The notes beneath the pieces are model-generated. The model did no database searches, was not told the DNA's origin, and saw nothing but the letters and a program-made list of their open reading frames with translations. From assembly GCA_963810495.1 (NCBI GenBank), contig CAWENP010000004.1, forward strand, positions 12,860-76,859: a stretch of 64,000 nt of DNA, read 5' to 3'. Positions within the stretch are counted from its first letter, which is position 1, and each line of letters opens with the position of its first letter. Positions 1 to 64,000 of the stretch are shown in pieces. Source of the DNA: an uncultured delta proteobacterium. GTDB taxonomy: Bacteria > Desulfobacterota > Binatia > Binatales > Binataceae. A program made the position numbers and the translations under genes.

Positions 1-62
1 CGACGCCGACGCAACGATGGGATTCCTCAAGGCGAGGCCCAGATACGTCGTCGTGAGGTCGA

Positions 63-3000
63 TCACTGCTTGCCCCTTTTTTCCGCCTTGCCCGAGGCCG
101 TCTCCGCTTGGGTGGCCACTTGCGAGGATGGGATTCCGGCGCCGGCCATAGCGGCCCGATTTGCGTATACACGCCACTGGCGCACGACATCGTCCTGCGC
201 CGCCTGGAGCAACTCGCGCGCAGCTTCGGGATTGCTGCGCGCGAGCATCGTGTAGCGCGCTTCCTGATAGGCGTACTGCTTGAGCGGGATGCTGGGCGCC
301 TTCGAGTCGAGCTGAAAAGGATTCTTGCCTTCCTTTCGCAGCGCTGGGTTGTATCGCATAAGCGGCCAATAGCCGGAGAGCACCGCGTTCTTCTGCTGGT
401 TCAGGCCGAAGGCCATGTCGTAGCCGTGCGCGATGCAATGGCTGTACGCGAGGATCAGCGAGGGACCGTCGTACGCTTCAGCCTCGAGCAAAGCCCGGAC
501 CGTGTGCGTATCGTTGCCGCCCATCGCCACGCGCGCGACGTAAACCGAGCCGTAGCTGATGGCCTCCATCGCGAGGTCCTTCTTGGCGGTCTGTTTGCCA
601 CCGGCGGCAAACTTCGCAACCGCGCCGCGCGGCGTGGATTTGGACATTTGCCCGCCCGTGTTCGAGTACACTTCAGTATCCAGCACCATCACCTTCACGT
701 TCATTCCGGAGCCGAGCACGTGATCGAGTCCGCCAAACCCGATGTCGTAGGCCCATCCGTCGCCGCCCACGAGCCAAACGCTCTTGCGCACCAGCGCATC
801 GGCAACCGCCATCAGGTCGCGCGCGTCGCTGGTTTCGAGACCTCCAATAGCCCGCTTGACCTCGGCGACCCGCTGGCGCTGCCCCGCAATGCCGGCCTCT
901 GTCGATTGATCGGCCTCCAGGATCTCCGAGACCAGGCGCCCGCCGAGCTCACTGGAAAGGCGCCGGATCAGTTCCCGCGCGTAGTCAAACCGCTTGTCGA
1001 GCGCAAGCCTCATCCCGAGCCCGAACTCGGCATTGTCTTCGAACAAGGAATTTGACCACGCCGGCCCGCGGCCTTCGGCGTTCGAGGTGTACGGGGTGGT
1101 CGGCAAGTTGCCACCGTATATAGAGGAGCATCCGGTCGCGTTCGCGATGAGCAGCCGATCGCCGAAGAGTTGGGTGAGCAGCTTGATGTAGGGGGTCTCG
1201 CCGCATCCCGCGCACGCCCCGGAAAATTCGAACAGCGGCTCGAGCAGTTGTGCATCTTTGACTTGCGCGTGCGTGAGGATGTCTCGATTGAACTCCGGCA
1301 GCGACAAGAAGAAGTCCCAGTTCCTCGCCTCCGCGTCGCGAATTGGAGGCTGAGGCGACATGTTGATCGCTTTGTGTTGCACCTCGCTCTTGCTTTTGGC
1401 CGGGCACACTTCGACGCACAGGCGGCACGCGGTGCAGTCCTCGGGCGCCACTTGCAGCGTGTAACGCATCGCCTCGAGACCGCGCCATCGGGGCGCCGCT
1501 GACTTGAAGGTCGCAGGCGCATCGTCGAGGTAACTGGGCTCGTATACCTTGGCGCGAATCACGGCATGGGGGCAGACCAGCACACACTTCCCGCACTGGA
1601 TGCACAAGTCCTCATCCCAGACCGGAATCTCCTGCGCGATGTTGAGCTTTTCCCATTTCGCCGTGCCGGTGGGAAAGGTGCCGTCGGGCGGCAGCGCACT
1701 GGTGGGAACCGAATCACCATAGCCGGCCATGAGAGCGCCGAGGACGTCGCGAACGAAGGCCGGCGCGTGCGAGGGCACGGGGGCGAGAATATCGATCGCG
1801 CTGCTGGCCGTCGCCGGTATGGTGACCTCGTGCAGATGCGCAAGTGTAGTATCCACCGCGGCGAAGTTCCGTTGCACGATCGCTTCGCCTCGCTTCCCGT
1901 ACGTTTCCTGGATCGCCGATTTGATCGCCGCGATCGCCGCATCCGGCGGCAACACGCCGCTCACGGCAAAAAAGCACGCCTGCATGATCGTGTTGATGCG
2001 GCCACCCATGCCGGCCTCGCGCGCCACCTTGTAGGCATCGATGACGAAGAGGCGAAGCTCCTTATCGAGAATCTGCTGTTGCACCTTGCGCGGCAGATGG
2101 TTCCATACCTCGTCGGGCGCGTATGGCGCATTGAGGAGGAACGTCGCTCCCTGATCCGCTGCCGCGAGCACATCCATCCGCTCGAGGAAGGCGAACTGAT
2201 GGCATCCGATGAAGCTCGCCTTGCTGATCAGGTATGTCGAACGGATCGGGTCCGGCCCGAAGCGCAGATGTGACACCGTGACCGAGCCCGCCTTCTTCGA
2301 ATCGTAGACGAAGTAGCCTTGCGCGTAACTGGGCGTGTTCTCGCCGATGATCACGACCGAGTTCTTGTTCGCACCCACGGTGCCGTCCGATCCAAATCCA
2401 TAGAAGAGCGCGCGCACAGTCAGTGGACTTTCAGTAGAAAACGCGGGGTCGAATGCGAGGCTGGAATGAGTCACGTCGTCGTGAATCCCCACCGTGAAGT
2501 GATTCTTGGGAGTCTCCTTCAGGAGTTCATCGAAGACCGCCTTCACCATCGCGGGTGTGAATTCCTTTGATGACAAGCCGTATCGTCCCCCGATGATTCG
2601 CGGCCACCTGCCATCGATGGTACCCGCCGCCCACGCCTCGCTGAGTGCCGTCACGACATCGAGATAGAGCGGCTCGCCGCTGCCGCCGGGCTCCTTGGTG
2701 CGGTCCAGCACTGCTATCGCGCGCGTCGTTCTTGGCAAAGTTGCCGCGAGAGCGGCGCTGTCGAACGGACGAAACAATCGCACTTTGAGCAGGCCGACCT
2801 TTTCACCCCTGGCGATGAGGCGCTCGATCGTCTCCTCGGCAGCGCCGGCGCTCGAGCCCATCAGGATGATGACCCGTTCCGCTCCGGGATCTCCGACATA
2901 ATCAAACAGTCGATATGCGCGGCCAGTCCGGCGCGCGAAGCGATCCATGAGGTCCTGAACAATTGTCGGACATGCGCGATAGAAGGGATTGATGGCCTCG

Positions 3001-3674
3001 CGCGCCTGAAAGAAGACATCCGGATTCTGCGCCGTCCCGCGCAGCATCGGTCGATCTGGACTGAGCGCGCGATCGCGATGCTGCCGGACGAACTTCGCAT
3101 CGATGAGCGCGCGCAGATCGTCGTCTGATAGGGGATGGATCTTGTTGAGCTCATGCGAAGTGCGGAAGCCGTCGAAAAAATGCAGAAACGGGATCCGCGA
3201 TTCGAGGGAAGCGGCATGCGCAATCAGGGCGAAGTCGTGTGCTTCCTGAACGGAATTGGAGGACAGCAAGGCGAAGCCAGTCGCGCGTGCCGCCATGACA
3301 TCGCTGTGGTCGCCGAATATCGAAAGAGCATGCGTCGCGATGGTCCGTGCCGCGACGTGGATGACGCACGCGGTAAGCTCACCCGCGATTTTGTACATGT
3401 TGGGGATCATGAGAAGAAGGCCTTGCGAGGCGGTGAAGGTCGTGCCAAGGGCTCCCGCCTGCAATGCCCCATGTAGCGCGCCGGCGGCTCCGCCTTCGCT
3501 CTGCATTTCGACCACCTTCGGCACCGTGCCAAAGATGTTCCTGCGGCCCTCATCGCTCCACTGATCGGCCCATTCGCCCATCGGCGACGACGGCGTGATG
3601 GGGTAGATCGCGATCACTTCACTCAGGCGATAGGCAACAGATGCCGCCGCTTCATTCCCGTCAAGGATTTCCAT
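63..3674 (-). CDS. por: Pyruvate:ferredoxin (flavodoxin) oxidoreductase, single-polypeptide PFOR
   Basis: 1203-aa ORF. Two 4Fe-4S ferredoxin motifs (CIQCGKCVLVCP and CTACRLCVEVCP). TPP-binding region GDGWAYDIGFGG...VLDTEVYSNTGGQ. The length and domain order are typical of NifJ/YdbK-type PFOR. Confidence 0.93.
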   Translation of the reverse strand: MEILDGNEAAASVAYRLSEVIAIYPITPSSPMGEWADQWSDEGRRNIFGTVPKVVEMQSEGGAAGALHGALQAGALGTTFTASQGLLLMIPNMYKIAGELTACVIHVAARTIATHALSIFGDHSDVMAARATGFALLSSNSVQEAHDFALIAHAASLESRIPFLHFFDGFRTSHELNKIHPLSDDDLRALIDAKFVRQHRDRALSPDRPMLRGTAQNPDVFFQAREAINPFYRACPTIVQDLMDRFARRTGRAYRLFDYVGDPGAERVIILMGSSAGAAEETIERLIARGEKVGLLKVRLFRPFDSAALAATLPRTTRAIAVLDRTKEPGGSGEPLYLDVVTALSEAWAAGTIDGRWPRIIGGRYGLSSKEFTPAMVKAVFDELLKETPKNHFTVGIHDDVTHSSLAFDPAFSTESPLTVRALFYGFGSDGTVGANKNSVVIIGENTPSYAQGYFVYDSKKAGSVTVSHLRFGPDPIRSTYLISKASFIGCHQFAFLERMDVLAAADQGATFLLNAPYAPDEVWNHLPRKVQQQILDKELRLFVIDAYKVAREAGMGGRINTIMQACFFAVSGVLPPDAAIAAIKSAIQETYGKRGEAIVQRNFAAVDTTLAHLHEVTIPATASSAIDILAPVPSHAPAFVRDVLGALMAGYGDSVPTSALPPDGTFPTGTAKWEKLNIAQEIPVWDEDLCIQCGKCVLVCPHAVIRAKVYEPSYLDDAPATFKSAAPRWRGLEAMRYTLQVAPEDCTACRLCVEVCPAKSKSEVQHKAINMSPQPPIRDAEARNWDFFLSLPEFNRDILTHAQVKDAQLLEPLFEFSGACAGCGETPYIKLLTQLFGDRLLIANATGCSSIYGGNLPTTPYTSNAEGRGPAWSNSLFEDNAEFGLGMRLALDKRFDYARELIRRLSSELGGRLVSEILEADQSTEAGIAGQRQRVAEVKRAIGGLETSDARDLMAVADALVRKSVWLVGGDGWAYDIGFGGLDHVLGSGMNVKVMVLDTEVYSNTGGQMSKSTPRGAVAKFAAGGKQTAKKDLAMEAISYGSVYVARVAMGGNDTHTVRALLEAEAYDGPSLILAYSHCIAHGYDMAFGLNQQKNAVLSGYWPLMRYNPALRKEGKNPFQLDSKAPSIPLKQYAYQEARYTMLARSNPEAARELLQAAQDDVVRQWRVYANRAAMAGAGIPSSQVATQAETASGKAEKRGKQ

Positions 3675-4321
3675 ATTTGGCTCGTACTAGGAGGCGTTCG
3701 GCTTTCCCGAGATTTATGTCGGAGTTCTGCCCGCTGCGTTTGAGGAACTCCGCAAGGAGTATCCCCGGTTTCGCTCACGTCTTTCCGGCTTCGCAATGTC
3801 GTCGGTCCTTAACTTGAGCAAGAAGGAAGCCATCGGGACTGTCCGTTCGGCTCCGCCGAACCGGACGGACTTCATTCCCACGGTTCTCCCCCAATTCAAC
3901 CAGGCGGGTACCCGGGCGTCGGTTTTGGCCAAAGAGACGCTGGCTTCTCGGCTGGTGTGTGAATTGTCGTGTGTATCCGTAGGAATCACTTTTACCTGGT
4001 GTAACTGTGTCGCTAGGAAGCAACCGAAAATAGTAACGGCAGTAACTGCTGCTCGTCCGAAGACAAGAGAAGGGAAACCATTCGGTTCGAGCGCGAATTA
4101 TTGGCTGTCTCTAATCGAATCTTTCGCCCAGTCTTTCTCCGGCACGATTTTCGCGGTATGGCGAAGCGGACGAGGGATAACGGTTCAGCGTGGGGAGCGA
4201 CCAGTTGTTGTGGGTTAAGGGTCAGCGCAGGCCCTCCCGGCTGGCCTCGACGAGCCGGGTTGTCCCCGGAGATCCGGCAACGCCCAAGTCGGGACCGGGA
4301 TTGAGGTCAAATCGAGCGTTG

Positions 4322-4358
4322 TCGCAGCACTGCTTCTAATGCTGCGCTTGATTTCTTT
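4322..4358 (+). terminator. Hairpin (GCAGCA..TGCTGC) followed by a T-rich tract inside the 750-bp divergent PFOR/cox intergenic region; possible terminator of an unannotated small transcript
   Basis: Stem-loop plus TTGATTTCTTTTC read directly. No coding support for the ORFs in 3700-4420. Confidence 0.2.
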
Positions 4359-4425
4359 TCATGTTTGTGCGCATGGAGTGAGCGTAACAGCGTTACCCGG
4401 ATCTTTCGCGTGAAGCTGGACGGGG

Positions 4426-5166
4426 GTGAGCTCAATGATCCATGGGTGGCTCCCAGAGGACGTTTCGACATTCGGTCCGAATATCGACTCTATCCTCAAG
4501 CTGATCATTTACATTGTGAGCATCGCGTTCATTCTGGCCGAAGGCACGCTTTTGGCCTTCGTGATTTTGTATCGTCGCCGGAAGGGCAGGCGCGCAGCCT
4601 TTGTGCGCGGAGAGTCGCTACGCGAGCTCGCATGGGTGCTGATCCCGGTCGTCATCGTGATTTTTCTCGATGTGGCTATCGACGTTAGCGCGAAGCCGGT
4701 CTGGGATCTGGTCAAGGAGCAAAGTCCTCCTCCAGGGCTGACCGTAAAGTTGGATGCGTTCCAGTTCGGATGGGAGTTCACGTATCCGGGCCCCGACGGC
4801 CAGTTCGGCACGCACGACCTGGTCCAAACAACGACTTTAACTGTTCCCACGGGCCAGGTGATTCGCTTGCTCATGACGTCGAAGGACGCGATCCACAGTT
4901 TCTACGTGCCGCAGTTACGGCTTAAACAGGACGTCCTTCCCGGCCGGGAGATCCGTGCATGGTTCGAGGTAACGCGTCCCGGTAAATACGAAATCGCCTG
5001 CTCCCAGCTTTGCGGGGTATCGCACTTCGCCATGAAGGGTATCCTGCGCGTTCTGACGCCCGCGGAGTATCAGCAGTGGGTTAGCCAGCATTGGCCCAAG
5101 TCCGGCGCGGGGGCGGGTAAAGGCACATCAAGTGCGCGATCGTCCGCGAGCGGAAGGGAGGGATAG
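4426..5166 (+). CDS. coxB: Cytochrome c oxidase subunit II (CuA cupredoxin domain, no fused cytochrome c domain)
   Basis: Two N-terminal TM helices, then the CuA motif H-x34-C-x-E-x-C-G-x2-H-x2-M (HSFYVPQ...CSQLCGVSHFAM). GTG start at 4426, or ATG at 4435 preceded by a GGGGG Shine-Dalgarno sequence. No CxxCH motif. Confidence 0.88.
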   Translation: MSSMIHGWLPEDVSTFGPNIDSILKLIIYIVSIAFILAEGTLLAFVILYRRRKGRRAAFVRGESLRELAWVLIPVVIVIFLDVAIDVSAKPVWDLVKEQSPPPGLTVKLDAFQFGWEFTYPGPDGQFGTHDLVQTTTLTVPTGQVIRLLMTSKDAIHSFYVPQLRLKQDVLPGREIRAWFEVTRPGKYEIACSQLCGVSHFAMKGILRVLTPAEYQQWVSQHWPKSGAGAGKGTSSARSSASGREG

Positions 5167-5170
5167 GGCA

Positions 5171-6889
5171 ATGGCCGAGACCATACCCGAGGCGGCGCCA
5201 TCGGCCGAGGCCCATGAGAATATGGGCTTTTGGCGAGAATATTTATTTTCTGTCGACCACAAGGTCATCGCCAAGCAGTACCTGTTTCTGGGCCTCTTCA
5301 TGGGGTTTGTGGGAGTCGGCTTGTCCTACGTTTTCCGTTGGCAACTCGCCTGGCCCGGCACCGCCGTCCCCGGCTGGGGGAAGGTAAGCGCGACACAATA
5401 TTACGAACTCGTCACGATGCACGGAACGGTAATGGTCTTCTTCGTGGCGATGCCGGTCCTGCTTGGCGCTTTCGGCAATTTCCTCATCCCGCTGATGATC
5501 GGGGCGCGCGACATGGCCTTTCCGCGGCTCAACATGGTCTCGTTCTGGACGATTTTCGTGGGCTCGGTCCTCCTGCTTATTTCGTTTTTTGTGCCGGGTG
5601 GCGCGTCGCGCGCGGGCTGGACTCAGTATGTTCCACTCTCCGACGCGTCAAAGTATCTCCCGGGAAATTACTGGGGCGGAAACCTCTGGTTGATCGCCGT
5701 AGCGATCGATTTCGCTTCGGTCCTGATGGGCGGCATCAACTTTCTCACCACGGCAATCGCGATGCGCGCGCCGGGGATGACCATCTGGCGAATGCCGCTG
5801 CTGGTCTGGCAGGAACTGGTGGCGAGCGTCTTGTTCATGCTGAGCGTTGGACCGCTCATCGCCGGTGTGGTGATGCTGCTGTTTGACCGGATGGTGGGGA
5901 CGGGTTTCTTCCTGCCGGAAAAGGGCGCCGATCCACTGCTTTGGCAACACCTCTTCTGGTTCTTTGGCCATCCGGAGGTCTACGTAGTGGCCGTGCCGGG
6001 ACTCGGGATCGTGATGGAGATCCTCCCGGTATTCAGCCGCAAACCGATCTTTGGCTATCGCATGATCGTATGGTCCACGCTTGCGGCTGGTATCCTCAGC
6101 TTCATGGTGTGGGCGCACCATATGTTCGTGAGCGGGCTGGATCCGACGCTGGCGGCGCCTTTCAGCGCGACTACGATCGCAATTTCCGTCCCGTTCGCGG
6201 TGATGCTGTTTGCGATGATTGCGACGCTGTGGCGCGCTCAGATTACGTTCTCAACGCCGATGCTGTTCGCGCTGGGCGCGCTGGCGAATTTCTTACTCGG
6301 CGGCGTAACCGGCATTCCTTTGGGCACGGACGCGGCGGACATCTACCTGCACGACAGCTATTTTGTAATCGCCCATTTCCACAACACTCTCGTGCCGACC
6401 GCGGTCATCGCGGGATTTGGCGGGATCTACTACTGGTTCCCGAAGATGTTCGGCCGGATGATGAACGACTTCTGGGGAAAAATTCATTTCATCTTCACCT
6501 GGGTCGGCTTCAACCTGGTTTTTGTTCCGCTCTTCCTTATCGGGCTGGGCGGCGGGCAGCGCCGAATGTACATGTTGAAGGCATATACCTACTACAAGCC
6601 GCTCCAGCCGCTGCATGTGATTGCAACCATCGGCCTACTTATCATAATAGCCGGGCAGATTCCTTTCCTGGTGAATTTTTTCGTGAGCATGTTCCGCGGC
6701 AAACGTGCTGAGGCGAATCCGTGGCATGCCAACACGCTTGAATGGGCTACCGACTCTCCGCCACCGCATGAGAACTTCCACACCATACCGACGGTCGTGC
6801 GCGGGCCGTACGACTATAGCGTGCCCGGGATGGAGCAGGATTGGGCTCCGCAGAATGCAGAACTGCTGGCCGCCGCCGCACGGAATTGA
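5171..6889 (+). CDS. coxA: Cytochrome c oxidase subunit I (heme-copper oxidase catalytic subunit)
   Basis: The 585-aa ORF contains WFFGHPEVY and multiple TM helices with the conserved His ligands. The ATG at 5171 is preceded by GGGAGGGA and lies 4 nt after the coxB stop. The track ORF begins earlier at 5132. Confidence 0.93.
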   Translation: MAETIPEAAPSAEAHENMGFWREYLFSVDHKVIAKQYLFLGLFMGFVGVGLSYVFRWQLAWPGTAVPGWGKVSATQYYELVTMHGTVMVFFVAMPVLLGAFGNFLIPLMIGARDMAFPRLNMVSFWTIFVGSVLLLISFFVPGGASRAGWTQYVPLSDASKYLPGNYWGGNLWLIAVAIDFASVLMGGINFLTTAIAMRAPGMTIWRMPLLVWQELVASVLFMLSVGPLIAGVVMLLFDRMVGTGFFLPEKGADPLLWQHLFWFFGHPEVYVVAVPGLGIVMEILPVFSRKPIFGYRMIVWSTLAAGILSFMVWAHHMFVSGLDPTLAAPFSATTIAISVPFAVMLFAMIATLWRAQITFSTPMLFALGALANFLLGGVTGIPLGTDAADIYLHDSYFVIAHFHNTLVPTAVIAGFGGIYYWFPKMFGRMMNDFWGKIHFIFTWVGFNLVFVPLFLIGLGGGQRRMYMLKAYTYYKPLQPLHVIATIGLLIIIAGQIPFLVNFFVSMFRGKRAEANPWHANTLEWATDSPPPHENFHTIPTVVRGPYDYSVPGMEQDWAPQNAELLAAAARN

Positions 6890-6951
6890 AGCGGGATGCG
6901 ATGCTTTTGCGGTACGACCGGGGTGACAACTGCTAGGTAAACATAACGATC

Positions 6952-7560
6952 ATGGCAAACTCAGCCGTCGAAATCGTCCATCCTCTGCACGTAGTCGAAA
7001 GCACCTTCGAGATCGGCAAGCTTGGAATGTGGCTGTTCCTTGCCGGGGAAACGATGGTCTTCGGCGGGCTTATGGGTTGCTATACCTTGTTGATGATCGC
7101 CCGGGGAGGCTGGGGAGCGGCCGGTGCGCATGTCGCTTGGCGCCTCGGAGGCATCAACACTCTGGTTCTGTTCACCAGCAGTCTGACTGCTGCGCTCGCG
7201 CAAGGCGCTGCGCGAGATCGGGATTCAGCCGGTGTGAAGCGCTATCTCGGCGCCACCGTGGGCCTCGGCGTGCTCTTTCTGGTAATCAAGGCCTTCGAAT
7301 ATTCGGGCGATTTCGCCGAGGGTTTCACTCCCCGCGCCGGTCTTTTTTGGAGCTTCTACTACCTGATGACGGGGCTTCACGTGCTTCATCTGTTGGCCGG
7401 AGTCCTGGTCATCTTCGGCTTTCTTTTGATGATTAAACCCCGCACTCCTGAGGCCTGGCTCGAACGCAAGCTCAAATATGTGTGCCTTTATTGGTATTTT
7501 GTCGAGACAGTCTGGGTTTTCCTGTTTGCGCTGGTCTATTTGACCCCCGGTCTTGGATAG
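6952..7560 (+). CDS. coxC: Cytochrome c oxidase subunit III
   Basis: 202-aa polytopic protein with COX3-like N-terminal (WLFLAGETMVFGGL) and C-terminal (YWYFVETVWVFLF) signatures. It sits immediately downstream of coxA. Confidence 0.8.
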   Translation: MANSAVEIVHPLHVVESTFEIGKLGMWLFLAGETMVFGGLMGCYTLLMIARGGWGAAGAHVAWRLGGINTLVLFTSSLTAALAQGAARDRDSAGVKRYLGATVGLGVLFLVIKAFEYSGDFAEGFTPRAGLFWSFYYLMTGLHVLHLLAGVLVIFGFLLMIKPRTPEAWLERKLKYVCLYWYFVETVWVFLFALVYLTPGLG

Positions 7561-7852
7561 GATGAGCACTTCGATGGAACAAACGAATTTGGCTGCCGCG
7601 GACCCAGTGAAGACTTGGGGATTGCTTGTCGCCCTGTTGCTGATTGGCACCTTGGCACTGGCGCTGGGTCTGCCTCGAGGCCTGGCGCTGTGGGTCATCT
7701 TTGCCGCCGCGATCGCAGAAGCCTATGTTATCGGCCGCTACTATATGCGCCTCCGATCTGAAGACGTGCTGATATACATCCTGGCCCTGCTTCCCGTGAC
7801 GCTGGTTATCGTTCTCGCATTCGTGCTTATTCCGGACATCGTGAGGCATTAA
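7553..7852 (+). CDS. Small three-TM membrane protein, candidate oxidase subunit IV (CtaF/CoxD-like)
   Basis: 99 aa with 3 predicted TM helices. It overlaps the coxC stop and lies between two subunit-III genes. Confidence 0.4.
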   Translation: MDRMSTSMEQTNLAAADPVKTWGLLVALLLIGTLALALGLPRGLALWVIFAAAIAEAYVIGRYYMRLRSEDVLIYILALLPVTLVIVLAFVLIPDIVRH

Positions 7853-7867
7853 GCAGGAGGCTGACAC

Positions 7868-8506
7868 TTGGCTGCGGCAATTCCGCTTCGTCGAGCCTCT
7901 CATCCCAAACGCCGAGCAGCGTTTGCCGATGGCGGAGGTTCGGGTCCCGTTCGACCGGGAAGGAGAGCCGATCCGACGCTGGGCGTGCTGATCTTCATAG
8001 GCTCCGAAGTGATGTTGTTCGCAGGATTGATCAGCGCGTTTCTGGTCTCACGCGCGTCGGCGGCGTTTTGGCCGCCCTTAAACCAGCCCCGGCTTCCGGT
8101 CGCGATGACAGGACTCAACACCGGCTTTCTCGTCCTCAGCGGGTTTACGATGTGGAGAGTGGTGCGGCTGCTGCGTCAGCACGACAGGAAGCGGGCCGTG
8201 CGCTGGATGACGCTCACAAGTGCGCTCGGCGCCATCTTCCTTGCCGTTCAGGGCAGCGAGTGGGCACGACTCATTCACTTCGGGCTGACGATGACCTCGA
8301 GTGTGTATGGAGGAATGTTCTATTTGATCGTGGGCGCCCATGCGCTTCATCTCATTGCGGCGCTGGCTGTGCTGTCGTTCGTGACGGCGCGGGTCTGGCG
8401 CGGGCGCTACGAGTCAGATCTCCGTGGCATTGTGGCGTGTTCGGTCTACTGGACGTTCGTGGTGATTCTCTGGCCTATCCTTTATGCGCTGGTTTACTTC
8501 GGTTAG
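7868..8506 (+). CDS. Second cytochrome c oxidase subunit III family protein (paralogue)
   Basis: GSEVMLFAGLISAF, HALHLIAALAV and YWTFVVILW motifs fit the COX3 family. The true start is probably internal to the listed ORF. Confidence 0.65.
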   Translation: MAAAIPLRRASHPKRRAAFADGGGSGPVRPGRRADPTLGVLIFIGSEVMLFAGLISAFLVSRASAAFWPPLNQPRLPVAMTGLNTGFLVLSGFTMWRVVRLLRQHDRKRAVRWMTLTSALGAIFLAVQGSEWARLIHFGLTMTSSVYGGMFYLIVGAHALHLIAALAVLSFVTARVWRGRYESDLRGIVACSVYWTFVVILWPILYALVYFG

Positions 8507-8822
8507 CGTCGGCGTCTCCGCGACTGCCGCCAGCCTGTTCTGGGCGCCCATGGCCTACGCCTGCCCGCTGTGTTTTGCGTCGGCGGGGCCCGGCGTTGTG
8601 CACGCTTATCTGGTGAGCGCCTTTTTCATGATAGGCCTCGCCTGGGCGGTGATCGGCGGGATATGGCTATACGCCGCCCGTACGTACTCGGAAGCCGCCG
8701 AAGCAAGACATGCAGCCGCTCGCGTTGAAGTTCCTTGGATTCGAAACGCCGCTGTAGATTTCGACTGCGAGACGGCAACCAGACAACTAAAGCCCAGTGT
8801 GACTCGGAGGAGGACGACATGA
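8484..8822 (+). CDS. Small membrane protein with a CPLC (CxxC) motif directly before a TM helix; hypothetical
   Basis: The ORF lies inside the cox operon. A signal-like segment ends AYA, is followed by CPLCF, then a hydrophobic helix. No recognisable family. Confidence 0.25.
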   Translation: MRWFTSVSVGVSATAASLFWAPMAYACPLCFASAGPGVVHAYLVSAFFMIGLAWAVIGGIWLYAARTYSEAAEARHAAARVEVPWIRNAAVDFDCETATRQLKPSVTRRRTT

Positions 8823-9208
8823 CGAAGCTGCACTTACTTGGCGCGGGTTTGCTCGTGGCTGGCGCCTTTATGGTGGCCGCCGTGAGACCGGCGTCTGCGG
8901 AGACCGTAACGGTCCAGATGTTCGACACGCCGGCGAAATTTGTTCCGGACCCCGTAAAGGTTAAGGTCGGCGATACAATAAAGTGGGTGAACAAGGGCGA
9001 GACGGTCCACACGGCGACTACGGACCCGTCCTCGGCGCCCGACCCAAGCTGGGCATCGGTGCCAAAGGGGGCGGAGACATGGGACTCCGGTTACCTGAAC
9101 GCGGGGGATGACTGGAGCTACACGTTTAAGGTTCCCGGGGTTTACCAGTACTTCTGCACGACGCACGTAAAGGAAGGGATGAAAGGCGAAATCGACGTCG
9201 GGCCATAG
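8819..9208 (+). CDS. Plastocyanin/pseudoazurin-family blue copper protein (type-1 cupredoxin), secreted
   Basis: Signal peptide MTKLHLLGAGLLVAGAFMVAAV. Copper ligands H (VHTATT) and C-x2-H-x4-M (CTTHVKEGM). AGGAGG Shine-Dalgarno before the ATG at 8819; the track ORF starts earlier at 8735. Confidence 0.8.
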   Translation: MTKLHLLGAGLLVAGAFMVAAVRPASAETVTVQMFDTPAKFVPDPVKVKVGDTIKWVNKGETVHTATTDPSSAPDPSWASVPKGAETWDSGYLNAGDDWSYTFKVPGVYQYFCTTHVKEGMKGEIDVGP

Positions 9209-9296
9209 CCCGCATTCACCGGTTGTTTCGCTTTAAAGCGCGAGTTCCGGCTACGCGCGGTCTCGGCAGCCTGCAAGGTTTCAGGGGGAGAGGCGA

Positions 9297-10914
9297 ATGA
9301 AGCGTCTAAATCATCTTCTGGTCGCAGGGCTCGTGCTCTCAATAGCGTTAGCGCTGGTCCCGCTGAGAAGCACGCGCGCGGATGAATCGTCTATCTCGAA
9401 GTCAAGCTCGTCGGGCGATCCAGCCTCTGCCTCGGCGGCCGATCCGGCCAAAGCGAGGCGGGGCACGTACGAGCGGTTGCTTCGCGAGATCGATACGGAG
9501 CGCAGACATGAGGCGGAGGAAGAGCGCAAGCATGAGGACGAGGAGGCAGCGGAGCGCAAGCGTATAGAGGAACTGGAAAAGGAAGTAAGGGCGCTCCAGG
9601 CAAGCAAGGAGCAGCTCGCAAGCCAAACGAACGAAAACCAGACGCAACTCACCGCCGTCCAGAAAACTATCTCCTCTCAGCTCGGGCCCTTCGGTTTTGG
9701 CGATCGCATAAACGCCTTTCTCGGCCAACATTACTTCACGATGGTCGGAGACGCTTCCGCCGGGTACTACTACAGTCATAAAGCGGGATACAACGATCCG
9801 GTACTGGAGTTTCAAGTCAACCCGATGCTTCGACCGGCTGATTGGCTTCAGTTTTATGGTGCTTTCGGCGCGGTAGCCGGCCCCGGCGGAATTTCCTCTC
9901 TTGGTCCAACCCTTGCCAACATGCAGATCTTTCCGCTTGGACACGAGTTTCCTCTGGAGCTGGTCGCCGGGCTATTCGACATGCCCTTCGGCGACTTTTA
10001 CGAGAACCAGGGCCCGCCTTGGGTCAATCCGTTCGTAACCGCGCCGCTGCTTTACGGCGCGGAAGCGATCGAGCCGCCCGCTTCGCTGGGATTGCAGGCT
10101 CGCGGCGGGATTCAGTGGGGTCGGCTCGGGCAGGACGTTGACTATACAGTGTGGGCAGACTCGGGACCGAGTTTCGAATCGTCGCCCGGTGTGAATGTGA
10201 TCCCCGAACCGGTAATCGGCGAACGCCTGAATCCTCTCACCGGAACTAACATAGCCACCAACGGCAAGGGTTATGGCGGGAGGTTCAGGTTGTTTCCAAT
10301 ACCGGTCGACTCCGGCCTCGGACGGTTGGAACTTATGGCGACAACCTACAATGGCAAGTGGTTGGACGGGCTCTGGTACAATTCCTGGGGAGTGGGATAT
10401 GCCTATCGCGTCGGACCGTTTCGCACTCGAGGCGAGTGGGCGCAAACCTACCGTCAAATGCCCAGTCTTACGGGAGCGGCTGCGTATCCCGGTTGCTGCG
10501 GGCATGAGAACCGCCAGGGATGGTATGCGATGTTTGGTTACTTCCTCTACGGAATTCCTCATCCTTATCTTGGTGACTACCTGGAACCGAGGTTCGACAA
10601 GACTGAATTCCTGGTGCGTTACTCTGGTGTGAATCAGCGCGCCATCCTCGCCAACGATATTACGACTGCACCAGTCCAGGGCTTCAGTGGATCGCCGTCG
10701 ATCTTCAGCCCGCATGCGCGTGAAGTGGCACTGGCGCTCGACTACTGGTTTCAGCCCAATATTGTCTGGCAGAACGAGGTTGACTTCGAGCTCCCGGAGG
10801 CAGGGCGGGACGCTTTACAACTTCGTAGGTGGGGCCGCCCCACCGGTTGCGAGCAGCGTCGGCGCAACGACGAACGATGTCGCGGTGATGACTCAACTCA
10901 CGTTTGGCTTCTGA
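9297..10914 (+). CDS. Outer-membrane porin with N-terminal periplasmic coiled coil (DcaP/OprP-like); apparent frameshift near 10805
   Basis: Signal peptide, a charged coiled-coil stretch of about 70 aa (EEERKHEDEEAAERKRIEELEKEVRALQ), then aromatic-rich beta-strand sequence. After about 10805 the reading frame becomes junk. The +1 frame instead ends ...TQLTFGF-stop at 10914, a typical OMP C-terminal Phe. Confidence 0.5.
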
Positions 10915-10934
10915 TCGGCAAAGGGCCGACGACG

Positions 10935-11297
10935 ATGAAATTACTGATTGCTAAAGCCGGAATGATTTCCGTACTGCTGTTGGCCGGGACCATCGGCGCG
11001 CGCGCGGCGGATTCAGGAGCGCCTGCAGCGACCATTAGCGTGCAGAAACCGGCTGATCCCCCCAAAGCGGCGAACCAGTATGGCGCCACGCCTGAACAGC
11101 AAAAGCAGCATCTTGAGCTATTCCGCGAGGGGCAGGCGTTGTGGCCGATTTATTGTAATCACTGTCACAACGCTCGAAATCCGGCCGAGTTTGCTCCTTA
11201 TCAGTGGGACCAGATCATGATGCACATGCGCACGTTGGAGAACCTGCCGCCTCATGATCAAGATGCCATCCTGGAATATATGAAGACCGCGCGTTGA
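10935..11297 (+). CDS. Small secreted mono-haem c-type cytochrome
   Basis: Own ATG and signal peptide (MKLLIAKAGMISVLLLAGTIGARAAD) and a single CNHCH haem-binding motif. In the track it is fused in-frame to the porin ORF only because no stop intervenes. Confidence 0.6.
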   Translation: MKLLIAKAGMISVLLLAGTIGARAADSGAPAATISVQKPADPPKAANQYGATPEQQKQHLELFREGQALWPIYCNHCHNARNPAEFAPYQWDQIMMHMRTLENLPPHDQDAILEYMKTAR

Positions 11298-11387
11298 TAG
11301 GGTGTTCTACGGCGTCCAGCCTTGGAACGATTGGCATCGCTCGCCTGAGAGAGCGGGAACCGGGACGCTTTTCCAGCGTGTCTCAAC

Positions 11388-12296
11388 ATGAAAGCCACGA
11401 CTATAGAAGAGGTGGCCCAGCGTACCGCGCCAACGGTGAGCGAATACGCAGCCGCCTATTTCGAATTGACAAAGCCGCGCGTGCTCACGATGGTGCTTGT
11501 CACCGCGCTTGCGGGCTTCTACATGGGAAGCGACGAGCAGTTCGGGTTCGCGCCGGCGCTCAGAATCATAGTCGGCACCGCGTTGGCGGCCGGCGGAACA
11601 TTGGCGCTGAACGAATATGCCGAGCGCGACACGGACGCCCGGATGGAGCGGACGCGCCATCGGCCGCTGCCTTCAGGTCGTCTACGGCCGATCGAAGCGC
11701 TGATTTTCGGCGTCGTTACCGCCGTCGCTGGAATTTTCTATCTGTGGGTGGAGGTTAACCCGCTGAGCGCAATGGTTACCGCCGCGATAACCGCACTTTA
11801 TCTGGGTACATACACCCCGATGAAACGAATCACTTGGCTCTGCCACGTGATCGGCGCGGTTCCGGGCGCCCTGCCACCGGTGATCGGCTGGGCGGCGGCG
11901 CGCAACGGCCTGGGCGGAGAGCCACTGGTGCTTTTCGCCATCATGTTTCTGTGGCAGTTACCGCATTCGCTCTCGATCGCGCGGCTTTATCAGCGCGACT
12001 ACGCGCGCGCCGGGATCCGCATGTTGCCGCAGCCCGGTCGCTACGGCGATCCCGCAAATTCACTGATGATCGCGGCCGCCGCGGCGCTGCTCGTGGTTGG
12101 GATGCTGCCGGCGCTGATGAGGTTCGCCGGGCTCTTTTATGTGCCGGTCGCCCTTGTGCTTGGAGCGGTGCTGCTATTTCACTGCCTGCGCCTCGTGCTG
12201 GAAAGGCCCACGATTGCCGCGGCGCAGCGGGTCATGAAGTTTTCGCTGTTGTATCTGCCGGTGGTGCTGCTGGTGATGGTTGTTGACAAGCTCTGA
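11388..12296 (+). CDS. ctaB: Protoheme IX farnesyltransferase (heme O synthase)
   Basis: UbiA-family polytopic protein with the LNEYAERDTDARMERTRHRPLPSG motif. Last gene of the cox operon. Confidence 0.9.
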   Translation: MKATTIEEVAQRTAPTVSEYAAAYFELTKPRVLTMVLVTALAGFYMGSDEQFGFAPALRIIVGTALAAGGTLALNEYAERDTDARMERTRHRPLPSGRLRPIEALIFGVVTAVAGIFYLWVEVNPLSAMVTAAITALYLGTYTPMKRITWLCHVIGAVPGALPPVIGWAAARNGLGGEPLVLFAIMFLWQLPHSLSIARLYQRDYARAGIRMLPQPGRYGDPANSLMIAAAAALLVVGMLPALMRFAGLFYVPVALVLGAVLLFHCLRLVLERPTIAAAQRVMKFSLLYLPVVLLVMVVDKL

Positions 12297-12564
12297 CTGC
12301 ATAAACGTTCGAGCTATAGCTGCAAGCTGTACAGGGTGAACCGCTTAGGTCTGTACGGCCAATACCGCCAGCTTACGCTTCGGAGCCGCTCCGATGACGC
12401 CTGTGCCACCAAAATAACCACATTGCAGCGACAACCAGCAGAGCTGCTCCGGCTATCCACTGACCACCTGTGCTCCGCAAAAACACTTCGCTCCTGACTT
12501 GAAACCCGGATAGCTATTGGGGATTTTACGGAGGCACCGTCGACGACAGAGGGCCTTTTGCATC

Positions 12565-13655
12565 ATGCACGCAAGACTGAGTTGGTTCAGGATCCTGGGT
12601 GATCTAGTCCACTTTCTGTGTCTCGGCTTGCGCTCCAGAGCTTCGCTCGCGGCCGAGAATCTGTTCCTGCGCAAGCAGCTGGCATTCTATCAAGAGCGCA
12701 CGGTCAAGCCCCGACGTGCCGACAATCCGACGCGCCTGACTCTGGTACTGCTCAGCCACTGGTTCAATTGGCGCGATGCTTTGACCGTGGTGAGGCCAAG
12801 ACCTTGGTCGCCTGGCAGCGCAAGGGCTTCTGCCTTTTCTGGCGCCGAAAGTCCGAAGCTGGTCGGCGACCGATCCCAGCCGCGCTTCAAGATATGATTC
12901 GACAAATTGCGCGCGAGAACCCCTCGTGGGGCGAGGAGCGGATCGCAAACGAGCTGCTGCTGAAGCTCGGTCTGTGCGTGTCGCCGCGCACAATCCGGAA
13001 GTACATGTCGAAGTTGCCGGGCGCGCCGCGCGGTGGACCTCGGGGCGATCAGCGGTGGGCGGTCTTTCTCAGGAATCACGCCCGGTTGATTATCGCCTGT
13101 GATTTCTGCGTCGTAGTAACCGCTGGGTTCCGAATCCTCTACGTGTTTGTGGTGATGGAGCATGCCTCGCGTCGGTTGATTCACCTCAACGCCACCACCC
13201 ATCCCACCGCCGCCTGGACTCGCCAACAGCTACGAGAAACCATTCCTTTCGACCACCAGTATCGGTTCATCATCCACGACCACGACGCGATCTTTTCCGC
13301 CCAATTGGACGCTTCGCTGACCCGGCTCGGCCTTAAGGTGATCACCACGCCGAGGCGCAGCCCGCAGGCGAACTCACTTTGCGAAAGGCTAATCGGGACC
13401 CTGCGGCGGGAGTGTCTGGATTGGATTATTCCGTTGAGCGAAGGACACCTGAGAAAAATCCCGACGTCGTGGATGGCCCACTACAACCGAGGCAGACCAC
13501 ATTCCTCCTTGGGACCAGGCATTCCCTATCCAAGGTTGGGCGACCCGCAAGTCAAACCCTGCGGACACCACCTTCCGGTCGGTTATCAAGTCGTGGCCAC
13601 ACCGGTCTTAGGCGGACTGCATCACGAATACAGCGTGCAGAGGCTTGCGGCGTGA
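12565..13655 (+). pseudogene. DDE (rve/integrase-core) transposase, IS3/IS481-like, disrupted by a -1 frameshift near 12797
   Basis: The N-terminus (WFRILGDLVHFLCLGLRSRASLAAENLFLRKQLAFYQ...LTLVLLSHWFNWRDALTVVRP) continues in another frame as TLVAWQRKGFCLFWRRKS...HDHDAIFS...RGRPHSSLG (rve domain). The junction reads ccaag where ccaaag would restore the frame. Confidence 0.8.
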
Positions 13656-13659
13656 CGCT

Positions 13660-14303
13660 CCCGAAGAACGATGCTGGTGGGAAGATTCCGTGGCAGGGTG
13701 TGTTGCTTTCGGTGCAGCCACGGATCCGCTTGACCCGCTCGTTCGATCAGCGCAGCCATACCTACCTAGGCTACACCCTGAAGGTGAGTGGCAGGGTCGG
13801 AAGTGAAGCCCGAGAATTTCTCGTCGGTGTAGGGCAAGGCGCGCACACCAAACACCACTTTCGGGCTGGGAACGCAGTGTCCGGTGATGCGCTGCCGGTT
13901 GCCGGATCTGCGGTTGGAGACGGTTGAATTCTACAAGGTCAGCAAGTTGAAAGTTGGACTACCTGAGGCTGAGGACGAGGCCCCCCCACCTCCGTGGCAC
14001 GGTGTGCCACCGCCGCTGGCGGTCTACCGCGAGCGCGGTCATCGGCGACTCGCCGCGCGAACCTTCCAGGAGAAGTGCTGGAGCTGCATCTGGGGATGCC
14101 GGATGCCGGTCGAGATGATTGTTGATCAGTGGAATCCGAGTCGGCGCCACTACCGAACCGAGACCTTCTGTTACGGTCCTCGTTCTTGCCCGCTCTACCA
14201 AGCCGGACCGGCGCGCAGGGTTCCCGGCCGCCGCCGTGGAATGATCTACACGGAGGAGGACTGGGTTGACGATGAGGCGACTTCACACCGCCGGGAGGAG
14301 TAG
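13660..14303 (+). CDS. Hypothetical ORF(s) between the transposase and the right IS end; two overlapping frames, possibly one frameshifted Cys-rich gene
   Basis: Track ORFs 13379-13927 and 13884-14303 lie in different frames. No family recognised. Confidence 0.2.
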
Positions 14304-14538
14304 AACAGCCACGGCACGATTGCCCGGTGTTCTGGCCCGGACCCTACCAGACGCAAAAGCCTTCGCAATGCGTGTCCTTGGCCGCCACCCGAATAATTTT
14401 GCGGAGCACAACAGGTCCTGGTTCAGTGTGAACATATAGCCGTCACTGATGCTCTGCCCGCGGCGTCCGCGAAATGGAACACCAGTTCCTGCACTTTATA
14501 GCTGGCATTCGCACGCTACCGTTATCGCGCAAGCACAT

Positions 14539-14566
14539 GCGGGTTCAAGTCCCGCCCTCGGCACCA
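14539..14566 (+). other. 3'-terminal fragment of a tRNA gene (T-arm, acceptor 3' strand and CCA) with no matching 5' half
   Basis: GCGGGTTCAAGTCCCGC (T-stem/loop), CCTCGGC, A, CCA read directly. No complementary GCCGAGG lies within 80 nt upstream. Confidence 0.5.
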
Positions 14567-14681
14567 ATTTTCTACCCGACAGTGCTGTGATTTCTGGCCC
14601 AGGGTCGTCGCGCATCCCCGGCCGAAGCGCACGCCGCATCGCGATCGCGCATCGCATGGTCAGCCCGCTCCGAACGGCCGC

Positions 14682-15239
14682 TCAATCCGGCACCGGCATC
14701 GAACTGCCCGGACCCATCGTGGGCGATGCGTTGTTGTGCCGGCAATACGAACAGGTGTCGCTCTTGACCCTTACCGCAGCAGCGCTGACCGTCAGCGTGC
14801 TGGCGTCGCTGCCGACCTTGGTGGTGATGTGAATGATGGCGTCGACCTGGCGGCCCCATTTAGCGAGCGCCAGGTCGCGCAGCTTCTCATTGATACGGGT
14901 GCTGTCGATCGCATCGGGCGAGAACGGCTCGGTGTAGCTCAGGTCGCCGAGCTTGTCGTAGGGATCGTCGAGGCCGCCGGTCGACATCAGGATCCGTTGC
15001 CGGTCGAGCATCGTGTTGCCCTGCTGAATCATCTGCGGCGTGTTCTGCTGCTGCATCTGCATCGCCTGGCAGCCCATCGCGCCCAATGCGGCGCCCAGTG
15101 CGATCGCCGTGAGCCCTGGAAAGGACCACGCCGCTCTTCGCTTCACCCCGCGGCCGGCGCATCCCGGCCCGATTGCCCCTGCCACATCGATACCCACGAA
15201 CGCTTCCATGATATTCGCCCTCCCGCGCCTGAGATCCAT
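14682..15239 (-). CDS. Hypothetical lipoprotein/secreted protein
   Basis: Signal peptide with a lipobox-like LGAMGC, a Gln-rich linker, then a globular region of ordinary composition. Confidence 0.4.
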   Translation of the reverse strand: MDLRRGRANIMEAFVGIDVAGAIGPGCAGRGVKRRAAWSFPGLTAIALGAALGAMGCQAMQMQQQNTPQMIQQGNTMLDRQRILMSTGGLDDPYDKLGDLSYTEPFSPDAIDSTRINEKLRDLALAKWGRQVDAIIHITTKVGSDASTLTVSAAAVRVKSDTCSYCRHNNASPTMGPGSSMPVPD

Positions 15240-15469
15240 AGCAACCGAAATCTCCGTCTCCTGATGCGGAAAATCCCTATTGGCTTTAGGAAAACTCCTT
15301 ACAACGAGTACGACGACAACCCGATCAAAGCGAGGCGATGGCCGCGAGGCAGGGTCTGCTGGCGACCAATATCGCCCTTGCGTTCTGAGCGGAGAATCGC
15401 GACCCTGCTGTCGTCGCCTTCACCCCAGGAGCCTGTTCAATTGTCGAAGACTACCAACAGGACTAACAA

Positions 15470-16307
15470 CAGGTTGCACCGACTTCCAAATCCGCGCCGC
15501 GCCGGCAACTCCGATTCGCAAGGGCACGCCGCCGAAGACTCGACGAACTCCCGCATTCCGCTGCTCGAACGCGACCGCTCGCGCATCGCGATCATCGAAC
15601 CAAGTCGTGTCATCAAACGCATCGACGTCGCCGAGCATTGTGTGCTGTGCTTCTTCAAGGAAGTCATCGCGGAGCTCGTGCGTGAGGGCGCCCAGGCGCG
15701 CCACGTGCATAATGGCGAGAGCGAAGCAGGCGACTACCCGGTTTACGAGCTGGATTATGGGGGTCAGCGGCTCGCCATTGTTCATCCGGGAGTCGGCGCC
15801 TCCAGCGCGGCGGCGCGTCTGGAGCACATGATCGCGCTTGGATGCCGTAAGTTCGTCGCCTGCGGCGGCGCCGGAGTCCTTGTCGGATCCATAAGCGTCG
15901 GGCATATTGTCGTACCGACCGCGGCGATACGCGACGAAGGGACGTCATATCATTACCTGGCACCGGCGCGCGAGGTCGCACCAACACCGCGCGCGCTCGA
16001 AGCGATCGAAGCAGTACTGCGGGAGAACAATCACGATTACGTCCGCGGCAAGACCTGGACCACCGACGCGGTGTATCGCGAGACCCGCCCGCGGATGGCG
16101 CGGCGGCAGCGTGAAGGATGCGTGGTGGTCGAGATGGAGGCGGCAGCCTTCTTCGCGGTTGCGCGCTTCCGCCGCGTCGAGTTCGCGCAAATCCTGTATG
16201 GCGGCGACAGTCTCGCCGGCCTGCGATGGGATCCCCGTGGATGGAACCGTCACGCGATGCGCGAGCGTCTTTTTCATCTCGCGGCCGAGGCTTGCCTTCG
16301 GCTGTGA
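15470..16307 (+). CDS. Nucleoside phosphorylase, PNP/UDP family (uridine phosphorylase-like)
   Basis: The C-terminal 260 aa of the 523-aa track ORF match the family (VVEMEAAAFFAVA resembles the YEMESATL region). The upstream two-thirds overlap the minus-strand lipoprotein and are not coding. The start codon is uncertain; a TTG or alternative start is likely. Confidence 0.65.
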
Positions 16308-16580
16308 GACCCGCTCTGGACCCAGCGTGCATCGTTAACCATCGCGCTTTCGCAGTCTGGGGCTACGACTCAGTAAGGCGAAGTCCTAACTACCGCGACT
16401 CTCTCAAATCAAGACACGCTGAGACCGCATAGTTGCGCCGAATGAGCTGCGCAACTTCGCAGCCGTGCGTACAGGTCAGCGAAAAACGTGGTATGAAAAG
16501 CGAACCATTTGGCCGCCCGCCTGGGTTTGCAATGCGAACGCCCTGGCGGTTCCGTCCGGGGACATTCGGGAGCGCTAGCG

Positions 16581-18983
16581 ATGGCGGTTGCCAGCCGCGA
16601 GCAAAACCGGGGAGTGGGCGCGTTTATTCTGCGACAGCGCGCGCCTATCGGGATCGTTCTGATCGCGACCACGCTGTTCATGGCGTTTTGGGCGGCGCAC
16701 GTGCCGATCGCGACGCGCTTTGAAGATCTCTTCCCGGCGCGCCATCCTGACACCCTGCTCTATCGCCAGTTCCGCCGCCAATACGGCGGCGCGCAGCAGC
16801 TCGTCCTGATGCTCCGCGTGCGCCAGGGCGACATCTTCAACTTCCACACCCTGCAAGCGATCCAGGACATGACGCGCGAGGTCGACAAGCTATCCGGCGT
16901 CAACCACAATGAGGTTTTCTCACTCGCCTCGTATCGCGTGCTGTATGCGCGCGCCGAACCCGGCGCGCTGGTCTCGGCGCCTTTCATGTATCCCGACGTG
17001 CCGCACACGCAGCAGCAACTCGACGACCTCAAGAGCATCGTGCGCGCCCATCGCCAGCAGTTGGCGGGCCTGGTTGCGCGCGATGAGCGCGGCGCGGTGG
17101 TGATCGCGAGCTTCAACGAGACGGGCTTCGGCTACGGAGCATTGTTCGACGGCGTGCAGCGGATCATTCGCGAGCATGAGGACCGTAACACCCGGATCTA
17201 TGCGAGCGGCGCCGCAATGTTCGCAGCCTGGGGCTATCACTACCTGGCGCGCATCGGGATCACTTTCGCGGTCTCGGCGGCCCTGATGGTGCTCATCACG
17301 TTCCTCGCCCTCGGTCGGCGGACCGGTTGGTGGGCGCCCGTGCTGACCGGCCTCTGTTCGGCGATCTGGGGGCTCGGCTTCGTCGGCCTGATGCGCTTCA
17401 ACTTCGACCCGGTGATGCTGGTGGTACCGTTTATCCTGACCGCGCGTGATCTCAGCCACGGCATTCAGTGGCACGGCCGCTACTACGACGAACTTGACCG
17501 CGGCGACGATAAGCCGCGCGCGTGCGCGGCGACCGCCGACACAATGATGGCGCCGGGCTTGCTCGCCGTGCTCGCCAACGTCGCCGGCATCGTCTTCATC
17601 GCCGCGAGCGACGTTCCGGTGCTCAGGCAGATCGGCGTGGGCGGCGCGGTCTGGCTGGGAGCAAGTCTCGCGATGGTGTTCGTGTTCCAGCCGATCCTGA
17701 TGAGCTACCTGCCGCGCCCGGCGCTGCGCGAGTCGAGCTGGTTTGGCGGCTGGACTGATAGGGGACGATCGCTGGTCGATCGGATGGCCGCGTTTCCCAC
17801 GACTTCCGGCCTCGCGCGCGGCGCGCTGCTCGCCACCGGCACGCTTGTGATGATCGTCGGAGTGGCCGCGGCGCGGCGTGTGCGCGTCGGCTACCTGACG
17901 GTGGGCACGCCGATTTACCGGCCCGACGCCAAGGTCAACCGCGACACGGCCGAGATCGGAAAACTGCTGCCGGTCGACTCCGCTTGGGTGGTCGTCGACA
18001 CGCCCGGTTATCCCAGCCCGCAGTCCGCGGTGGGGATCGAGACGCTGCGGATGTCGGACGACCTGGCGAACTATCTCGTGAAGCGGGGCGACGCGGTCGC
18101 GGTGCTCGGCTTCGGCACGCTGGCGAGCAAGCCGATGAACATGCTGCTGCACTACGGCTACCCGAAGTATTTGGCGCTGCCCAACACCAACCAGCTCAGC
18201 GCCAACCTGTGGGGCTTCTTCTTCGCGGCGGCGGCGCCCGACGAGCCGCAAGCCTACTTCGCCTACGCGCCGGCGATGAACAACACCTGCATCCGCCTGC
18301 TCCTGTCCAACCATACCAGCGCCCGCCTGAGCCGCTTGCGCAACGACCTCGACGTCTTCGTGCGTGAGCGGGTGGCGGCCGACCCCGCGCTCAACCAAAT
18401 AAAGGTGCGCTACCTGGGCGGCGAGGCGGGACTCTACCTTGCCACGGACGATGTGATGGCGCGGCTGAACTGGGTCAACCTCGCCCTGGTGCTCGCCGCG
18501 ATCCTGGTGTGCTGCGCGATCGTGTTTCGCTCGTTGGCCGCCGGGCTGCTGTTCGCGGTGGCGTGCGTGATGGCGAACTTCGGTGCGTTCTTGTATATGA
18601 ACGCGCTCACCATGGGCCTCACCGTCGATACGATCGCGGTTATCTCACTGGGAATCGGACTGGGTATCGACTATGCGATCTACACCGTCGCGCGCATCCG
18701 CGACGAGGTGATCGAGGGGCGCGCGCTGAACGACGCGATAGCTACCGCGTTGCGCACCACCGGCGTATGGGTGTTTGCCACATACGCGGTGATGGTGGGT
18801 GGGATGCTGCCGTGGCTATTCTCGCCCCTGCTCTTCCACAACGAGATGAGCTCGCTGCTGATTTTGCTGATGAGCGCCAATCTGATTGTGGGCCTGTTCA
18901 TCCTGCCCGCGTTCATCGCGTGGCGCCGTTCGAGATTCATCACGCGCTACGAGTCCGCCGCACGCGGCGCCGCCCTGGTGTAG
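16581..18983 (+). CDS. RND-superfamily exporter, MMPL/HpnN-like (paralogue A)
   Basis: About 800 aa with 12 TM helices in a 1+5/1+5 arrangement and two large periplasmic loops. Conserved ILTARDLSHGIQW and GIGLGIDYAIYTVARIRDEV segments. The ATG at 16581 follows an in-frame stop. Confidence 0.85.
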   Translation: MAVASREQNRGVGAFILRQRAPIGIVLIATTLFMAFWAAHVPIATRFEDLFPARHPDTLLYRQFRRQYGGAQQLVLMLRVRQGDIFNFHTLQAIQDMTREVDKLSGVNHNEVFSLASYRVLYARAEPGALVSAPFMYPDVPHTQQQLDDLKSIVRAHRQQLAGLVARDERGAVVIASFNETGFGYGALFDGVQRIIREHEDRNTRIYASGAAMFAAWGYHYLARIGITFAVSAALMVLITFLALGRRTGWWAPVLTGLCSAIWGLGFVGLMRFNFDPVMLVVPFILTARDLSHGIQWHGRYYDELDRGDDKPRACAATADTMMAPGLLAVLANVAGIVFIAASDVPVLRQIGVGGAVWLGASLAMVFVFQPILMSYLPRPALRESSWFGGWTDRGRSLVDRMAAFPTTSGLARGALLATGTLVMIVGVAAARRVRVGYLTVGTPIYRPDAKVNRDTAEIGKLLPVDSAWVVVDTPGYPSPQSAVGIETLRMSDDLANYLVKRGDAVAVLGFGTLASKPMNMLLHYGYPKYLALPNTNQLSANLWGFFFAAAAPDEPQAYFAYAPAMNNTCIRLLLSNHTSARLSRLRNDLDVFVRERVAADPALNQIKVRYLGGEAGLYLATDDVMARLNWVNLALVLAAILVCCAIVFRSLAAGLLFAVACVMANFGAFLYMNALTMGLTVDTIAVISLGIGLGIDYAIYTVARIRDEVIEGRALNDAIATALRTTGVWVFATYAVMVGGMLPWLFSPLLFHNEMSSLLILLMSANLIVGLFILPAFIAWRRSRFITRYESAARGAALV

Positions 18984-19310
18984 GGAACGAGCGCGTTAGA
19001 CTTCGTCGGCCGCGATGATCGTCGCTTGAACAGGACCGTTGTCGGCGATGTACTTCGAGATTTCCTGTGCGGTCTTTGCCAGGTCACGGCTGGGCTCCCA
19101 CCGTCGTGAGCCTACGGGTGTGCGGTTGAATAGCGGGTCACTTTTAAACAGCCTAACCTCAACGGCACGTACAGAACACCGCGCATCTCTGAGAAAACCC
19201 AGAATATGGCGCCGCTGGATGGCCGTTCCGGGAACAGCCCACACGGTAGACATGAGCCCATCTCCTTCACTTCGATTTAGGGCTGGCTATCACAGTATTC
19301 TTGCGCTGGT

Positions 19311-20381
19311 TCAAGCGCGCAGGAGGAAGATTTGATGAAATGGATTTTTTACCGGCAATTTATCGAATCTCGAGAAACCGGCTTCCTGCGCCAGCGCTCG
19401 CGCTTTGGCTTCACCGATTACCGAGCCTAACCCCTCTCCGCCCTGCGCCAGCGAAACCGTCATGCAATGCATCGTGCTCGACGCATACATGGTGCGCCCC
19501 TGCGGATTAAGATTTTCCTCCAGCCGGTCCGAGGCGCGCGCCTCTGACCACAGGACCGCGCCATCCGGCTTGACGATCCGGCGAATCGCGGCCAAAACCT
19601 GCCGCGGCCGCGCCATGTCATGGATGCAGTTGAAGGCCATTACCAGATCAAAGCGCCCGGCAAACGGCAGTTCCTCCGCGTCGAGCCGCTCGAAAGCGAC
19701 GCGTCCGGCAACTCCCGCCTGGGCGGCTTTGCGAAGGGCTCGATTGATCGACGTCTCGTCCATATCGTAGCCCAAAAATCGGCTGTTCGGATATGCCCTT
19801 GCAACCGGAATCAGGCACTGCCCGGCACCACATCCGATCTCCGCCGCTTCAGACCCGGCGATTAGCCGCTGATGAATATCCGGTACCGCTGGAATCCACT
19901 CCTGAGCGACCCAGGTCTCGTAACCCGCGTGGAAAAGCCGCTCGATAGCTTCGACGATATCGCCTCCAAAATCGGTGAAAGGAACGCCGCCGCCTTGCTC
20001 GAACGAGTTCATCAGCTTTCCGAGCTGGCGGTAACAGGCCACCGCATACTGAAAAGCTCCGCCCATGAAGAACGTGTTGTCCTCGCGCGCTAGCACGATC
20101 GCCTGCTCGGGATCCAATCGAAAAGTGGCATTAGCCGGGTCGTAATCGAGGTATCCGGACGCCGCCATCGTTGCCGCCCATTCGCGGAGGTAACGCTCGT
20201 TCAGCCGAGTCCGTTCGGCGAGCTGCTGCGAGGTCATCGGCGTGCCGTTCGCCATCGCCTTGAAAATTCCAAGGCGGTCACCGATGTAGGCGAGCGCAAC
20301 AGTGAGCGCCGCGCCGAAGTCCACCCCTACCTGGCGCGTCAGCGCGGCCGCTTTTTTTCGATCCGGCGTAATTTCATCCAT
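19311..20381 (-). CDS. Class I SAM-dependent methyltransferase with an N-terminal winged-helix/dimerisation region (O-methyltransferase-like)
   Basis: Motif I EIGCGAGQCL, an acidic loop YDMDE and motif IV-like DLVMAFNCIHD. Confidence 0.8.
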   Translation of the reverse strand: MDEITPDRKKAAALTRQVGVDFGAALTVALAYIGDRLGIFKAMANGTPMTSQQLAERTRLNERYLREWAATMAASGYLDYDPANATFRLDPEQAIVLAREDNTFFMGGAFQYAVACYRQLGKLMNSFEQGGGVPFTDFGGDIVEAIERLFHAGYETWVAQEWIPAVPDIHQRLIAGSEAAEIGCGAGQCLIPVARAYPNSRFLGYDMDETSINRALRKAAQAGVAGRVAFERLDAEELPFAGRFDLVMAFNCIHDMARPRQVLAAIRRIVKPDGAVLWSEARASDRLEENLNPQGRTMYASSTMHCMTVSLAQGGEGLGSVIGEAKARALAQEAGFSRFDKLPVKNPFHQIFLLRA

Positions 20382-20727
20382 GTGTCGCCGACACTAGCGA
20401 TGCGGCCCCTCGCCGTCAAAGCCCTGCCTGATGAGCGCCTCGGCCGCCTTCGAACGAACCCCCTCACTATCCGCTTGGGATGCACCGGCGCGCGGCACTG
20501 CTCCTCCAAGAGGCCCGGATAATACACGTCAGATTCCGCCTTGACGCAACTCTGGACGCGCGCCTAGGCTCACCCACTCCAATACTCAGTTCTCTTGCAA
20601 CCGAGCAGTCAACTGTGAGACAAAATCCGGAATAGCCGTAACAAAGATGCCCACAGCCTGTTCTGCTCACTGCCTGACGAGCGACTAGTTGCACGCTGCT
20701 CGTCATGGACTTCAGGGAGGAGGTCCG

Positions 20728-21393
20728 ATGCTGGGAAGAAAAACTCGCTTATCTGTGGTTTGGCTGGCCGCCCTGTCCATGATCTCCGGATGCGCGGGCA
20801 TGAGCGCAAGGGAGCAGTGCATGCTGCTCGGCGCAGGCGCAGGCGTAGTGGTCGGCGGAGGGGTGGCGGCTGGCACGGTCGCAGTCCACGGCAATCGTGA
20901 CCAATTCACCTGGGCCGTTCCCGCAGGCGTGGTAGGCGGCGCCCTCATCGGTGGCTTGGCCGGCTATCTCCTGTGCCCGCCACCACCACCTCCACCACCG
21001 CCTCCTCCACCGCCACCACCTCCGCCTCCTCCGCCACCACCTCCGCCACCACCGGAAAAGATAATCCTGCGTGGCGTTCACTTTGACTTTGACCGGTCAA
21101 ATATCCGTCCGCAGGATGCGGCCGTGCTCGACGAGGCTGCGGAAACTCTGAAGTCGCATCCGAACGTGACGGTCAACGTCAATGGTTACTGCGACGCGAT
21201 CGGCTCGGTCAGGTACAACCTGCGGCTCTCCGAACGCCGGGCCAACGCGGTCGTGAGGTACCTGGCAGACCACGGCGTGGCCGAAGGCCGCATGAGCCCG
21301 CACGGCTATGGGAAGACACACTTCGTCGCGACCAACCGGACGGCGGAAGGACGCGCCCAAAACCGCCGGGTCGAACTGGTGCCGAACCAGTAG
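20728..21393 (+). CDS. OmpA/MotB-domain lipoprotein (Pal-like) with a run of 26 consecutive prolines
   Basis: Lipobox LSMISGC, a Gly-rich segment, then CPPPP...(26 P), then a C-terminal OmpA_C-like domain (NGYCDAIGSVRYNLRLSERRANAV...NRRVEL). GGAGGAGG Shine-Dalgarno 7 nt before the ATG. Confidence 0.85.
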   Translation: MLGRKTRLSVVWLAALSMISGCAGMSAREQCMLLGAGAGVVVGGGVAAGTVAVHGNRDQFTWAVPAGVVGGALIGGLAGYLLCPPPPPPPPPPPPPPPPPPPPPPPPPPEKIILRGVHFDFDRSNIRPQDAAVLDEAAETLKSHPNVTVNVNGYCDAIGSVRYNLRLSERRANAVVRYLADHGVAEGRMSPHGYGKTHFVATNRTAEGRAQNRRVELVPNQ

Positions 21394-21404
21394 CATCGGC
21401 CATA

Positions 21405-21448
21405 CCCTGCCGCAGCCTCAAAACGGGCTGCGGCAGGGACTCGTTTCC
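21405..21448 (+). terminator. GC-rich hairpin downstream of the OmpA-like gene
   Basis: CCCTGCCGCAGCC ... GGCTGCGGCAGGG stem; the trailing T-tract is weak. Confidence 0.4.
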
Positions 21449-21455
21449 GACGACT

Positions 21456-21851
21456 TTGATGCGTAATGCCAAAATATGCGGCGTGCTCGTCGGCGCTGCC
21501 TTGCTCGCGACCGTCGCGATTTCGGCCTGTGTGCGCGAATCGGAGCAAAAGCTCGCCGCAAAACCCACCCCGGCGGCAGCGAGCGACGAAATCGAATCGG
21601 GAGTCTATGGCTTCTCGGGCGCGATCAAAGGCGGGAGCCCTTCGGGCGTGATGGGCGAATGCATCTGGATCTACGACGCCGACAACAAGAAGCAGATCGC
21701 CAAGGGCGATTGCGATCAAGGCAACTTCCGAGTCGTGCTCAGGCCGGGAACTTACGTCGTGCGCGGACCCGGCGGCAACCAGAAGATCGAGATCAAGCCG
21801 CACCAGTGGATCAAGATCAAGTCGCTTGTCGAGCTCCCGGGTTCGCTGTAG
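21456..21851 (+). CDS. Hypothetical lipoprotein with a carboxypeptidase-regulatory-like beta-sandwich feel
   Basis: Lipobox ISAC; GNFRVVLRPGTYVVRGPGG. Confidence 0.45.
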   Translation: MMRNAKICGVLVGAALLATVAISACVRESEQKLAAKPTPAAASDEIESGVYGFSGAIKGGSPSGVMGECIWIYDADNKKQIAKGDCDQGNFRVVLRPGTYVVRGPGGNQKIEIKPHQWIKIKSLVELPGSL

Positions 21852-21896
21852 TGCCGCCGCCGCAGCACCTCTTTTTCCCACGCGGCTTGTTTGCCG

Positions 21897-22070
21897 CTAG
21901 GCGACCTTTCTGAAAGCGGTCGCTTCGTCGTCCTCAGCGAACCGCGTTCCTCCCGGCGAGAGCGGATACCGGCGTACCGGCGTCATACCCCATACGTACC
22001 AGTCCAGCACGGCCAGTACGGCTACGATCACTGCGCCAAGAATCAAAGTAGTGATCGACGGAAGAATCAT
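21897..22070 (-). CDS. 58-aa hydrophobic small protein with a strong Shine-Dalgarno sequence
   Basis: My own translation is MILPSITTLILGAVIVAVLAVLDWYVWGMTPVRRYPLSPGGTRFAEDDEATAFRKVA. AGGGGAGGAG lies 6 nt upstream. It is absent from the ORF track because it is under 60 aa. Confidence 0.3.
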   Translation of the reverse strand: MILPSITTLILGAVIVAVLAVLDWYVWGMTPVRRYPLSPGGTRFAEDDEATAFRKVA

Positions 22071-22503
22071 CTTCGGCTCCTCCCCTCTGCGAAGTCCCCT
22101 GCTCTGAGGCTGCGGGCTTCGGGTAAAAAAACGGTAACAACATCTCTTAAGACCTTTTGTTCAATGGATGCGTGAAATCACGCTCGGGAGGAGTTACAGC
22201 ATCCATCGTGCCATCGACAGCAGACCTTGCGTGATCGCGAAAGGTCGGATTTTTCGACTGAATATAAGGGCTACGCAGCCTTGCTCATGCAGCCCGGCCC
22301 ATGGGAACCTTTGCGAAACGCGAATCAGACGCGAAATGGGAAGCGTCATACAGCGAACGCCTGGCGTTCGAAACTGATACGTTGCTGCAGTCCCTCTACT
22401 ATGCCGATCAGCTATTGCGATTTGGGTCACAAGCTCGTATTGGTTGCTTAAGTTCAAGTTGAGCAAGCTGAACGCGCCGATTCAGCCGGAGAGGAGGGAG
22501 CCA

Positions 22504-22893
22504 ATGACGTCGAAATCCTTGAAACTGACGATGCTGGGTCTGGTAGCGGTCTGCGTCGCGGGCATCTATTCCGCCATTTCGTTTGCGCAGGCCTCAACAT
22601 CACCTATGGCCGAGCCAACCACCGCTCAGGCTCCATTCGGAAAAAAGAGCGGCACTTGGCATAAGTACCGCAAGGAAGACGTGCAGGCCGTCATGACCAA
22701 GGTCGCCCAGGATGTCTGGCACGCGCAATACTCAGGGGCCAGCGGGCAACACATGGAGCAGTTGTTTCTCGAAGGTCAGCGCGCCTATTTTCACGGCGAC
22801 TATGACGCCGCGATGCATGACTTCCTCGCCACGGAACGCATTGTTTCGAAATATCCCAATGACGTAACCGCAGGGGCGCGGCCGGCGCCATAA
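22504..22893 (+). CDS. Secreted hypothetical protein upstream of RND paralogue B
   Basis: GGAGAGGAGGGAG Shine-Dalgarno, then ATG. Signal peptide LTMLGLVAVCVAGIYSAISFAQA. About 105 mature residues. Confidence 0.5.
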   Translation: MTSKSLKLTMLGLVAVCVAGIYSAISFAQASTSPMAEPTTAQAPFGKKSGTWHKYRKEDVQAVMTKVAQDVWHAQYSGASGQHMEQLFLEGQRAYFHGDYDAAMHDFLATERIVSKYPNDVTAGARPAP

Positions 22894-22992
22894 CCTGCTG
22901 GCCCTGCGCCGAGGGCTTCGCTCGGTATTTCCGGCCGGTGCGAGAGCGCGGATCATAGGCACCGCCATCGACCGGCAGAAATCGGGCTAACA

Positions 22993-25434
22993 ATGGGTTC
23001 GTATCGATCCGGCAATTGGGGGTTCGGCGACTTTATCCTGAAGCATCGCCGTTCCATCGGCGTCCTGCTGCTACTGATTACCGCCTTCATGGCGTGGAAC
23101 GCGGCGCACGTCAGGGCGGCGACCAGGTTCGAAAGCCTCTTTCCGTCCGGCCATCCCAACGTCAAGCTCTACCAGCAATACGAGCGGCGCTACGGCGGTG
23201 CGCAGACGCTGGTGCTGCTGATGCGCGTGCGACGCGGCGATGTCTTCAACCACGACATGCTGGGCAAGATCGTCGAGGTCCAGAACGCCGTCAACGGCCT
23301 GCCTGCGGTTGACCACAACCAGGTTTTTTCGCTGGCCTCTTACCGTGTCGCCTTCACCGAGGCGGTGCCCGGCGGACTCGCTTCGAAATGCTTCATGTAT
23401 CCGGAGCCGCCGAAGACGCAGCACGAGCTGGACGAGCTGAGGCAGAACGTCCACGCGCATCGTGATCGCGTACAGGGGTTGCTGACGTTCGACGACAAGG
23501 GCGCGTTGGTGCTCGCGGCCTTCAACGCCGACCGGATCGACTACGGGAGGCTATTTGACGACATCCAGGCCATCGTCCATCGCTACTCCGACAGCAACAC
23601 CGACATCTACATTGCGGGCCTGCCGGTGATCGTGGGATGGGGCTACCACTACTTCGACGACATCGCGATCATTTTCCTGGGCTCGGTAGTGCTGATGCTG
23701 CTCATCCTGTATCTCAGCCTGGGCCAGCGCTCGAGCTGGTGGGCGCCGATTCTGACGGGCTCGTTCTCGGCGTTGTGGGGACTCGGGTTCGTGGGTCTGA
23801 TGGGCTACAACTTCGACCCCATCATGATGGTCATCCCATTCATCCTGACCGCCCGCGACTTGAGTCACGGAATCCAATGGCAGGGACGCTATTACGACGA
23901 GCTCGACGTGCTCGACGACAAGTTCGCGGCCTGCGCCGCGACCACCGACGTGATGCTGCCGCCGGGGTTTCTATCGATCATCGCCGACATCGCGGGCATC
24001 ATCTTCATCTCGCTGGGCGGGATCCCTGTGCTCAAGGAGATCGGGCTGGCGGGTGCGGTATGGCTGGCGGGCAGCCTGACGATGGTGTTCGTGTTTCAGC
24101 CAATTTTCATGAGCTATCTGCCACGGCCGCGGATCAAGCCGCGTAGCTGGGCGGAGCGCGGGCTGTGGGCGGGCGGCTCGAGGTTGGGCGGGATGGTCGA
24201 GGCGCTGGTGCGCGTGCCCGTGACACCGGGTGCGCTGCGCACGGCTATCCTGATTAGCGGCGCGGCCTTTATCGTATGGGGCGTGGCCTCGGGCCAGCGC
24301 GCCAAGATCGGTTACACGACGGCCGGCACGCCGCTGTACCCTCCCAGCTCCAAGGTCAATCGCGACATGGCGGAGATCGGCAAATATCTTCCCCTCGATG
24401 AGGGATGGATCGTGCTCGAGACGCCCGACTGGCCGAGTCGCCAGTCGTCGCTGGGGCCGCCGGTATTGCGGATGGAGGACGATCTTGCGGCTTACCTGCA
24501 GGCGCGCGGACAGACCGCGGCGGTGGTTTCGTTCTCGAACAGCGTAGTCAAAGGGCTCAACCGGCTGTTGCATAACGGCCACCCGAAGTTCTTCGCGATG
24601 CCGCAGATCTCGGCGCTCAACGGCAACATCTGGTGGATGTTCTTCGGCGGCACGGCGCCGGGCGAGATGGAGCGCTTCTTCGCCAATAATCCGCAAGTCA
24701 CCAGCACTTGCATCCGCGTATTGCTGCCCGACCACACCTACGAACGGCTCAGACTGCTGCACAATCAAATCCAGGACTTCGTCAATTTGCGCGTCAACAA
24801 CGACCCCGAACTCAAGGGCGTCACTGTGCGATACCTGGGCGGCGAGGCGGGACTTTACGCGGCGGCCAACGACGTGCTCTACCGCCTCGATTTAATCAAT
24901 ATCACGTTCGTGTTGGCCGCGATCTTCATCTTCTGCGCGGTTTCGTTTCGATCCGCCGTGGCGGGCGCACTGTTCATCGTGTCGTGCGTGATGGCCAATT
25001 TCGGCGCTTTCGTTTACATGGGCGCGCGCGGCATCGGACTCACCGTCGACACAATCCCGATCATCTCGCTCGGCATCGGGCTGGGCGTCGACTATGGCAT
25101 CTACACCGTCGCGCGTATTCGCGACGAAGTTATGAACGGGCGGCGGCTCGACGATGCGATCACCACGGCGCTGCACACCACGGGCGCGGCGGTGTTCAGC
25201 ACCTTCGCAGTGATGATCGGCGGAATTTTGCCGTGGGCGTTCTCGCCGTTGCAATTCCACAACGAGATGAGCGTGCTGCTGATTTTTCTGATGGCGACCA
25301 ACATGATCGCGGGCGTGCTGATCCTGCCCTGCTTCATCTCGTGGCGCCGCCCCGCCTTCATTTGCAAGTACGAAACCGCGCCGCCAGCGGGCGCGACCGG
25401 CGCAGCGCGATCTGCCGCGGGGCGCTTCAACTAA
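22993..25434 (+). CDS. RND-superfamily exporter, MMPL/HpnN-like (paralogue B)
   Basis: Roughly 60% identical to paralogues A and C along the full length, with the same conserved segments and topology. Confidence 0.85.
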   Translation: MGSYRSGNWGFGDFILKHRRSIGVLLLLITAFMAWNAAHVRAATRFESLFPSGHPNVKLYQQYERRYGGAQTLVLLMRVRRGDVFNHDMLGKIVEVQNAVNGLPAVDHNQVFSLASYRVAFTEAVPGGLASKCFMYPEPPKTQHELDELRQNVHAHRDRVQGLLTFDDKGALVLAAFNADRIDYGRLFDDIQAIVHRYSDSNTDIYIAGLPVIVGWGYHYFDDIAIIFLGSVVLMLLILYLSLGQRSSWWAPILTGSFSALWGLGFVGLMGYNFDPIMMVIPFILTARDLSHGIQWQGRYYDELDVLDDKFAACAATTDVMLPPGFLSIIADIAGIIFISLGGIPVLKEIGLAGAVWLAGSLTMVFVFQPIFMSYLPRPRIKPRSWAERGLWAGGSRLGGMVEALVRVPVTPGALRTAILISGAAFIVWGVASGQRAKIGYTTAGTPLYPPSSKVNRDMAEIGKYLPLDEGWIVLETPDWPSRQSSLGPPVLRMEDDLAAYLQARGQTAAVVSFSNSVVKGLNRLLHNGHPKFFAMPQISALNGNIWWMFFGGTAPGEMERFFANNPQVTSTCIRVLLPDHTYERLRLLHNQIQDFVNLRVNNDPELKGVTVRYLGGEAGLYAAANDVLYRLDLINITFVLAAIFIFCAVSFRSAVAGALFIVSCVMANFGAFVYMGARGIGLTVDTIPIISLGIGLGVDYGIYTVARIRDEVMNGRRLDDAITTALHTTGAAVFSTFAVMIGGILPWAFSPLQFHNEMSVLLIFLMATNMIAGVLILPCFISWRRPAFICKYETAPPAGATGAARSAAGRFN

Positions 25435-25733
25435 CGTGACCCACGACCGCGGTGCCGCTGGGTTGCGCCGCGCTGCTGGCGGCTTGTCGCGTGGTGACTT
25501 CCAGTGAAGTCCGCCAATTTATCGCATCAATGGCCGGTTGACATCGCAGTCGATTCCGGAGTAGACCGGCTTACTGAGTTGATTTCATGCGCTTTTGTGC
25601 GCATTGCGAGCAGGAGTTCCGGGGGGAAGGATTGAACGGCTAACTAACTAGAAGTGAACGGCTGATTAAACTTCATCGCAGTGCTCGCATCCCGTAGGCT
25701 GCGGAGCACGATGAGGCGGGACTCTCCAAGGCT

Positions 25734-26741
25734 ATGCGTGTGCGAAGAGGAGCGTTCTGGGCGCTAGCGGGCGCCGTGGCGGGGGTGGCTGTGATAGCCG
25801 GCACCCTTGTGTCCAGCGCCGCGATAAGCGGCAGCACCGTCAGCGGCGCGCATCCGTGGCAAGCGCTTTACGGCGTTGCGATTCGCCCCGACGGCAGCAT
25901 CTACATCGTTGGCTCGAAGGGTCTGCTGATGGTCTCGGATGACCATGGCAAGAGCTGGAACGAGCAGGTCCTCCACGAGCGCGACGGCAACGTCCTCTTC
26001 CAAGACCGCGACCTGTACGCGATTCAGTTCACGCCCGACGGCAAGAGCGGCTGGATTGCAGGCGAGATGGGGATCGTCCTGCACTCCGACGACAGCGGCA
26101 AGACCTGGACGCGCCAGCAGACCGGGATCGCGAGCAACCTGTTCAATGTCTCCGCGGTCGATGCGCAACACGCGTACGCGTGCGGTGCGGAGGGAGTGCT
26201 GCTCAGCACCGTCGACGGCGGACAGCACTGGAATGTCTACAAGTATAAAGAGCCGATAATTTTTTTCGATGTCCACTATACCGACCCCAACAGCGGCTGG
26301 ATGGTGGGCGAGTTCGAGACGATCCTCCACACCACTGACGGCGGCAAGACCTGGAACGTCAGTCACGGTGGCAACACCAGCGACTTTACGATCGGCCCCA
26401 GTTTCTCGATCGTCTTCACCGATCTCCAGCATGCTCTGGTTACTGGGCTAAACGGCGAGGTCCTGATCACTGAGGACAGCGGCAAGACCTGGAAGGCCCT
26501 GAAGCTGCCGGAGCCCCTGGCGACTTACACGGCGGCCGTGGCGGGAGGGCGGGTTTGGCTGGGCGGTGAAGGCGGGCGGCTGGTCGGAATGGATGCGGCC
26601 GGCAAATGGGCGGTTCATCGGCCTACCTTCAACGACATCGCTGCCGTGGCGTTCCTGGGCAACGTGGGCTACGCGGTCGGCCTTAACGGACTGATCCTGC
26701 GGACGGACAACGCGGGTGAGCAATGGCAGGTGGTAAAGTAA
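25734..26741 (+). CDS. Periplasmic BNR/Asp-box repeat beta-propeller (Ycf48-like)
   Basis: Signal/anchor segment, then six S-x-D-x-G-K-T/S-W repeats (DDHGKSWNE, SDDSGKTWTRQ, TVDGGQHWN, TTDGGKTWNV, TEDSGKTWKAL, TDNAGEQWQV). Overlaps the start of RND paralogue C by 19 nt. Confidence 0.8.
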   Translation: MRVRRGAFWALAGAVAGVAVIAGTLVSSAAISGSTVSGAHPWQALYGVAIRPDGSIYIVGSKGLLMVSDDHGKSWNEQVLHERDGNVLFQDRDLYAIQFTPDGKSGWIAGEMGIVLHSDDSGKTWTRQQTGIASNLFNVSAVDAQHAYACGAEGVLLSTVDGGQHWNVYKYKEPIIFFDVHYTDPNSGWMVGEFETILHTTDGGKTWNVSHGGNTSDFTIGPSFSIVFTDLQHALVTGLNGEVLITEDSGKTWKALKLPEPLATYTAAVAGGRVWLGGEGGRLVGMDAAGKWAVHRPTFNDIAAVAFLGNVGYAVGLNGLILRTDNAGEQWQVVK

Positions 26742-29167
26742 GAAAAGAGCAGGCCGTCGGCCCGATCGGCGTATTCGTCCTTCGCTTCCGCGCACCGATC
26801 GGCATCGTGTTGCTGCTCTTCAGTGCCTTCATGGGGTACGAATGTACCCGGGTCCGCATCGCCACGGACTTCGCCGAATTCTTTCCCCGCACGCATCCGA
26901 ACGTTCAGCTCTACGAAAACTGGAAAAGGTACGGCGGCGCTCAGACCCTGGCCATGATGGTCCAGGTCAAGCAAGGCGACATTTTCAACTTTGATACCCT
27001 GCGGCGGATCCAGGGCATCCAGCGCGACATCGACAAGCTGCCCGGCGTGGACCACAACGAGGTCCTCTCGCTGGCCTCTTACCGGGTGAGCTACGCAGAG
27101 GCGGCGCCAGGCTCGCTCACCATCAAGCCCTTCATGTTCCCCGACGTGCCCACCACGCAGGAGGACCTCGAGGAGCTTAAGCGCCACGTTTTCTCCAACC
27201 GCGCCCGCATCGCGCACCTGGTTAGCGCTGACAACAAGAGCGCGCTGGTGATGGCCTCATTCAACGAGCGGGGGCTCGACTACCGCGAGCTGTTCAACGA
27301 CATCCAGGAGATCGTCAGGAAGTACCAGAATGAAAACAACCAGATCTTCGTAGCCGGCGAGCCGATCATCCGCGGCTTCGGCTACTACTACGAACACCTG
27401 ATAGACCTCCTGTTTCTGGCTGCGGTCGCGACGATGATCGCCATCTTGTACCTCACGCTCGGCCAGCGAACGCGATGGTGGGCGCCGATCGTCACCGGCG
27501 CGCTGTCGGCCGTCTGGGGCCTCGGGTTCGTTGGATTGATGGGCTACAACTTCGACCCCGTGATGCTGGTCATCCCGTTCATCCTTACCGCGCGCGACAT
27601 GAGCCACGGCATCCAGTGGCAGGGCCGCTTCCACGACGAGCTCGACCGGCTCGGCGACAAGTACGCGGCCTGCGAGGCGACCACCGACTTCATGCTGCCA
27701 CCCGGCTTGCTGTCTATTCTGGCCGACGTAGCCGGCATCATCTTCATCTCCTTCGGCGGCATCCCGGTCCTGCAGCATATCGCGCTGGCCGGCTCGGTGT
27801 GGCTCGCCGGCAGTTTGACGATGGTCTTCATCTTCCAGCCGATCTTCGTCAGCTACCTGCCTGTTCCCAAGATTAAAGAGAAGAAGCGAGTCGGCGCCGA
27901 GCCGGGAGGGCTCAAGACGGCCAAGACTTTCGTCGACTGGCTGGTCCACATACCGGTCACGCCGGGACCGGCACGGACTGGTCTGCTGGTCTTCGCTCTG
28001 TGCTTCCTGGCTGCCGGCATTGTCGCCAGCATTCGCCAGGACATCGGCTACAAGACGCCAGGCACGCCGCTCTACCGGTCCAACGCCAAGGTCAATCGGG
28101 ACATCGTCGCAATCGGCAAGAAGTTCCCGCTCGAGGAGGGGTGGGTCATCCTGACCACGCCGGTGGGCAAGGAGGCGGCGGCTGGCCAAACAGTGCTGGC
28201 GCCGCGAGTGCTCAGGATGGTTGACGACATGCGCTCGTACCTGCTCCAGGATCCCCGTGTCGCCGTGGTCGTCTCCTTTTCGTCGACCATTTCATATCCG
28301 CTCAACCAGATGTTCCACTATGGCCATCCCAAGTACCTCGCGGACCCCGACTCGATCCGGCTATCGGGAAATCTCTGGTTCCTTTATCTCAATGGATCGG
28401 CGCCGGGAGAGCTGGAGCGCTTCATCTCCGACCGCTCCAATCACGACACCTGTATTCGTATCCTGTTGCGCGACCATACCTACGACACGCTCAACGGCCT
28501 GCGGGACCGGATTAGTCAGTTCGTTAACGAGCGGGTTAAGAACGACCACGAATTGGCGAATGTGCACGTGTGGTATTTGGCAGGCCTGGCGGGACTGTAC
28601 CAGGCCGCGAATGACGTTCTGTATCAACTGGATTTTCTCAATATCACTTTTGTGCTCACCGTGGTGTTTCTGTTCTGCGTGATCTCCTTCCGTTCCTTTG
28701 TGGCCGGATGCATGTTCCTGTTCTCCTGCGTTCTCGCCAACTTCGGCGCTTTTATATATATGGGGTTACGTGGTATTGGTCTGACGATCGACACGATACC
28801 GGTGATTTCGCTGGGTATCGGCCTGGGCGTGGACTACGGAATTTATACCGTGTCGCGTATCCGGGACGAGGTGATGGGCGGGATGGCGGTGGAAGATGCA
28901 ATCGTGCTGGCTTTGAAGACCACTGGTCTAGCCGTCTTCAGCACGTTCATGGTTATGATCGGCGGAATCTTTCCCTGGATTTTTTCACCATTGCTGTTCC
29001 ATAACGAGATGAGCACGCTGCTCATCTTTCTGATGGCGTGCAACATGGTTGCGGGCGTGCTGATTCTGCCGTGCTATCTGCAGATCGCGCGGCCCAGGTT
29101 CATGTTTGGGCGTGGCCAGGCGCCAAAGTCGGAGAACGGACAAAAGGATGTCGTCGCGGCATTTTAG
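26723..29167 (+). CDS. RND-superfamily exporter, MMPL/HpnN-like (paralogue C), in an operon with the BNR, DUF1302 and DUF1329 genes
   Basis: 814 aa with the same architecture as paralogues A and B; second repeat GIGLGVDYGIYTVSRIRDEV. Confidence 0.85.
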   Translation: MAGGKVRKEQAVGPIGVFVLRFRAPIGIVLLLFSAFMGYECTRVRIATDFAEFFPRTHPNVQLYENWKRYGGAQTLAMMVQVKQGDIFNFDTLRRIQGIQRDIDKLPGVDHNEVLSLASYRVSYAEAAPGSLTIKPFMFPDVPTTQEDLEELKRHVFSNRARIAHLVSADNKSALVMASFNERGLDYRELFNDIQEIVRKYQNENNQIFVAGEPIIRGFGYYYEHLIDLLFLAAVATMIAILYLTLGQRTRWWAPIVTGALSAVWGLGFVGLMGYNFDPVMLVIPFILTARDMSHGIQWQGRFHDELDRLGDKYAACEATTDFMLPPGLLSILADVAGIIFISFGGIPVLQHIALAGSVWLAGSLTMVFIFQPIFVSYLPVPKIKEKKRVGAEPGGLKTAKTFVDWLVHIPVTPGPARTGLLVFALCFLAAGIVASIRQDIGYKTPGTPLYRSNAKVNRDIVAIGKKFPLEEGWVILTTPVGKEAAAGQTVLAPRVLRMVDDMRSYLLQDPRVAVVVSFSSTISYPLNQMFHYGHPKYLADPDSIRLSGNLWFLYLNGSAPGELERFISDRSNHDTCIRILLRDHTYDTLNGLRDRISQFVNERVKNDHELANVHVWYLAGLAGLYQAANDVLYQLDFLNITFVLTVVFLFCVISFRSFVAGCMFLFSCVLANFGAFIYMGLRGIGLTIDTIPVISLGIGLGVDYGIYTVSRIRDEVMGGMAVEDAIVLALKTTGLAVFSTFMVMIGGIFPWIFSPLLFHNEMSTLLIFLMACNMVAGVLILPCYLQIARPRFMFGRGQAPKSENGQKDVVAAF

Positions 29168-29254
29168 GCGCGAATAGGTTTGGGTCTTGGGGAAGAAGGA
29201 GTGTTGATGATCCGCAAAATGTCTGGTTAGCAACCAACTCTTGGGGAGGCCTCT

Positions 29255-31141
29255 ATGGGGACTATGGGGACCGAATTTGGTTCGCGGACATGGTGGCAGA
29301 CTGCGCTCAGATTGGCGGCCGCGTTTGCCTTGGTGATGGCGGTGCTCAGTATCTGCGCTGCATCTTCGCGGGCGCAGGACTCGTCGGCTAAGGCGCCGAC
29401 GCAGATTAATGGCGGGCCGCCGATGGCAGATGTCCTGGCCCAGACGAACCCTCCGAGCCAGCCCGAAAGGAGCATCTGGAAGGATTTCCATCTCTCGGGA
29501 TTTCTCAATGAGACCGACGGGATGTGGATTAACCCATCCAATCTCAAGCAGTACACGCCGAGTCGCAATAGTCTGGCCACGGCGCGCACCTGGCTGCAGG
29601 CGGACGAGAACTTCCACCTTGGCGCAAATAACGACTTCTTCATGCGCGAATGGTTCGTGTACGAGCCGCCGTATGCATTTGACAGCTCCAACGACAGGTT
29701 CAGTGCGGCCGGCAGTCCGGGCATGGGGACAATGAACGACTTCTACAATCAGTACACCGTGCGCGACGCATGGTGGAAGCTGACGGCCGGGCCGCTGACG
29801 CTGTATACGGGCAATCAAATCGTGGTGTGGGGTCAGTCGCTGGCCTTCCGCGTGGGCGACGTTATCAACCCGGTAGACACCAACTGGAACTTCGGCTTTG
29901 CCAACCTGGAGCAGTCACGCATCCCGCAATGGATGCTCCATCCGATTCTTAACCTTCCTGACTTGGGTCCGCTGACTTCGAATTTCGTGGAAGGGGTGCT
30001 GATCCCCGGGGCGCAACCAATTTGGAACAGCTGCAATCATCCTGACGGCCGCTACTACCCATCCGGCGACGACGGCTCAGAGTGTAATACGGCGGGCCGG
30101 GTGAACAATGGCTTCCCGGGCGCCAACCACGCGCCGAGCGCCCGCTTCGACGCGCACTACACCAACTTCGCCAGTCCGGGGCGAGAACTCTCTACCAACG
30201 GGTTCCCGTATCCGGAGAATCCCAATGGCGGGAACATACTCGGTTGGCCGCTGCCGCGCGTCTTCTACTTCTGTTCACAGCTCCAAGGCCTATTCGCAGC
30301 GACCCATCAAAAGAACCCCGTAGCGGCCAACCGACAGAGGTTGTGTAACCTGACGGGTGGCCCGGTCATCATCGGCCAGTGGCACGTACCGGCGGTGCAG
30401 TGGAAGAACATGGAAGAGGGCCTGCGCTTTCACACGCTGATCGGCGGCAACGAGATCACGGCGCTCTACTTCAACAGCTTCCAATACTACCCGATCATTA
30501 CGTGGTCGCCTTTCAGCAATCAGTTCCCCGCGGTCTTCGAACCGGTGCAGTACGGGGGTGTGACGATAGACCGGCCGATTCCGGTGCCGCCGAGCCTGGG
30601 CGAGTACCTTCCGCTTGTGGCCCGCGCCGAAGCGGTTTATCAGAACCACGCGCCATTTGGCACCTGGAGCACCAGCGGGACCAACCCGGTCAAGTACTCA
30701 GATATCATGACGTGGATGGTGGCCTTCGACCTCGACAACGCTTACTCGCCGTGGCTTACCACGACCGGTAACCTGTTCGCCAATCTCGAGTTCCTCGACC
30801 AGATAAACATGGACACCAGCAACGACATGATTGATGGGCCGAACGGCGCGCTGGTCAACGAGGCCGTGCAAAAGAACGACATCAGTATGTTGTTGAATAT
30901 CTCGACGTCGTACTGGTGGAACGCGGTCGTGCCGACCTGGACGATGATCTACTCGCTCAAGGGGACGTCTTTCGCGTTCTTCCCTTCCATCCAGTTTAAC
31001 CCGCCGTGGACCAACAAGTACTTTGCCAGAATCGGCCTCATCTACGTGATGGGCTCGGATATGAACTACGTCGGCGTGCCGTTGTTCAAGGGTCAGAACA
31101 TGCTCAATATCACCGCCCAGTACAACTTCAGCGCCTTGTAG
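29255..31141 (+). CDS. DUF1302-family outer-membrane protein
   Basis: Signal peptide, about 600 aa of aromatic-rich beta-strand character, and the family-typical LYTGNQIVVWGQSLAFRVGDVINPVD segment recalled from memory. GGGGAGG Shine-Dalgarno. Confidence 0.7.
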   Translation: MGTMGTEFGSRTWWQTALRLAAAFALVMAVLSICAASSRAQDSSAKAPTQINGGPPMADVLAQTNPPSQPERSIWKDFHLSGFLNETDGMWINPSNLKQYTPSRNSLATARTWLQADENFHLGANNDFFMREWFVYEPPYAFDSSNDRFSAAGSPGMGTMNDFYNQYTVRDAWWKLTAGPLTLYTGNQIVVWGQSLAFRVGDVINPVDTNWNFGFANLEQSRIPQWMLHPILNLPDLGPLTSNFVEGVLIPGAQPIWNSCNHPDGRYYPSGDDGSECNTAGRVNNGFPGANHAPSARFDAHYTNFASPGRELSTNGFPYPENPNGGNILGWPLPRVFYFCSQLQGLFAATHQKNPVAANRQRLCNLTGGPVIIGQWHVPAVQWKNMEEGLRFHTLIGGNEITALYFNSFQYYPIITWSPFSNQFPAVFEPVQYGGVTIDRPIPVPPSLGEYLPLVARAEAVYQNHAPFGTWSTSGTNPVKYSDIMTWMVAFDLDNAYSPWLTTTGNLFANLEFLDQINMDTSNDMIDGPNGALVNEAVQKNDISMLLNISTSYWWNAVVPTWTMIYSLKGTSFAFFPSIQFNPPWTNKYFARIGLIYVMGSDMNYVGVPLFKGQNMLNITAQYNFSAL

Positions 31142-31313
31142 GAGGGAACAAAACCTGAGGTTCGGACGGTTAACAGGGTTGGAGCATCGTTTGAGTGCTC
31201 AATTCGTAAAGGTTATGCTCCTGATAGTGTCCGAGTCCTGACGCTTCAGGTCTTGGGGGACCAGATGCGGTTAATGGCTGGATATTTTGGCCGAACAATC
31301 GGGGACCGGCGAG

Positions 31314-31355
31314 CGCCGGGCGCGCCGCGTTTGCGGCGCGCCCGGCGTTTGTGTT
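31314..31355 (+). terminator. Rho-independent terminator or attenuator between the DUF1302 and DUF1329 genes
   Basis: Perfect 15-bp stem CGCCGGGCGCGCCGC / GCGGCGCGCCCGGCG with a 4-nt loop, followed by TTTGTGTT...TTTTT. Confidence 0.7.
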
Positions 31356-31406
31356 AGTGGCGTTTTTAGGTTCCCGCAAAGCATTACGGTAAGGAGGGAA
31401 AGAAGC

Positions 31407-32726
31407 ATGAGCGCGGCACGTAAGCTGCTAATCGGACTGCTGGGCCTGCTCTTGTGTCCCCTGGCGTTGGGTGCCGCACAGGCGGCGGAGGACACTATCC
31501 CGCCCGGCACCAAGATCACTATGCAGAACTGGCAGCAGTACAAGGCCTTCATGCCCGACGGCATGGTAGCGCTGTTTTCCGGCCAGTATGCGTGGAAGAT
31601 GCCGGACGATGTCGAGATGGATGTGGGTCCCACCACGATCCATCCGTTGCCGAAGCCATTCTGGGATGCGGTGGAAAAATATTCCGCGCAGACGCGCCTG
31701 GTGAAGCTGCCCAACGGCGCGTACAACATCGAGAACTACGTCGCCGGTGTGCCGTTCCCGCATCCCGAAGGTGCCGACAAGGGCACCGAAATCGCGGACG
31801 ACGTGACGTTCCGCCCCGGTGGTGTCCTCTACACCGGTTTCCCTGACCTGCAGGGCAACGAGGAATCATCCTTCTGCACGGTGGACCGCTTCGGCAGCAA
31901 GGCCTGCACGCGGGTCGACTACGACTACCGTCAGCTCGCCTACATCTGGTTCCCCGGCCTCCCGCACCTGGATCCTCATGCCGCCGGAGCATGGTATGGC
32001 GAATGGCTGATGGTGGAAGTGCCCGAGGAGTCCAAGTACACGGCCGACCTGACCCTCTTCTGGCAGGACGTGACGCGCAATCCTGACGACTTCGTCTTCA
32101 TCCCCGCGCTACGCCGTTCGCTGCGGCTTTCGACCTCGGCGCGCTGCGCGCCGCTGTTTGGCAGCGACATGACGCACGACGACCAGCGGGTGGGATGGAA
32201 CGGCGGGGCCTCGGTGTTCGAGGGCACCTATTTGCGCGACCAGAAAATCCTGGCCCTGGTCGACATGACTCACGAGGACGGCAAGTTCCCCGATAACTAC
32301 GACATGCCTCTGGGATGGGCGCGGCCGTCGTGGGGTCAATGGGAGGTCGTCCCGGTGTGGGTAACCGATGTCGAGCGGATTCCCTCGATGCGGCCCGGCT
32401 ACTGCTACGGCAAGCGCATCATGTACACCACGCAGGCGTACTATGCCAATGTCCATCTCGACCTGTACGACGCTAATTCGAAGCTCTGGAAAGTCGTCAA
32501 TATCGGGCTTAGCCCGGCCGTCGACAGATTACACCCCGAGTGGGGCAAGCAGTATTTCGGTGGAATCATCGAGCAGTACTGGGATCTCCAGAATCAGCAC
32601 GCGAGTCACGTGTTTACCGCCGATCGCGAGGGTAATGATCTCACGCCCGACATCGGCTTTGGCACGACCTACGACAACGTCTCGAGATACCAGAGTCCCA
32701 GTGGTCTGATGCAGTTGATGCGTTAA
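31407..32726 (+). CDS. DUF1329-family periplasmic protein
   Basis: AAGGAGGG Shine-Dalgarno, then ATG at 31407. Signal peptide, then ITMQNWQQYKAFMPDGMVALFSGQY ... NYVAGVPFPHPEG, matching the DUF1329 pattern I recall. The track ORF starts upstream at a TTG. Confidence 0.7.
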   Translation: MSAARKLLIGLLGLLLCPLALGAAQAAEDTIPPGTKITMQNWQQYKAFMPDGMVALFSGQYAWKMPDDVEMDVGPTTIHPLPKPFWDAVEKYSAQTRLVKLPNGAYNIENYVAGVPFPHPEGADKGTEIADDVTFRPGGVLYTGFPDLQGNEESSFCTVDRFGSKACTRVDYDYRQLAYIWFPGLPHLDPHAAGAWYGEWLMVEVPEESKYTADLTLFWQDVTRNPDDFVFIPALRRSLRLSTSARCAPLFGSDMTHDDQRVGWNGGASVFEGTYLRDQKILALVDMTHEDGKFPDNYDMPLGWARPSWGQWEVVPVWVTDVERIPSMRPGYCYGKRIMYTTQAYYANVHLDLYDANSKLWKVVNIGLSPAVDRLHPEWGKQYFGGIIEQYWDLQNQHASHVFTADREGNDLTPDIGFGTTYDNVSRYQSPSGLMQLMR

Positions 32727-32750
32727 TGCACATACACGCCTGGTAACCTG

Positions 32751-32790
32751 GCCGGGCGCGGCGCACCGTACCGCCGCGCCCGGCTTTTTT
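32751..32790 (+). terminator. Rho-independent terminator after the DUF1329 gene
   Basis: GCCGGGCGCGGCG-loop-CGCCGCGCCCGGC followed by TTTTTT. Confidence 0.75.
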
Positions 32791-32919
32791 GCGTACCCAG
32801 CGCGACGCTGACCTGGAAGTGAAAGTCGTCGCCCAAGTCCGTCGCCCAAGTTCGTCGGACAGCAATTCAAGGAGACTCAGGTTCAGATCGGCCGCACTTG
32901 GCCGTCGGGGACATGCGCG

Positions 32920-34228
32920 ATGATTCATTTCTCGGGCCGCGTTCGGGTCCTGCTGCTGTTCGGTGCGGCGACCTGCGCGTTAGCGGCGCTCGCGATGGCC
33001 GAGTCGACGCCGTCTCCATACCAATTGATCGACGCCCACTTTGCGATGACCGTTACCTTGCTCGCCAATGGCGAGGTGCTGATCGTGGGTGGCGGCGACA
33101 ATCATGTCTTCGGCGACCAATCTCGCGGAAATTTACAATCCCGCGACCGATGCCTTCACGCCGGCGGGCAGCGGCCTGATGCCCATCGAGCGCACATATC
33201 ATACGGCGACCCTGCTCAAGGACGGCCGGGTGCTGATCGCGGGCGGGATGAATCGCATGGGCAAGGCGCTCGACAGCGCAATCCTATTCGATCCCGAAAG
33301 CGGCAAGTTCATCCCAACTGGCAGCATGGCCGAGCCGCGTTACGCCGCCGCCGCCACGCTGCTGCCTGACGGTCGCATCCTCATCAGCGGCGGCGCCTCG
33401 ACCTCGGAGGGCTACGCGGGCGCCAACCAGGAGAAGCAAGAGGAACAATCGCTTGACACTGCAGAACTCTACGACCCCGGGACCGGCAAGTTCTCGCCCG
33501 CAGGCAAGATCGAGCGCGTCTACGACCTCACCAGCAACAAAATCATGATGCGTGCGAGCATGACCACGGCGCGCCGCGAGCATAGCGCGACCCTGATCAC
33601 GGCCGGCCCGCTAAGCGGGCGGGTGCTGATTGCGGGCGGGATCGGCGACAAGAACAAGCCGATCGCAAGCGCCGAGTTGTACGACCCGGCAACCAACACC
33701 TTCAAGGCCACCGGCGACATGACGGTCGCGCGCACCTATCAGGGCGCCACCGCGCTGCGTGACGGGCGGGTGTTTATCGCCGGCGGCACCGACGCCAGCG
33801 ATCAGGCTCTCGCCACCGCCGAACTCTATGATCCCGCCATCGGCAAGTTTGCGCTCACTCCGGACCCCATGCAGCACGCGCGCTACCGCCAGGTCGCAGT
33901 CCTGCTCCCTGACGGCGACGTGTTGCTGGCGGGAGGAGCGAGCAACGCGGGCGTGCTGGCAAACGCCGAGATTTTCGATCCGCGGACCGGCAAGTTTCGG
34001 CCCACGGGACTGATGAAGGACTACCGGATGGCGGCGGGCGCAGTGCTGCTGCATAACGGCACTGTCTTTATCGCGGGCGGGTACAACAATCGCCCGACGT
34101 ACGCGCCAGGCGCACTCAGCATGGGTTCGACGTCGGTATCGTTCAGGGTGCTCAACACGGCCGAAATCTATAACCCGATGAACGGACAGTTCGTCGACAC
34201 GCGCTCGCTCGGACACGGCCCCGGCTAG
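32920..34228 (+). CDS. Secreted Kelch-repeat beta-propeller protein (galactose-oxidase-like fold) with an apparent frameshift near 33100
   Basis: Signal peptide and the first blade (LLANGEVLIVGGGD) are in frame 1. Six further blades (LLKDGRVLIAGG, LLPDGRILISGG, LRDGRVFIAGG, LLPDGDVLLAGG, LLHNGTVFIAGG) are in frame 2, beginning at SSATNLAEIYNPATDAF. Confidence 0.65.
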
Positions 34229-34286
34229 CCGTCGGCGTTCAGGAGCGCTTTTCTCAAAAATTGGCCAGCAACTAAGGGCCCCCGCA

Positions 34287-34832
34287 TTGAACATCAGATC
34301 GAAGTGCTTCACGCTCGTCGCCGCGATCTCGTTGCTCCAGGCATGCACCGCTGGCGCGCCGCAGTTCGCGGCGCCGGAACACAACCCGCCGGCCTCGACC
34401 ACCACAGCCCAGGGCGATGCCGCTATGGACGCACAAAGGCCGGCCGCATCTCTCGAGAAGGGACAGATAGAAGTGACCGGCGTGTGGCGGGGAAAATCCT
34501 CGGCCGAGTGCGCCATGCTCATCCCCGATGAGACGCGATGCGGCGCCGTCAACGACATCACTCTCACGCTGCTGCAGCAGGGCGCCAAGGTGGGCGGTTT
34601 CTATAAGTGCAGCTACGGCAACATGGACTGCCGCAACGGCAACGAAACCGGCAAGGTCGCCCTGGGCACGATGGGCACTTACCTCCTCCAGATGCGGGTG
34701 ATGATGCCGGACGGATCGGACTGTATATTCAACGGCCGGCCCAAGAGCGACGCGATCGAGGGCAGCTACCTGTGCCTGCAGGGCGGCGGGCTGATCGAAC
34801 GCGGCATCTGGCGGGCCCGCCGCAGTTACTAG
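34287..34832 (+). CDS. Hypothetical Cys-rich lipoprotein
   Basis: Lipobox LLQAC. A degraded partial copy lies at 40040-40250. Confidence 0.5.
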   Translation: MNIRSKCFTLVAAISLLQACTAGAPQFAAPEHNPPASTTTAQGDAAMDAQRPAASLEKGQIEVTGVWRGKSSAECAMLIPDETRCGAVNDITLTLLQQGAKVGGFYKCSYGNMDCRNGNETGKVALGTMGTYLLQMRVMMPDGSDCIFNGRPKSDAIEGSYLCLQGGGLIERGIWRARRSY

Positions 34833-34898
34833 GTCAGCCGTTTTTTCAGATAGTGCTTCTGATGGCCGCGAGGGTAGTCGGGATGGGTGCCGATGATC

Positions 34899-35423
34899 TC
34901 ATACCGCGCCGCGACGTCCGCTCGTCTTCGATTCTTCCCCCGGAGCGCAAAAGGCCGTCGACATAGACCCTGCCGAAGTGGGCGGCCGGAACATCGCGGA
35001 TCTTAGTGCTGCTGGAAGTCCTGCGGATGGACGCCCTGCCGACGCCGTCACGCGGATGTCACGCGCCGGCAATCCCATCGCGAGCAGTGCCAGATATAGC
35101 GGAATTCTACGATCCAGCCTGATCGTGAGCACGTTGCTATCCGAAGAGGGCTCAGTGAAGACGATCTCGGCCGGCGCGACTCCGTGACTCTGCGCGTATG
35201 CATCCGCGATCCATACTGCGGCACGCGGATTAGTTGGCAGATATACGGCGCCCATCTTTGCTGCTGTAAGAGCCACCAGCCGAAGGTTCTTGACGTTGAG
35301 ATAATAGTATTCTCTGGCAAAAATGCTGTGCACTATCAGTTCGGCCGGCAAGATTATCGCGGCAAGCGCGATGAGAATCACACGGCAACGAACTGATAAT
35401 CGGCTGAACTGTCGCATTGCCAT
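34899..35423 (-). CDS. Membrane-anchored protein with a TadE/TadG-like N-terminal pseudopilin-type domain; hypothetical
   Basis: N-terminal hydrophobic segment LIALAAIILPAELIVHS followed by YYLNVKNLRLVALTAAKMGAVY. This resembles the TadG N-domain pattern of the neighbouring gene at 36378-37586. Weak assignment. Confidence 0.3.
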   Translation of the reverse strand: MAMRQFSRLSVRCRVILIALAAIILPAELIVHSIFAREYYYLNVKNLRLVALTAAKMGAVYLPTNPRAAVWIADAYAQSHGVAPAEIVFTEPSSDSNVLTIRLDRRIPLYLALLAMGLPARDIRVTASAGRPSAGLPAALRSAMFRPPTSAGSMSTAFCAPGEESKTSGRRGAV

Positions 35424-35438
35424 CAGCAGCCTACTCTC

Positions 35439-35608
35439 CTACTGCTGATCGCGCGCCCACTCTTCGACCGCCTCGAGGCTAAACCGCCAGTCGCTACCAA
35501 TACGGAAACCCGGCAATTTTCGTTGTCTCAACAGCCGATAAATCGTGGTCTTGTGAATGTGCAGAAATTCCGACAATTCTGCCACGGTTAAGTATTTGCC
35601 TTGCGTCA
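35439..35608 (-). CDS. Small HTH_17 (excisionase/MerR-like, BldC-like) DNA-binding protein, copy 1
   Basis: My own translation: MTQGKYLTVAELSEFLHIHKTTIYRLLRQRKLPGFRIGSDWRFSLEAVEEWARDQQ (56 aa). Not in the ORF track. Confidence 0.6.
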
Positions 35609-35690
35609 TATCAGTCACTCCACGATGAGCATGCCTCGGCAGCGAATTGATAATCGGCTGAACTTTCGATTTGCCATCAGCAGATGCTCC

Positions 35691-35894
35691 TCAAGTATCG
35701 GCCCCTATCTGATCGAGCTGCCACTGTTTAATCGATTCAAGACTAAACCGCCAGTCGCTGCCAATCCGAAAGCCTGGCAGTTTTCCCTGCTTGAGCATCC
35801 GATAAATCGTAGTCTTATGAACCTGCAGATATTCCGACAATTCGTCGACGGTTAGATATTTGATTTGCATCATGCGAATCACTTCACCGTTCAC
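35691..35894 (-). CDS. Small HTH_17 (excisionase/MerR-like, BldC-like) DNA-binding protein, copy 2
   Basis: MQIKYLTVDELSEYLQVHKTTIYRMLKQGKLPGFRIGSDWRFSLESIKQWQLDQ; about 70% identical to copy 1. Confidence 0.65.
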   Translation of the reverse strand: MNGEVIRMMQIKYLTVDELSEYLQVHKTTIYRMLKQGKLPGFRIGSDWRFSLESIKQWQLDQIGADT

Positions 35895-36328
35895 AGATTT
35901 CCCGATTCGCCACGCGCCAGAGAGTAAGATCGGGGACCATACTTGGCCAAATACGCACGCAAAGATTCAAGGCCGGAATCCCGAGCTGCAATTCTCCAAC
36001 CTTCGGGCGACGCTTGCTGCACTTGCCAATGCCCCGCTGCGAGCCGGATGACGATACGCGCGCCGTTTCCGAGCGAGGCGCTGGCGCGCCCTCCAAAGCG
36101 ATCCAGGGCGATACCGAAGTCCGCCAGCAGCTGTTCCCAATAGACCCAGGTCATTCGGTTACGCGGACTCGCGACAGGGTGGATATCCTCCTTCCCGATG
36201 GAGTATCGCTCCATCAGAGTTTGGACCAGGTGAGCGGCACTATTGGCCTCAAACTCGGAGGCTCCATTTTCGGGAATAACTCGCCGCAAGAGCCGAATTT
36301 TTCTCAGCGCGTCTTCAACTCTCATCAT
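35891..36328 (-). CDS. DUF2786-like protein (phage/plasmid-associated family)
   Basis: N-terminal pattern ALRKIRLLRRVIPENGASEFEANSAAHLVQTLMERYSI fits the K-I-x-K-L-L-A-L-A...E-A...A-Q-x-L-M signature I recall for DUF2786. Confidence 0.4.
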   Translation of the reverse strand: MMRVEDALRKIRLLRRVIPENGASEFEANSAAHLVQTLMERYSIGKEDIHPVASPRNRMTWVYWEQLLADFGIALDRFGGRASASLGNGARIVIRLAAGHWQVQQASPEGWRIAARDSGLESLRAYLAKYGPRSYSLARGESGNL

Positions 36329-36377
36329 CTGATCTCTTGGCAGCTACCGTTTTTCGACTCCCTTGCTCCATCAGTTT

Positions 36378-37586
36378 CTATTGCGACAGGCGCAGAAGGA
36401 TCTCCGAAGCGATGGTCTGAAAGACGCCCTGCAAATCGGCGGCGGTGGGCGCGAAGACCGCCTGTCCCACCGGTTCGTTGGGGTTGAACGTGGAGCTGGC
36501 AGGATCATTGGCGATTTGCTGAAGAAACGCCTGACTTATCGTGTTGCCCAAGCCGATCGAGTAAATCACGATATTCTGCGAGCGCATGCTGTTGGCAACC
36601 TGAACCGCGCGATACATAGCGTCGTTGGAGATGTTGGCCATGCTCAACGTCTCCATTGTCCCGGTTTGCTGTGAAGGGAAACTTGTCGCACCACAACTGG
36701 CGCCGTTGCCGTTAGTCGGATCCATGAAAGAGAAATTGCTACACCAACCCAGGGCATTCTCGGGAGGGGAGCAGCCGCCAACGTTGAGCAAGGTGGACGG
36801 AGGGCAGTTCAGAGTGTCCTGAACGGTGTTGGCCCAGCCGTCGGTAAAGAAGACCGCCACTTGGACCACGTTCTCGCCCGCCGCCACAGGGATGCTGACA
36901 ATCTGAGCCTGTCCGTCCAGCAATCCGCCCTGCGAAAAGGTGGCCCCGCCGAACCGCATCGCGTTGACCGCATTGGTTATCGGAGTCAGGAAATTAGTCC
37001 CTATGGGTACATCGACACTCGCGACCGACGAGAAACTGACGTCCGCGATCTGATCGTTGGCATTGTCGAAGTAAGTCAGAAAATTGTCGACAGCGGGCGG
37101 CAGCGCCTGCGCTCCGCCATTGAGATTCATGGAGCCAGATCTGTCCAACACCAGCGACATGATGAGCTTGGGTCGCGTCGTCTGGGCGCTGGAACTAACC
37201 TGCAACGTTTGAAGCCCCGACAGCAGGCGGAGAAAGAAGGTGTTGATCGTGGCCGTGGCGTTGACGTTTACCACCGCGTTGTTGTTGGCGTCCGTAGTGA
37301 TGGCGACATTGAACGCCGGCGGGCTAAAATCTCGCCCACTCCCCGATCCATAGTTGGTATTGAACGCGCTCTGCGCGATCGCCGTGGCCTGGGCCTGCCC
37401 CTGGCTGATGTTGCGCATGGCCGCAAGCGCGGCGGCATCGACAGCCTTGGAGAGTTTCGCCCGCGTGACAAAGGCGAAGCCAAGGTCAACCCCAAGACCC
37501 ATGAACAGAATGAGAACGGGCAAGCTGAGTGCAAACAGCATGAAGACTTGGGCACGCTGGTGTCGTCTATTGTTAGTTAGCTGCAA
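36378..37586 (-). CDS. TadG-like Flp-pilus assembly protein with a von Willebrand factor A domain
   Basis: TadE/G-like N-terminus (FMLFALSLPVLILFMGLGVDLGFAFVTRAKLSKAVDAAALAA) and a vWA MIDAS motif (LVLDRSGSM). Confidence 0.75.
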   Translation of the reverse strand: MQLTNNRRHQRAQVFMLFALSLPVLILFMGLGVDLGFAFVTRAKLSKAVDAAALAAMRNISQGQAQATAIAQSAFNTNYGSGSGRDFSPPAFNVAITTDANNNAVVNVNATATINTFFLRLLSGLQTLQVSSSAQTTRPKLIMSLVLDRSGSMNLNGGAQALPPAVDNFLTYFDNANDQIADVSFSSVASVDVPIGTNFLTPITNAVNAMRFGGATFSQGGLLDGQAQIVSIPVAAGENVVQVAVFFTDGWANTVQDTLNCPPSTLLNVGGCSPPENALGWCSNFSFMDPTNGNGASCGATSFPSQQTGTMETLSMANISNDAMYRAVQVANSMRSQNIVIYSIGLGNTISQAFLQQIANDPASSTFNPNEPVGQAVFAPTAADLQGVFQTIASEILLRLSQ

Positions 37587-37607
37587 GAGAGTATCCTCCG
37601 CCGGATC

Positions 37608-38144
37608 TTAGAAATACGCCGCCTCGTACAATGTCGACGGCATGGCCAGCTTCAGCAGATTCTGAATCGGAGTTATTGGCTGGTATGAGTAGAATATCTC
37701 CGTTATGTAGATCGTCTGGCCGAGCTGTAGCATGGCGGCTGCCGACGATGGCACGCTCGCCGTGTTTCCCACTCCACTCCCCACCCTGCTATTTTGCGAA
37801 ACGCCCCCCTCCGAGAACTGGTTGGTAATTGTATAGACCTTGTTGATGTTGGTGACCGAGGTGATGATCACCTCTCCGTTGCTGCTCAAATTCAACGGCG
37901 AGTCCCCCGCAATCACGGCAGCGGCGGAGGCCGACAAAGTCGTCCCGCGCGATGCCAGGTTGGAACCTTGTCTGGATAGGCTGGTCATGACCTGCTCGTC
38001 GTGGATCGCGCGGCTGAAATCGACCAACATGCAGAAGAGGACGAGCATCAGGGCCGCGATGAGAGCAAACTCCACCGCCGCCTGGCCGGATTCGGCCGCT
38101 GAGATCTTTCTGCCTACTGAACCGGGATGCCATGTGTGTCTCAT
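37608..38144 (-). CDS. TadE-like pseudopilin
   Basis: SGQAAVEFALIAALMLVLFCMLVDFSRA is the classic TadE N-terminal motif. Confidence 0.7.
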   Translation of the reverse strand: MRHTWHPGSVGRKISAAESGQAAVEFALIAALMLVLFCMLVDFSRAIHDEQVMTSLSRQGSNLASRGTTLSASAAAVIAGDSPLNLSSNGEVIITSVTNINKVYTITNQFSEGGVSQNSRVGSGVGNTASVPSSAAAMLQLGQTIYITEIFYSYQPITPIQNLLKLAMPSTLYEAAYF

Positions 38145-38158
38145 GCCGCTACTCCCAA

Positions 38159-38640
38159 CTAGTTCGTCTCGCTGGCAGGAAAAGGCTCGTTTTTGAAACT
38201 GACGCTCGACGTGAAAGTGTACGTTCCATTCGGAAAACCACGTGCAACCATTGGCGTCATCAGCTTGAGGTTACTGGTGACCGAGACCGTTACGGTGTCT
38301 CCCGGTCCGCCCGCGCTGCCGCTGCCGCCCAGCAAGCTCGAAATCTGAATGTTCGTTACCTGCTGGCCAAAGGCCGCCTGTTGAAGTGTCGCGATGATCG
38401 AATTCACGCGTGAGAGAGACTGCCCGGGGTTTTTGGGATCCGGGAGATGATTCCCCGTGGACGCGAACCGGCCGGCCTCCTGCACCGCGTTCTCAACTTC
38501 CATTTGCACGAGGAACAGGTGCCCGAAATCGAACACCGCGAAGATCAGAAAGAAGAACAACGGCGCGACCAGGAGAAATTCGACCATCGCCTGACCCCTG
38601 ATTGATCGAGGCATGCGAGCTCGAAGTGCCAAGCGCAGCT
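38159..38640 (-). CDS. TadE-like pseudopilin (second copy)
   Basis: RGQAMVEFLLVAPLFFFLIFAVFDFGHLF. The track ORF extends upstream to 38770. The internal Met at 38640 fits the family's N-terminus. Confidence 0.6.
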
Positions 38641-38989
38641 TGCCTGCTCTGCGGGATCTCAGATCATTCCCGCCTTGACGGAAGAAAGTCGCGGAGCTGC
38701 AGCTCTTAGCGCTTACTACAGTCATCTTGCCGCTCCCTCCGGTCTTTAAAGATAAGAAATAAGCTAACATAAATACTTTAAAGATGTTAAGACAAAGATG
38801 AACTCTTTATTTCATGCAGAGTGTCAGAATTTGACGTAATTCAACCTCGTTGGGGTCGCCAACGTGAAAACGGAATGTTTGACGTTCCTGGGTCGGCTAG
38901 AGCGTAAGAGATCTCTGGAGTCTCACACTTCCAGCCATGAAGGCTAAACTACTCAGAGCGTCCAGCAGAGAGACTGATTTTTCGCAGTT

Positions 38990-39685
38990 TTAGCGGCGAG
39001 CCGCCGAATTGCTCCGAAGAATTAAATGACGCTCGCCACGCGCGAGGAATCGCTCTTCGGTCATATCGGCAAGTATCTTGGATACCATCGGCCGCGAGCT
39101 TCCAATCATCTCTGCAAGGTCTTCCTGGCTCAGCTCGGGAACGATCAAAACCCCGCGCTTTTCCTCGACGCCAAAACGGGTGACGAGGTCCCGGAGCACG
39201 AACTCCAGTCTTTTTCGAAACGAAAGCCCCAAGAACCGTGCGAGGCGCTCAAACGTCGCCGACCATGTTGCATTAAGACTCTCCAGCAGTCTGATCGCGA
39301 TTTCAGGATCGAGTCTTCGAAGCATTTCGACCAAGTGCTCGCGGCTGAACAGTCCCACGATGCATTTGGTCAAGGCCTGGGCCTCGAGAGCATGATGACG
39401 CCGACCATCGCTAGCCACGTTTTCGATGATTCCCAGGGGTTCGCCCGGACGTGCGATGAACAAAAAGCTTCTGCTGCCATTGGCGAGAGGCAGATATAGC
39501 TTGACCAGCCCTTTGAAGACTAAAAAAATCAAATCCGCCGGCGCGCCGGAGACAAAAATAGTCGCTCGCCTCTCGTACGTCACAAAGGTGCAGCGATTTT
39601 CAACTTCGGCTGCCAGCTCTTTGGGCAGAGCCCAGGATTCCAGTTGCTGTTCAAGACGGAGACGAAATTCCGAAGGATTACTCAT
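38990..39685 (-). CDS. Crp/Fnr-family transcriptional regulator (paralogue 1)
   Basis: cNMP-binding beta-roll and a C-terminal HTH (EDLAEMIGSSRPMVSKILADMTEERFL). Lies upstream of an AT-rich region and the tad-like cluster on the same strand. Confidence 0.88.
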   Translation of the reverse strand: MSNPSEFRLRLEQQLESWALPKELAAEVENRCTFVTYERRATIFVSGAPADLIFLVFKGLVKLYLPLANGSRSFLFIARPGEPLGIIENVASDGRRHHALEAQALTKCIVGLFSREHLVEMLRRLDPEIAIRLLESLNATWSATFERLARFLGLSFRKRLEFVLRDLVTRFGVEEKRGVLIVPELSQEDLAEMIGSSRPMVSKILADMTEERFLARGERHLILRSNSAARR

Positions 39686-40039
39686 GGCGCGTCCGTCTTA
39701 GAATGGGACCTACCTGGTTTAGACTTGGACCGCCGCGTCGCGTGAAAGGGAGCCTCCGAAGGAAACCATTCCAGCGCTGCGCGACGATTACCCGGAGTTT
39801 TGAACACCCTAAGCCTGTCGCTCAGCCGCCCGACTAACACCTTCCGGAACCTGTCACGCAGGCCAACGGGCCTGGTGGTGTTTGTCTGACACGGGGAGCC
39901 ACAGCAGGCTAAAAGCTAACACAGAATGATATTGCTTAACAAGGGCCAGATTGTCATAATTAAGCTATCCCGCAGGATATAGGGCCGCAGTACGCGGCAT
40001 CGGCGTGTACGCCGCCGGCCGCCACCGCGGACAGCGCAA

Positions 40040-40250
40040 GGCGACGCCGCTATGGACGCACAGAGGTCGGACGCCACTCTTCAGAAGGGCAGATAGACGC
40101 GACCGGCGTGTGGTGCGGGGAATCCTCGGCCGAGTGCGTCACGCTCATCCCGACGCGACGCGCTCGAGAGTGCACTACCCTATGCCTGCAGGGCGGCGGG
40201 CTGATCGAACGCGGCATCTGGCGAGCCTGCCGCAATTACCAGGTGCTGAT
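40040..40250 (+). pseudogene. Degraded, internally deleted copy of the lipoprotein gene at 34287-34832
   Basis: Nucleotide-level similarity to 34420-34500 and 34770-34830, including TGCCTGCAGGGCGGCGGGCTGATCGAACGCGGCATCTGGCG, with the middle roughly 240 bp missing. Confidence 0.6.
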
Positions 40251-40258
40251 TACGGAAA

Positions 40259-41434
40259 TCAGACAGACAGACCGTAGACGCGGCGGACATTGTCGCCCAA
40301 GACGTCGCGCCGGCGCTGCGGGTCGGCTATCTTCGCGCCGAATTTCTCCAGCTCCTCGATATAGTTGCCGGTATGGTCGGGATGCGGGAAGTCGGTCGCC
40401 CAGAAAAAGCGATCGCTGCCGCACAGATCGACCATCGCGGGCAGTGATTTTTCGTCCGGATCGGCGGACACCCAGACGTTGCGCCTGAAATAGAAGCTTG
40501 GCTTTTCCTTGAGCGGAACGCCGCGTCCCATGACGCTGTCGTAGACCGCGTCCATCCGGTCGAGCCAGTATTGAATCCATCCGGCTCCGACTTCAAGAAT
40601 CACGATCTTGAGCTTCGGGAACTTGTCAAAGGTGCCATATTGCATGAAACTCGCGAGCGCATGGCGGATCGCGTCGGACGCGGTGACGTTGAGGAACCAA
40701 TGCTGCTTGCGCACATACTCCTTGTCGTAACGGCCCGGCCAGCACCATTGCGGCTCGAGTGAGACATGGATGCCGAGCGGAACGTCGAGTTCCTGCGCTT
40801 TGGCGAAAAGCACGTTGTTGTCGGTATGCGCGTGGGGCTTGCGATTCATCGTGAACTGCACGACCCATCCGCCCTTGTGGCCAGCCTTGACGGCGCGTTC
40901 GAGCTCGTCGGCGGCGGCCTTCGGATCACCCAATGACAAGTGCGCCACCGGAATCAGACGTCCGCCACTATCCGTACACCAATCGGCAATCCAGCGGTTG
41001 TATGCCCGACACATCGCCTGCGCATAGTCCACGTCGTCGCACTCGGTTTCCCAGGTCAGCTCGAGGCTTGGGTAAATGATGGCGGCGTCGAGGCCCTCGA
41101 GATCGAGTCGCTCGATACGCTCCTTAGCGTCGGCGGCGCCGAGCGGAAGCCGCTCGCCATATTTTATCCGCGGATCGAACTCACCTTTTTCACGGGTCAC
41201 CTGGCCCATCTGTGCAACCGCGCCGAAGTTGCCGCCCCGGCTGACGCGCGAGGGCACACCGTTGATTTCGAGATACTCAAGTCCGTCCTTGTCTTGCTTC
41301 ATGCGGACCGCATTAGCCCGGTACTTGGCCTCGCAGTACTCCTCCCAGCATTTGACCGATTCCAAGATGTGACCGTCGGCGTCGACGGCGCCAGGGTATT
41401 TAAGCTTGTGAATTTTCTCTTCGACTCGTGCCAT
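40259..41434 (-). CDS. Amidohydrolase-2 family metal-dependent hydrolase/decarboxylase (ACMSD/LigW-like)
   Basis: DADGHILE near the N-terminus and a TDFPHPD signature near the C-terminus. Confidence 0.75.
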   Translation of the reverse strand: MARVEEKIHKLKYPGAVDADGHILESVKCWEEYCEAKYRANAVRMKQDKDGLEYLEINGVPSRVSRGGNFGAVAQMGQVTREKGEFDPRIKYGERLPLGAADAKERIERLDLEGLDAAIIYPSLELTWETECDDVDYAQAMCRAYNRWIADWCTDSGGRLIPVAHLSLGDPKAAADELERAVKAGHKGGWVVQFTMNRKPHAHTDNNVLFAKAQELDVPLGIHVSLEPQWCWPGRYDKEYVRKQHWFLNVTASDAIRHALASFMQYGTFDKFPKLKIVILEVGAGWIQYWLDRMDAVYDSVMGRGVPLKEKPSFYFRRNVWVSADPDEKSLPAMVDLCGSDRFFWATDFPHPDHTGNYIEELEKFGAKIADPQRRRDVLGDNVRRVYGLSV

Positions 41435-41567
41435 TTTAGCCTGCCTCGCTTCGATTTGAACTTTCGTAAGCTGGCCATCCCGAGTATTACAGGCCGGGCA
41501 AGCGCGTCAAGGTTTGATGATGTCCCGGTTCATTTCGATGTTTCGATTGAGCCAAGACGACGCAAGA

Positions 41568-42542
41568 TCAAACCGTGCCCAGCCTTAGGATTTGCCGTGC
41601 GTTCTTCTCGTAGATCATCTCGCGTTCGGACGCGGTCAGCCCGAGCCCGTCGATGAACTCGATGGTCCATTCCATGAATCGAGTGCTACGGACGAAGTAG
41701 TCGCTGCCAAAGACAATGTGCTCGAGGCCAACCAGCTCGCGCGCGCAATTGAACGCGCCGCGGTTCCATCCCAGCGCTGTGTCGACGTATAGCTTGCGCA
41801 TCCACTCGCTCGGTCGCCGCGCAGGTTGCTTGTATCCGGGGAAGAACCCCGGCACGTCGAAAACGAGGTCGGTCCGCCGCGCCAGAAACGGCAGCGTGCC
41901 GCCCAGGTGCGCCAGGACCAGGATGATATCAGGGAAGCGCTCGTAGAGCCCGCCGCAGATCAGCCGGTAGGCGGAGAGCGTGGTATCGAAGGGAAACGAG
42001 AGCAGCGGCCCCGGTTGATCGTCGCGATAGCAGGGCGAGTTGGAGGGATGCATGAACACCGGCACGCCCCGCCGGTTGGCTTCCTCCCAAAATGGGTAGT
42101 ATTCGGCGGAGTCGAGATAGCGCCCGCCGATATTCGACGTGACCAGTACGCCCACGAAACCGAGTTCATCCAGCGCACGCCTCATCTCCTCGAGCGCGAG
42201 CTTCATGTTGTTGAAGGGCAGATGGGCGAACCCTCTGAAGCGCTGCGGGTCGCGGCGGCAGGCGGCCGCGATCGCGTCGTTCACCAGCCGGCACAACTCG
42301 GGTGCATGCTCGTCTACGCGGCTGTAAACCGGTGGACAGGACAAGATCTCGATATCGATGCCGGCGCGGTCGATGTCGGCAAGCCGTCCGGCGTGGTCCC
42401 ACGCCGGCAGAGTCGTACCGGCCCATGTGGCGAGCAATCTCCTCTGCTCGTCCTGTCCCAGCTCAATTGCGTCGGGGTAGAAGTGTTTCGCCGCGCGAAA
42501 AAATCCGCCCGGGAAGGCATGACAATGGAAATCAATTTTCAT
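41568..42542 (-). CDS. Amidohydrolase-2 family metal-dependent hydrolase/decarboxylase
   Basis: MKIDFHCHAFPGGFF N-terminal metal-binding motif, SNIGGRYLD, and a C-terminal FGSDYF. Confidence 0.75.
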   Translation of the reverse strand: MKIDFHCHAFPGGFFRAAKHFYPDAIELGQDEQRRLLATWAGTTLPAWDHAGRLADIDRAGIDIEILSCPPVYSRVDEHAPELCRLVNDAIAAACRRDPQRFRGFAHLPFNNMKLALEEMRRALDELGFVGVLVTSNIGGRYLDSAEYYPFWEEANRRGVPVFMHPSNSPCYRDDQPGPLLSFPFDTTLSAYRLICGGLYERFPDIILVLAHLGGTLPFLARRTDLVFDVPGFFPGYKQPARRPSEWMRKLYVDTALGWNRGAFNCARELVGLEHIVFGSDYFVRSTRFMEWTIEFIDGLGLTASEREMIYEKNARQILRLGTV

Positions 42543-42730
42543 GGCTGAACGCGCCCTTGGCGCGGAAATCCAAATTCCTCGAGCTCGATGTTTACCACCG
42601 GCTCAAATAATCGTGAAGGACGGCTACGTCAACATCCTGCGGTCCGATTCCAGCCGTCGCGTAGGCGCGCGCGCCGGCGTCCCCCCGGGCCGCCGAGATA
42701 GTCAAAATATGGCGGCGAAGAATCGAAAAG

Positions 42731-42832
42731 CGGTTGATAGCCCCCGGCGAGGCGATGCTCAGCGCCAGAGTCGATCGGCCGCTTCACAAGACGGTAGCCC
42801 GTCCGCACTGCTGGTTCCGACGAAATCAAGCA
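42731..42832 (+). repeat. Direct repeat of about 100 bp, copy 1 (about 85% identical to 44963-45062)
   Basis: GCGGTTGA...CGAGGCGATGCTCAGCGCCAGAGTCGAT...CAAGACGGTAGCCCGTCCGCACTGCTGGTTCCGACGAAAT versus the second copy, read directly. Confidence 0.6.
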
Positions 42833-42874
42833 AAACCAACACTTCTCGAGTGTTGATCAAAAATCCGCCCTTCA

Positions 42875-43010
42875 TAGTGCATTAAAGGTAGAGAGAGTTA
42901 AAAAAGACTTAATTTTTCTTGGTTGATACATCGCGCACAGATAGGCTAAGTGTGTATCTGGTGTTCATTTTCTATCGTTACTGATCCTAGTGGTCGTTCA
43001 CGGTCGTTCG
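42875..43010 (+). repeat. Left copy of an inverted repeat pair of about 140 bp (AT-rich, promoter-like) bracketing a 4.6-kb segment
   Basis: ATAGTGCATTAAAGGTAGAGAGAGTTAAAAAAGACTTAATTTTTCTTGGTTGATACATCGCGCACAGATAGGCTAAGTGTGTATCTGGTGTTCATTTTCTATCGTTACTGATCCTAGTG. It aligns at about 85% with the reverse complement of 47540-47673. Confidence 0.7.
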
Positions 43011-43036
43011 ACATAGAAAAGGGAAAGGCAGACGCG

Positions 43037-43285
43037 ATGGCGCGCGTGGCGGCTCGACTTGAGCAGTTCCTGACCATCAAGGATGTGGCGGATCTACTGA
43101 GCGTTCATCCGATGACCGTCTACAGACTGCTCAAGCAGGGACGTTTGCCGGGTGTTCGCCTCGGCGGTGTCTGGCGGTTTAGCCGTCAAGCGATGGAAAG
43201 ATGGGAAAGCGACCAGGAAAGACGTACTTTGGGAACCTTTTCCAACTACCGTAATTATCCCCGTAGCGATCGATCCGCGAAATAA
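43037..43285 (+). CDS. HTH_17 (excisionase/MerR-like, BldC-like) DNA-binding protein
   Basis: LTIKDVADLLSVHPMTVYRLLKQGRLPGVRLGGVWRFSRQAMERWE. ATG at 43037 after a GGGAAAGG Shine-Dalgarno. Confidence 0.65.
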   Translation: MARVAARLEQFLTIKDVADLLSVHPMTVYRLLKQGRLPGVRLGGVWRFSRQAMERWESDQERRTLGTFSNYRNYPRSDRSAK

Positions 43286-43605
43286 ACGGGGCCAATATGT
43301 TGGAGAAAAACGGACCCATGCTCAGGTTGTTCTATACCGTGGCCGATGCAGAAGCGCTTAAGGAATCGCTTGCAGACTGCATCTGTTCTCTATGCAAACG
43401 GAAGTACCGTAATCATCGCGACGCCGATCATCTTTTCTTCGACCTACATCGAAGATCTGATCCCGAAGACGCAAACTAAGCCGTAGCTCAAACGGCGGAG
43501 AACCATACCAGCCGCCAGGAGTGGGCCTATCTCCGAGGCGCGCCGGTCGTGCTTTCAGAACTACCCCACGATCGGGGAGAAAAGGTTCAGACGGAGGCAT
43601 CGAGA

Positions 43606-44055
43606 ATGACGCAGCCCAAATGGAAAGTGGCGCTCTTCAAACGGAAATCGGAAATCCAGCCCAAGGAGCTCATTCAATTTATATGGAATTTGCCTGCCAC
43701 AGAGTTCATTGAGCCGCCAGCGCTCAGTTCCGCTCCGGCCGAGGGTAACAATGCGTCGCCAGGCCAAGCCGCCCGGGCTCCCAGCGAGGAGCGCAACTAT
43801 CTGGCCAAGGGGTCCAGGGTGAGCGCCAAGCTCAGCTTCCAGGGGCCGGCCCGGATCGACGGCGAGTTCGAAGGTGAAATCATCGCCACGGACAATGTGA
43901 TTCTCGGCGACAATGCGGTGGTTACCGCCGAAATCAAGGCGGCGTCGATCATCGTGGCCGGCAGGTTTTCTGGTGACATGACCGTCAGCGACCGCATTGA
44001 GATTCGTCCTTCTGCCAGGGTCTCGGGCAAGCTAACACTAAGGACAGCAGGATGA
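43606..44055 (+). CDS. Bactofilin-domain protein (free cytoplasmic paralogue)
   Basis: The beta-helical repeat pattern ARIDGEFEGEIIATDNVILGDNAVVTAEIKAASIIVAGRFSGDMTVSDRIEIRPSARVSGKL fits the bactofilin (DUF583) consensus. GGAGG Shine-Dalgarno 8 nt before the ATG at 43606. Confidence 0.7.
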   Translation: MTQPKWKVALFKRKSEIQPKELIQFIWNLPATEFIEPPALSSAPAEGNNASPGQAARAPSEERNYLAKGSRVSAKLSFQGPARIDGEFEGEIIATDNVILGDNAVVTAEIKAASIIVAGRFSGDMTVSDRIEIRPSARVSGKLTLRTAG

Positions 44056-44942
44056 CCGAGTCGACGCGCAGGCAGGCTCCGGTTCCGATACAGCAGCGGC
44101 AAGAGCCCTGTGCACAGTTGACCGAGATGCTCGCGGCGTACGGGCTTTCTTCGGACATGGCCGCGGAAATCGAAGCTCACCTGATCCCCGTCACATTTGA
44201 AAAGGGAGCGGTCGTGTTCCTGCGTGGAACTTCGGCTGACCTCCTCTTTTGCGTTCTCAAAGGGTTCGTCAAGCTCTATTTGCCTCTCGGCGACAACAAC
44301 AGGACGCTCGTCGATCTTGCGCGCCCAGGTGATCTCATAGGATTCGTCGATGAGATGGATTCCAGAGGTCGTCGGCAGGTGCTCGAGGCGCAAGCTTTAA
44401 CGAGATGCTCGATAGGGCTGCTGAGTCGTGAGCTTTTGGCACAACTGCTACGCAAAATCGATCATGAAACAGTGGTTCGGTTACTCGAGCACTTCAACAC
44501 CGCCTGGTCGACGCTCTTCGCGCGGTACGTCGCCTTCATAGGTTCTTCGTTCCGTGAGCGGCTCGAACAGGTGTTTTACAGCCTAGGCGAGCGATTCGGC
44601 TCCCGCGATAAGCGGGGTACTCTACTGGTACCAGAGCTAAGCCACGAAGACCTGGCAGAAATGATCGGGAGCTCTCGACCTATGGTCAGCAAGCTGATCG
44701 TCGATATGAGCAACGAGGGTTTGCTTGAACGCGGCGAGAAGCGCCGTTTCATTCTTCGGCCGAAGGCGCACAGGTCTACGTCTATTCTTCCTGACGGCCT
44801 TCAAACCCGCATCGCGCCCAATGCTAGTTCTAAACAGGTCGCTGGGGTTTTCGCACCTTTGTCCTCCGCGATTCGCGCGCGCACATACGTGCCAGGGCGG
44901 TCTACCGGGCCGCGAAACAATTCCTACCGATCGCCCGTCTAG
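44052..44942 (+). CDS. Crp/Fnr-family transcriptional regulator (paralogue 2) with a C-terminal extension of about 60 aa
   Basis: About 55% identical to Crp-1 (EDLAEMIGSSRPMVSKLIVDMSNEGLL). Start overlaps the bactofilin stop (ATGA). Confidence 0.85.
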   Translation: MTESTRRQAPVPIQQRQEPCAQLTEMLAAYGLSSDMAAEIEAHLIPVTFEKGAVVFLRGTSADLLFCVLKGFVKLYLPLGDNNRTLVDLARPGDLIGFVDEMDSRGRRQVLEAQALTRCSIGLLSRELLAQLLRKIDHETVVRLLEHFNTAWSTLFARYVAFIGSSFRERLEQVFYSLGERFGSRDKRGTLLVPELSHEDLAEMIGSSRPMVSKLIVDMSNEGLLERGEKRRFILRPKAHRSTSILPDGLQTRIAPNASSKQVAGVFAPLSSAIRARTYVPGRSTGPRNNSYRSPV

Positions 44943-44962
44943 CCGAGCCAGGCTCTCCGGCG

Positions 44963-45062
44963 AGCGGTTGAGGATCCCTCGCGAGGCGATGCTCAGCGCT
45001 AGAGTCGATACGGGCGCTACTCAAGACGGTAGCCCGTGCGCACTGTTGGTTCGACGATTTAA
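44963..45062 (+). repeat. Direct repeat of about 100 bp, copy 2 (immediately 3' of Crp-2)
   Basis: See copy 1. Confidence 0.6.
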
Positions 45063-45186
45063 TTGCCGGCCGAGTAGCCCTCGATGGCGGCGATTGCCGG
45101 TCCACCGCGCAAGGGGTGACCGAGGGGAATGGCGAGATCACCGATGCGCCAGACGTATCGCCCGAAGGTAGCGCGCGGGTCGCACA

Positions 45187-47457
45187 CTAGCGCATGATCT
45201 GCATCAGCCCGCCTGGCATCGAGTACTGCGTGACGTTGTCAAATTCGCGGGAAACTTCAGCGTTGAACATGATCAGGCGGCCACTCGGGTCTGTGCTGTT
45301 TCCCAACGTTGCGTGCTGATTTTGCAGGTCCCAGGTAGAAGCGGCAAATCGTCCGTAAATCGTTTCACCATCGGTTCCCGGAACTTGTCGCGGAAAGTAG
45401 GCGCTCAATGTGACTTTCCAAAGGTTGCGGTTAGAGTCATATAGGTCCTCCCACAAGCTTCGGGCGGTCTCCTCGTCGATATATTCAATTCGCTTGGCGT
45501 AACAATAGCCGGCAGCCTCAGATGGAATACGGTGAATATTGATCACCCAGACGTTTCTGAGGCTCCACCTTCCCCAGGAAGGCCGCGCGAACCCCAGCGG
45601 CATATCATACTGACGCGGAAAATCAGACACCGCCTCGCTGAGGTTGACGAGGGCCAGCACTTTCATGTTTCGTAGGTAATCGGCATCAAAATTCGCCAGG
45701 CCCCCGTTGAACCCCGGTTTCTGATCGTCGTGCGTCCAATCGGTACCAAGCAAAGGTGCGCAGCGGGCGCTTACCGAAACAGCTACGGAACGCCTGAGCG
45801 CTGGAAGAAATATAAAATTTAACTCATTCTGCTGAGCGTTCTGCGGAAGGATGTCGAGATCGGTCGTATACTTGGCCTGCTCAGGTTCTTCGGTCATTAG
45901 CCACTGTGTGTAAAAGGCGCCGTCGGCACGCGGGTCCGTCCTCGGCACTCCCAGGTCGGTATTGAAAGCGAGCTGTCTGTAGACAAAGGCCCATTTGGCC
46001 GTGGTCGCGTTGCCAAACCGGTCCAACATTGTCACGTTCCAAAGCCCTCCACCGGGCATGCCCACTGCCAGGTGCGGGCTATATGTGTACCACAAGTCGG
46101 CGAGAATTTCGTATCCCTTGTCCGGTCCTTGAGGAACGGGAAACGGCTCGCCCGCGACATAGTTCGCGATGTCGTTGCGTCCATTGGGCAGATGAACTAC
46201 TCGAACGTCCCCGCTGTACTTCTCACTTGCCTCCCTGAAACTCCGCGGTGCCACGATATGGATCGGCGGGCCGACGTCCATCTCGATATCATTTGGCATC
46301 CTGAGGCCGTACTTGCCCGAGAACAGGGCGATCATACCGTCGGGCATGAAAGCCCTGTATTGCTCCCAGTTTGAAATAGTAATTCTTGTACCCGCCCGGA
46401 CGGTGCCCTCCGTCCCTTGTGAGTTACTGTCGATATCCGACTGCTTGACGAGAGGAGAAGGCAGCTCTGCGTTAGCTATTCGCGGCACCTTGGGTTCGAC
46501 TGGAAGCGGGGACGCGTGGGTCCAATGGCCAGCAGCCGAGGCAATCGCCTCTACGTGTGTTAAGGGAAAGACTGATCGCCCGCTCCCCGGTGCGACGCTC
46601 CCGTCCTTTCGCGCACTCCGGACGGTATAGTCAGGTGCGACTGGAGCGGGAACACGATGTGGGATCTCGATCATGAGGTTCGAAGGCGAAACCGGTGCGT
46701 TGGGTGCAGCAACAGATGATGCACTAGTCGTCGCGCTAGTAGGGCCGTACGTGGCTCCATTTAAGGCGGCGAATGCGCCGGCCGTCGGCACCTTAACAGC
46801 AAAGGTCGAGAGGGCCTCACTTGGTGCGCGCGACGCAGGCGCTGTGGATTCGGGTGCGATGGGCCGTACGGTGGCTCGGCTAGTTTCGCGGTGCGCAAAA
46901 TGAGCTCCACTCAGAGGCGACAGCTCCCGAGTGGCATGGGCAGGTTCCGCTTTCGTACCAAGCGTGGCTACTCTGACCGATTCGTCTGCAATATTGCCGC
47001 GCCAGTCGTGCAGATAAGCGATTAAAAGGGTTCCGCCTAACGCCGCAAGAGCCGCGCCGGGTACGGCGACCCGCCACATACGTGCTCGTTTGGGAGAGAC
47101 GGTGAATTCAGGGTCCTGCGTTCCTTGTCTTACCTCTTGAGGGTCCTGCGCTGCTTGTCCTACCACTTGGGGCGCGATCAAATTGCCAAACACCTTGGCA
47201 GATGGGTAAATCTCGATGCGTTCGCTGCCAGTTATGTCGCCCCTGACTGTTCCCGACACAATGATTGAGACTGCCTTTATGTCACCAGTTATCATGGCGC
47301 TCTCGCCGATGACGACGCTGTCATTGGCGGCAATCGTGCCATCGAAGTGACCATCGATTCGGACCTTGCCGCTCGCTGTGGAGCCCTCCGGCAAGTGCCA
47401 TTCCGGCGTTGAAATCTGCTCAAGCCGCATACTCGGTCGCTTTTTGAACAGCGCCAT
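45187..47457 (-). CDS. Fusion protein: N-terminal bactofilin domain, single TM helix, Ala/Pro/Ser-rich linker, C-terminal DUF1329 domain
   Basis: Residues about 25-110 (VRIDGHFDGTIAANDSVVIGESAMITGDIKAVSIIVSGTVRGDITGSERIEIYPSAKVFGNL) are paralogous to the protein at 43606-44055. The TM helix is VAVPGAALAALGGTLLIAYL. The C-terminal 440 aa are about 50% identical to the protein at 31407-32726 (ISNWEQYRAFMPDGMIALFSGKY...NYVAGEPFPVPQG...MPGGLMQIMR). Confidence 0.8.
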   Translation of the reverse strand: MALFKKRPSMRLEQISTPEWHLPEGSTASGKVRIDGHFDGTIAANDSVVIGESAMITGDIKAVSIIVSGTVRGDITGSERIEIYPSAKVFGNLIAPQVVGQAAQDPQEVRQGTQDPEFTVSPKRARMWRVAVPGAALAALGGTLLIAYLHDWRGNIADESVRVATLGTKAEPAHATRELSPLSGAHFAHRETSRATVRPIAPESTAPASRAPSEALSTFAVKVPTAGAFAALNGATYGPTSATTSASSVAAPNAPVSPSNLMIEIPHRVPAPVAPDYTVRSARKDGSVAPGSGRSVFPLTHVEAIASAAGHWTHASPLPVEPKVPRIANAELPSPLVKQSDIDSNSQGTEGTVRAGTRITISNWEQYRAFMPDGMIALFSGKYGLRMPNDIEMDVGPPIHIVAPRSFREASEKYSGDVRVVHLPNGRNDIANYVAGEPFPVPQGPDKGYEILADLWYTYSPHLAVGMPGGGLWNVTMLDRFGNATTAKWAFVYRQLAFNTDLGVPRTDPRADGAFYTQWLMTEEPEQAKYTTDLDILPQNAQQNELNFIFLPALRRSVAVSVSARCAPLLGTDWTHDDQKPGFNGGLANFDADYLRNMKVLALVNLSEAVSDFPRQYDMPLGFARPSWGRWSLRNVWVINIHRIPSEAAGYCYAKRIEYIDEETARSLWEDLYDSNRNLWKVTLSAYFPRQVPGTDGETIYGRFAASTWDLQNQHATLGNSTDPSGRLIMFNAEVSREFDNVTQYSMPGGLMQIMR

Positions 47458-47539
47458 CTCGATGCCTCCCGTCAGAAACCTAGCCAGGTTCGCGAATAAA
47501 ACATCAAACGGCGATGCGGCCCAAAAAAGATTCTCGGAA

Positions 47540-47673
47540 CTGACCGCGCACGATCACTAGGATCAATAACGATAGAGAATGAACAGCAGACATACATCTA
47601 GCCTCTCTGTGCGCGATGTATCAATTCAAAGGGACCAGATCGTTTTTAACTATCTTTATCTTTGATGCACTAT
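47540..47673 (-). repeat. Right copy of the inverted repeat pair
   Basis: Reverse complement is ATAGTGCATCAAAGATAAAGATAGTTAAAAACGATCTGGTCCCTTTGAATTGATACATCGCGCACAGAGAGGCTAGATGTATGTCTGCTGTTCATTCTCTATCGTTATTGATCCTAGTG. Confidence 0.7.
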
Positions 47674-47748
47674 ATTGTGCGAATGTTCATACGGAACCCG
47701 CCGAAATCCTGATACGCTCGGCCTCGGAGGAGCGCCGAAAGAATCTAG

Positions 47749-49005
47749 ATGGCCCTGACCGGCAATAGAATCAACTCCGCCTCCGTAACAGGCGAAGATA
47801 TCGACTCGGCTCGCGCGTGGCTGACCGTCGCAGCGGGATTCCTCGCCTGCTTCACCTTGTTCGGCGTGGCGTATAGCTTTGGCGCGTTCTTCAAGCCGAT
47901 GGCGCAGGAGTTCGGCGCCACTCGCGAGGCCACCTCGGCGATCTTCTCGATCACCGCCGCGCTCTACTTCGCACTCAGCCCGCTCACCGGATACCTGTCC
48001 GACCGTTTTGGGCCGCGGCCCGTGGTCGGGGCGGGCGCGCTCGCGACGGGCGGCGGAGTCATCCTCACGGCATTCATCCCGCGCCTGTGGTTCGCGTACT
48101 TCACCTACAGCCTGGGCGTCGGCATCGGCGTCTCGTGCTGCTACGTGCCGTTGGTCGCGATGATCGCGGGATGGTTCGATCGGCGGCGCAACACGGCGCT
48201 GGGCCTCGCCGTCGCGGGCATCGGGGCCGGCACTCTCACGATACCGCCGCTCTCGGGCGAGCTCATCGTGCATCTGGGATGGCGCCGCGCGTACGTGATC
48301 CTGGGCGTTGCGGCAGCCGCGCTGCTGATGCTATGTGCGGCGCTATCGAAACGGCCGCCGGCAGGAGCGCAGCACGTCGCGCGTCCGCGCTTCGGAGAAT
48401 TCATCCGCGAGCGCAACTTCATCGTGCTCTACGTCTCGTCGGCGCTGGCCAACGTCGCAACCGCGATTCCATTCGTCTTTCTCCCGGTTTACGCGCGCGA
48501 GCACGGCATCAGCGAAGTCGCCGCGGCCGCGCTGATAAGTTTCATCGGGCTGACCAGCATGCTCGGCCGCGTCGGTTTGGGCACGCTCGCCGACCGCGTC
48601 GGGCTCATCCGGCTCTACCAGGCTGCGGTGCTCGCGCTCGGGCTCTCGTACTTCATCTGGCTCGCAGCGCATGGCTATCCGATGATGGTGCTGTTCGCGC
48701 TCGCGATGGGTGCGAGTTACGGCGGCTACGTCGCGCTCAATCCGTCGGTGGTGGCGGAGTTGTTCGGCGTGGCCGGGATGGGCGTGGTGCTGGGGACGCT
48801 CTACACCAGTATCGCAGCGACCGCCCTCTTCGGCCCGCCGATGGTCGGCGCGATCATCGACCGCACCGGAAGCTATCAACTGGGGATTCTTTTCACTATC
48901 GCGACGACGCTCGCGGGATTCCTGGTGCTGCTCGCGCTCAAGCCGCGAAAGGTTCCGGCCGACGAAAATGAAGGGAGCGCGGCGCTGGCGCATTCCGAAA
49001 TCTAG
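47749..49005 (+). CDS. MFS transporter (oxalate/formate-antiporter or monocarboxylate-type)
   Basis: 418 aa with 12 TM helices and the MFS motif GYLSDRFGPRPVV between TM2 and TM3. Confidence 0.85.
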   Translation: MALTGNRINSASVTGEDIDSARAWLTVAAGFLACFTLFGVAYSFGAFFKPMAQEFGATREATSAIFSITAALYFALSPLTGYLSDRFGPRPVVGAGALATGGGVILTAFIPRLWFAYFTYSLGVGIGVSCCYVPLVAMIAGWFDRRRNTALGLAVAGIGAGTLTIPPLSGELIVHLGWRRAYVILGVAAAALLMLCAALSKRPPAGAQHVARPRFGEFIRERNFIVLYVSSALANVATAIPFVFLPVYAREHGISEVAAAALISFIGLTSMLGRVGLGTLADRVGLIRLYQAAVLALGLSYFIWLAAHGYPMMVLFALAMGASYGGYVALNPSVVAELFGVAGMGVVLGTLYTSIAATALFGPPMVGAIIDRTGSYQLGILFTIATTLAGFLVLLALKPRKVPADENEGSAALAHSEI

Positions 49006-49010
49006 TCGAG

Positions 49011-49505
49011 ATGGCGCCGATGGTCATAATTCTTATCGGAGTGGCGGGCTCGGGAAAGACCACCGTCGGGCGCATCCTGGCCGCGCGCCTTGGATGCGAG
49101 TTCCACGACGGCGACGATCTCCATCCGCCGCGGAATCGGGAAAAGATGAGCCGCGGCATCGCGCTCACCGACGACGATCGATTGCCGTGGCTCTACGCCG
49201 TGCGAGACCTCGTGCAACGATGCCTTGCTGAGAACCGATGCGCAGTCATCGCGTGCTCCGCGCTCAAGCAGGCATACCGGGATTTGCTGATCGTCGATGC
49301 GGCGAAGGTCAAGCTGGTGTATCTGAAAGGATCGCAGGCGCTGATTACGCAGCGGCTCGCGCAGCGCGCCGGCCACTTCTTCGATCGGCGGCTCCTGCAG
49401 AGCCAATTCGATACGCTGGAAGAGCCGGCGGACGCGATCGTCGTCGATATCTCGGAGATTCCGGAGAAAATCGCCGACACAATCCGCGCTCGCCTGGGCC
49501 TGTGA
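49011..49505 (+). CDS. gntK: Gluconokinase (thermoresistant GntK family P-loop kinase)
   Basis: GVAGSGKTTVG Walker A motif, FHDGDDLHP, KM..G..L.D.DR.PWL. Confidence 0.72.
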   Translation: MAPMVIILIGVAGSGKTTVGRILAARLGCEFHDGDDLHPPRNREKMSRGIALTDDDRLPWLYAVRDLVQRCLAENRCAVIACSALKQAYRDLLIVDAAKVKLVYLKGSQALITQRLAQRAGHFFDRRLLQSQFDTLEEPADAIVVDISEIPEKIADTIRARLGL

Positions 49506-49544
49506 ACGGAACGGAAGCTTTTAAGATTGTCTTCGCCAGTGCGC

Positions 49545-50486
49545 TCACCGATGCGTTAGCTTGCCAACCGCCTCGCGCTCCTCCGCGCTCAGCCTCCATT
49601 CTCCCGCCTTGACGTTCTGGCTCACCTGCTCGGGGGTGGTGGCGCCGCAAATCACGCTTGAGTTCTGCGGCTCCGACACCAACCATCCGACCGCCAGTTC
49701 GAGCAGCGTATGGCCGCGCTCGCGCGCGAAGTTCTCGAGCTTCTCCAGCAAATCGAAGTTCGGCTCGGTCAGCGTCCGCGTCGCGATCCTCTCCATCAGC
49801 GCCATCCGGGTGCCCTTGGGCAACTCGGCGCCGCGGCGGTACTTGCCGGTCAGGAAGCCGCTCGCCAGCGGAAAAAACGGCAGGATGCCGACGCCGAAGT
49901 GGCGGCAGGCGGGAAGCAGTTCGCGCTCGATATGGCGGTCGAGCAAGCTGTATTCATTTTGCGCCGAGATGTAGGCCGGAAGGCCGCGGGCGCGCGAGAT
50001 CCCCAGCGCCTCGGCCAGTTGCCAGGCGGCGAAGTTGCTGCATCCGAGGTAACGGACTTTACCGGCGCGCACCAGGTCGGCGAGCGCCTCGAGCGTCTCC
50101 TCCTGCGGCGTGTCGGCGTCGGGCGTGTGAAGCTGGTAGAGGTCGATGTAATCCGTATTCAGGCGCCGGAGACTGTCCTCAGCGGCGGCCATCACGTAGC
50201 GGCGCGACGCGCCGTGCAGATAGGGCCCCTCGCCCATCGACATCCCGAACTTGCTCGCCACGACGACTTCGCGCCGTCGTTTGCCCAGTGCCTTGCCCAG
50301 CAATTCTTCCGAGCCGCCACGGTTGCCATAGATGTCGGCGGTGTCGAAGAGCGTAACGCCTTCGTCGAGCGCACGATTGACGATCGCCTTGGTCTGTTCG
50401 GCGTCGCACTTGATCGCGAAGTTGTTGCAGCCGAGGCCCACGGCTGAAACCTTGAGCCCCGATTTTCCCATGTTGCGGTATTCCAC
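49545..50486 (-). CDS. Aldo/keto reductase
   Basis: MEYRNMGKSGLKVSAVGLGC, LFDTADIYG and other AKR signatures. Confidence 0.88.
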   Translation of the reverse strand: MEYRNMGKSGLKVSAVGLGCNNFAIKCDAEQTKAIVNRALDEGVTLFDTADIYGNRGGSEELLGKALGKRRREVVVASKFGMSMGEGPYLHGASRRYVMAAAEDSLRRLNTDYIDLYQLHTPDADTPQEETLEALADLVRAGKVRYLGCSNFAAWQLAEALGISRARGLPAYISAQNEYSLLDRHIERELLPACRHFGVGILPFFPLASGFLTGKYRRGAELPKGTRMALMERIATRTLTEPNFDLLEKLENFARERGHTLLELAVGWLVSEPQNSSVICGATTPEQVSQNVKAGEWRLSAEEREAVGKLTHR

Positions 50487-50508
50487 AGCGCCTCTCTTTC
50501 TTTTGCTG

Positions 50509-51615
50509 CTATTTATCGAAGATCGCGAGGGGCAGCAGCGCCGAGACCACGAAATTCGGCACGTCGACCACCTCGCTCAGCCGCAAGTCCACCGCCACGC
50601 TGCAAATCGCGTAAGCCTGCTGCCGGCTCCAGCCACGCTCCATCAACAGCGCGATCATGTTCATCAGCGCGTGATGCGCCGCCATGGTCGCGTTCTCCGA
50701 TTCGTTGACGCCGTCGCGGATGCACATCCCGGTGGTCGCGATAAACCGTTTCGGTGCCGCCAGTTCCGGCGGCACGAAATAGTCGTCGCGCTCGAAGCGC
50801 GGGAAGCGAATCTTGTGACGCGCCGCCTCGCCCTTGCGCAACGCGAATTTCACCAGCACCGATGCGCACATCTCGACCGCGGTACCGCAGGACTCCCCGT
50901 CGCCCTGCGCGAAGTGCGCGTCGCCGACCGAAAACAGCGCGCCCGGGACGAACACCGGCAGCAATAGCCGCGCGCCCGCGCTCAATTGCTTGATGTCGAG
51001 ATTGCCGCCATTCTCGCGCGGCGGAATCGTGCGCAGCCCCTCCGACGCGATCGGCTCGCGCGCGGGCACGGCGCCCGTCGCCTCGGGCGGAAGGACAAAG
51101 CCGCCGCGCTCGCGCAGATTCTCTTCGCGCCGCAGCATCTCGAGTCGCAACTTTTGCGACGGTGCGACCCCAATGGTTCCCATAAACGAACCGTCGCGCA
51201 CGCGCACTCCGGGAAGCTCGGCCGAGGTGGCCCAGCCGTCGGCGATTTTCCATTTCACGATGAACGGGTCGGGAAATTCATCGCGCAGGAACCCGAAACC
51301 CGGCATCTGGATCGTGAAACCCCAGTTCGCGGGCTTGAGCTCGCGGATATCCACTTCGAGCAAGTCGCCCGGCTCCGCCCCTTTCACGAATACCGGCCCG
51401 GTGAGCGGATGCACCACGCTCATGTCGACCTTGAGCAGGTCGGCGGCGGCGGTCGCCGCGGTGACCTGGCCGTCAAGTGCGTCCCTGGTCTCGAGCTCGA
51501 CCTCCTCGCCCGGTTCGGCTTCCAGCGCGGGCGGGATATCGCAGTGCCAGCGATTGTGGCCCTTTAAGGGTTCTCCGGCGCATTGAACGCCATAGTTCAC
51601 CTTGATGCTTTTCAT
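50509..51615 (-). CDS. Formamidase/acetamidase family (FmdA_AmdA) amidohydrolase
   Basis: MKSIKVNYGVQCAGEPLKGHNRWHCDIPP is the family's N-terminal region. The ATG at 51615 is preferred over the longer track start at 51663. Confidence 0.78.
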   Translation of the reverse strand: MKSIKVNYGVQCAGEPLKGHNRWHCDIPPALEAEPGEEVELETRDALDGQVTAATAAADLLKVDMSVVHPLTGPVFVKGAEPGDLLEVDIRELKPANWGFTIQMPGFGFLRDEFPDPFIVKWKIADGWATSAELPGVRVRDGSFMGTIGVAPSQKLRLEMLRREENLRERGGFVLPPEATGAVPAREPIASEGLRTIPPRENGGNLDIKQLSAGARLLLPVFVPGALFSVGDAHFAQGDGESCGTAVEMCASVLVKFALRKGEAARHKIRFPRFERDDYFVPPELAAPKRFIATTGMCIRDGVNESENATMAAHHALMNMIALLMERGWSRQQAYAICSVAVDLRLSEVVDVPNFVVSALLPLAIFDK

Positions 51616-51740
51616 AGGATTATGCCGCCTTTCTAATCTGCTTCTCGCGCCACACGGTAGCACTTACTCGCGAAATTCCAAGGTTCCGCGCCAAGCGGTC
51701 GCCGGAAACGGTGGCGCAAAGGTGGCGAATGACCGAAATG

Positions 51741-51800
51741 GCGTGCTAGCGATTTTGGCGATGCGAGGCCCACGCGACCGGGCCTACTCATCGCTTGGCA
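51741..51800. promoter_or_regulatory. Imperfect palindrome (arms CGATTTTGGCGATG / CATCGCTTGGCAAAATCG) about 130-190 nt upstream of the formamidase gene
   Basis: Read directly; function unknown. Confidence 0.2.
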
Positions 51801-52150
51801 AAATCGACCACGGAGAACGCACGCCCCTACGGGCATAGCGCCTGGGATCGAAAGCCTGCGGCCGTGATTAGCGTCTCGCCGGGTGCGATCGGCGGTTTCG
51901 GCGTCAATCATCACCTGCGCCAATCATTATGCAACTCATTAGTGAGACGTTAGACTAAGAACTCCTGCTATATTCGTCCCGCCGGGCTAGTTTCAGGCCT
52001 GAGATCGCTTCAACATGGCCGCTCGCTTAATACTCACATAATAATCTCTTATCGAGATCGTCAAGATACACTATCGATTTCGCTTGCTCGATACCATATT
52101 GACAATGGTGTGTACTGGCAAAGCCAATCGCCCGTCGAGGCAGACCCGCG

Positions 52151-53020
52151 ATGGAAGGGGTCGGGTTAGACCGCTTCCCATCGTCAGGGTGGGCCGAATG
52201 GCTCACCCGCGCCGCCGCGCCGCCGGCGGCGGCAACCAACTATTATCGCTCGATCTGGATTTCCGACCTGCATCTCGGCACCCCGCGCTGCAAGGCCGAA
52301 GCGCTCTACGATTTCCTGCGCCATCATAGGGCCGACAACCTTTACTTGGTCGGTGACATCGTCGACGGCTGGGTGCTCGGCCCTTCGTGGTACTGGAGCG
52401 CGGCGCAGACCGCGGTGATCGAAGAGATAGCGGCGTGGCATCGAAGCGGCACGCGCGTCGTGTTTCTGCCCGGCAATCATGACGAGTTCAGCGCCGACCT
52501 GGTTCAATCTTTTATTGGCCCGATACCCGTTCTGAGCGAACTGATTCATCAGACCGCCGAAGGACGCCGGATGCTCGTGATCCACGGCCATCAGTTCGAC
52601 GGCTCGCTCAATCCGAATCGCTGGTTCCTGCGGATGGGTAACCAGGCCTATCTGACCGCGATGCGCATCGACCGCTGGTACAATGGCGACGGCAGGCCGC
52701 GGCGCGAGCGCAACGGTCAGCTTTCCGCTTATCTCAAGGGCGGGATCAAAAAGGCCGTCGAATACCTGACCGACTTCAGCGATCGCGCGGTGTCCGAGGC
52801 CGCCCGCCGATACAAGGCCGACGGCGTGATCTGCGGCCACGTTCATCGCCCCGAGCAGCGCCTGATCGGATCCATCTGGTACATCAACGACGGCGATTGG
52901 GTGAGCAGTTGCACCGCAGTGGCGGAAGATCGAAACGGCGTGCTTGCGCTGCTGCGATGGGACCGCGCGCGAGGCGGTCATGCCGCGTGCCTGCCGGCGC
53001 CCGAGGCGCCGCTGTCATGA
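52151..53020 (+). CDS. Calcineurin-like metallophosphoesterase, LpxH-like (UDP-2,3-diacylglucosamine diphosphatase family)
   Basis: IWISDLHLGT, YLVGDIVDGW and VVFLPGNHDE motifs. Start codon uncertain. Confidence 0.65.
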   Translation: MEGVGLDRFPSSGWAEWLTRAAAPPAAATNYYRSIWISDLHLGTPRCKAEALYDFLRHHRADNLYLVGDIVDGWVLGPSWYWSAAQTAVIEEIAAWHRSGTRVVFLPGNHDEFSADLVQSFIGPIPVLSELIHQTAEGRRMLVIHGHQFDGSLNPNRWFLRMGNQAYLTAMRIDRWYNGDGRPRRERNGQLSAYLKGGIKKAVEYLTDFSDRAVSEAARRYKADGVICGHVHRPEQRLIGSIWYINDGDWVSSCTAVAEDRNGVLALLRWDRARGGHAACLPAPEAPLS

Positions 53021-54250
53021 ATGTCGCGTGCGCTTTACCACCGCCGCGAGCGGCCACGCGCGAAACGCGGATCGATCTGATCTTCTTCGATGCGGGCGGC
53101 GGCCATCGCGCCTCCGCAACGGCGCTCAAAGCGCTGGCCGACCAGGAGCAGCGCGGCTGGCAGATCCGGATGGTGAATCTGCGCGACGTCCTGGAGCCGA
53201 TCGACGTCTTCCATCGCCTCACGGGCGTCCGGGTCGAGGACCTGTACAACCGGATGCTCAAGTACGGACTGACTATCGGGACCGGGCCGATGCTGCGCGC
53301 GGTCCAGTTCCTGATTCGCCGGATGCATCCGCACAACGTTGCGCTGCTCGCCCGTTACTGGCAGGAGCGGCACACCGACCTCGTCGTATCGCTGATCCCA
53401 AACTTCAACCGCGCGATTTTCGAGGGCCTGCGTATCGCTGACCGCGCGCGCGGCCGACCGGCGACGCCAATGGTCACGGTCCTCACCGACCTCGCCGATT
53501 GTCCGCCGCATTTCTGGATCGAGCGCCAGGAGCAATACCTGATCTGCGGCACCACAAAGGCGGCCGAGCAGGCCATGGCGATGGGCTATCCGCCCGCTGG
53601 GCGTGCTCCGGACGTCGGGGATGATCGTGCGGCCCGAGTTTTATCGCAGACCGGAAATCAACCGCGAACAGGAGCGCCGCCGGCTCGGATTGCGCCCCGA
53701 TCTGCCGACTGGCCTGGTGATGTTCGGAGGATTCGGCTCGCGCCGCATGCTGACAATCGCACGGCGCGTGGCCGAAGCCGGGGTGAAGACGCAACTGATC
53801 TTTTTGTGCGGGCACAATCAGCGGCTTCGCGAGCAGCTTTCGGCGATGAAGCTGCCATTTCCCTGTCACGTCGAAGGTTTTACGCGAGACATTCCGCGGC
53901 TCATGCAATTGAGTGACTACTTTGTCGGCAAGCCCGGTCCCGGCAGCGTAAGCGAGGCGCTGGTGATGGATCTGCCGGTGATCGTCGAGCGCAACGCCCG
54001 GACTATGGTGCAGGAGCGTTACAACACGGAGTGGATCGAGCGGCATCAGTTCGGCGTGGTGCTGCGCTCGTTCAACGAAATCGTGGCCGGGATCAAGCAG
54101 ATGCTCGACCCGCAGCGCCTCGCGCATTTTCGCTCGCGCGCCCGCGCGTTCAACAACCGCGCCGTGTTCGAAATCCCCGACCTGCTCGAAGCGCTCATCG
54201 CAGCCGCGCCCGGCGAATCCGCGCCTGCTGCATTCCAGGCGCTGGCCTGA
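53017..54250 (+). CDS. Monogalactosyldiacylglycerol-synthase-like glycosyltransferase (GT28, MGDG_synth/UgtP-like) with an apparent +1 frameshift near 53595
   Basis: N-terminal half (IDLIFFDAGGGHRASATALKAL...) in one frame and C-terminal half (SGMIVRPEF...GKPGPGSVSEALVMDLPVIV) in another. The ATG at 53017 overlaps the LpxH-like stop (ATGA). Confidence 0.7.
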
Positions 54251-54280
54251 TAGGAAGGCGCCTGGGAGGGCGCCACGGCG

Positions 54281-55510
54281 ATGAAATTTCCGAGCGGGTT
54301 TCTGTGGGGCACGGCGACGGCGGCGCATCAGGTCGAGGGTGGCAACGTAAACTGCGATTCGTGGCTGCTCGAGCATCTCGACAGCACTATCTATACCGAA
54401 TCCTCAGGCGACGCCTGCGATCATTACCATCGCTACGCGGACGATATGGCATTGCTCGCGGGGCTCGGCTTCAACGCCTACCGTTTCTCGATCGAATGGG
54501 CGCGGATCGAACCCGAAGAGGGTGAGTTTTCGCTCGCGCAACTCGAGCACTACCGGCGGATGCTCGCGGCGTGCCAGCAAAACGGGCTCAAAGCGGTCGT
54601 GACGCTGCATCATTTCACCTCGCCGCGCTGGCTGGCGGCGCGCGGCGGATGGGAATCGCGCGAGACCGCGCGGCTGTTCGCGCGCTACTGCGAACGCACT
54701 GTCGGCCACCTCGGCGACCTCGTCGACGTCGCCTGCACCATCAACGAACTCAACCTCGGCGTTTACCTGCATCAGACGGGCATCCTTCACAGCGACGAGA
54801 CCATCGTGCGCTCGCCGATGCGGGCGGCGGCGGCGCGCGCACTGGGTATCGAGCCGAAGATGTTTTCGAGCTTTCCGTTTTGCGTGCGCACCCGCTCGCG
54901 TGACGTGCTGCTGGAGGCGCATCGCCTCGGCGTCCAGGCGTTGCGCGCCGGCCCGGGCAAGTTCCCGGTCGGGTTGACGCTCGCGATGAGAGAGATGCAG
55001 GCGGTGGCGGGCGGCGAGCATCTTCGCGACCGTGCGCGTCACGACGCCGAAGATATATTCCTCGAAGCGGCGCGACACGACGACTTCATCGGGGTGCAGT
55101 GCTACGCGCGCCAGCGCTTCGGCCCGCAAGGCATGCTGCCGCCGGAAACCGGAGTCGAATTCACCCAGATGGGCTACGAATTCTGTCCCGAGGCGCTCGA
55201 GGCGACAATTCGCTATGCGAGCGCGAGTACTCAGTTGCCGATCATCGTCACCGAAAACGGCATCGCCACCGACGACGACACGCGAAGAATCGCCTTCGCC
55301 AAGCGTGCGATGGCCGGCGTCGCGCGCTGCATCAGCGACAAGATCGACGTGCGCGGGTACTTCTACTGGACGGCGCTCGACAACTTCGAATGGCTGTTCG
55401 GCTACCATCCGAAGTTCGGCCTGATCGCGGTCGACCGCGAGACGCAGCGCCGCACGGTCAAGCCGAGCGCCGAATGGCTGGGCCGCATCGCACGCGCCAA
55501 CGAGATCTAG
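54281..55510 (+). CDS. Glycoside hydrolase family 1 beta-glucosidase
   Basis: FLWGTATAAHQVEGG N-terminal signature and the catalytic nucleophile motif IVTENG. Confidence 0.88.
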   Translation: MKFPSGFLWGTATAAHQVEGGNVNCDSWLLEHLDSTIYTESSGDACDHYHRYADDMALLAGLGFNAYRFSIEWARIEPEEGEFSLAQLEHYRRMLAACQQNGLKAVVTLHHFTSPRWLAARGGWESRETARLFARYCERTVGHLGDLVDVACTINELNLGVYLHQTGILHSDETIVRSPMRAAAARALGIEPKMFSSFPFCVRTRSRDVLLEAHRLGVQALRAGPGKFPVGLTLAMREMQAVAGGEHLRDRARHDAEDIFLEAARHDDFIGVQCYARQRFGPQGMLPPETGVEFTQMGYEFCPEALEATIRYASASTQLPIIVTENGIATDDDTRRIAFAKRAMAGVARCISDKIDVRGYFYWTALDNFEWLFGYHPKFGLIAVDRETQRRTVKPSAEWLGRIARANEI

Positions 55511-55754
55511 CGTAGCGCCGCACCTCGCGGTGCAATCGCTTTTCCGATCTCGCCGCGCGCCCGCGGAAGACGTGGTTCCTTGAAAACATATGCTTGCATC
55601 GTTACTAGCGCTTATTTGAGTCCTATGGAGCAAATCGCTTTCGCTGCACCTTATGGCGTGTTTAGGCAGAAGTAGGGCTATCATTGGCATTAATTGGCAT
55701 GCTAAAGAACAGATCCCTGAAGCACACGCATCACTGGAACGGGAGGCCTCAAGG

Positions 55755-56294
55755 ATGACCACCAGCTCCGAGCGGGAGGCACGCCAACGTCTAAGTGTCT
55801 GCCTGGCAACATTGGCCGCGTTCAAGCCGGCGGACTTGGCGCAAACGGACCGCCGAAGGTCGATCTTTCGCAAAGGCCTGCCATACTTCGAGCGCACCCT
55901 GACCCTGTTCCGCCAGGTCGCACACTCTAACTTGCGGGACCTGCCCCCGGATTTCGTCAACGTAGTAGCCGACGACGCGGAACAGACGCTCGCGCGATTT
56001 CGCGAAATCCTCAGCTTCAATGGTGAGGGCGTCGAAAATCCGAAGCAGGCGAGCGCCGCGATGATCTCGGCGGTGCGCGATGCGTACGAGCCGATCTACG
56101 AGAAGCTCTCACCCATCATCAGGGCGCCGGCAAGCGAGCCGGAAGTCGAGCGCAAGCCAAAGCTGAGCTTTGCGTTCGCACTCGGTGTGATAATCGCGAT
56201 GCTTGCCGCGGTAATCGTCGCCTCTCGCTATGCCGGCCATCATTACGCACCATACACGGTGCTTGCCGACAAGGTGATGAGCGCGCTGCGCTGA
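55755..56294 (+). CDS. Hypothetical protein with a C-terminal TM anchor
   Basis: GGGAGG Shine-Dalgarno 8 nt before ATG. 179 aa with a C-terminal helix FAFALGVIIAMLAAVIVASRYA. Confidence 0.4.
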   Translation: MTTSSEREARQRLSVCLATLAAFKPADLAQTDRRRSIFRKGLPYFERTLTLFRQVAHSNLRDLPPDFVNVVADDAEQTLARFREILSFNGEGVENPKQASAAMISAVRDAYEPIYEKLSPIIRAPASEPEVERKPKLSFAFALGVIIAMLAAVIVASRYAGHHYAPYTVLADKVMSALR

Positions 56295-56335
56295 AGCTTC
56301 CCGCCCTTTCGCGAAGGACGGCTGCCTGTTCGACG

Positions 56336-57538
56336 TCAGACGCGTTCGATTATCGACGCGATCCCCTGCCCCACCCCGATACACATCGTGCATAGTGCGT
56401 AGCGCGCCTTGCGATGCTCCAGTTCGCGGAGCGCGGTCAGCATCAGCCGCGCCCCGCTCATCCCCAGCGGATGCCCGAGCGCGATCGCGCCGCCATTGGG
56501 GTTGACGTGCTCGGCGTCATCGGGAAGCCCAAGCTGGCGGAGCACCGCGAGCGACTGCGCCGCGAACGCCTCGTTGAGCTCGACCACGTCGATGTCGCGA
56601 AGGGCGATATGAGTCAGATCGAGCGCCTTGCGCGAGGCCGGCGCAGGCCCGATTCCCATTATTCGCGGCGGCACGCCGGCGGTCGCGGCGCCCACCACTC
56701 GCGCTCGCGGCTTCAGGCCGTATTCCTTCACGGCAACTTCCGAAGCCACGATGAGCGCCGCGGCGCCGTCGTTGACGCCGGACGCGTTGCCCGCGGTCAC
56801 TGAGCTTGACGGGCCGAACAGCGCCGGCAACCTGGCCAGCGTTTCGAGCGTGGTGTCGGGACGCGGATGCTCGTCGGTACTTACCGAGACGGTTTCGCGC
56901 CGCCCGGCGATCTTGACCGGCACGATCTCCTCGGCGAAGCGGCTCGCCGCCTGCGCCCGTTTCGCGCGCATCTGGCTGCGGTAGGCGAACGCGTCCTGGT
57001 CGGCGCGCGAGACTTCGAAATCCGCCGCCACGTTGTCGGAGGTCTCGGGCATCGAGTCGACGCCGTAGGCCTTCTTCATCAGCGGATTGACGAAGCGCCA
57101 TCCGATGGTCGTGTCGTAGATCTCCGCGTTACGCGAGAAGGCGCTCGTCGCCTTGGGCATCACGAAAGGCGCGCGCGACATGCTCTCCACGCCTCCCGCG
57201 ATCACCAGGATGGCCTCGCCGGTTTTTACCGCCCGCGCCGCCTGCACCACGGCCTCCATCCCGGAGCCGCACAGGCGGTTGACGGTGACGCCGCTCACGT
57301 CGACCGGCAACCCGGCCAGCAACGCCGCCATGCGGGCGACGTTGCGATTGTCCTCGCCGGCCTGGTTGGCGCACCCGAAAATGACGTCGTTGACGCGGCT
57401 CCAATCGATCGAGGCGTTGCGCTCGACGAGCGTCCTTATCGGGATCGCCGCGAGGTCGTCGGTCCTGACCCCGGACAGCGCTCCGCCATAACGTCCAATC
57501 GGCGTCCGCACTGCATCGCAAATGAAAGCTTCGGCCAT
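56336..57538 (-). CDS. pcaF: 3-oxoadipyl-CoA/acetyl-CoA C-acyltransferase (thiolase, PcaF/PaaJ-like)
   Basis: MAEAFICDAVRTPIGRYGGALSGVRTDDLAAIPI...NRLCGSGMEAV...GGVESMSRAPFVM closely follows the PcaF N-terminal pattern recalled from memory. AAGGAAGG Shine-Dalgarno. Confidence 0.85.
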   Translation of the reverse strand: MAEAFICDAVRTPIGRYGGALSGVRTDDLAAIPIRTLVERNASIDWSRVNDVIFGCANQAGEDNRNVARMAALLAGLPVDVSGVTVNRLCGSGMEAVVQAARAVKTGEAILVIAGGVESMSRAPFVMPKATSAFSRNAEIYDTTIGWRFVNPLMKKAYGVDSMPETSDNVAADFEVSRADQDAFAYRSQMRAKRAQAASRFAEEIVPVKIAGRRETVSVSTDEHPRPDTTLETLARLPALFGPSSSVTAGNASGVNDGAAALIVASEVAVKEYGLKPRARVVGAATAGVPPRIMGIGPAPASRKALDLTHIALRDIDVVELNEAFAAQSLAVLRQLGLPDDAEHVNPNGGAIALGHPLGMSGARLMLTALRELEHRKARYALCTMCIGVGQGIASIIERV

Positions 57539-57583
57539 TGCTCAGTCCTTCCTTTGATATTGCTTAAATTATTGCCTTAACTT

Positions 57584-57607
57584 GAAAAATTTGCCTCTTC
57601 GGCAAAT
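57584..57607 (-). terminator. Hairpin ATTTGCC-gaaga-GGCAAAT followed by TTTTT on the minus strand
   Basis: Perfect 7-bp stem read directly. Lies upstream of the thiolase start. Confidence 0.35.
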
Positions 57608-57620
57608 CGAGTGGGTGAAG

Positions 57621-57673
57621 GACGATCCGCGCGTTGAAGACGGGGCGGGGGCGGCGCGGGCCGGTAACGAGCC
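57621..57673 (-). repeat. 53-bp dispersed repeat, copy 1 (identical except for one indel to 60352-60405)
   Basis: GACGAT(T)CCGCGCGTTGAAGACGGGGCGGGGGCGGCGCGGGCCGGTAACGAGCC. On the minus strand it starts GGCTCGTTACCGG, an ISL3-like terminal inverted-repeat beginning. Confidence 0.6.
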
Positions 57674-58255
57674 GCCGTCAACAGCGACGCCACTTCCCCT
57701 CTAAGGCGCAGGGCAAACTCTTGGGCTTCTTGCCGTAGGGAATGCGTGGCATCTGCTCTGAGCGACAAAGCCTGGTGGCGTACAGAAAGCGCAAGGCGCA
57801 GACCACTTGATTGAATCGGGACCAGGAAGCCTTTTGGTGGATCAGATGCAGTTAGCGCGGAGGTCATTTGCTCACGTACTATTCGGGACAGCGATCGAAA
57901 TGCTTGGCGAAGTCGGCGGCGCTCGCATGGCGCCAACCACCGCGCAGCGGTTAGCTAACAATACGCTCGCCGCGTCGTCGCTTGCTGGGGGAAAAAGTCG
58001 GAAAACTGTGACGGCGGCCCGGTCGACTCAGCACGTTGTTCGGCCATCATCAGATACAACAACGGTTCCTGACACCTTCATTGGGCCTGGACCCCCCTCG
58101 GGTCGTCCAGGCGGCGCACGCCCGTATTGCTGCTGATGGTCAGCCACTGCTCGCCGATCACGGCCACGGAATATCGCAGCCGCTGACCGCTTCGGTAAGG
58201 TGCTCGCGAAAATCGACGCCGATGGACAGGCTAACCACGAACCGCCGGGATAAGG

Positions 58256-58657
58256 CTAGTCTTTCCGGACCGCGATGCACTCGATTTCAATATCAAACGG
58301 GCCCGTCCATACCGGCACACAGAAGAAAATGCGGGCTGGCGGATTTTTGGGAAAGTAGCGCTTGTAAAGTTCGTTGAATGCCTTGAAGCGCTCCGGGCTT
58401 ACACAGATTACGTTGACCTTCAGGACGTGCTCGAGGTCGGATCCCGCCGCCTCAAGTGCCGTCTTCAACTCTTCCAGGCAGCGTTCGGCCTGCTGTTCAA
58501 AAGGCGCGTGGACGAGAAGTTCTCCGGTCTTGGGATCAAATGGCGGCAGACCCGAGACGAAGATCATGTCGCCGGCGCGAGTGCAGACCGAGACCGGCAC
58601 ACCCCATTTCTCGAAATTGCTGTCAAACGGTTCGACGCGGATAATTTCCCTCTTCAC
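58256..58657 (-). CDS. RidA/YjgF-family enamine/imine deaminase
   Basis: 133 aa with the typical RidA core (GDMIFVSG...NVICVSPERFKAFNELY...EIECIAV). Confidence 0.82.
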   Translation of the reverse strand: MKREIIRVEPFDSNFEKWGVPVSVCTRAGDMIFVSGLPPFDPKTGELLVHAPFEQQAERCLEELKTALEAAGSDLEHVLKVNVICVSPERFKAFNELYKRYFPKNPPARIFFCVPVWTGPFDIEIECIAVRKD

Positions 58658-58900
58658 GATCTGTCTCCTTGTACGATTTGGTTGTTTCCGTCGACGTCCA
58701 TGAAGACGTTGTCCTGGCCGAAGTGAGCCTTGAAGCGATCAAGAATTCGGCCGGCGATTGATGATTTCTCCTTGATGGCTGGCCCATCAACTATGATGAC
58801 CGTTATACGAAATAGACGAACGCGGTCCTGCCCTGCGCCTTATTCCAACCTGTTCTAAAGCGGCCGTGTCTAACCGTACTCCGGTGACAAGCATTCGGCA

Positions 58901-60308
58901 CTACCTCGCACGCTTGGCAGCGGAGATGGGAGGGACGTTACCAAAGAGGAGGATAAGCCCTTCCGGCATGGTGGGATGAGCGATGACCGCGTCGCGTATC
59001 GCGGTGTACGGCAATCCGGCAAGCATCGTCATCTGCACGGTTGCCATGACGTCTCCAGCGCCGGCGCCAAACATGGTGAATCCGAGGATGCGGTCGCTTT
59101 CCGTCTCGATCAACACCTTCATAAATCCGCGCGTTTCAGAAATCGTCATCGCGCGAAGGACGGCAGCCATGGGCAACTTGGCAACGCGATAAGGGATGCC
59201 GCGCTGTTTCGCCTCCGTTTCGCTGAGTCCGATACGGGCCAACTCCGGGTCGGTGAACATGCAGAACGGAACCTGGCGGCCGGTCGTCACGCGATTGCCG
59301 CCGGCGATGTTGTCACTCACGACCCTGAAATCATCGGTTGAGATATGTGTGAATTGTGGGCTTCCGGCGCAATCTCCGATGGCCCAAACACCCTCGGCGG
59401 TCGTCTGCAAACGCTCGTTCACCTTCACATAGCCGCGGTCGGTCGTCTCCACTCCCGCCTTTTCGAGGCCGATGCCGCTCGTATTTGGCGTACGTCCTCC
59501 GGCTACCAGCAGGTGCGTGCCTTCCAGGGAAAGTTCGGCTCCGTCGCGCGAGCCGAGGAGCCTGATCCACTCGCCGGAGTTGCCCTTGACGCGGGTTATT
59601 TTTGCATTCGTCACGACGGTGATGCCTTCATCCCGGCACATTTCTTCCAGTCCCTGCGAGATATCTTCGTCTTCGTGGTGCGCGAGGCGGCTATTGCGGT
59701 CGATCAGCGTGACCTCGGCGCCGAAACGGCGGAAGGCCTGGGCGAGTTCGAGTCCGACATAACCAGCGCCCAGAACCAGGAGGTGTTTCGGGATGTGATC
59801 AAGTTCCAAGTGCCTCGATGTGGGTAAGCGGCTTCGCCTCGGCCAATCCCGGAATTGGCTCAAGCGTGGCGCGCGAGCCGGTGTTGATGACGACATTTTT
59901 GCCGCGGAATGTGCGTGTCCCGCCGTCGTTCAAGGCAACTTCGATGGTTTTCGGGCCAACGAAGCATCCTGTGCCCATCACCAGTTCCGCGCCGCTCTTC
60001 GTGAAGTAGTGGTCGCGAAAAATATCGACAACGTTCCTCACCATCTTGCGCTTGCGCTCACGCACGGCTGCCATGTTGATGCGAACATTCTCTTTGCTGA
60101 TGCCGAATTCGTTGCTGCGATAAAAGAACGAGGCAACCTTGGCGCTGTGGATGATGTTCTTGCTGGGCAGGCACGCGATGTTCGGGCACGAACCGCCCAC
60201 ATATTTGCGCTCGATCACAACCACGCGTTGTCCCTTTTGTGCGAAGGTCCAGGCAAGAATTTTGCCGCCGGTGCCGCTGCCGAGCACGAGGAGATCGTAT
60301 TCTTCCAT
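58901..60308 (-). CDS. Class I FAD-dependent pyridine-nucleotide disulfide oxidoreductase (dihydrolipoamide-dehydrogenase/mercuric-reductase-like core) with an apparent frameshift near 59812
   Basis: N-terminal FAD motif DLLVLGSGTGG and the redox-active CPNIAC are in the 59799-60308 ORF. The NAD motif LLVLGAGYVGLE and the dimerisation domain are in the 58901-59896 ORF. The join reads gcacttggaactt, where one fewer g gives ALELDHIPKH. Confidence 0.78.
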
Positions 60309-60351
60309 GGTTTTCTTCCCTTTTATGAGTTTTTAGCCTCTACCGCAAATT

Positions 60352-60405
60352 TGACGATTCCGCGCGTTGAAGACGGGGCGGGGGCGGCGCGGGCCGGTAA
60401 CGAGC
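60352..60405 (-). repeat. 53-bp dispersed repeat, copy 2, directly 3' of the ISL3 transposase remnant
   Basis: See copy 1. Confidence 0.6.
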
Positions 60406-60467
60406 CAGGCGACGCGGTGGGGCTGGGTGCTGGTAAGCACCGGGCCCGCTGGCGCGTGCCGGCGACC

Positions 60468-60883
60468 TCAGAGCTTGGGCAACATGCAGGTCAGGACCTT
60501 CAGTCGCAGATACTCCTCATCGCGCAGCCCGTAGGCCCGGCGCTGGATGACGCGGATCTTGTTGTTGAGTCCTTCGACGAAGCCCAAGGAGACCTTGTTC
60601 TCGGGGCGACAGTAGGCGGCAATCCCGCCCCAGGCCCTCGCAGCCTGACGAACTTCCTCGTACGGCTTGAGGCGTTGCCACTTCAGGCCGCTCTCCAATT
60701 CTCGAAGAAGCGGCGCGCCCAGCCCTCGCGGTGGTAATCCCAGAGCTGGCCGAAGGCCTCCTTGAGCAGGTAGGCGGTGTTCAGTCGTTTGTTGGCCGCC
60801 AACAACTGCTTGAGGGCGCGGCGGCCGTCGAGCGTCAGGTTCTCCCGGTGCGAGAGCAGCATGTTCTTCTCCCCCCGCATCAA
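60468..60883 (-). pseudogene. ISL3-family transposase remnant (C-terminal 130 aa, frameshifted and 5'-truncated)
   Basis: Two overlapping frames encode LNTAYLLKEAFGQLWDY...ARRFFENW and SLGFVEGLNNKIRVIQRRAYGLRDEEYLRLKVL, the conserved ISL3 C-terminal motifs. Confidence 0.65.
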
Positions 60884-61508
60884 GTGCAGAAATGTACAAG
60901 AACATAGCCTGTTATTTATCCAATGCTAGGTTCTGATGAAAAGTTTTATCGCTCATCAGAGATTTGGCTCAGATACGATGGTTTGAAGCCGATGCTCGGC
61001 TAATTTGCCTACACCGCACGCCAGCCGGGCTGTTCGGGGTCAACTAGCTTGACGTCGACGGGCGACATGCCGCATATGGCGATCACCGCGGGCTCCGAGC
61101 CGCCGGCGATAACGCCGTCGTAATGCGGTGTGCCGGCCACCCGGAGAACGATACTTCTGGCTAAATTGGCAAGCGTCTTCAGGAAAATCCCGCCATATGC
61201 CACAGCAGTCCCGAGAGAAAAATAGCCTTGATAAGTCATTGAATGATTTGCAGAAGAAGGGAAAGCATGGCGAGCTTGTAATTGAGCCTCCTGACCGAGG
61301 TCGCTTGAGGCTGGCATTATCAACTCTTCCGGAGCCCGAAAAGGTGGCCGACCCAAATAGTTGTTCGTCAGGCTATTTTCTTCTGACTCATACCCTAGCT
61401 TACTTAGCCCATTCTTTATCCATTAAACCTGATTGACGACCCATGTCCGGCGCTGTATCATTGGCTCGCCAATTAGCGCAGACGCTCGTTGGCGCCCTCG
61501 CCCTCACC

Positions 61509-61883
61509 CTATTCGTTCGCGATGTCCGGCGTGACCCGTCCCATCTCCATCGCCTGACTGGCTGGCACGTCCTGAATGCCGATGACAATCTGGTCATCGG
61601 GCGCTCCCGTCGGGGTCTGAAACAGTTTCCAAAGACGCTGTATCAATTCCCGCTTATATTCAGGTGGACGCCCGACCCGCATCAAAAGCGTGAGCGCGGC
61701 AGTTGCCGCTGGTTCTCCGGCGGTGAACCCGCTGCCCGGCGAATAGTCCTGAAACACGACATGCACCCAATTTTTCGGCACACCCGCATATTCGGAATGC
61801 AGGGTCGTCAGTTCCATCGCGGGCTTGGCCTTGGCGTCACTGCTGAGTGCGCCGTCTTGAGTAATCAAGGTGTAGAGCGGCAT
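61509..61883 (-). CDS. Tautomerase-family protein (4-oxalocrotonate-tautomerase-like, catalytic Pro1)
   Basis: The chosen start gives MPLYTLITQDG..., with Pro directly after the initiator Met as in the tautomerase superfamily. The track ORF extends to 61937. Confidence 0.55.
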   Translation of the reverse strand: MPLYTLITQDGALSSDAKAKPAMELTTLHSEYAGVPKNWVHVVFQDYSPGSGFTAGEPAATAALTLLMRVGRPPEYKRELIQRLWKLFQTPTGAPDDQIVIGIQDVPASQAMEMGRVTPDIANE

Positions 61884-61990
61884 GGGAGCAACTCCCATAC
61901 TGATGTTTCGCAGGCGTTCGCGTTGACGGTGGCCCACATAAGCGGGCCGCTGGAAAATTAAGTTGTCTTAATTATTGCCTTATTATTGCC

Positions 61991-62932
61991 TCATACCGCG
62001 CGACGCCGGCGGCGCGATTGCCGGGTCCGTGCCGCAGGCCGCGCCGTCCGCGCCGGTGTGGATCGACGTGAAGGCGGCTGTCCGGCAGCCGCTGCAAGCG
62101 TGAAATCGAATTCGATCGCGTCCGGCGCTCGTTCGCCCTTGCCGTTTGCCGCGCGGCTCTTGTGATAGGCAACGGTCAAGGATTGCTTCGCGCCGAATAC
62201 CGCGTCCGATTCGATGTAGGAATCGCCGGCAATATACAGTGCGGTAATCAGTGGCTCGTATCCCTCGGCAGTGATTATGAAGTGGATATGCGCCGGACGG
62301 TACGGATGGCGCCCTTGCGCGCGAAGCAGCACGCCCACCGGCCCGTCATCCGGGACAGGGTAGCTTTTCGGCTTGACCGAGCGAAACTCGTAGCGCCCGT
62401 CGGCGCCGGTGCGGAACCTGCCGCGCAGGTTCATCCCCGTCTGATGCTCGTCCTGGATGTCGTACAAACCGTTGGGCGCGGCCTGCCACACGTCCAGCAG
62501 CGCCTCGGCGAGCGGCCGCCCGCGAGCGTCCGTCACCTGCCCGCGCAACACGATTGCCTCTCCCGGCGTAGTGCCCGCGATGCTGGCGCCGAGCGGTTGC
62601 TCCGGCGCGCCGTTGCGATAGAAGGGCCCCAGCAGGCTCGAATCGGTGCCGTGCCCCAGGCGCCGATGCCGCACCAGGTCAACCATCGCACTCACTCCAA
62701 GCGTGTCGGAGAGCAGGATGAACTCCTGGCGCTTGTCGTCGGTGATGTGGCCCACGGCGGTCAGGAACTCGATTCCCGTTTTCCATTCAGCCGGAGTCAG
62801 TCCGGTCTCGCGCACGAAGCCGTGCATATGGCGGATGAGGGAAGTCATGATCTCCTTCATCCGTGGATTGGGCGCCTTGGCAAGGCGCGCGAGCGCTGCC
62901 GCCGTGAGGCCGTTTTCAGTCAGTGTTTTCAT
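61991..62932 (-). CDS. Intradiol ring-cleavage dioxygenase (hydroxyquinol/catechol 1,2-dioxygenase family)
   Basis: N-terminal helical Dioxygenase_N-like region, then a core with the Fe ligands (Y...Y...HIHF). ATG at 62932. The low-complexity C-terminal tail may be read-through. Confidence 0.78.
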   Translation of the reverse strand: MKTLTENGLTAAALARLAKAPNPRMKEIMTSLIRHMHGFVRETGLTPAEWKTGIEFLTAVGHITDDKRQEFILLSDTLGVSAMVDLVRHRRLGHGTDSSLLGPFYRNGAPEQPLGASIAGTTPGEAIVLRGQVTDARGRPLAEALLDVWQAAPNGLYDIQDEHQTGMNLRGRFRTGADGRYEFRSVKPKSYPVPDDGPVGVLLRAQGRHPYRPAHIHFIITAEGYEPLITALYIAGDSYIESDAVFGAKQSLTVAYHKSRAANGKGERAPDAIEFDFTLAAAAGQPPSRRSTPARTARPAARTRQSRRRRRAV

Positions 62933-63125
62933 CGCGCACCCTCGTCTTCGCTGATAGAGCGTTTTGAACCTCTCTTTGTCCAACGAGAGATCGCCGCGAG
63001 CATCGCGAGCGGCGGGAGATGTTCGTCTGAATTCCACTGGGGCACAGGCACTTCGAGCGGCTCGCGAAAATCGATCATCGGACCTCTCCGTAACCCTCTC
63101 CTTGGGACAAGCAGAGGGAACAACA

Positions 63126-63905
63126 TCACGCGCCTGATGCGTGCGCTCGCGCGGTGCGCTCGTTCAGATCGCGCAACACCGCCAACTCGGCGGCCGACGG
63201 CGGCGCGGTCTGCACCAGGTTCGCCGCGACCCTTAGCGGCCATCCGGTAGCCGCTATCGCCTGTTCGGCCGTGACTCCGGAATGCAGGCTGGTGAGCGTA
63301 AGCTCTTTGGTTAGGGGATCGGGCGTGAGAATTCCGAGGTCGGTTATCACGGCGCTGGGGCCGCGGCCCGGCATCCCGAGCTTATCGCGGCTGTCGCCGC
63401 CCTCGAGGTAGCCGGCCGAGGTGACGAAGTCGAGCCTGGCGACGAAGGCGCGCTTGCTCTGGCGCAGCATGACCAACACCTCGCGCGCGCTGCACGCGAT
63501 CTCGGCCGCACCGCCGGCGCCCGGCAGCCGCACTTGCGGCGAGCGGTAATCCCCGACCACGGTGGTGTTGAGATTGGCGAAGCGATCGATCTGGGCGGCG
63601 CCCAGGAAGCCGACGTCCACTCGGCAACCTTGCAGCCAGTAGGCGAAGATCTCCGTGATCGAGACCACGGTATCGGCGGTCTCGGCCAACTCTCCGTCGC
63701 CGATCGAGAGCGGCAGCACGCTCGGTTTCGCGCCGATCGTGCCCGATTCATAAATCAGCACCGCGTTGGGTGCGTGCGTGAGCCGGGCCAGGTTGGCCGC
63801 GGCGCTCGGCAATCCGATTCCGACGAAGCACACGACTCGATCGCGCAGCATCCGCGCCGCCGCGACCGTCATCATCTCGTCGGCGCTGTATTGCGACTCA
63901 GCCAT
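63126..63905 (-). CDS. Family-I CoA-transferase beta subunit (glutaconate/3-oxoadipate CoA-transferase subunit B type)
   Basis: MMTVAAARMLRDRVVCFVGIGLPSAAANLA...ESG and LDFVTSAGYLEGG...GMPGRGPSAVITDLGI match the GctB-like pattern. Confidence 0.78.
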   Translation of the reverse strand: MAESQYSADEMMTVAAARMLRDRVVCFVGIGLPSAAANLARLTHAPNAVLIYESGTIGAKPSVLPLSIGDGELAETADTVVSITEIFAYWLQGCRVDVGFLGAAQIDRFANLNTTVVGDYRSPQVRLPGAGGAAEIACSAREVLVMLRQSKRAFVARLDFVTSAGYLEGGDSRDKLGMPGRGPSAVITDLGILTPDPLTKELTLTSLHSGVTAEQAIAATGWPLRVAANLVQTAPPSAAELAVLRDLNERTARAHASGA

Positions 63906-64000
63906 TGGCTGCCTGATGCGGACGCTTGCCGCCCGCCGGAGCGAGGCTGCGCCGGAACTCCGCGAAGTCCGCGGTCGCCATCACGTGGCGCTCGATCCAA
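63897..64000 (-). CDS. Partial ORF (C-terminus only) ending ...HQAANG, overlapping the start of the CoA-transferase B gene; possibly the alpha subunit
   Basis: Translational coupling (ATGGCTGA overlap). Too short to classify. Confidence 0.25.

Follow-up and report, generated by a model that had tools for sequence, protein, structure and literature searches.

The locus raises the question of what two inverted copies of an AT-rich sequence of about 140 bp are doing at either side of a 4.6-kb gene segment in an uncultured bacterium of the Binataceae (Binatia). They may be two copies of one control region, or they may delimit an invertible or mobile cassette. We compared the locus with related loci, using scans that covered the window (the whole stretch of 64,000 nucleotides analysed here), the contigs of relatives, a metagenome, and plasmid, phage and viral sets; a wider regulon or more copies are possible.

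The repeat and the genes that it brackets

A repeat search of the window detected inverted arms of 83 nt (42923-43005 and 47542-47624) with 87% complementarity, and a second block of 48 nt adjoining this core (42860-42907 and 47640-47687, 77%), where a small indel shifts the register. Blastn unites both blocks in a single alignment (42874-43009 against 47673-47537, 79.6% over 137 columns, E=7e-29). An exact 19-mer common to the arms occurs twice in the window where 0.02 occurrences are expected, and an exact 22-mer occurs twice where 0.00 are expected; chance similarity of the arms is therefore excluded. Neither k-mer counts nor an nhmmer profile revealed a third copy in the 64 kb. The GC content of the two copies is 0.41, against 0.61 for the window, and their outer ends are fuzzy, with similarity fading gradually past 42868 and 47679. 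The copies and the genes between them are as follows.

42868..43012, plus strand: element, left copy ("HTH-type"), found by repeat search, blastn and nhmmer (150 bits); it stops 24 nt 5' of the HTH_17 start codon
42923..42928, plus strand: TTGATA, -35-like hexamer of the left copy, read in the sequence
43037..43285, plus strand: HTH_17 gene, 82 aa, a single-domain MerR-like winged-helix protein (Pfam HTH_17, E=4e-16)
43606..44055, plus strand: gene of the free bactofilin, with a length of 149 aa in the gene calls of the strain contigs (Pfam Bactofilin, E=6e-20)
44052..44942, plus strand: Crp-2, Crp/Fnr-family regulator gene, 296 aa (Pfam cNMP_binding and HTH_Crp_2)
45187..47457, minus strand: bactofilin-DUF1329 fusion gene, 756 aa (Pfam Bactofilin and DUF1329)
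47458..47538, minus strand: the fusion gene's own 5' leader, from the right copy to the start codon, outside the repeat and with no counterpart in the left copy
47539..47679, minus strand: element, right copy ("fusion-type"), found by repeat search, blastn and nhmmer (150 bits)
47619..47624, minus strand: TTGATA, -35-like hexamer of the right copy, read in the sequence

A first-pass annotation of this DNA had put the arms at about 85% identity, which holds for the 83-nt core and is slightly high for the full length (~80%). The self-alignment lies clearly above the 70% that it had set as a lower limit, and the length of the arms is close to what it had inferred. Its description of arms that each contain an AT-rich stretch with a TTGATA and that each lie in the 5' region of an inward-reading gene (HTH_17 on the plus strand, the bactofilin-DUF1329 fusion on the minus strand), agrees with our results, and Pfam recovered the same four genes that it had named (HTH_17, free bactofilin, Crp-2 and the fusion).

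Bactofilin domains are cytoskeletal, DUF1329 is a LolA-like domain, and HTH_17 is an excisionase family domain. The open frame of the free bactofilin begins earlier than the called gene, at GTG 43549. Bactofilin, Crp and HTH_17 each have paralogs at the locus: the free bactofilin and the fusion protein's N-terminus share 51% identity, and Crp-2 is 52% identical to the product of a Crp gene at 38990-39685. In the window and in six independent strain contigs the gene order is the same, with an amidohydrolase (minus strand) before HTH_17 (plus) and an MFS gene (plus) after the fusion (minus). A protein identical to the fusion product has a Candidatus Binataceae MAG as its named source. The module adjoins Tad pilus genes.

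Copies of the element in relatives

Orthologous HTH-type copies occur 5' of HTH_17 in L008, L021, L022, L023, L024 and L025, and weak copies occupy the same position in L020 (E=1e-7) and L018/L019 (E=7e-5). The element thus precedes each examined HTH_17 ortholog that has upstream sequence, clearly in seven lineages (the window included) and weakly in two. Orthologous fusion-type copies were found in L008 (7685-7829, 5' of the fusion gene) and in L021 (4189-4334, 5' of Crp). All distinct copies examined (13/13) lie 5' of a gene of the module and point toward that gene. The fusion orthologs of L007 and L010 have no HTH_17 nearby, and no element copy was found with them. The metagenome scan yielded one further locus only, likewise 5' of HTH_17, and the plasmid, phage and viral collections yielded no match.

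The relative orientation of the two copies differs between lineages. They are divergent and ~490 nt apart in L008/L009, where one belongs to HTH_17 and the other to the fusion, and direct in L021, where one precedes HTH_17 and the second precedes Crp. Their number equals the number of transcription units across the lineages compared: one copy each in L020 (HTH_17-fusion-Crp) and L024 (HTH_17-Crp), and two in L021, L008 and the window.

Between the window and L008, orthologous copies are 84% (HTH-type) and 83% (fusion-type) identical, while the paralogous pairs are 77% and 64% identical. The duplication of the element is therefore older than the split between these two lineages, and both copies were retained. 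In the same comparison the element (83-84%) is conserved somewhat more strongly than the four-fold degenerate sites in neighbouring genes (74-75%). Against L021 it is no better conserved (82-87%, with four-fold sites at 83-84%), so that some of the similarity may merely reflect recent common descent. The intergenic DNA surrounding the element is mostly unalignable between relatives, and in the most distant copy (L018) conservation is confined to the upstream half.

A probable duplicated control region

We consider that the arms are paralogous copies of one ~140-bp upstream region, probably a promoter/operator DNA module that would co-regulate the HTH_17-bactofilin-Crp operon and the fusion gene. 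The first-pass annotation had offered such a duplicated promoter/operator as one of two readings, and it is favoured here because the copies have been kept in three lineages and in three relative orientations, always in sense and 5' of module genes, with a copy number that tracks the transcription units. In the simplest relatives the module is a single operon, HTH_17-fusion-Crp, with one element copy in front; where it has come apart into two transcription units, the unit that separated has a copy of its own. In the window the two units converge, which leaves the copies inverted and seeming to bracket 4.6 kb; their inverted orientation is a by-product of the gene order. Both units would then respond to the same DNA-binding factor, and the HTH_17 protein, encoded directly 3' of the ancestral copy, may act as an autoregulator.

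What the sequences show is the repeat, its orthologs and paralogs, its place and orientation in each lineage, and a lack of RNA, coding and mobility signals; promoter activity, the binding protein and co-regulation are inferred. In an alignment of 11 copies the TTG of TTGATA is invariant (11/11), as is a TA 18 nt 3' of the hexamer (11/11; TAAATG, TAAGTG or TAGATG), and an A/T-tract stretch lies immediately 5' of the hexamer. A sigma-70 consensus scan called no promoter in either arm, the -10 being non-canonical, with A2 or T6 missing. The TTGATA that the first-pass annotation described as -35-like is real, but no canonical -10 accompanies it. A search within the element for signs of an operator, either a dyad or a direct repeat conserved among the copies, found none; at k=5-8 the only internal repeats are short AAAGA and AGAGAG..TAAA pairs. 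A search of the copies for Crp/Fnr boxes, which the first-pass annotation had suggested, did not reveal the canonical form: with up to 2 mismatches, neither TGTGA-N6-TCACA nor TTGAT-N4-ATCAA occurs in any of the 11 copies. The Crp-2 paralog may conceivably have a non-canonical specificity despite this.

In bacteria generally, regulons with duplicated promoters or operators resemble this arrangement: the same noncoding sequence stands 5' of two units, its orientation is locked to the downstream gene, it is kept through rearrangements, and the regulator gene lies directly 3' of the ancestral copy. Unlike in those regulons, the element is unusually long and uniform (~140 bp), no operator of palindromic or repeated form can be recognised in it, a canonical -10 is missing, and the regulator here is a candidate.

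The HTH_17 protein as a candidate regulator

The leading candidate for the factor that binds the element is the adjacent HTH_17 protein, with Crp-2 second. A structure model of HTH_17, of medium confidence (pLDDT 74), has 6AMA chains (BldC-DNA) as its top Foldseek matches in the PDB (TM(target) 0.66-0.75, 35-41% identity, rmsd 1.6-2.3 Å); the E-values are weak (0.01-0.03), the model is short, and its fit to Xis, RacA and RdfS is almost as good. A phmmer search of the PDB also ranks the BldC entries 6AMA and 6AMK first, marginally (E=0.009). At these weak E-values the model predicts a BldC-type single-domain MerR-like winged-helix fold.

BldC is a 68-aa MerR-like protein whose sites in promoter regions are AT-rich, variable and sometimes long, and on long sites of this kind, variable in length, it oligomerises head-to-tail (PMC5859096). 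The locus resembles the BldC target promoters of Streptomyces (whiI, smeA-ssfA) in that a small single-domain MerR-like winged-helix protein is concerned (PMC5859096). It differs from them in phylum, in the marginal sequence likeness of HTH_17 to BldC, in that binding by HTH_17 is putative, and in that no series of 9-bp AT-rich head-to-tail direct repeats, AATTNNNN(C), was detected in the element. This last difference is weak negative evidence, because BldC tolerates degenerate repeats in its sites (PMC5859096). With this in mind, one may speculate that in the Binatia the element serves as an extended nucleoprotein platform for the oligomerisation of a BldC-like HTH_17, through which this protein regulates its own gene together with the fusion, the free bactofilin and the Crp-family regulator. 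We regard this more specific proposal as doubtful; if true, BldC-type regulons would extend beyond Actinobacteria for the first time, here linked to a cytoskeleton/envelope module.

Alternative explanations

The most serious rival, which we still hold to be unlikely, is that the arms are a passive scar: the ancestral operon and its upstream region would have been duplicated and partly deleted, and the second copy would be young, or a generic promoter, with no specific regulation shared between the two. The locus does have a history of duplication and decay. Besides the paralogs, a 321-nt strain-specific indel after HTH_17 contains a remnant of a DUF1329 3' end (73% identity), and a separate direct repeat flanks the HTH_17-bactofilin-Crp unit:

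42729..42817, plus strand: direct repeat of ~90 nt, copy 1, found by repeat search (85-88% identity), 51 nt 5' of the left element copy
44963..45052, plus strand: direct repeat of ~90 nt, copy 2, in the gap that separates the Crp-2 stop codon from the 3' end of the fusion gene

This repeat was seen only in the contigs of this species and gave no folding signal when one was looked for; its copy 2 is probably the scar of the rearrangement behind the two-unit layout. A passive origin of the arms would also fit their conservation, which exceeds that of four-fold sites just modestly. It would fit L008 too, where the fusion-type copy resembles the HTH unit up to ~20 nt into the HTH_17 coding start. 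Against it, at least two or three diverged lineages have kept the copies as orthologous pairs although their rearrangements differ, and each time the copies stand exactly 5' of a gene in sense orientation. Moreover, the protein paralogs are only ~50% identical and much older than the arms (77-87% nucleotide identity), indicating that the arms were not just carried along with the gene duplications.

It is improbable that the element works at the RNA level, whether as a 5' leader or riboswitch-like motif common to both units or as the gene of a small RNA. If TTGATA is a -35, the 3' half of the element would fall in the 5' UTR, and among close copies no other block is as well conserved as this half (CTGTTCAT..TCTATCGTTA.TGATCCTAGTG). 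Nevertheless, Rfam 15 gave no match, either at the gathering score in the whole window or at E<=1 in 42500-47800, and single-sequence folds are no better than those of shuffled sequences (z -0.75 to -1.1). RNAalifold returned a positive covariation term (+0.84) for 6 copies and, for 11 copies, -0.56 kcal/mol with 7 pairs, that is, no structure. The 3' half carries deletions of 4, 7 and 10 nt in L024 and L025, and the L018 copy conserves the other half only.

Far less credible is the second reading of the first-pass annotation, in which the 4.6 kb are an invertible or mobile cassette. The arms would then serve as recombination sites or as terminal inverted repeats, with HTH_17 as a directionality factor. 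Long inverted repeats do enclose a gene set, HTH_17 belongs to the excisionase family, and Xis and RdfS are among the structures that its model resembles. This reading did not survive the comparison, however. Pfam analysis of the called genes in the six strain contigs revealed no integrase, invertase or transposase within ~10 kb on either side, and the four internal genes have no Pfam mobility domain. Neither the orientation nor the flanking genes vary between the window and the six strain contigs. In L021 this pair of copies is direct, and in L008/L009 its members diverge and lie next to each other. At the outer ends there is no abutting direct repeat of the kind that a target-site duplication would leave, and the similarity there fades gradually. 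There are two copies in 64 kb and none in the plasmid, phage and viral collections, and all others lie 5' of genes of the same module. Terminal inverted repeats of a transposon, IS or MITE are contradicted by the lack of a transposase within ~10 kb, the fuzzy ends and the lack of dispersed copies in unrelated contexts in the sequences scanned. A site-specific invertible switch is likewise contradicted by the lack of an invertase or tyrosine recombinase within ~10 kb, the single orientation, and a repeat orientation that is unconserved in relatives. Switches of the fimS/hin type also have inverted repeats enclosing a few kb, but their arms measure 9-30 bp rather than 140 bp and a recombinase, absent here, belongs to them. 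In addition, the arms here are equivalent and lie outside the genes, so that an inversion would merely exchange two equivalent upstream regions and have no regulatory effect. A false lead is thereby removed: the segment is not a new mobile or invertible element.

Least credible of all is a conserved short upstream peptide encoded by the 3' half (a uORF from the ATG or GTG of CTAAATG), for although the open frame from 42950 continues into HTH_17, gene callers lengthened several orthologs to 95-106 aa and the translated peptides resemble each other, codon-position bias is absent (minor alleles 15/22/15 at positions 1/2/3), L008_HTH, L022 and L020 run into in-frame stops within a few codons and L008_fus does so later, L023 and L024 lack a start codon, and the indels of L024 and L025 are not multiples of three.

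The element in the Binatota

On the favoured reading the element is an ordinary lineage-specific regulatory duplication, and its practical value is therefore modest. Nevertheless, this ~140-bp sequence marks the transcription units of a small uncharacterised module in an uncultured phylum, the Binatota, and provides a concrete DNA target for testing the roles of HTH_17 and Crp.

A second conserved noncoding stretch belongs to the fusion gene alone. L008 and L010 both conserve the start-proximal 50-60 nt of its leader (~47463-47521) 5' of their fusion orthologs, and L010 does so though it has no element.

Inverted upstream regions of the locus

The inverted repeat that the first-pass annotation had placed around a 4.6-kb segment was borne out by a repeat search and by blastn. 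The repeat search of the window returned core arms of 83 nt (42923-43005 / 47542-47624) with a complementarity of 87%, and an adjoining block of 48 nt (42860-42907 / 47640-47687; 77%) that is offset from the core by a small indel. Both blocks were united by blastn (42874-43009 versus 47673-47537, 79.6% over 137 columns, E=7e-29), and an nhmmer profile built later set the limits of the element listed below. An exact 19-mer and an exact 22-mer common to both arms each occur just twice in the 64 kb, once per arm, versus 0.02 and 0.00 occurrences expected. The GC content of the arms is 41%, versus 61% for the window. The gene content described earlier, an HTH_17 gene, a free bactofilin, Crp-2 and a bactofilin-DUF1329 fusion, agrees with the Pfam assignments.

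Features of the locus
41568-42542, minus strand, amidohydrolase (flanking gene)
42868-43012, plus strand, left copy of the element
43037-43285, plus strand, HTH_17 gene (Pfam)
43549/43606-44055, plus strand, bactofilin (Pfam)
44052-44942, plus strand, Crp-family gene, Crp-2 (Pfam)
45187-47457, minus strand, bactofilin+DUF1329 fusion, 756 aa (Pfam)
47539-47679, minus strand, right copy of the element
47749-49005, plus strand, MFS transporter (flanking gene)

On its 3' side the left copy is followed directly by the RBS-like AAAGGGAAAGG and then by the HTH_17 ATG at 43037. Between the right copy and the fusion ATG at 47457 lies an unrelated leader of 81 nt.

The fusion protein of the window is identical to an NCBI protein named from a Candidatus Binataceae MAG. 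Its architecture, with the bactofilin domain N-terminal to a DUF1329 / LolA-like domain, is kept in ~10 Binataceae-like clusters, and no paper in the literature collection searched mentions the two, bactofilin and DUF1329, together. Among six near-identical strain contigs (L001-L006), the 756-aa frame is intact in four; the gene has a 1-nt gap in L004 and several indels (26 gap columns) in its first 1 kb, the linker region, in L005, reflecting either assembly errors or strain-level disruption.

Layouts in strains and relatives

The strain contigs were anchored by the 82-aa HTH_17 protein, which is present on many metagenome contigs. In L001-L006 the arms are 96-100% identical, and all six share one gene order and have the segment in the same orientation with respect to the flanking DNA. 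More distant loci carrying genes of the module are arranged differently.

Element copies in related metagenome loci
L008/L009: fusion protein 78% identical to that of the window; HTH_17 and fusion divergent; two copies ~490 nt apart, 7048-7192 (minus strand) before HTH_17 and 7685-7829 (plus strand) before the fusion
L021: HTH_17 85% identical to that of the window; HTH_17-fusion-Crp on one strand; two direct copies, 680-824 before HTH_17 and 4189-4334 before Crp
L018/L019: HTH_17 79% identical to that of the window, upstream sequence present; ~60 nt of the element's upstream half (E=7e-5)
L020: HTH_17 65% identical to that of the window; HTH_17-fusion-Crp operon; one weak copy before HTH_17 (E=1e-7)
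L024: HTH_17 homolog; HTH_17-Crp; one copy
L022, L023, L025: HTH_17 homologs with upstream sequence; one copy each before HTH_17
L007, L010: fusion orthologs alone, with no HTH_17 nearby; no copy

Across all layouts compared, the element lies 5' of a gene of the module and is directed towards that gene. Every examined HTH_17 ortholog is accompanied by the element, and where the module is split, the number of element copies equals the number of transcription units. The arms are inverted in the window because both transcription units converge. Scanning metagenomes with a promoter-block pattern added one further locus, L022, and a scan of a genome collection with a degenerate 5'-block pattern returned only chance AT-rich matches in unrelated phyla.

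A probable duplicated promoter/operator module

What we describe is a lineage-specific duplicated upstream control region. Of the two explanations offered by the first-pass annotation, duplication of a promoter/operator region to co-regulate both transcription units is the one supported by this comparative anatomy, and the element is most likely a duplicated promoter/operator module. Several of its traits fit a promoter: it is AT-rich, the TTG of TTGATA is invariant, an A/T-tract lies just upstream, and an invariant TA lies 18 nt downstream. As the -10 is non-canonical and a sigma-70 consensus scan called no promoter in either arm, we infer the promoter from its position. Sigma-54 and sigma-28 consensus sequences, checked by eye, are not conserved in the element alignment, and we found no conserved dyads or direct repeats within the element. 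The search for Crp/Fnr boxes proposed earlier gave no box with <=2 mismatches in any of the element copies, nor do these copies contain canonical FNR, CRP, NtcA or CooA-like boxes.

A structured RNA is very unlikely. Folded singly, neither arm gave on either strand a structure better than those of shuffled sequences, RNAalifold found no conserved structure on 6 or 11 copies (−0.56 kcal/mol and 7 pairs for the 11), and the putative leader part of the element tolerates deletions of 4, 7 and 10 nt in L024 and L025. Rfam searches with the gathering score and with E<=1 gave no match. A candidate helix UUUUCUAU/AUAGAAAA, which in the left copy would sequester the ribosome-binding site, is, on inspection of the alignment, not retained in L008, L021, L022 and L024. 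ARAGORN, run with a tRNA/att fragment in mind, found no tRNA in the window.

The invertible or mobile cassette, the other explanation offered initially, had to be rejected, as the segment has one orientation in the window and in L001-L006, with no target-site duplication and no mobility genes nearby. For a mobile element, moreover, there are two copies only in the 64 kb and the ends are fuzzy. An inversion between the arms would only swap two equivalent upstream regions and so would not work as a switch. No integrase, invertase or transposase family was found among the called genes within ~10 kb in L001-L006; plasmid and phage collections searched with blastn in distant mode gave no element match, and neither did a viral scan with the promoter-block pattern. 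A coding role was also rejected: the upstream open reading frame running from 42950 into HTH_17 lacks codon-position bias (15/22/15), has stops or a missing start codon in several copies, and carries frameshifting indels.

Age and constraint

By pairwise identity the copies group as orthologs between the window and L008 (84% for the HTH-type copies, which precede HTH_17, and 83% for the fusion-type copies), while the paralogous copies are 77% identical within the window and 64% within L008. The duplication is therefore older than the split of the two, and both copies were retained. Identity at four-fold degenerate sites in the adjacent genes is 74-75% between the window and L008 and 83-84% between the window and L021; the element is somewhat more conserved than these silent sites in the former pair and equally so in the latter. 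By this measure, constraint on the element is real, yet modest over this time scale. Recognisable blocks are kept in L020, L024 and L025, and conservation is deepest in the upstream half (TATAG..CATCAAAG..AGTTAAAA), followed by ATTGATA and, 18 nt on, the invariant TA.

Among the proteins, the free bactofilin and the fusion N-terminus are 51% identical, Crp-2 and Crp-1 52%, and the 82-aa HTH_17 and the small tandem HTH_17 genes 47%. Judged from sequence divergence, the arms are far younger than the protein paralogs of the locus.

Possible origin of the two copies

The two copies may have originated through a segmental duplication that took in the element and the operon head, followed by deletions, and three features fit such a history. 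The first is a direct repeat of ~90 nt (42729-42817 / 44963-45052, 85-88% identical) that flanks the HTH_17-bactofilin-Crp unit, is found in the contigs of this species only, has no fold signal and no Rfam match, and is probably a rearrangement scar. The second is a 321-nt indel directly after the HTH_17 stop, present in four strains (~10249-10569 in L002/L004/L005/L006) and absent from the window (insertion point 43284/43285), L001 and L003; ~100 nt of it match the 3' end of the DUF1329 fusion gene in the sense direction with 73% identity, and the indel resembles the remains of a decayed gene, kept in some strains and missing from others. The third is found in L008, where the similarity of the fusion-type copy to the HTH unit extends ~20 nt into the HTH_17 start; this is the only possible trace of an HTH_17 remnant between a right arm and a fusion start. 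No unique series of duplications and inversions linking the layouts of L020, L021, L008 and the window could be derived.

A candidate binding factor

The HTH_17 protein, whose gene lies in all cases directly downstream of the ancestral element copy, is a candidate for the factor that binds the element. Its AlphaFold model (pLDDT 74) has its best structural match in BldC-DNA complexes (6AMA; 35-41% identity, rmsd 1.6-2.3 Å), followed by RacA, Xis and RdfS, and in a phmmer search of PDB sequences BldC ranked first (E=0.009). BldC forms head-to-tail oligomers on stretches of AT-rich promoter DNA that vary in length (PMC5859096). Such oligomerisation would be in keeping with an AT-rich element that is long and conserved evenly throughout; however, a clear series of 9-bp direct repeats was not found in it. 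We regard BldC-like binding by the HTH_17 protein as a lead, and Crp-2 may be considered an alternative candidate.

Other repeats and gene families in the window

The small tandem HTH_17 genes (35439-35618 and 35691-35894, minus strand; 59 and 67 aa) sit within a tandem duplication of ~260 nt (35369-35887) and adjoin TadE/Tad/VWA pilus genes (36378-38770) and a second Crp gene (38990-39685). The repeat search also detected three paralogous stretches of ~2.4 kb (~16700-19000, 22993-25434 and 26723-29167) with 70-74% nucleotide identity. The latter two, which were scanned with Pfam, are ~814-aa MMPL/RND-like genes, and the stretches are accompanied by a YCF48/BNR-repeat gene, a DUF1302 gene and a second DUF1329 gene (25734-26741, 29255-31141, 31287-32726). 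The DUF1302-DUF1329-BNR-RND gene cluster occurs in Proteobacteria; in the window it is partly triplicated.

A dispersed direct repeat (34404-34834 / 40031-40244, 83-87% identical over ~200-430 nt) spans the 3' portion of a 181-aa ORF that lacks a Pfam match, its second copy lying just downstream of an amidohydrolase gene (40259-41434). A perfect GC-rich direct repeat of 48 nt (57626-57673 / 60359-60406, 100% identity) has its copies 2.7 kb apart, and the gene at 33089-34228 holds Kelch-type beta-propeller repeats of ~150 nt, six to seven in tandem (33055-34081).

Follow-up and report, generated by a model that had tools for sequence, protein, structure and literature searches.

The window, the whole 64,000-nucleotide stretch of DNA analysed here, comes from a soil bacterium in Binataceae, a family that is uncultured, and encodes a 756-residue protein in which a bactofilin head, a transmembrane (TM) helix, a spacer and a DUF1329 domain follow each other from N to C terminus (Table 1). 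A first, sequence-only reading of the window had proposed this to be a single gene, which was borne out: there is one intact frame with zero internal stops, no stop or frameshift separates the two halves, and the frame has its own Shine-Dalgarno sequence. The strand, missing from that reading, is the minus strand. The protein is identical to the database entry 'DUF1329 domain-containing protein [Candidatus Binataceae bacterium]' of NCBI (P0001), while NCBIfam returned zero matches for the 756-residue fusion. A promoter and terminator scan of positions 42800-47900 gave sites that were no more numerous than in shuffled sequence.

Table 1. Features of the fusion gene and of its surroundings in the window.
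Feature	Position	Strand	Basis
Whole gene, 756-aa bitopic protein	45187..47457 (including stop codon)	minus	Intact ORF
Shine-Dalgarno sequence GGGAGG	47465..47470	minus	Ends 7 nt upstream of fusion ATG; read from sequence
N-terminal peptide MALFKKRP, aa 1-8	47434..47457	minus	Like bactofilin membrane-targeting sequence
Shortened bactofilin beta-helix, aa 27-100, ~4 windings	47158..47379	minus	Pfam, AlphaFold, Foldseek
Single TM helix, aa ~128-150, WRVAVPGAALAALGGTLLIAYLH	47008..47076	minus	Sole strongly hydrophobic segment
Spacer, predicted periplasmic, ~195 aa (aa 151-346), variable length	46420..47007	minus	Composition
DUF1329 domain (LolA/LolB-like), predicted periplasmic, aa 347-756	45190..46419	minus	Pfam PF07044
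Free bactofilin gene, 149 aa, C-terminally shortened	43606..44055	+	Pfam Bactofilin, E 6e-20
HTH_17 small DNA-binding protein, upstream of free bactofilin	42950..43285	+	Pfam HTH_17, E 8.5e-16
Crp/Fnr-family regulator, convergent with fusion	44052..44942	+	Pfam cNMP_binding and HTH_Crp_2
Transporter module: RND/MMPL, BNR (Ycf48-like), RND/MMPL, DUF1302	22993..31141	+	Pfam
Secreted DUF1329 paralogue, Sec signal peptide	31287/31407..32726	+	Pfam DUF1329, E 6.3e-21

The head matched the Pfam Bactofilin family (PF04519) over aa 27-98 with an E-value of 5.6e-18 (65.4 bits, cutoff 27.9), covering profile positions 14-85 of 98, and a phmmer search with the head also hit two bactofilins of solved structure, 6ria at E 8e-5 and 2n3d at E 2e-4. 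In an AlphaFold model of the head only, the pLDDT was 94-97 over aa 31-100, and ten strands of at least three residues each formed approximately four windings between aa 28 and 100. The top Foldseek match of this model was the Thermus bactofilin TtBac (6ria; rmsd 1.3 Å over 77 columns, probability 1.00, target TM-score 0.78). As modelled, the head is a right-handed triangular beta-helix with the fold of canonical bactofilins such as TtBac and BacA/BacB of Caulobacter crescentus.

This head is shortened at both ends and is not a complete bactofilin domain of approximately six windings. Specifically, 86 of 121 related bactofilins have a C-terminal 'EGAxFxG' winding that the fusion lacks, and the alignment to TtBac stops at residue 97, ahead of F105. 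The corresponding conserved phenylalanine (F105 in TtBac, F130 in BacA) lies in the C-terminal polymerisation interface and is required by TtBac and BacA to polymerise (PMC12448750). At the other end, the window allele has lost six first-winding residues relative to five homologues (P0002, P0004, P0006, P0007 and P0009). The earlier description of a canonical bactofilin repeat was thus right as to the family and wrong as to 'canonical', and since the Phe-bearing winding is absent, polymer formation by this head should not be assumed. A further difference is that canonical bactofilins are small and soluble with short disordered tails, whereas the fusion adds a TM helix and an extracytoplasmic part of 600 residues.

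The N-terminus of the fusion resembles that of free bactofilins. The consensus of 123 related bactofilins opens with 'MalF.k', with which MALFKKRP agrees, and the MALFKK motif is kept in most bactofilin-headed sequences. Like the published consensus MFSKKKK of the membrane-targeting sequence (MTS) (PMC12448750), the peptide combines hydrophobic residues with lysines. For the head, as for canonical bactofilins, a membrane-proximal cytoplasmic site is predicted. From this resemblance, MALFKKRP may be a membrane-targeting peptide; the TM helix would make such membrane binding superfluous. Similarity to the free bactofilin gene extends to the DNA: the stretch GGAGGCATCGAGA, at the Shine-Dalgarno site of the fusion, also occurs in the 5' region of that gene. 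To judge by the nucleotide sequence, the 5' region of the head including the ribosome-binding site is homologous to that of the free gene.

Averaged over 19 residues, Kyte-Doolittle values above 1.5 occurred in one segment only (aa 129-150, maximum 1.79), in agreement with the single hydrophobic helix of the sequence-only reading; the N-terminus is not hydrophobic and a signal peptide is absent. Basic residues (SPKRARMWR) flank the helix at its N-terminal, cytoplasmic end, and past its other end acidic residues are in excess. This charge pattern around the sole TM helix predicts an N-in, C-out orientation, so that the head would be cytoplasmic and the DUF1329 domain periplasmic, as had been proposed. 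The lack of a signal peptide and a pair of invariant cysteines in DUF1329 are in line with an extracytoplasmic site for that domain. A full-length AlphaFold model, built on a 15-sequence family alignment, was poor (mean pLDDT 28) and was used for the TM helix only, which it placed at aa 138-150. The linker, earlier put at about 180 residues and described as rich in Ala, Pro, Ser and Thr, comprises ~195 residues of which 49% are of these four types. No secondary structure was predicted for it in the full-length model, and among homologues it has large insertions and deletions and a dN/dS of 0.59-0.83. The spacer is long enough to span the periplasm or reach the outer membrane.

The C-terminal 410 residues constitute a full DUF1329 domain (PF07044 at aa 359-735, matched from position 2 to 356 of the 368-position profile; E 1.2e-22, 81.2 bits, cutoff 23.1) with two invariant cysteines, C566 and C652. 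As anticipated (about 50%), it is related to the secreted DUF1329 paralogue of the window, with 48% identity over 416 residues (E 8e-133), and it is 63-76% identical to the signal-peptide-bearing proteins P0023 and P0026-P0034. Its start coincides with that of the mature chain of the paralogue, the signal peptide of which reads MSAARKLLIGLLGLLLCPLALGAAQA and is followed by AED. Compared with secreted DUF1329 modules such as PP_0765-0766 of Pseudomonas putida and Sama_1588-1591 of Shewanella, the fusion thus has a head, a TM helix and a spacer in place of the Sec signal peptide, which would keep the domain attached to the inner membrane. DUF1302, DUF1329, BNR and RND proteins make up an already known module of four families that show co-fitness (bioRxiv 10.1101/072470). 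For DUF1302, an outer-membrane barrel of 18 strands is predicted, and a complex of it with DUF1329 has been predicted with high confidence (PMC13499233). In Pseudomonas and Shewanella, both DUF1302 and DUF1329 show clear fitness phenotypes, for which no mechanism has been described.

The same single-frame architecture was found in eight distinct clusters at 90% identity from NCBI, JGI, ENA and Logan assemblies, and the bactofilin-headed form occurs in several metagenomes and was seen in Binataceae only. The sequence is metagenome-assembled and several related entries (P0040, P0042, P0043 and P0045) resemble fragments or frameshifted copies, as might be expected if a frameshift or a chimeric assembly had merged two genes; the reading would also be spurious if the beta-helix belonged to some other, non-bactofilin family. 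However, the frame is uninterrupted and has its own ribosome-binding site, and the same fusion was assembled independently from many samples by several pipelines. The contigs that carry it include ones with lengths of 62 kb, 75 kb and 1.29 Mb, the last being a contig of a metagenome-assembled genome (L010). In addition, the PF04519 and PF07044 matches both lie far above their gathering thresholds and a solved bactofilin is the closest structural match. Because the fusion recurs in eight protein clusters and several metagenomes it is not an artefact, and we consider that explanation effectively refuted and scarcely credible. Support for the architecture is good, and the mechanism discussed below is a proposal.

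The surroundings of the fusion were compared between loci. The free bactofilin likely starts at the ATG at 43606, as read from the ribosome-binding site and start codon; it is paralogous to the head of the fusion (51% identity) and also lacks the 'EGAxFxG' winding. Its orthologue adjoins the fusion at three further loci (L003, L004 and L006), and a full-length free bactofilin gene lies directly downstream of a relative with a different head, like a zinc-finger anti-sigma (ZAS) domain, at L008 and the syntenic L015. There are hence three independent bactofilin associations: the fused domain, the free paralogue beside the fusion, and the free gene beside the ZAS-headed type. An HTH_17 orthologue (80% identical) lies between free bactofilin and fusion at L003-L006. 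The gene order of the window, HTH_17 before bactofilin before Crp, resembles that of Bacillus subtilis, where the gene for the HTH regulator BacR (YhbD) is immediately upstream of a bactofilin gene (BacE/BacF) (PMC13649987); the window regulator, however, matches HTH_17 and not DUF4004, and the putative membrane-anchored sensor partner has no counterpart in B. subtilis. The Crp/Fnr-family gene, the start of which overlaps the stop of the free bactofilin gene (ATGA), was considered as a conserved partner of the latter and rejected: it is absent beside the fusion at L003-L007, so that this link is specific to the window. TadE/TadE/TadG-VWA genes are syntenic in the window, L003-L005 and L007, with TadE only in L002; this is synteny only, from which no functional connection to the fusion could be argued.

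The earlier proposal that the fusion serves a DUF1302/DUF1329-type machine was not upheld by the neighbourhoods. The transporter module lies 12 kb from the fusion, and the sole DUF1302 gene of the window, located at 29255-31141 and thus 14 kb away, has its own DUF1329 partner. A tblastn search with the window DUF1302 as query found no DUF1302 closer than 8 kb to the fusion or to any anchored homologue at L001-L012. DUF1302, BNR and RND genes do not adjoin anchored forms, except that the ZAS-headed P0014 gene is followed by an MMPL/RND gene. Together with the DUF1329-BNR-MMPL-DUF1302 operon that includes the secreted relative P0026 (70% identical), this gene connects the transport machine with the DUF1329 subfamily.

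Within the family, the head is exchanged. In P0013 and P0014 a periplasmic domain that is 88-89% identical to that of the fusion is carried by a ZAS-like head with the motif C-x24-H-x3-C-x2-C. The H-x3-C-x2-C part is present in the sisters P0013, P0014, P0015, P0017, P0019 and P0021 and absent from the window protein, which has no zf-HC2 match in Pfam. A profile of the ZAS heads retrieved the Mycobacterium tuberculosis anti-sigma factor RslA (3hug_B, E 0.001); Pfam zf-HC2 matches to these heads were weak (E 0.006-0.1), and a profile search with them returned five short relatives only. Since no ECF sigma gene adjoins the ZAS-headed relatives at L001, L008 and L011, anti-sigma activity of these heads is only putative; likewise, no sigma-70 r2/r4 match was present among the scanned neighbour genes of the window and the same three loci. 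The plan of a cytoplasmic effector head, one TM helix and an extracytoplasmic sensor is that of the RslA/RsrA class of membrane-bound ZAS anti-sigma factors. In FecR-type cell-surface signalling, an effector head and one TM helix are likewise combined with a sensor reaching towards an outer-membrane partner. The window protein differs from both in that it lacks an anti-sigma domain, and its sensor would be DUF1329 and not of the FecR or RskA type. The presence of the same DUF1329 on an anti-sigma-type head suggests that this domain can be used for sensing or docking across the envelope.

Head exchange could also mean that the head matters little. The feature of importance would then be that this DUF1329 subfamily is not secreted but retained at the inner membrane by its TM helix and spacer, and the head would be a dispensable passenger that was gained by recombination and is slowly decaying. 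Such a history would fit with the variety of heads on one conserved periplasmic domain, which besides bactofilin and ZAS includes short heads of unrelated sequence or an MTS-like tail only (P0008, P0024 and P0025). It would also fit with the headless variants (P0008/L012 and P0024), the first of which resembles a deletion chimera of ZAS and bactofilin heads, with a bactofilin domain that is trimmed at both ends here and internally duplicated in P0002/P0004, and with the decay of a family member at L015. Moreover, the dN/dS of the beta-helix core (0.24-0.75) exceeds that of the DUF1329 domain (0.13-0.14). The upper value of 0.75 stems, however, from one comparison of 74 codons only, and two of the three comparisons gave 0.24-0.45. 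The core is 80-89% identical among fusions and is modelled with high confidence, the MALFKK motif is largely retained, and free bactofilin genes recur beside differently headed members, which a passive anchor does not predict. We regard a plain tether as rather improbable.

Known bactofilin systems offer a second alternative. TM-bearing bactofilins such as CcmA of Proteus mirabilis make up ~3.2% of bactofilins and, like the fusion, have their domain covalently anchored in the cytoplasmic membrane; their TM segment is N-terminal to the domain, whereas that of the fusion comes after it, and no periplasmic domain is mentioned in the survey that describes them (PMC12448750). The succession of bactofilin, one TM helix and periplasmic domain is shared with the bitopic clients PbpC of Caulobacter and LmdC of Hyphomonas (PMC12448750; PMC10945521). 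Such clients act on peptidoglycan and contact bactofilin non-covalently via short cytoplasmic peptides, while the connection in the fusion is covalent and its periplasmic domain is of a lipid/hydrophobic-compound transport family. Csd5 and Csd7 of Helicobacter are bitopic bactofilin clients of the same logic.

In the positional anchoring that the sequence-only reading had put forward, the head would co-polymerise into a bactofilin scaffold and thereby fix the site of the DUF1329 module or transport machine, an inside-to-outside effect and a covalent version of the recruitment of PbpC, LmdC and Csd7. The bactofilin fold, the MTS-like N-terminus, the nearby free paralogue with its pairing kept at three loci, and a spacer that could reach the outer membrane are all in line with this. 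So is the localisation of bitopic periplasmic enzymes by bactofilins via cytoplasmic tails (PMC12448750; PMC10945521). Yet the head lacks the conserved C-terminal polymerisation interface, headless variants exist, and the transporter genes are unlinked to the fusion at every locus examined. Moreover, the near-identical periplasmic domain on anti-sigma-type heads fits better with signalling, and makes outside-to-inside coupling at least as likely as anchoring. The earlier suggestion thus retains some plausibility, although we now find it somewhat unlikely.

Our leading, still tentative, explanation is that the fusion is of modular build and connects a DUF1329 module with cytoplasmic bactofilin across the envelope, as a transducer or tether. 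It would be a single-pass inner-membrane protein with N-in/C-out orientation and one of a modular Binataceae family. The DUF1329 domain, on its ~195-residue spacer, would engage an outer-membrane DUF1302 barrel and RND machine, or hydrophobic cargo, as is thought for secreted DUF1329 proteins, and the state of this periplasmic module would be passed across the membrane to an exchangeable cytoplasmic head. This head would be a ZAS domain in the sisters, and here the shortened beta-helix with its MTS-like peptide, which may dock onto, cap or nucleate assemblies of the free bactofilin encoded next to it. The output would be an altered membrane-proximal bactofilin assembly and its cargo, possibly including the adjacent HTH_17 or Crp regulators, for which BacR of B. 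subtilis, sequestered at the membrane by bactofilins (PMC13649987), is a precedent. The architecture, its conservation, the modelled fold of the head, the exchange of heads within the family and the gene neighbourhoods are results of the analysis, and the topology is a prediction from it. That the protein contacts DUF1302, co-assembles with the free bactofilin and passes information from outside to inside is what we infer. Co-assembly may itself be impaired, as the polymerisation Phe winding and, in the window allele, six residues of the first winding are absent. Several observations count against the coupling model: a constraint on the head that is weaker than that on DUF1329, the headless variants, the non-conserved Crp gene, and the lack of DUF1302 within 8 kb and of an ECF sigma gene. 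A more specific version, in which DUF1329 is the sensor of a system resembling cell-surface signalling, appears doubtful. There, DUF1329 would report on an outer-membrane DUF1302/RND transporter of hydrophobic compounds, and the interchangeable outputs would be an anti-sigma domain or a bactofilin domain that controls or nucleates a polymer holding transcription regulators.

In the current picture, bactofilins are small scaffolds of the cytoplasm to which membrane proteins are recruited by non-covalent contacts, and a natural covalent fusion to a periplasmic domain is in this respect a 'Rosetta stone' by which a new client class is identified: an accessory of outer-membrane transport of lipids or hydrophobic compounds, outside cell-wall remodelling. 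A shortened beta-helix that lacks one polymerisation interface could shed light on the capping or nucleation of bactofilin filaments at the membrane. If the sensor version were true, this would be, to our knowledge, the first transmembrane receptor with a bactofilin assembly as its direct output, and the first functional handle on DUF1329. In practice, work on the family is limited by its restriction to a lineage that is not in culture, and everything past the architecture is inferred.

As the sequence-only reading had supposed, no description of a bactofilin–DUF1329 fusion was found in the literature searched on bactofilin fusions, anti-sigma factors and TM architectures. The architecture search gave a concordant picture: among the best 150 of 5,828 bactofilin matches in 1.84 billion representative proteins, coverage of both bactofilin and TM helix was confined to this family. 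When aa 1-170 were used as query in a word-index search, the only matches were a few free bactofilins and members of this family that were fragmentary or frameshifted. Other bactofilin fusions among the best 150 of the 5,828 matches were apparently cytosolic, with no TM helix evident by eye; as judged from their sequences, P0087 has a C-terminus like a substrate-binding protein, and P0133, P0114, P0140 and P0152 have one that is carboxypeptidase-regulatory-like.

The fusion gene lies on the minus strand, at exactly the coordinates given by the sequence-only reading, and consists of a single 756-codon frame without interruption, with 7 nt between its own GGGAGG ribosome-binding site and the ATG. 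As claimed in that reading, this is one gene with neither a stop nor a frameshift between its halves. Pfam placed Bactofilin at aa 27-98 (E 5.6e-18, 65.4 bits, cutoff 27.9) and DUF1329 at aa 359-735 (E 1.2e-22, 81.2 bits, cutoff 23.1), so that both proposed domains were found with bits above their cutoffs; an NCBIfam search of the protein gave no match. In a Kyte-Doolittle scan, aa ~128-150 formed the only strongly hydrophobic segment (maximum 1.79), in agreement with the single helix described before, and no signal peptide was found, since the N-terminus is hydrophilic. On its N-terminal side the helix borders on SPKRARMWR, on its C-terminal side on a stretch with net acidic charge, and it contains Pro and Gly-Gly. 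Together, the single helix, its flanking charges and the lack of a signal peptide predict an N-in/C-out topology with a cytoplasmic head and a periplasmic DUF1329. Ala, Pro, Ser and Thr make up 49% of the spacer (aa 151-345), as expected from the linker noted earlier.

Between the DUF1329 part and the other DUF1329 protein in the window the identity is 48% (E 8e-133), close to the roughly 50% paralogy first estimated. The latter protein carries a Sec signal peptide of the classical type (…ALGAAQA↓AED), and its mature N-terminus aligns at fusion residue ~349, which means that head, TM helix and spacer occupy the place of the signal peptide. The three RND/MMPL paralogues in the window share 50-59% mutual identity and lie within 13 kb; a BNR/Ycf48-like gene is located between the last two, and DUF1302 and DUF1329 follow. 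This cluster is an expanded form of the known four-gene module. DUF1302, DUF1329, Ycf48-like BNR and COG1033 RND families are co-fit in several Proteobacteria and have been proposed to form an exporter of an envelope component (bioRxiv 10.1101/072470), and P. putida DUF1302/DUF1329 mutants show a fatty-ester defect (10.1101/2020.07.04.188060). For DUF1302 the prediction is an outer-membrane barrel of 18 strands, and its complex with DUF1329 is predicted with high confidence (ipTM 0.84) (PMC13499233). A secreted relative of the fusion, P0026 (70% identity), is encoded in a DUF1329-BNR-MMPL-DUF1302 operon, which places the subfamily in the known module. None of the anchored homologues examined had a DUF1302 gene less than 8 kb away.

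A head-only AlphaFold model built on 123 bactofilin sequences (pLDDT 94-97 over aa 31-100) contained 10 beta-strands, each 3 or more residues long, in about four windings. Among PDB structures the model best matched 6ria, a bactofilin of Thermus thermophilus (probability 1.00, target TM-score 0.78), with an rmsd of 1.3 A across 77 columns; together with the Pfam match, this bears out the bactofilin fold. The description of this head as canonical did not hold: of the 98 Pfam profile positions only 14-85 are matched, the TtBac alignment ends at residue 97, the terminal EGAxFxG winding is missing, and six residues of the first winding, kept in most homologues, are deleted in the window allele. 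The bactofilin consensus ends '…GN..aP.L.I.EGAvFEG.C.M'; the fusion has a hydrophilic stretch after 'GNLIAPQVV'. The motif [ED]G[AGSTV]x[FLIVMY]xG, present in 86 of 121 related bactofilins, is absent from both the fusion and the neighbouring free bactofilin. The absent winding is the one with the Phe whose replacement abolishes polymerisation, as in BacA F130R (PMC12448750); the 6ria crystal structure is that of an F105R mutant. In view of the missing Phe winding and the first-winding deletion, polymer formation by the head is not to be assumed. The N-terminus MALFKKRP agrees with the 'MalF.k' start of related free bactofilins and resembles the published membrane-targeting consensus MFSKKKK. 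In clusters P0002 and P0004 the last one or two beta-helix windings are internally duplicated in tandem, and 'AGTVRGDITGSERIEI…GNLTAPQV' occurs twice, which shows that head length is evolutionarily plastic.

A second, free bactofilin gene lies 1.1 kb from the fusion in convergent orientation. In the beta-helix it shares 51% identity with the fusion head, and it is likewise C-terminally shortened, ending '…GKLTLRTAG*' without an EGAxFxG winding. The 5' regions of the two genes align at the DNA level through the ribosome-binding site ('GGAGGCATCGAGA'); the fusion has lost 22 nt here, and with them the MTQPKWK codons, and this deletion gave rise to its ATG. This alignment indicates that the fusion head is a captured copy of the free bactofilin gene, ribosome-binding site included. 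The likely true start of the free gene is ATG 43606; the mechanical ORF start at 43549 is probably too long, because ATG 43606 has the GGAGG site and fits the MTQPKWK start of the orthologues. The stop codon overlaps (ATGA) the start of a gene for a Crp/Fnr regulator of 296 aa, a sign that translation of the two may be coupled. In B. subtilis, bactofilins keep the regulator BacR, encoded just upstream of their genes, at the membrane (PMC13649987).

NCBI has an entry with the same sequence as the fusion protein, derived from a MAG of Candidatus Binataceae (phylum Binatota). We sorted 39 relatives by head type. Eight clusters (90% identity) share the bactofilin-TM-spacer-DUF1329 plan, with 64-84% identity to the window protein over aligned positions; another head with cysteine and histidine is present in six, short heads occur in three or four, about ten relatives are ordinary secreted forms (63-76% identity), and the remainder are fragments. 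The eight fusion clusters were assembled independently in JGI, ENA, NCBI and Logan data, with contigs as long as 75 kb, and an artefact is essentially excluded. Among 185,579 species-representative genomes the subfamily matched only three loci (L010, L011 and L012), all in soil MAGs labelled 'uncultured delta proteobacterium'. The fusion family was seen only in Binataceae. An exhaustive HMMER search of 1.84 billion representatives with aa 1-155 returned 5,828 bactofilin-domain proteins; among the best 150, only the representative of this family matched across both bactofilin domain and TM helix, and no hydrophobic helix was seen by eye in the few other long matches inspected. TM helices have been reported in ~3.2% of bactofilins, N-terminal to the domain (PMC12448750). 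The searched literature describes no bactofilin-TM-periplasmic-domain protein, so that this combination of a bactofilin domain with DUF1329 is, as supposed before, an architecture without a found description.

The most informative new fact is that the head is swapped with an anti-sigma domain, since this offers a concrete, testable hypothesis for bactofilin and DUF1329 research. The other head (P0013, P0014, P0015, P0017, P0019 and P0021) carries the motif C-x24-H-x3-C-x2-C, which, by comparison with RsrA, we take to be the spacing of zinc-binding anti-sigma (ZAS) domains. Pfam zf-HC2 matches were weak (E 0.006-0.1), and a profile of these heads matched the M. tuberculosis anti-sigma factor RslA (3hug_B, E 0.001). 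The periplasmic domains of the ZAS-headed clusters are 73-89% identical to that of the fusion; those of P0013 and P0014 (88-89%) are closer to it than that of the bactofilin-headed P0009 (80%). The short head of P0008/L012, a 60-aa cytoplasmic part followed by bactofilin-type juxtamembrane sequence, resembles the first ZAS-head helix joined to the last bactofilin-head strand and looks like a chimera formed by recombination or deletion; near its 3' end, the L012 copy is seemingly frameshifted. P0025 retains only a tail like the bactofilin membrane-targeting sequence (MTLFKRQR…), and P0024 has a short, unrelated tail. No ECF sigma gene was seen beside family members in the neighbourhoods examined.

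In pairwise comparisons of the window fusion with three others, dN/dS was 0.13-0.14 for DUF1329, 0.59-0.83 for the spacer and 0.24, 0.45 and 0.75 for the beta-helix core, ratios that are rough because the head regions are short (74 codons). For these three fusions dS came to 0.14-0.22 in the head and to a higher 0.37-0.50 in DUF1329, a difference that a mosaic history would produce. A plain tether with the heads as passengers would fit the truncations of the head, the less strict constraint acting on it and the existence of headless variants; we regard this explanation as improbable. What stands firmly is the architecture of the family: a conserved, strongly constrained DUF1329 domain, a long spacer of variable length, one TM helix and exchangeable heads, with a predicted bitopic topology in which DUF1329 is tethered to the inner membrane on the periplasmic side and the heads are cytoplasmic.

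Five loci (L003-L007) carry a 78%-identical fusion; in L003, L004 and L006 the genes for the free bactofilin and for HTH_17 (80% identity) again flank it, and none of the five has the Crp gene. In L008, a full-length free bactofilin gene (Pfam E 2e-28) lies 229 nt after a ZAS-headed gene, and in the syntenic L015 the same bactofilin is intact downstream of a decayed ZAS-TM-DUF1329 gene. Association with bactofilin is seen in three arrangements, fused, beside the fused form and beside the ZAS-headed form, which makes an accidental association unlikely. An RND/MMPL gene follows the ZAS-headed gene in L001.

Our preferred reading, put forward tentatively, is that the fusion acts as a trans-envelope transducer. 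DUF1329 would engage the DUF1302/RND machinery of the outer membrane, or the hydrophobic cargo of this machinery, and the head would signal this state to a bactofilin assembly close to the membrane by capping the free bactofilin or docking onto it; the ZAS-headed sisters would act likewise on a sigma factor. FecR-type anti-sigma factors in cell-surface signalling offer a parallel to this role. Positional anchoring, as the sequence-only reading proposed, involves the same parts but runs in the opposite direction; bitopic periplasmic enzymes are recruited by bactofilins through short cytoplasmic peptides (PMC12448750). We consider anchoring rather unlikely. The earlier observation thus stands with corrections, and its interpretation is partly supported.

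Features of the window and of related loci
Feature	Location	Strand	Remark
666-aa ORF	window 9297-11297	+	no Pfam match at E <= 1e-4
Integrase-core (rve_3) transposase gene	window 12618-13655	+	
RND/MMPL (COG1033-like) paralogues	window 16509-18983, 22993-25434, 26723-29167	+	
Kelch-repeat beta-propeller, 379 aa	window 33089-34228	+	just downstream of DUF1302/DUF1329 module
HTH_17 genes	window 35442-35597, 35709-35957	-	
TadE/TadE/TadG-VWA trio	window 36378-38770	-	
HTH_17	window 42950-43285	+	first of window gene order
Free bactofilin	window 43606-44055	+	start MTQPKWKVALFKRK… behind GGAGG site
Crp/Fnr	window 44052-44942	+	after free bactofilin
Fusion	window 45187-47457	-	
205-aa ORF	window 47656-48273	-	directly upstream of fusion; no Pfam match
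MFS transporter	window 47749-49005	opposite to 47656-48273	divergent, upstream of fusion, well supported
DksA/TraR-type C4 zinc-finger genes	L002 6011-6427; L010 6075-6419; L008 6671-7051		1-2 kb upstream
Winding duplication (P0002, P0004)	L002/L010 8001-8483		
Two TadE-like genes only	L002 17259-18148		
HTH_17 genes	L003 6787-7062, 10545-10793, 14217-14372		
Bactofilin-TM-DUF1329 fusion	L010		1.29-Mb contig
Family member with Cys/His head	L011		
Nearly headless family member	L012 7878-9950		
Decayed gene	L015 1553-2889		DUF1329 residues ~26-352 deleted, frame broken

The 205-aa ORF is probably not a gene, being almost wholly overlapped by the opposite-strand MFS transporter gene. A DksA/TraR-type gene lies upstream of family members with a bactofilin head (L002, L010) and with a ZAS head (L008); its products at the two kinds of locus are 36% identical, and it may be a conserved regulatory neighbour. 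IS110-family and DDE transposases near family members in L001 and L002, like the transposase in the window, fit a recombination-prone neighbourhood. The pseudopilin-like Tad trio follows the fusion in L003-L005 and L007 (74-85% to the window copies) and is thus syntenic with it across divergent genomes, with no obvious functional link. The small HTH_17 (excisionase/MerR-like) genes dispersed in the vicinity of the fusion and of the Tad-like genes, both in the window and in L003, could be a local regulator family or mobile-element remnants.
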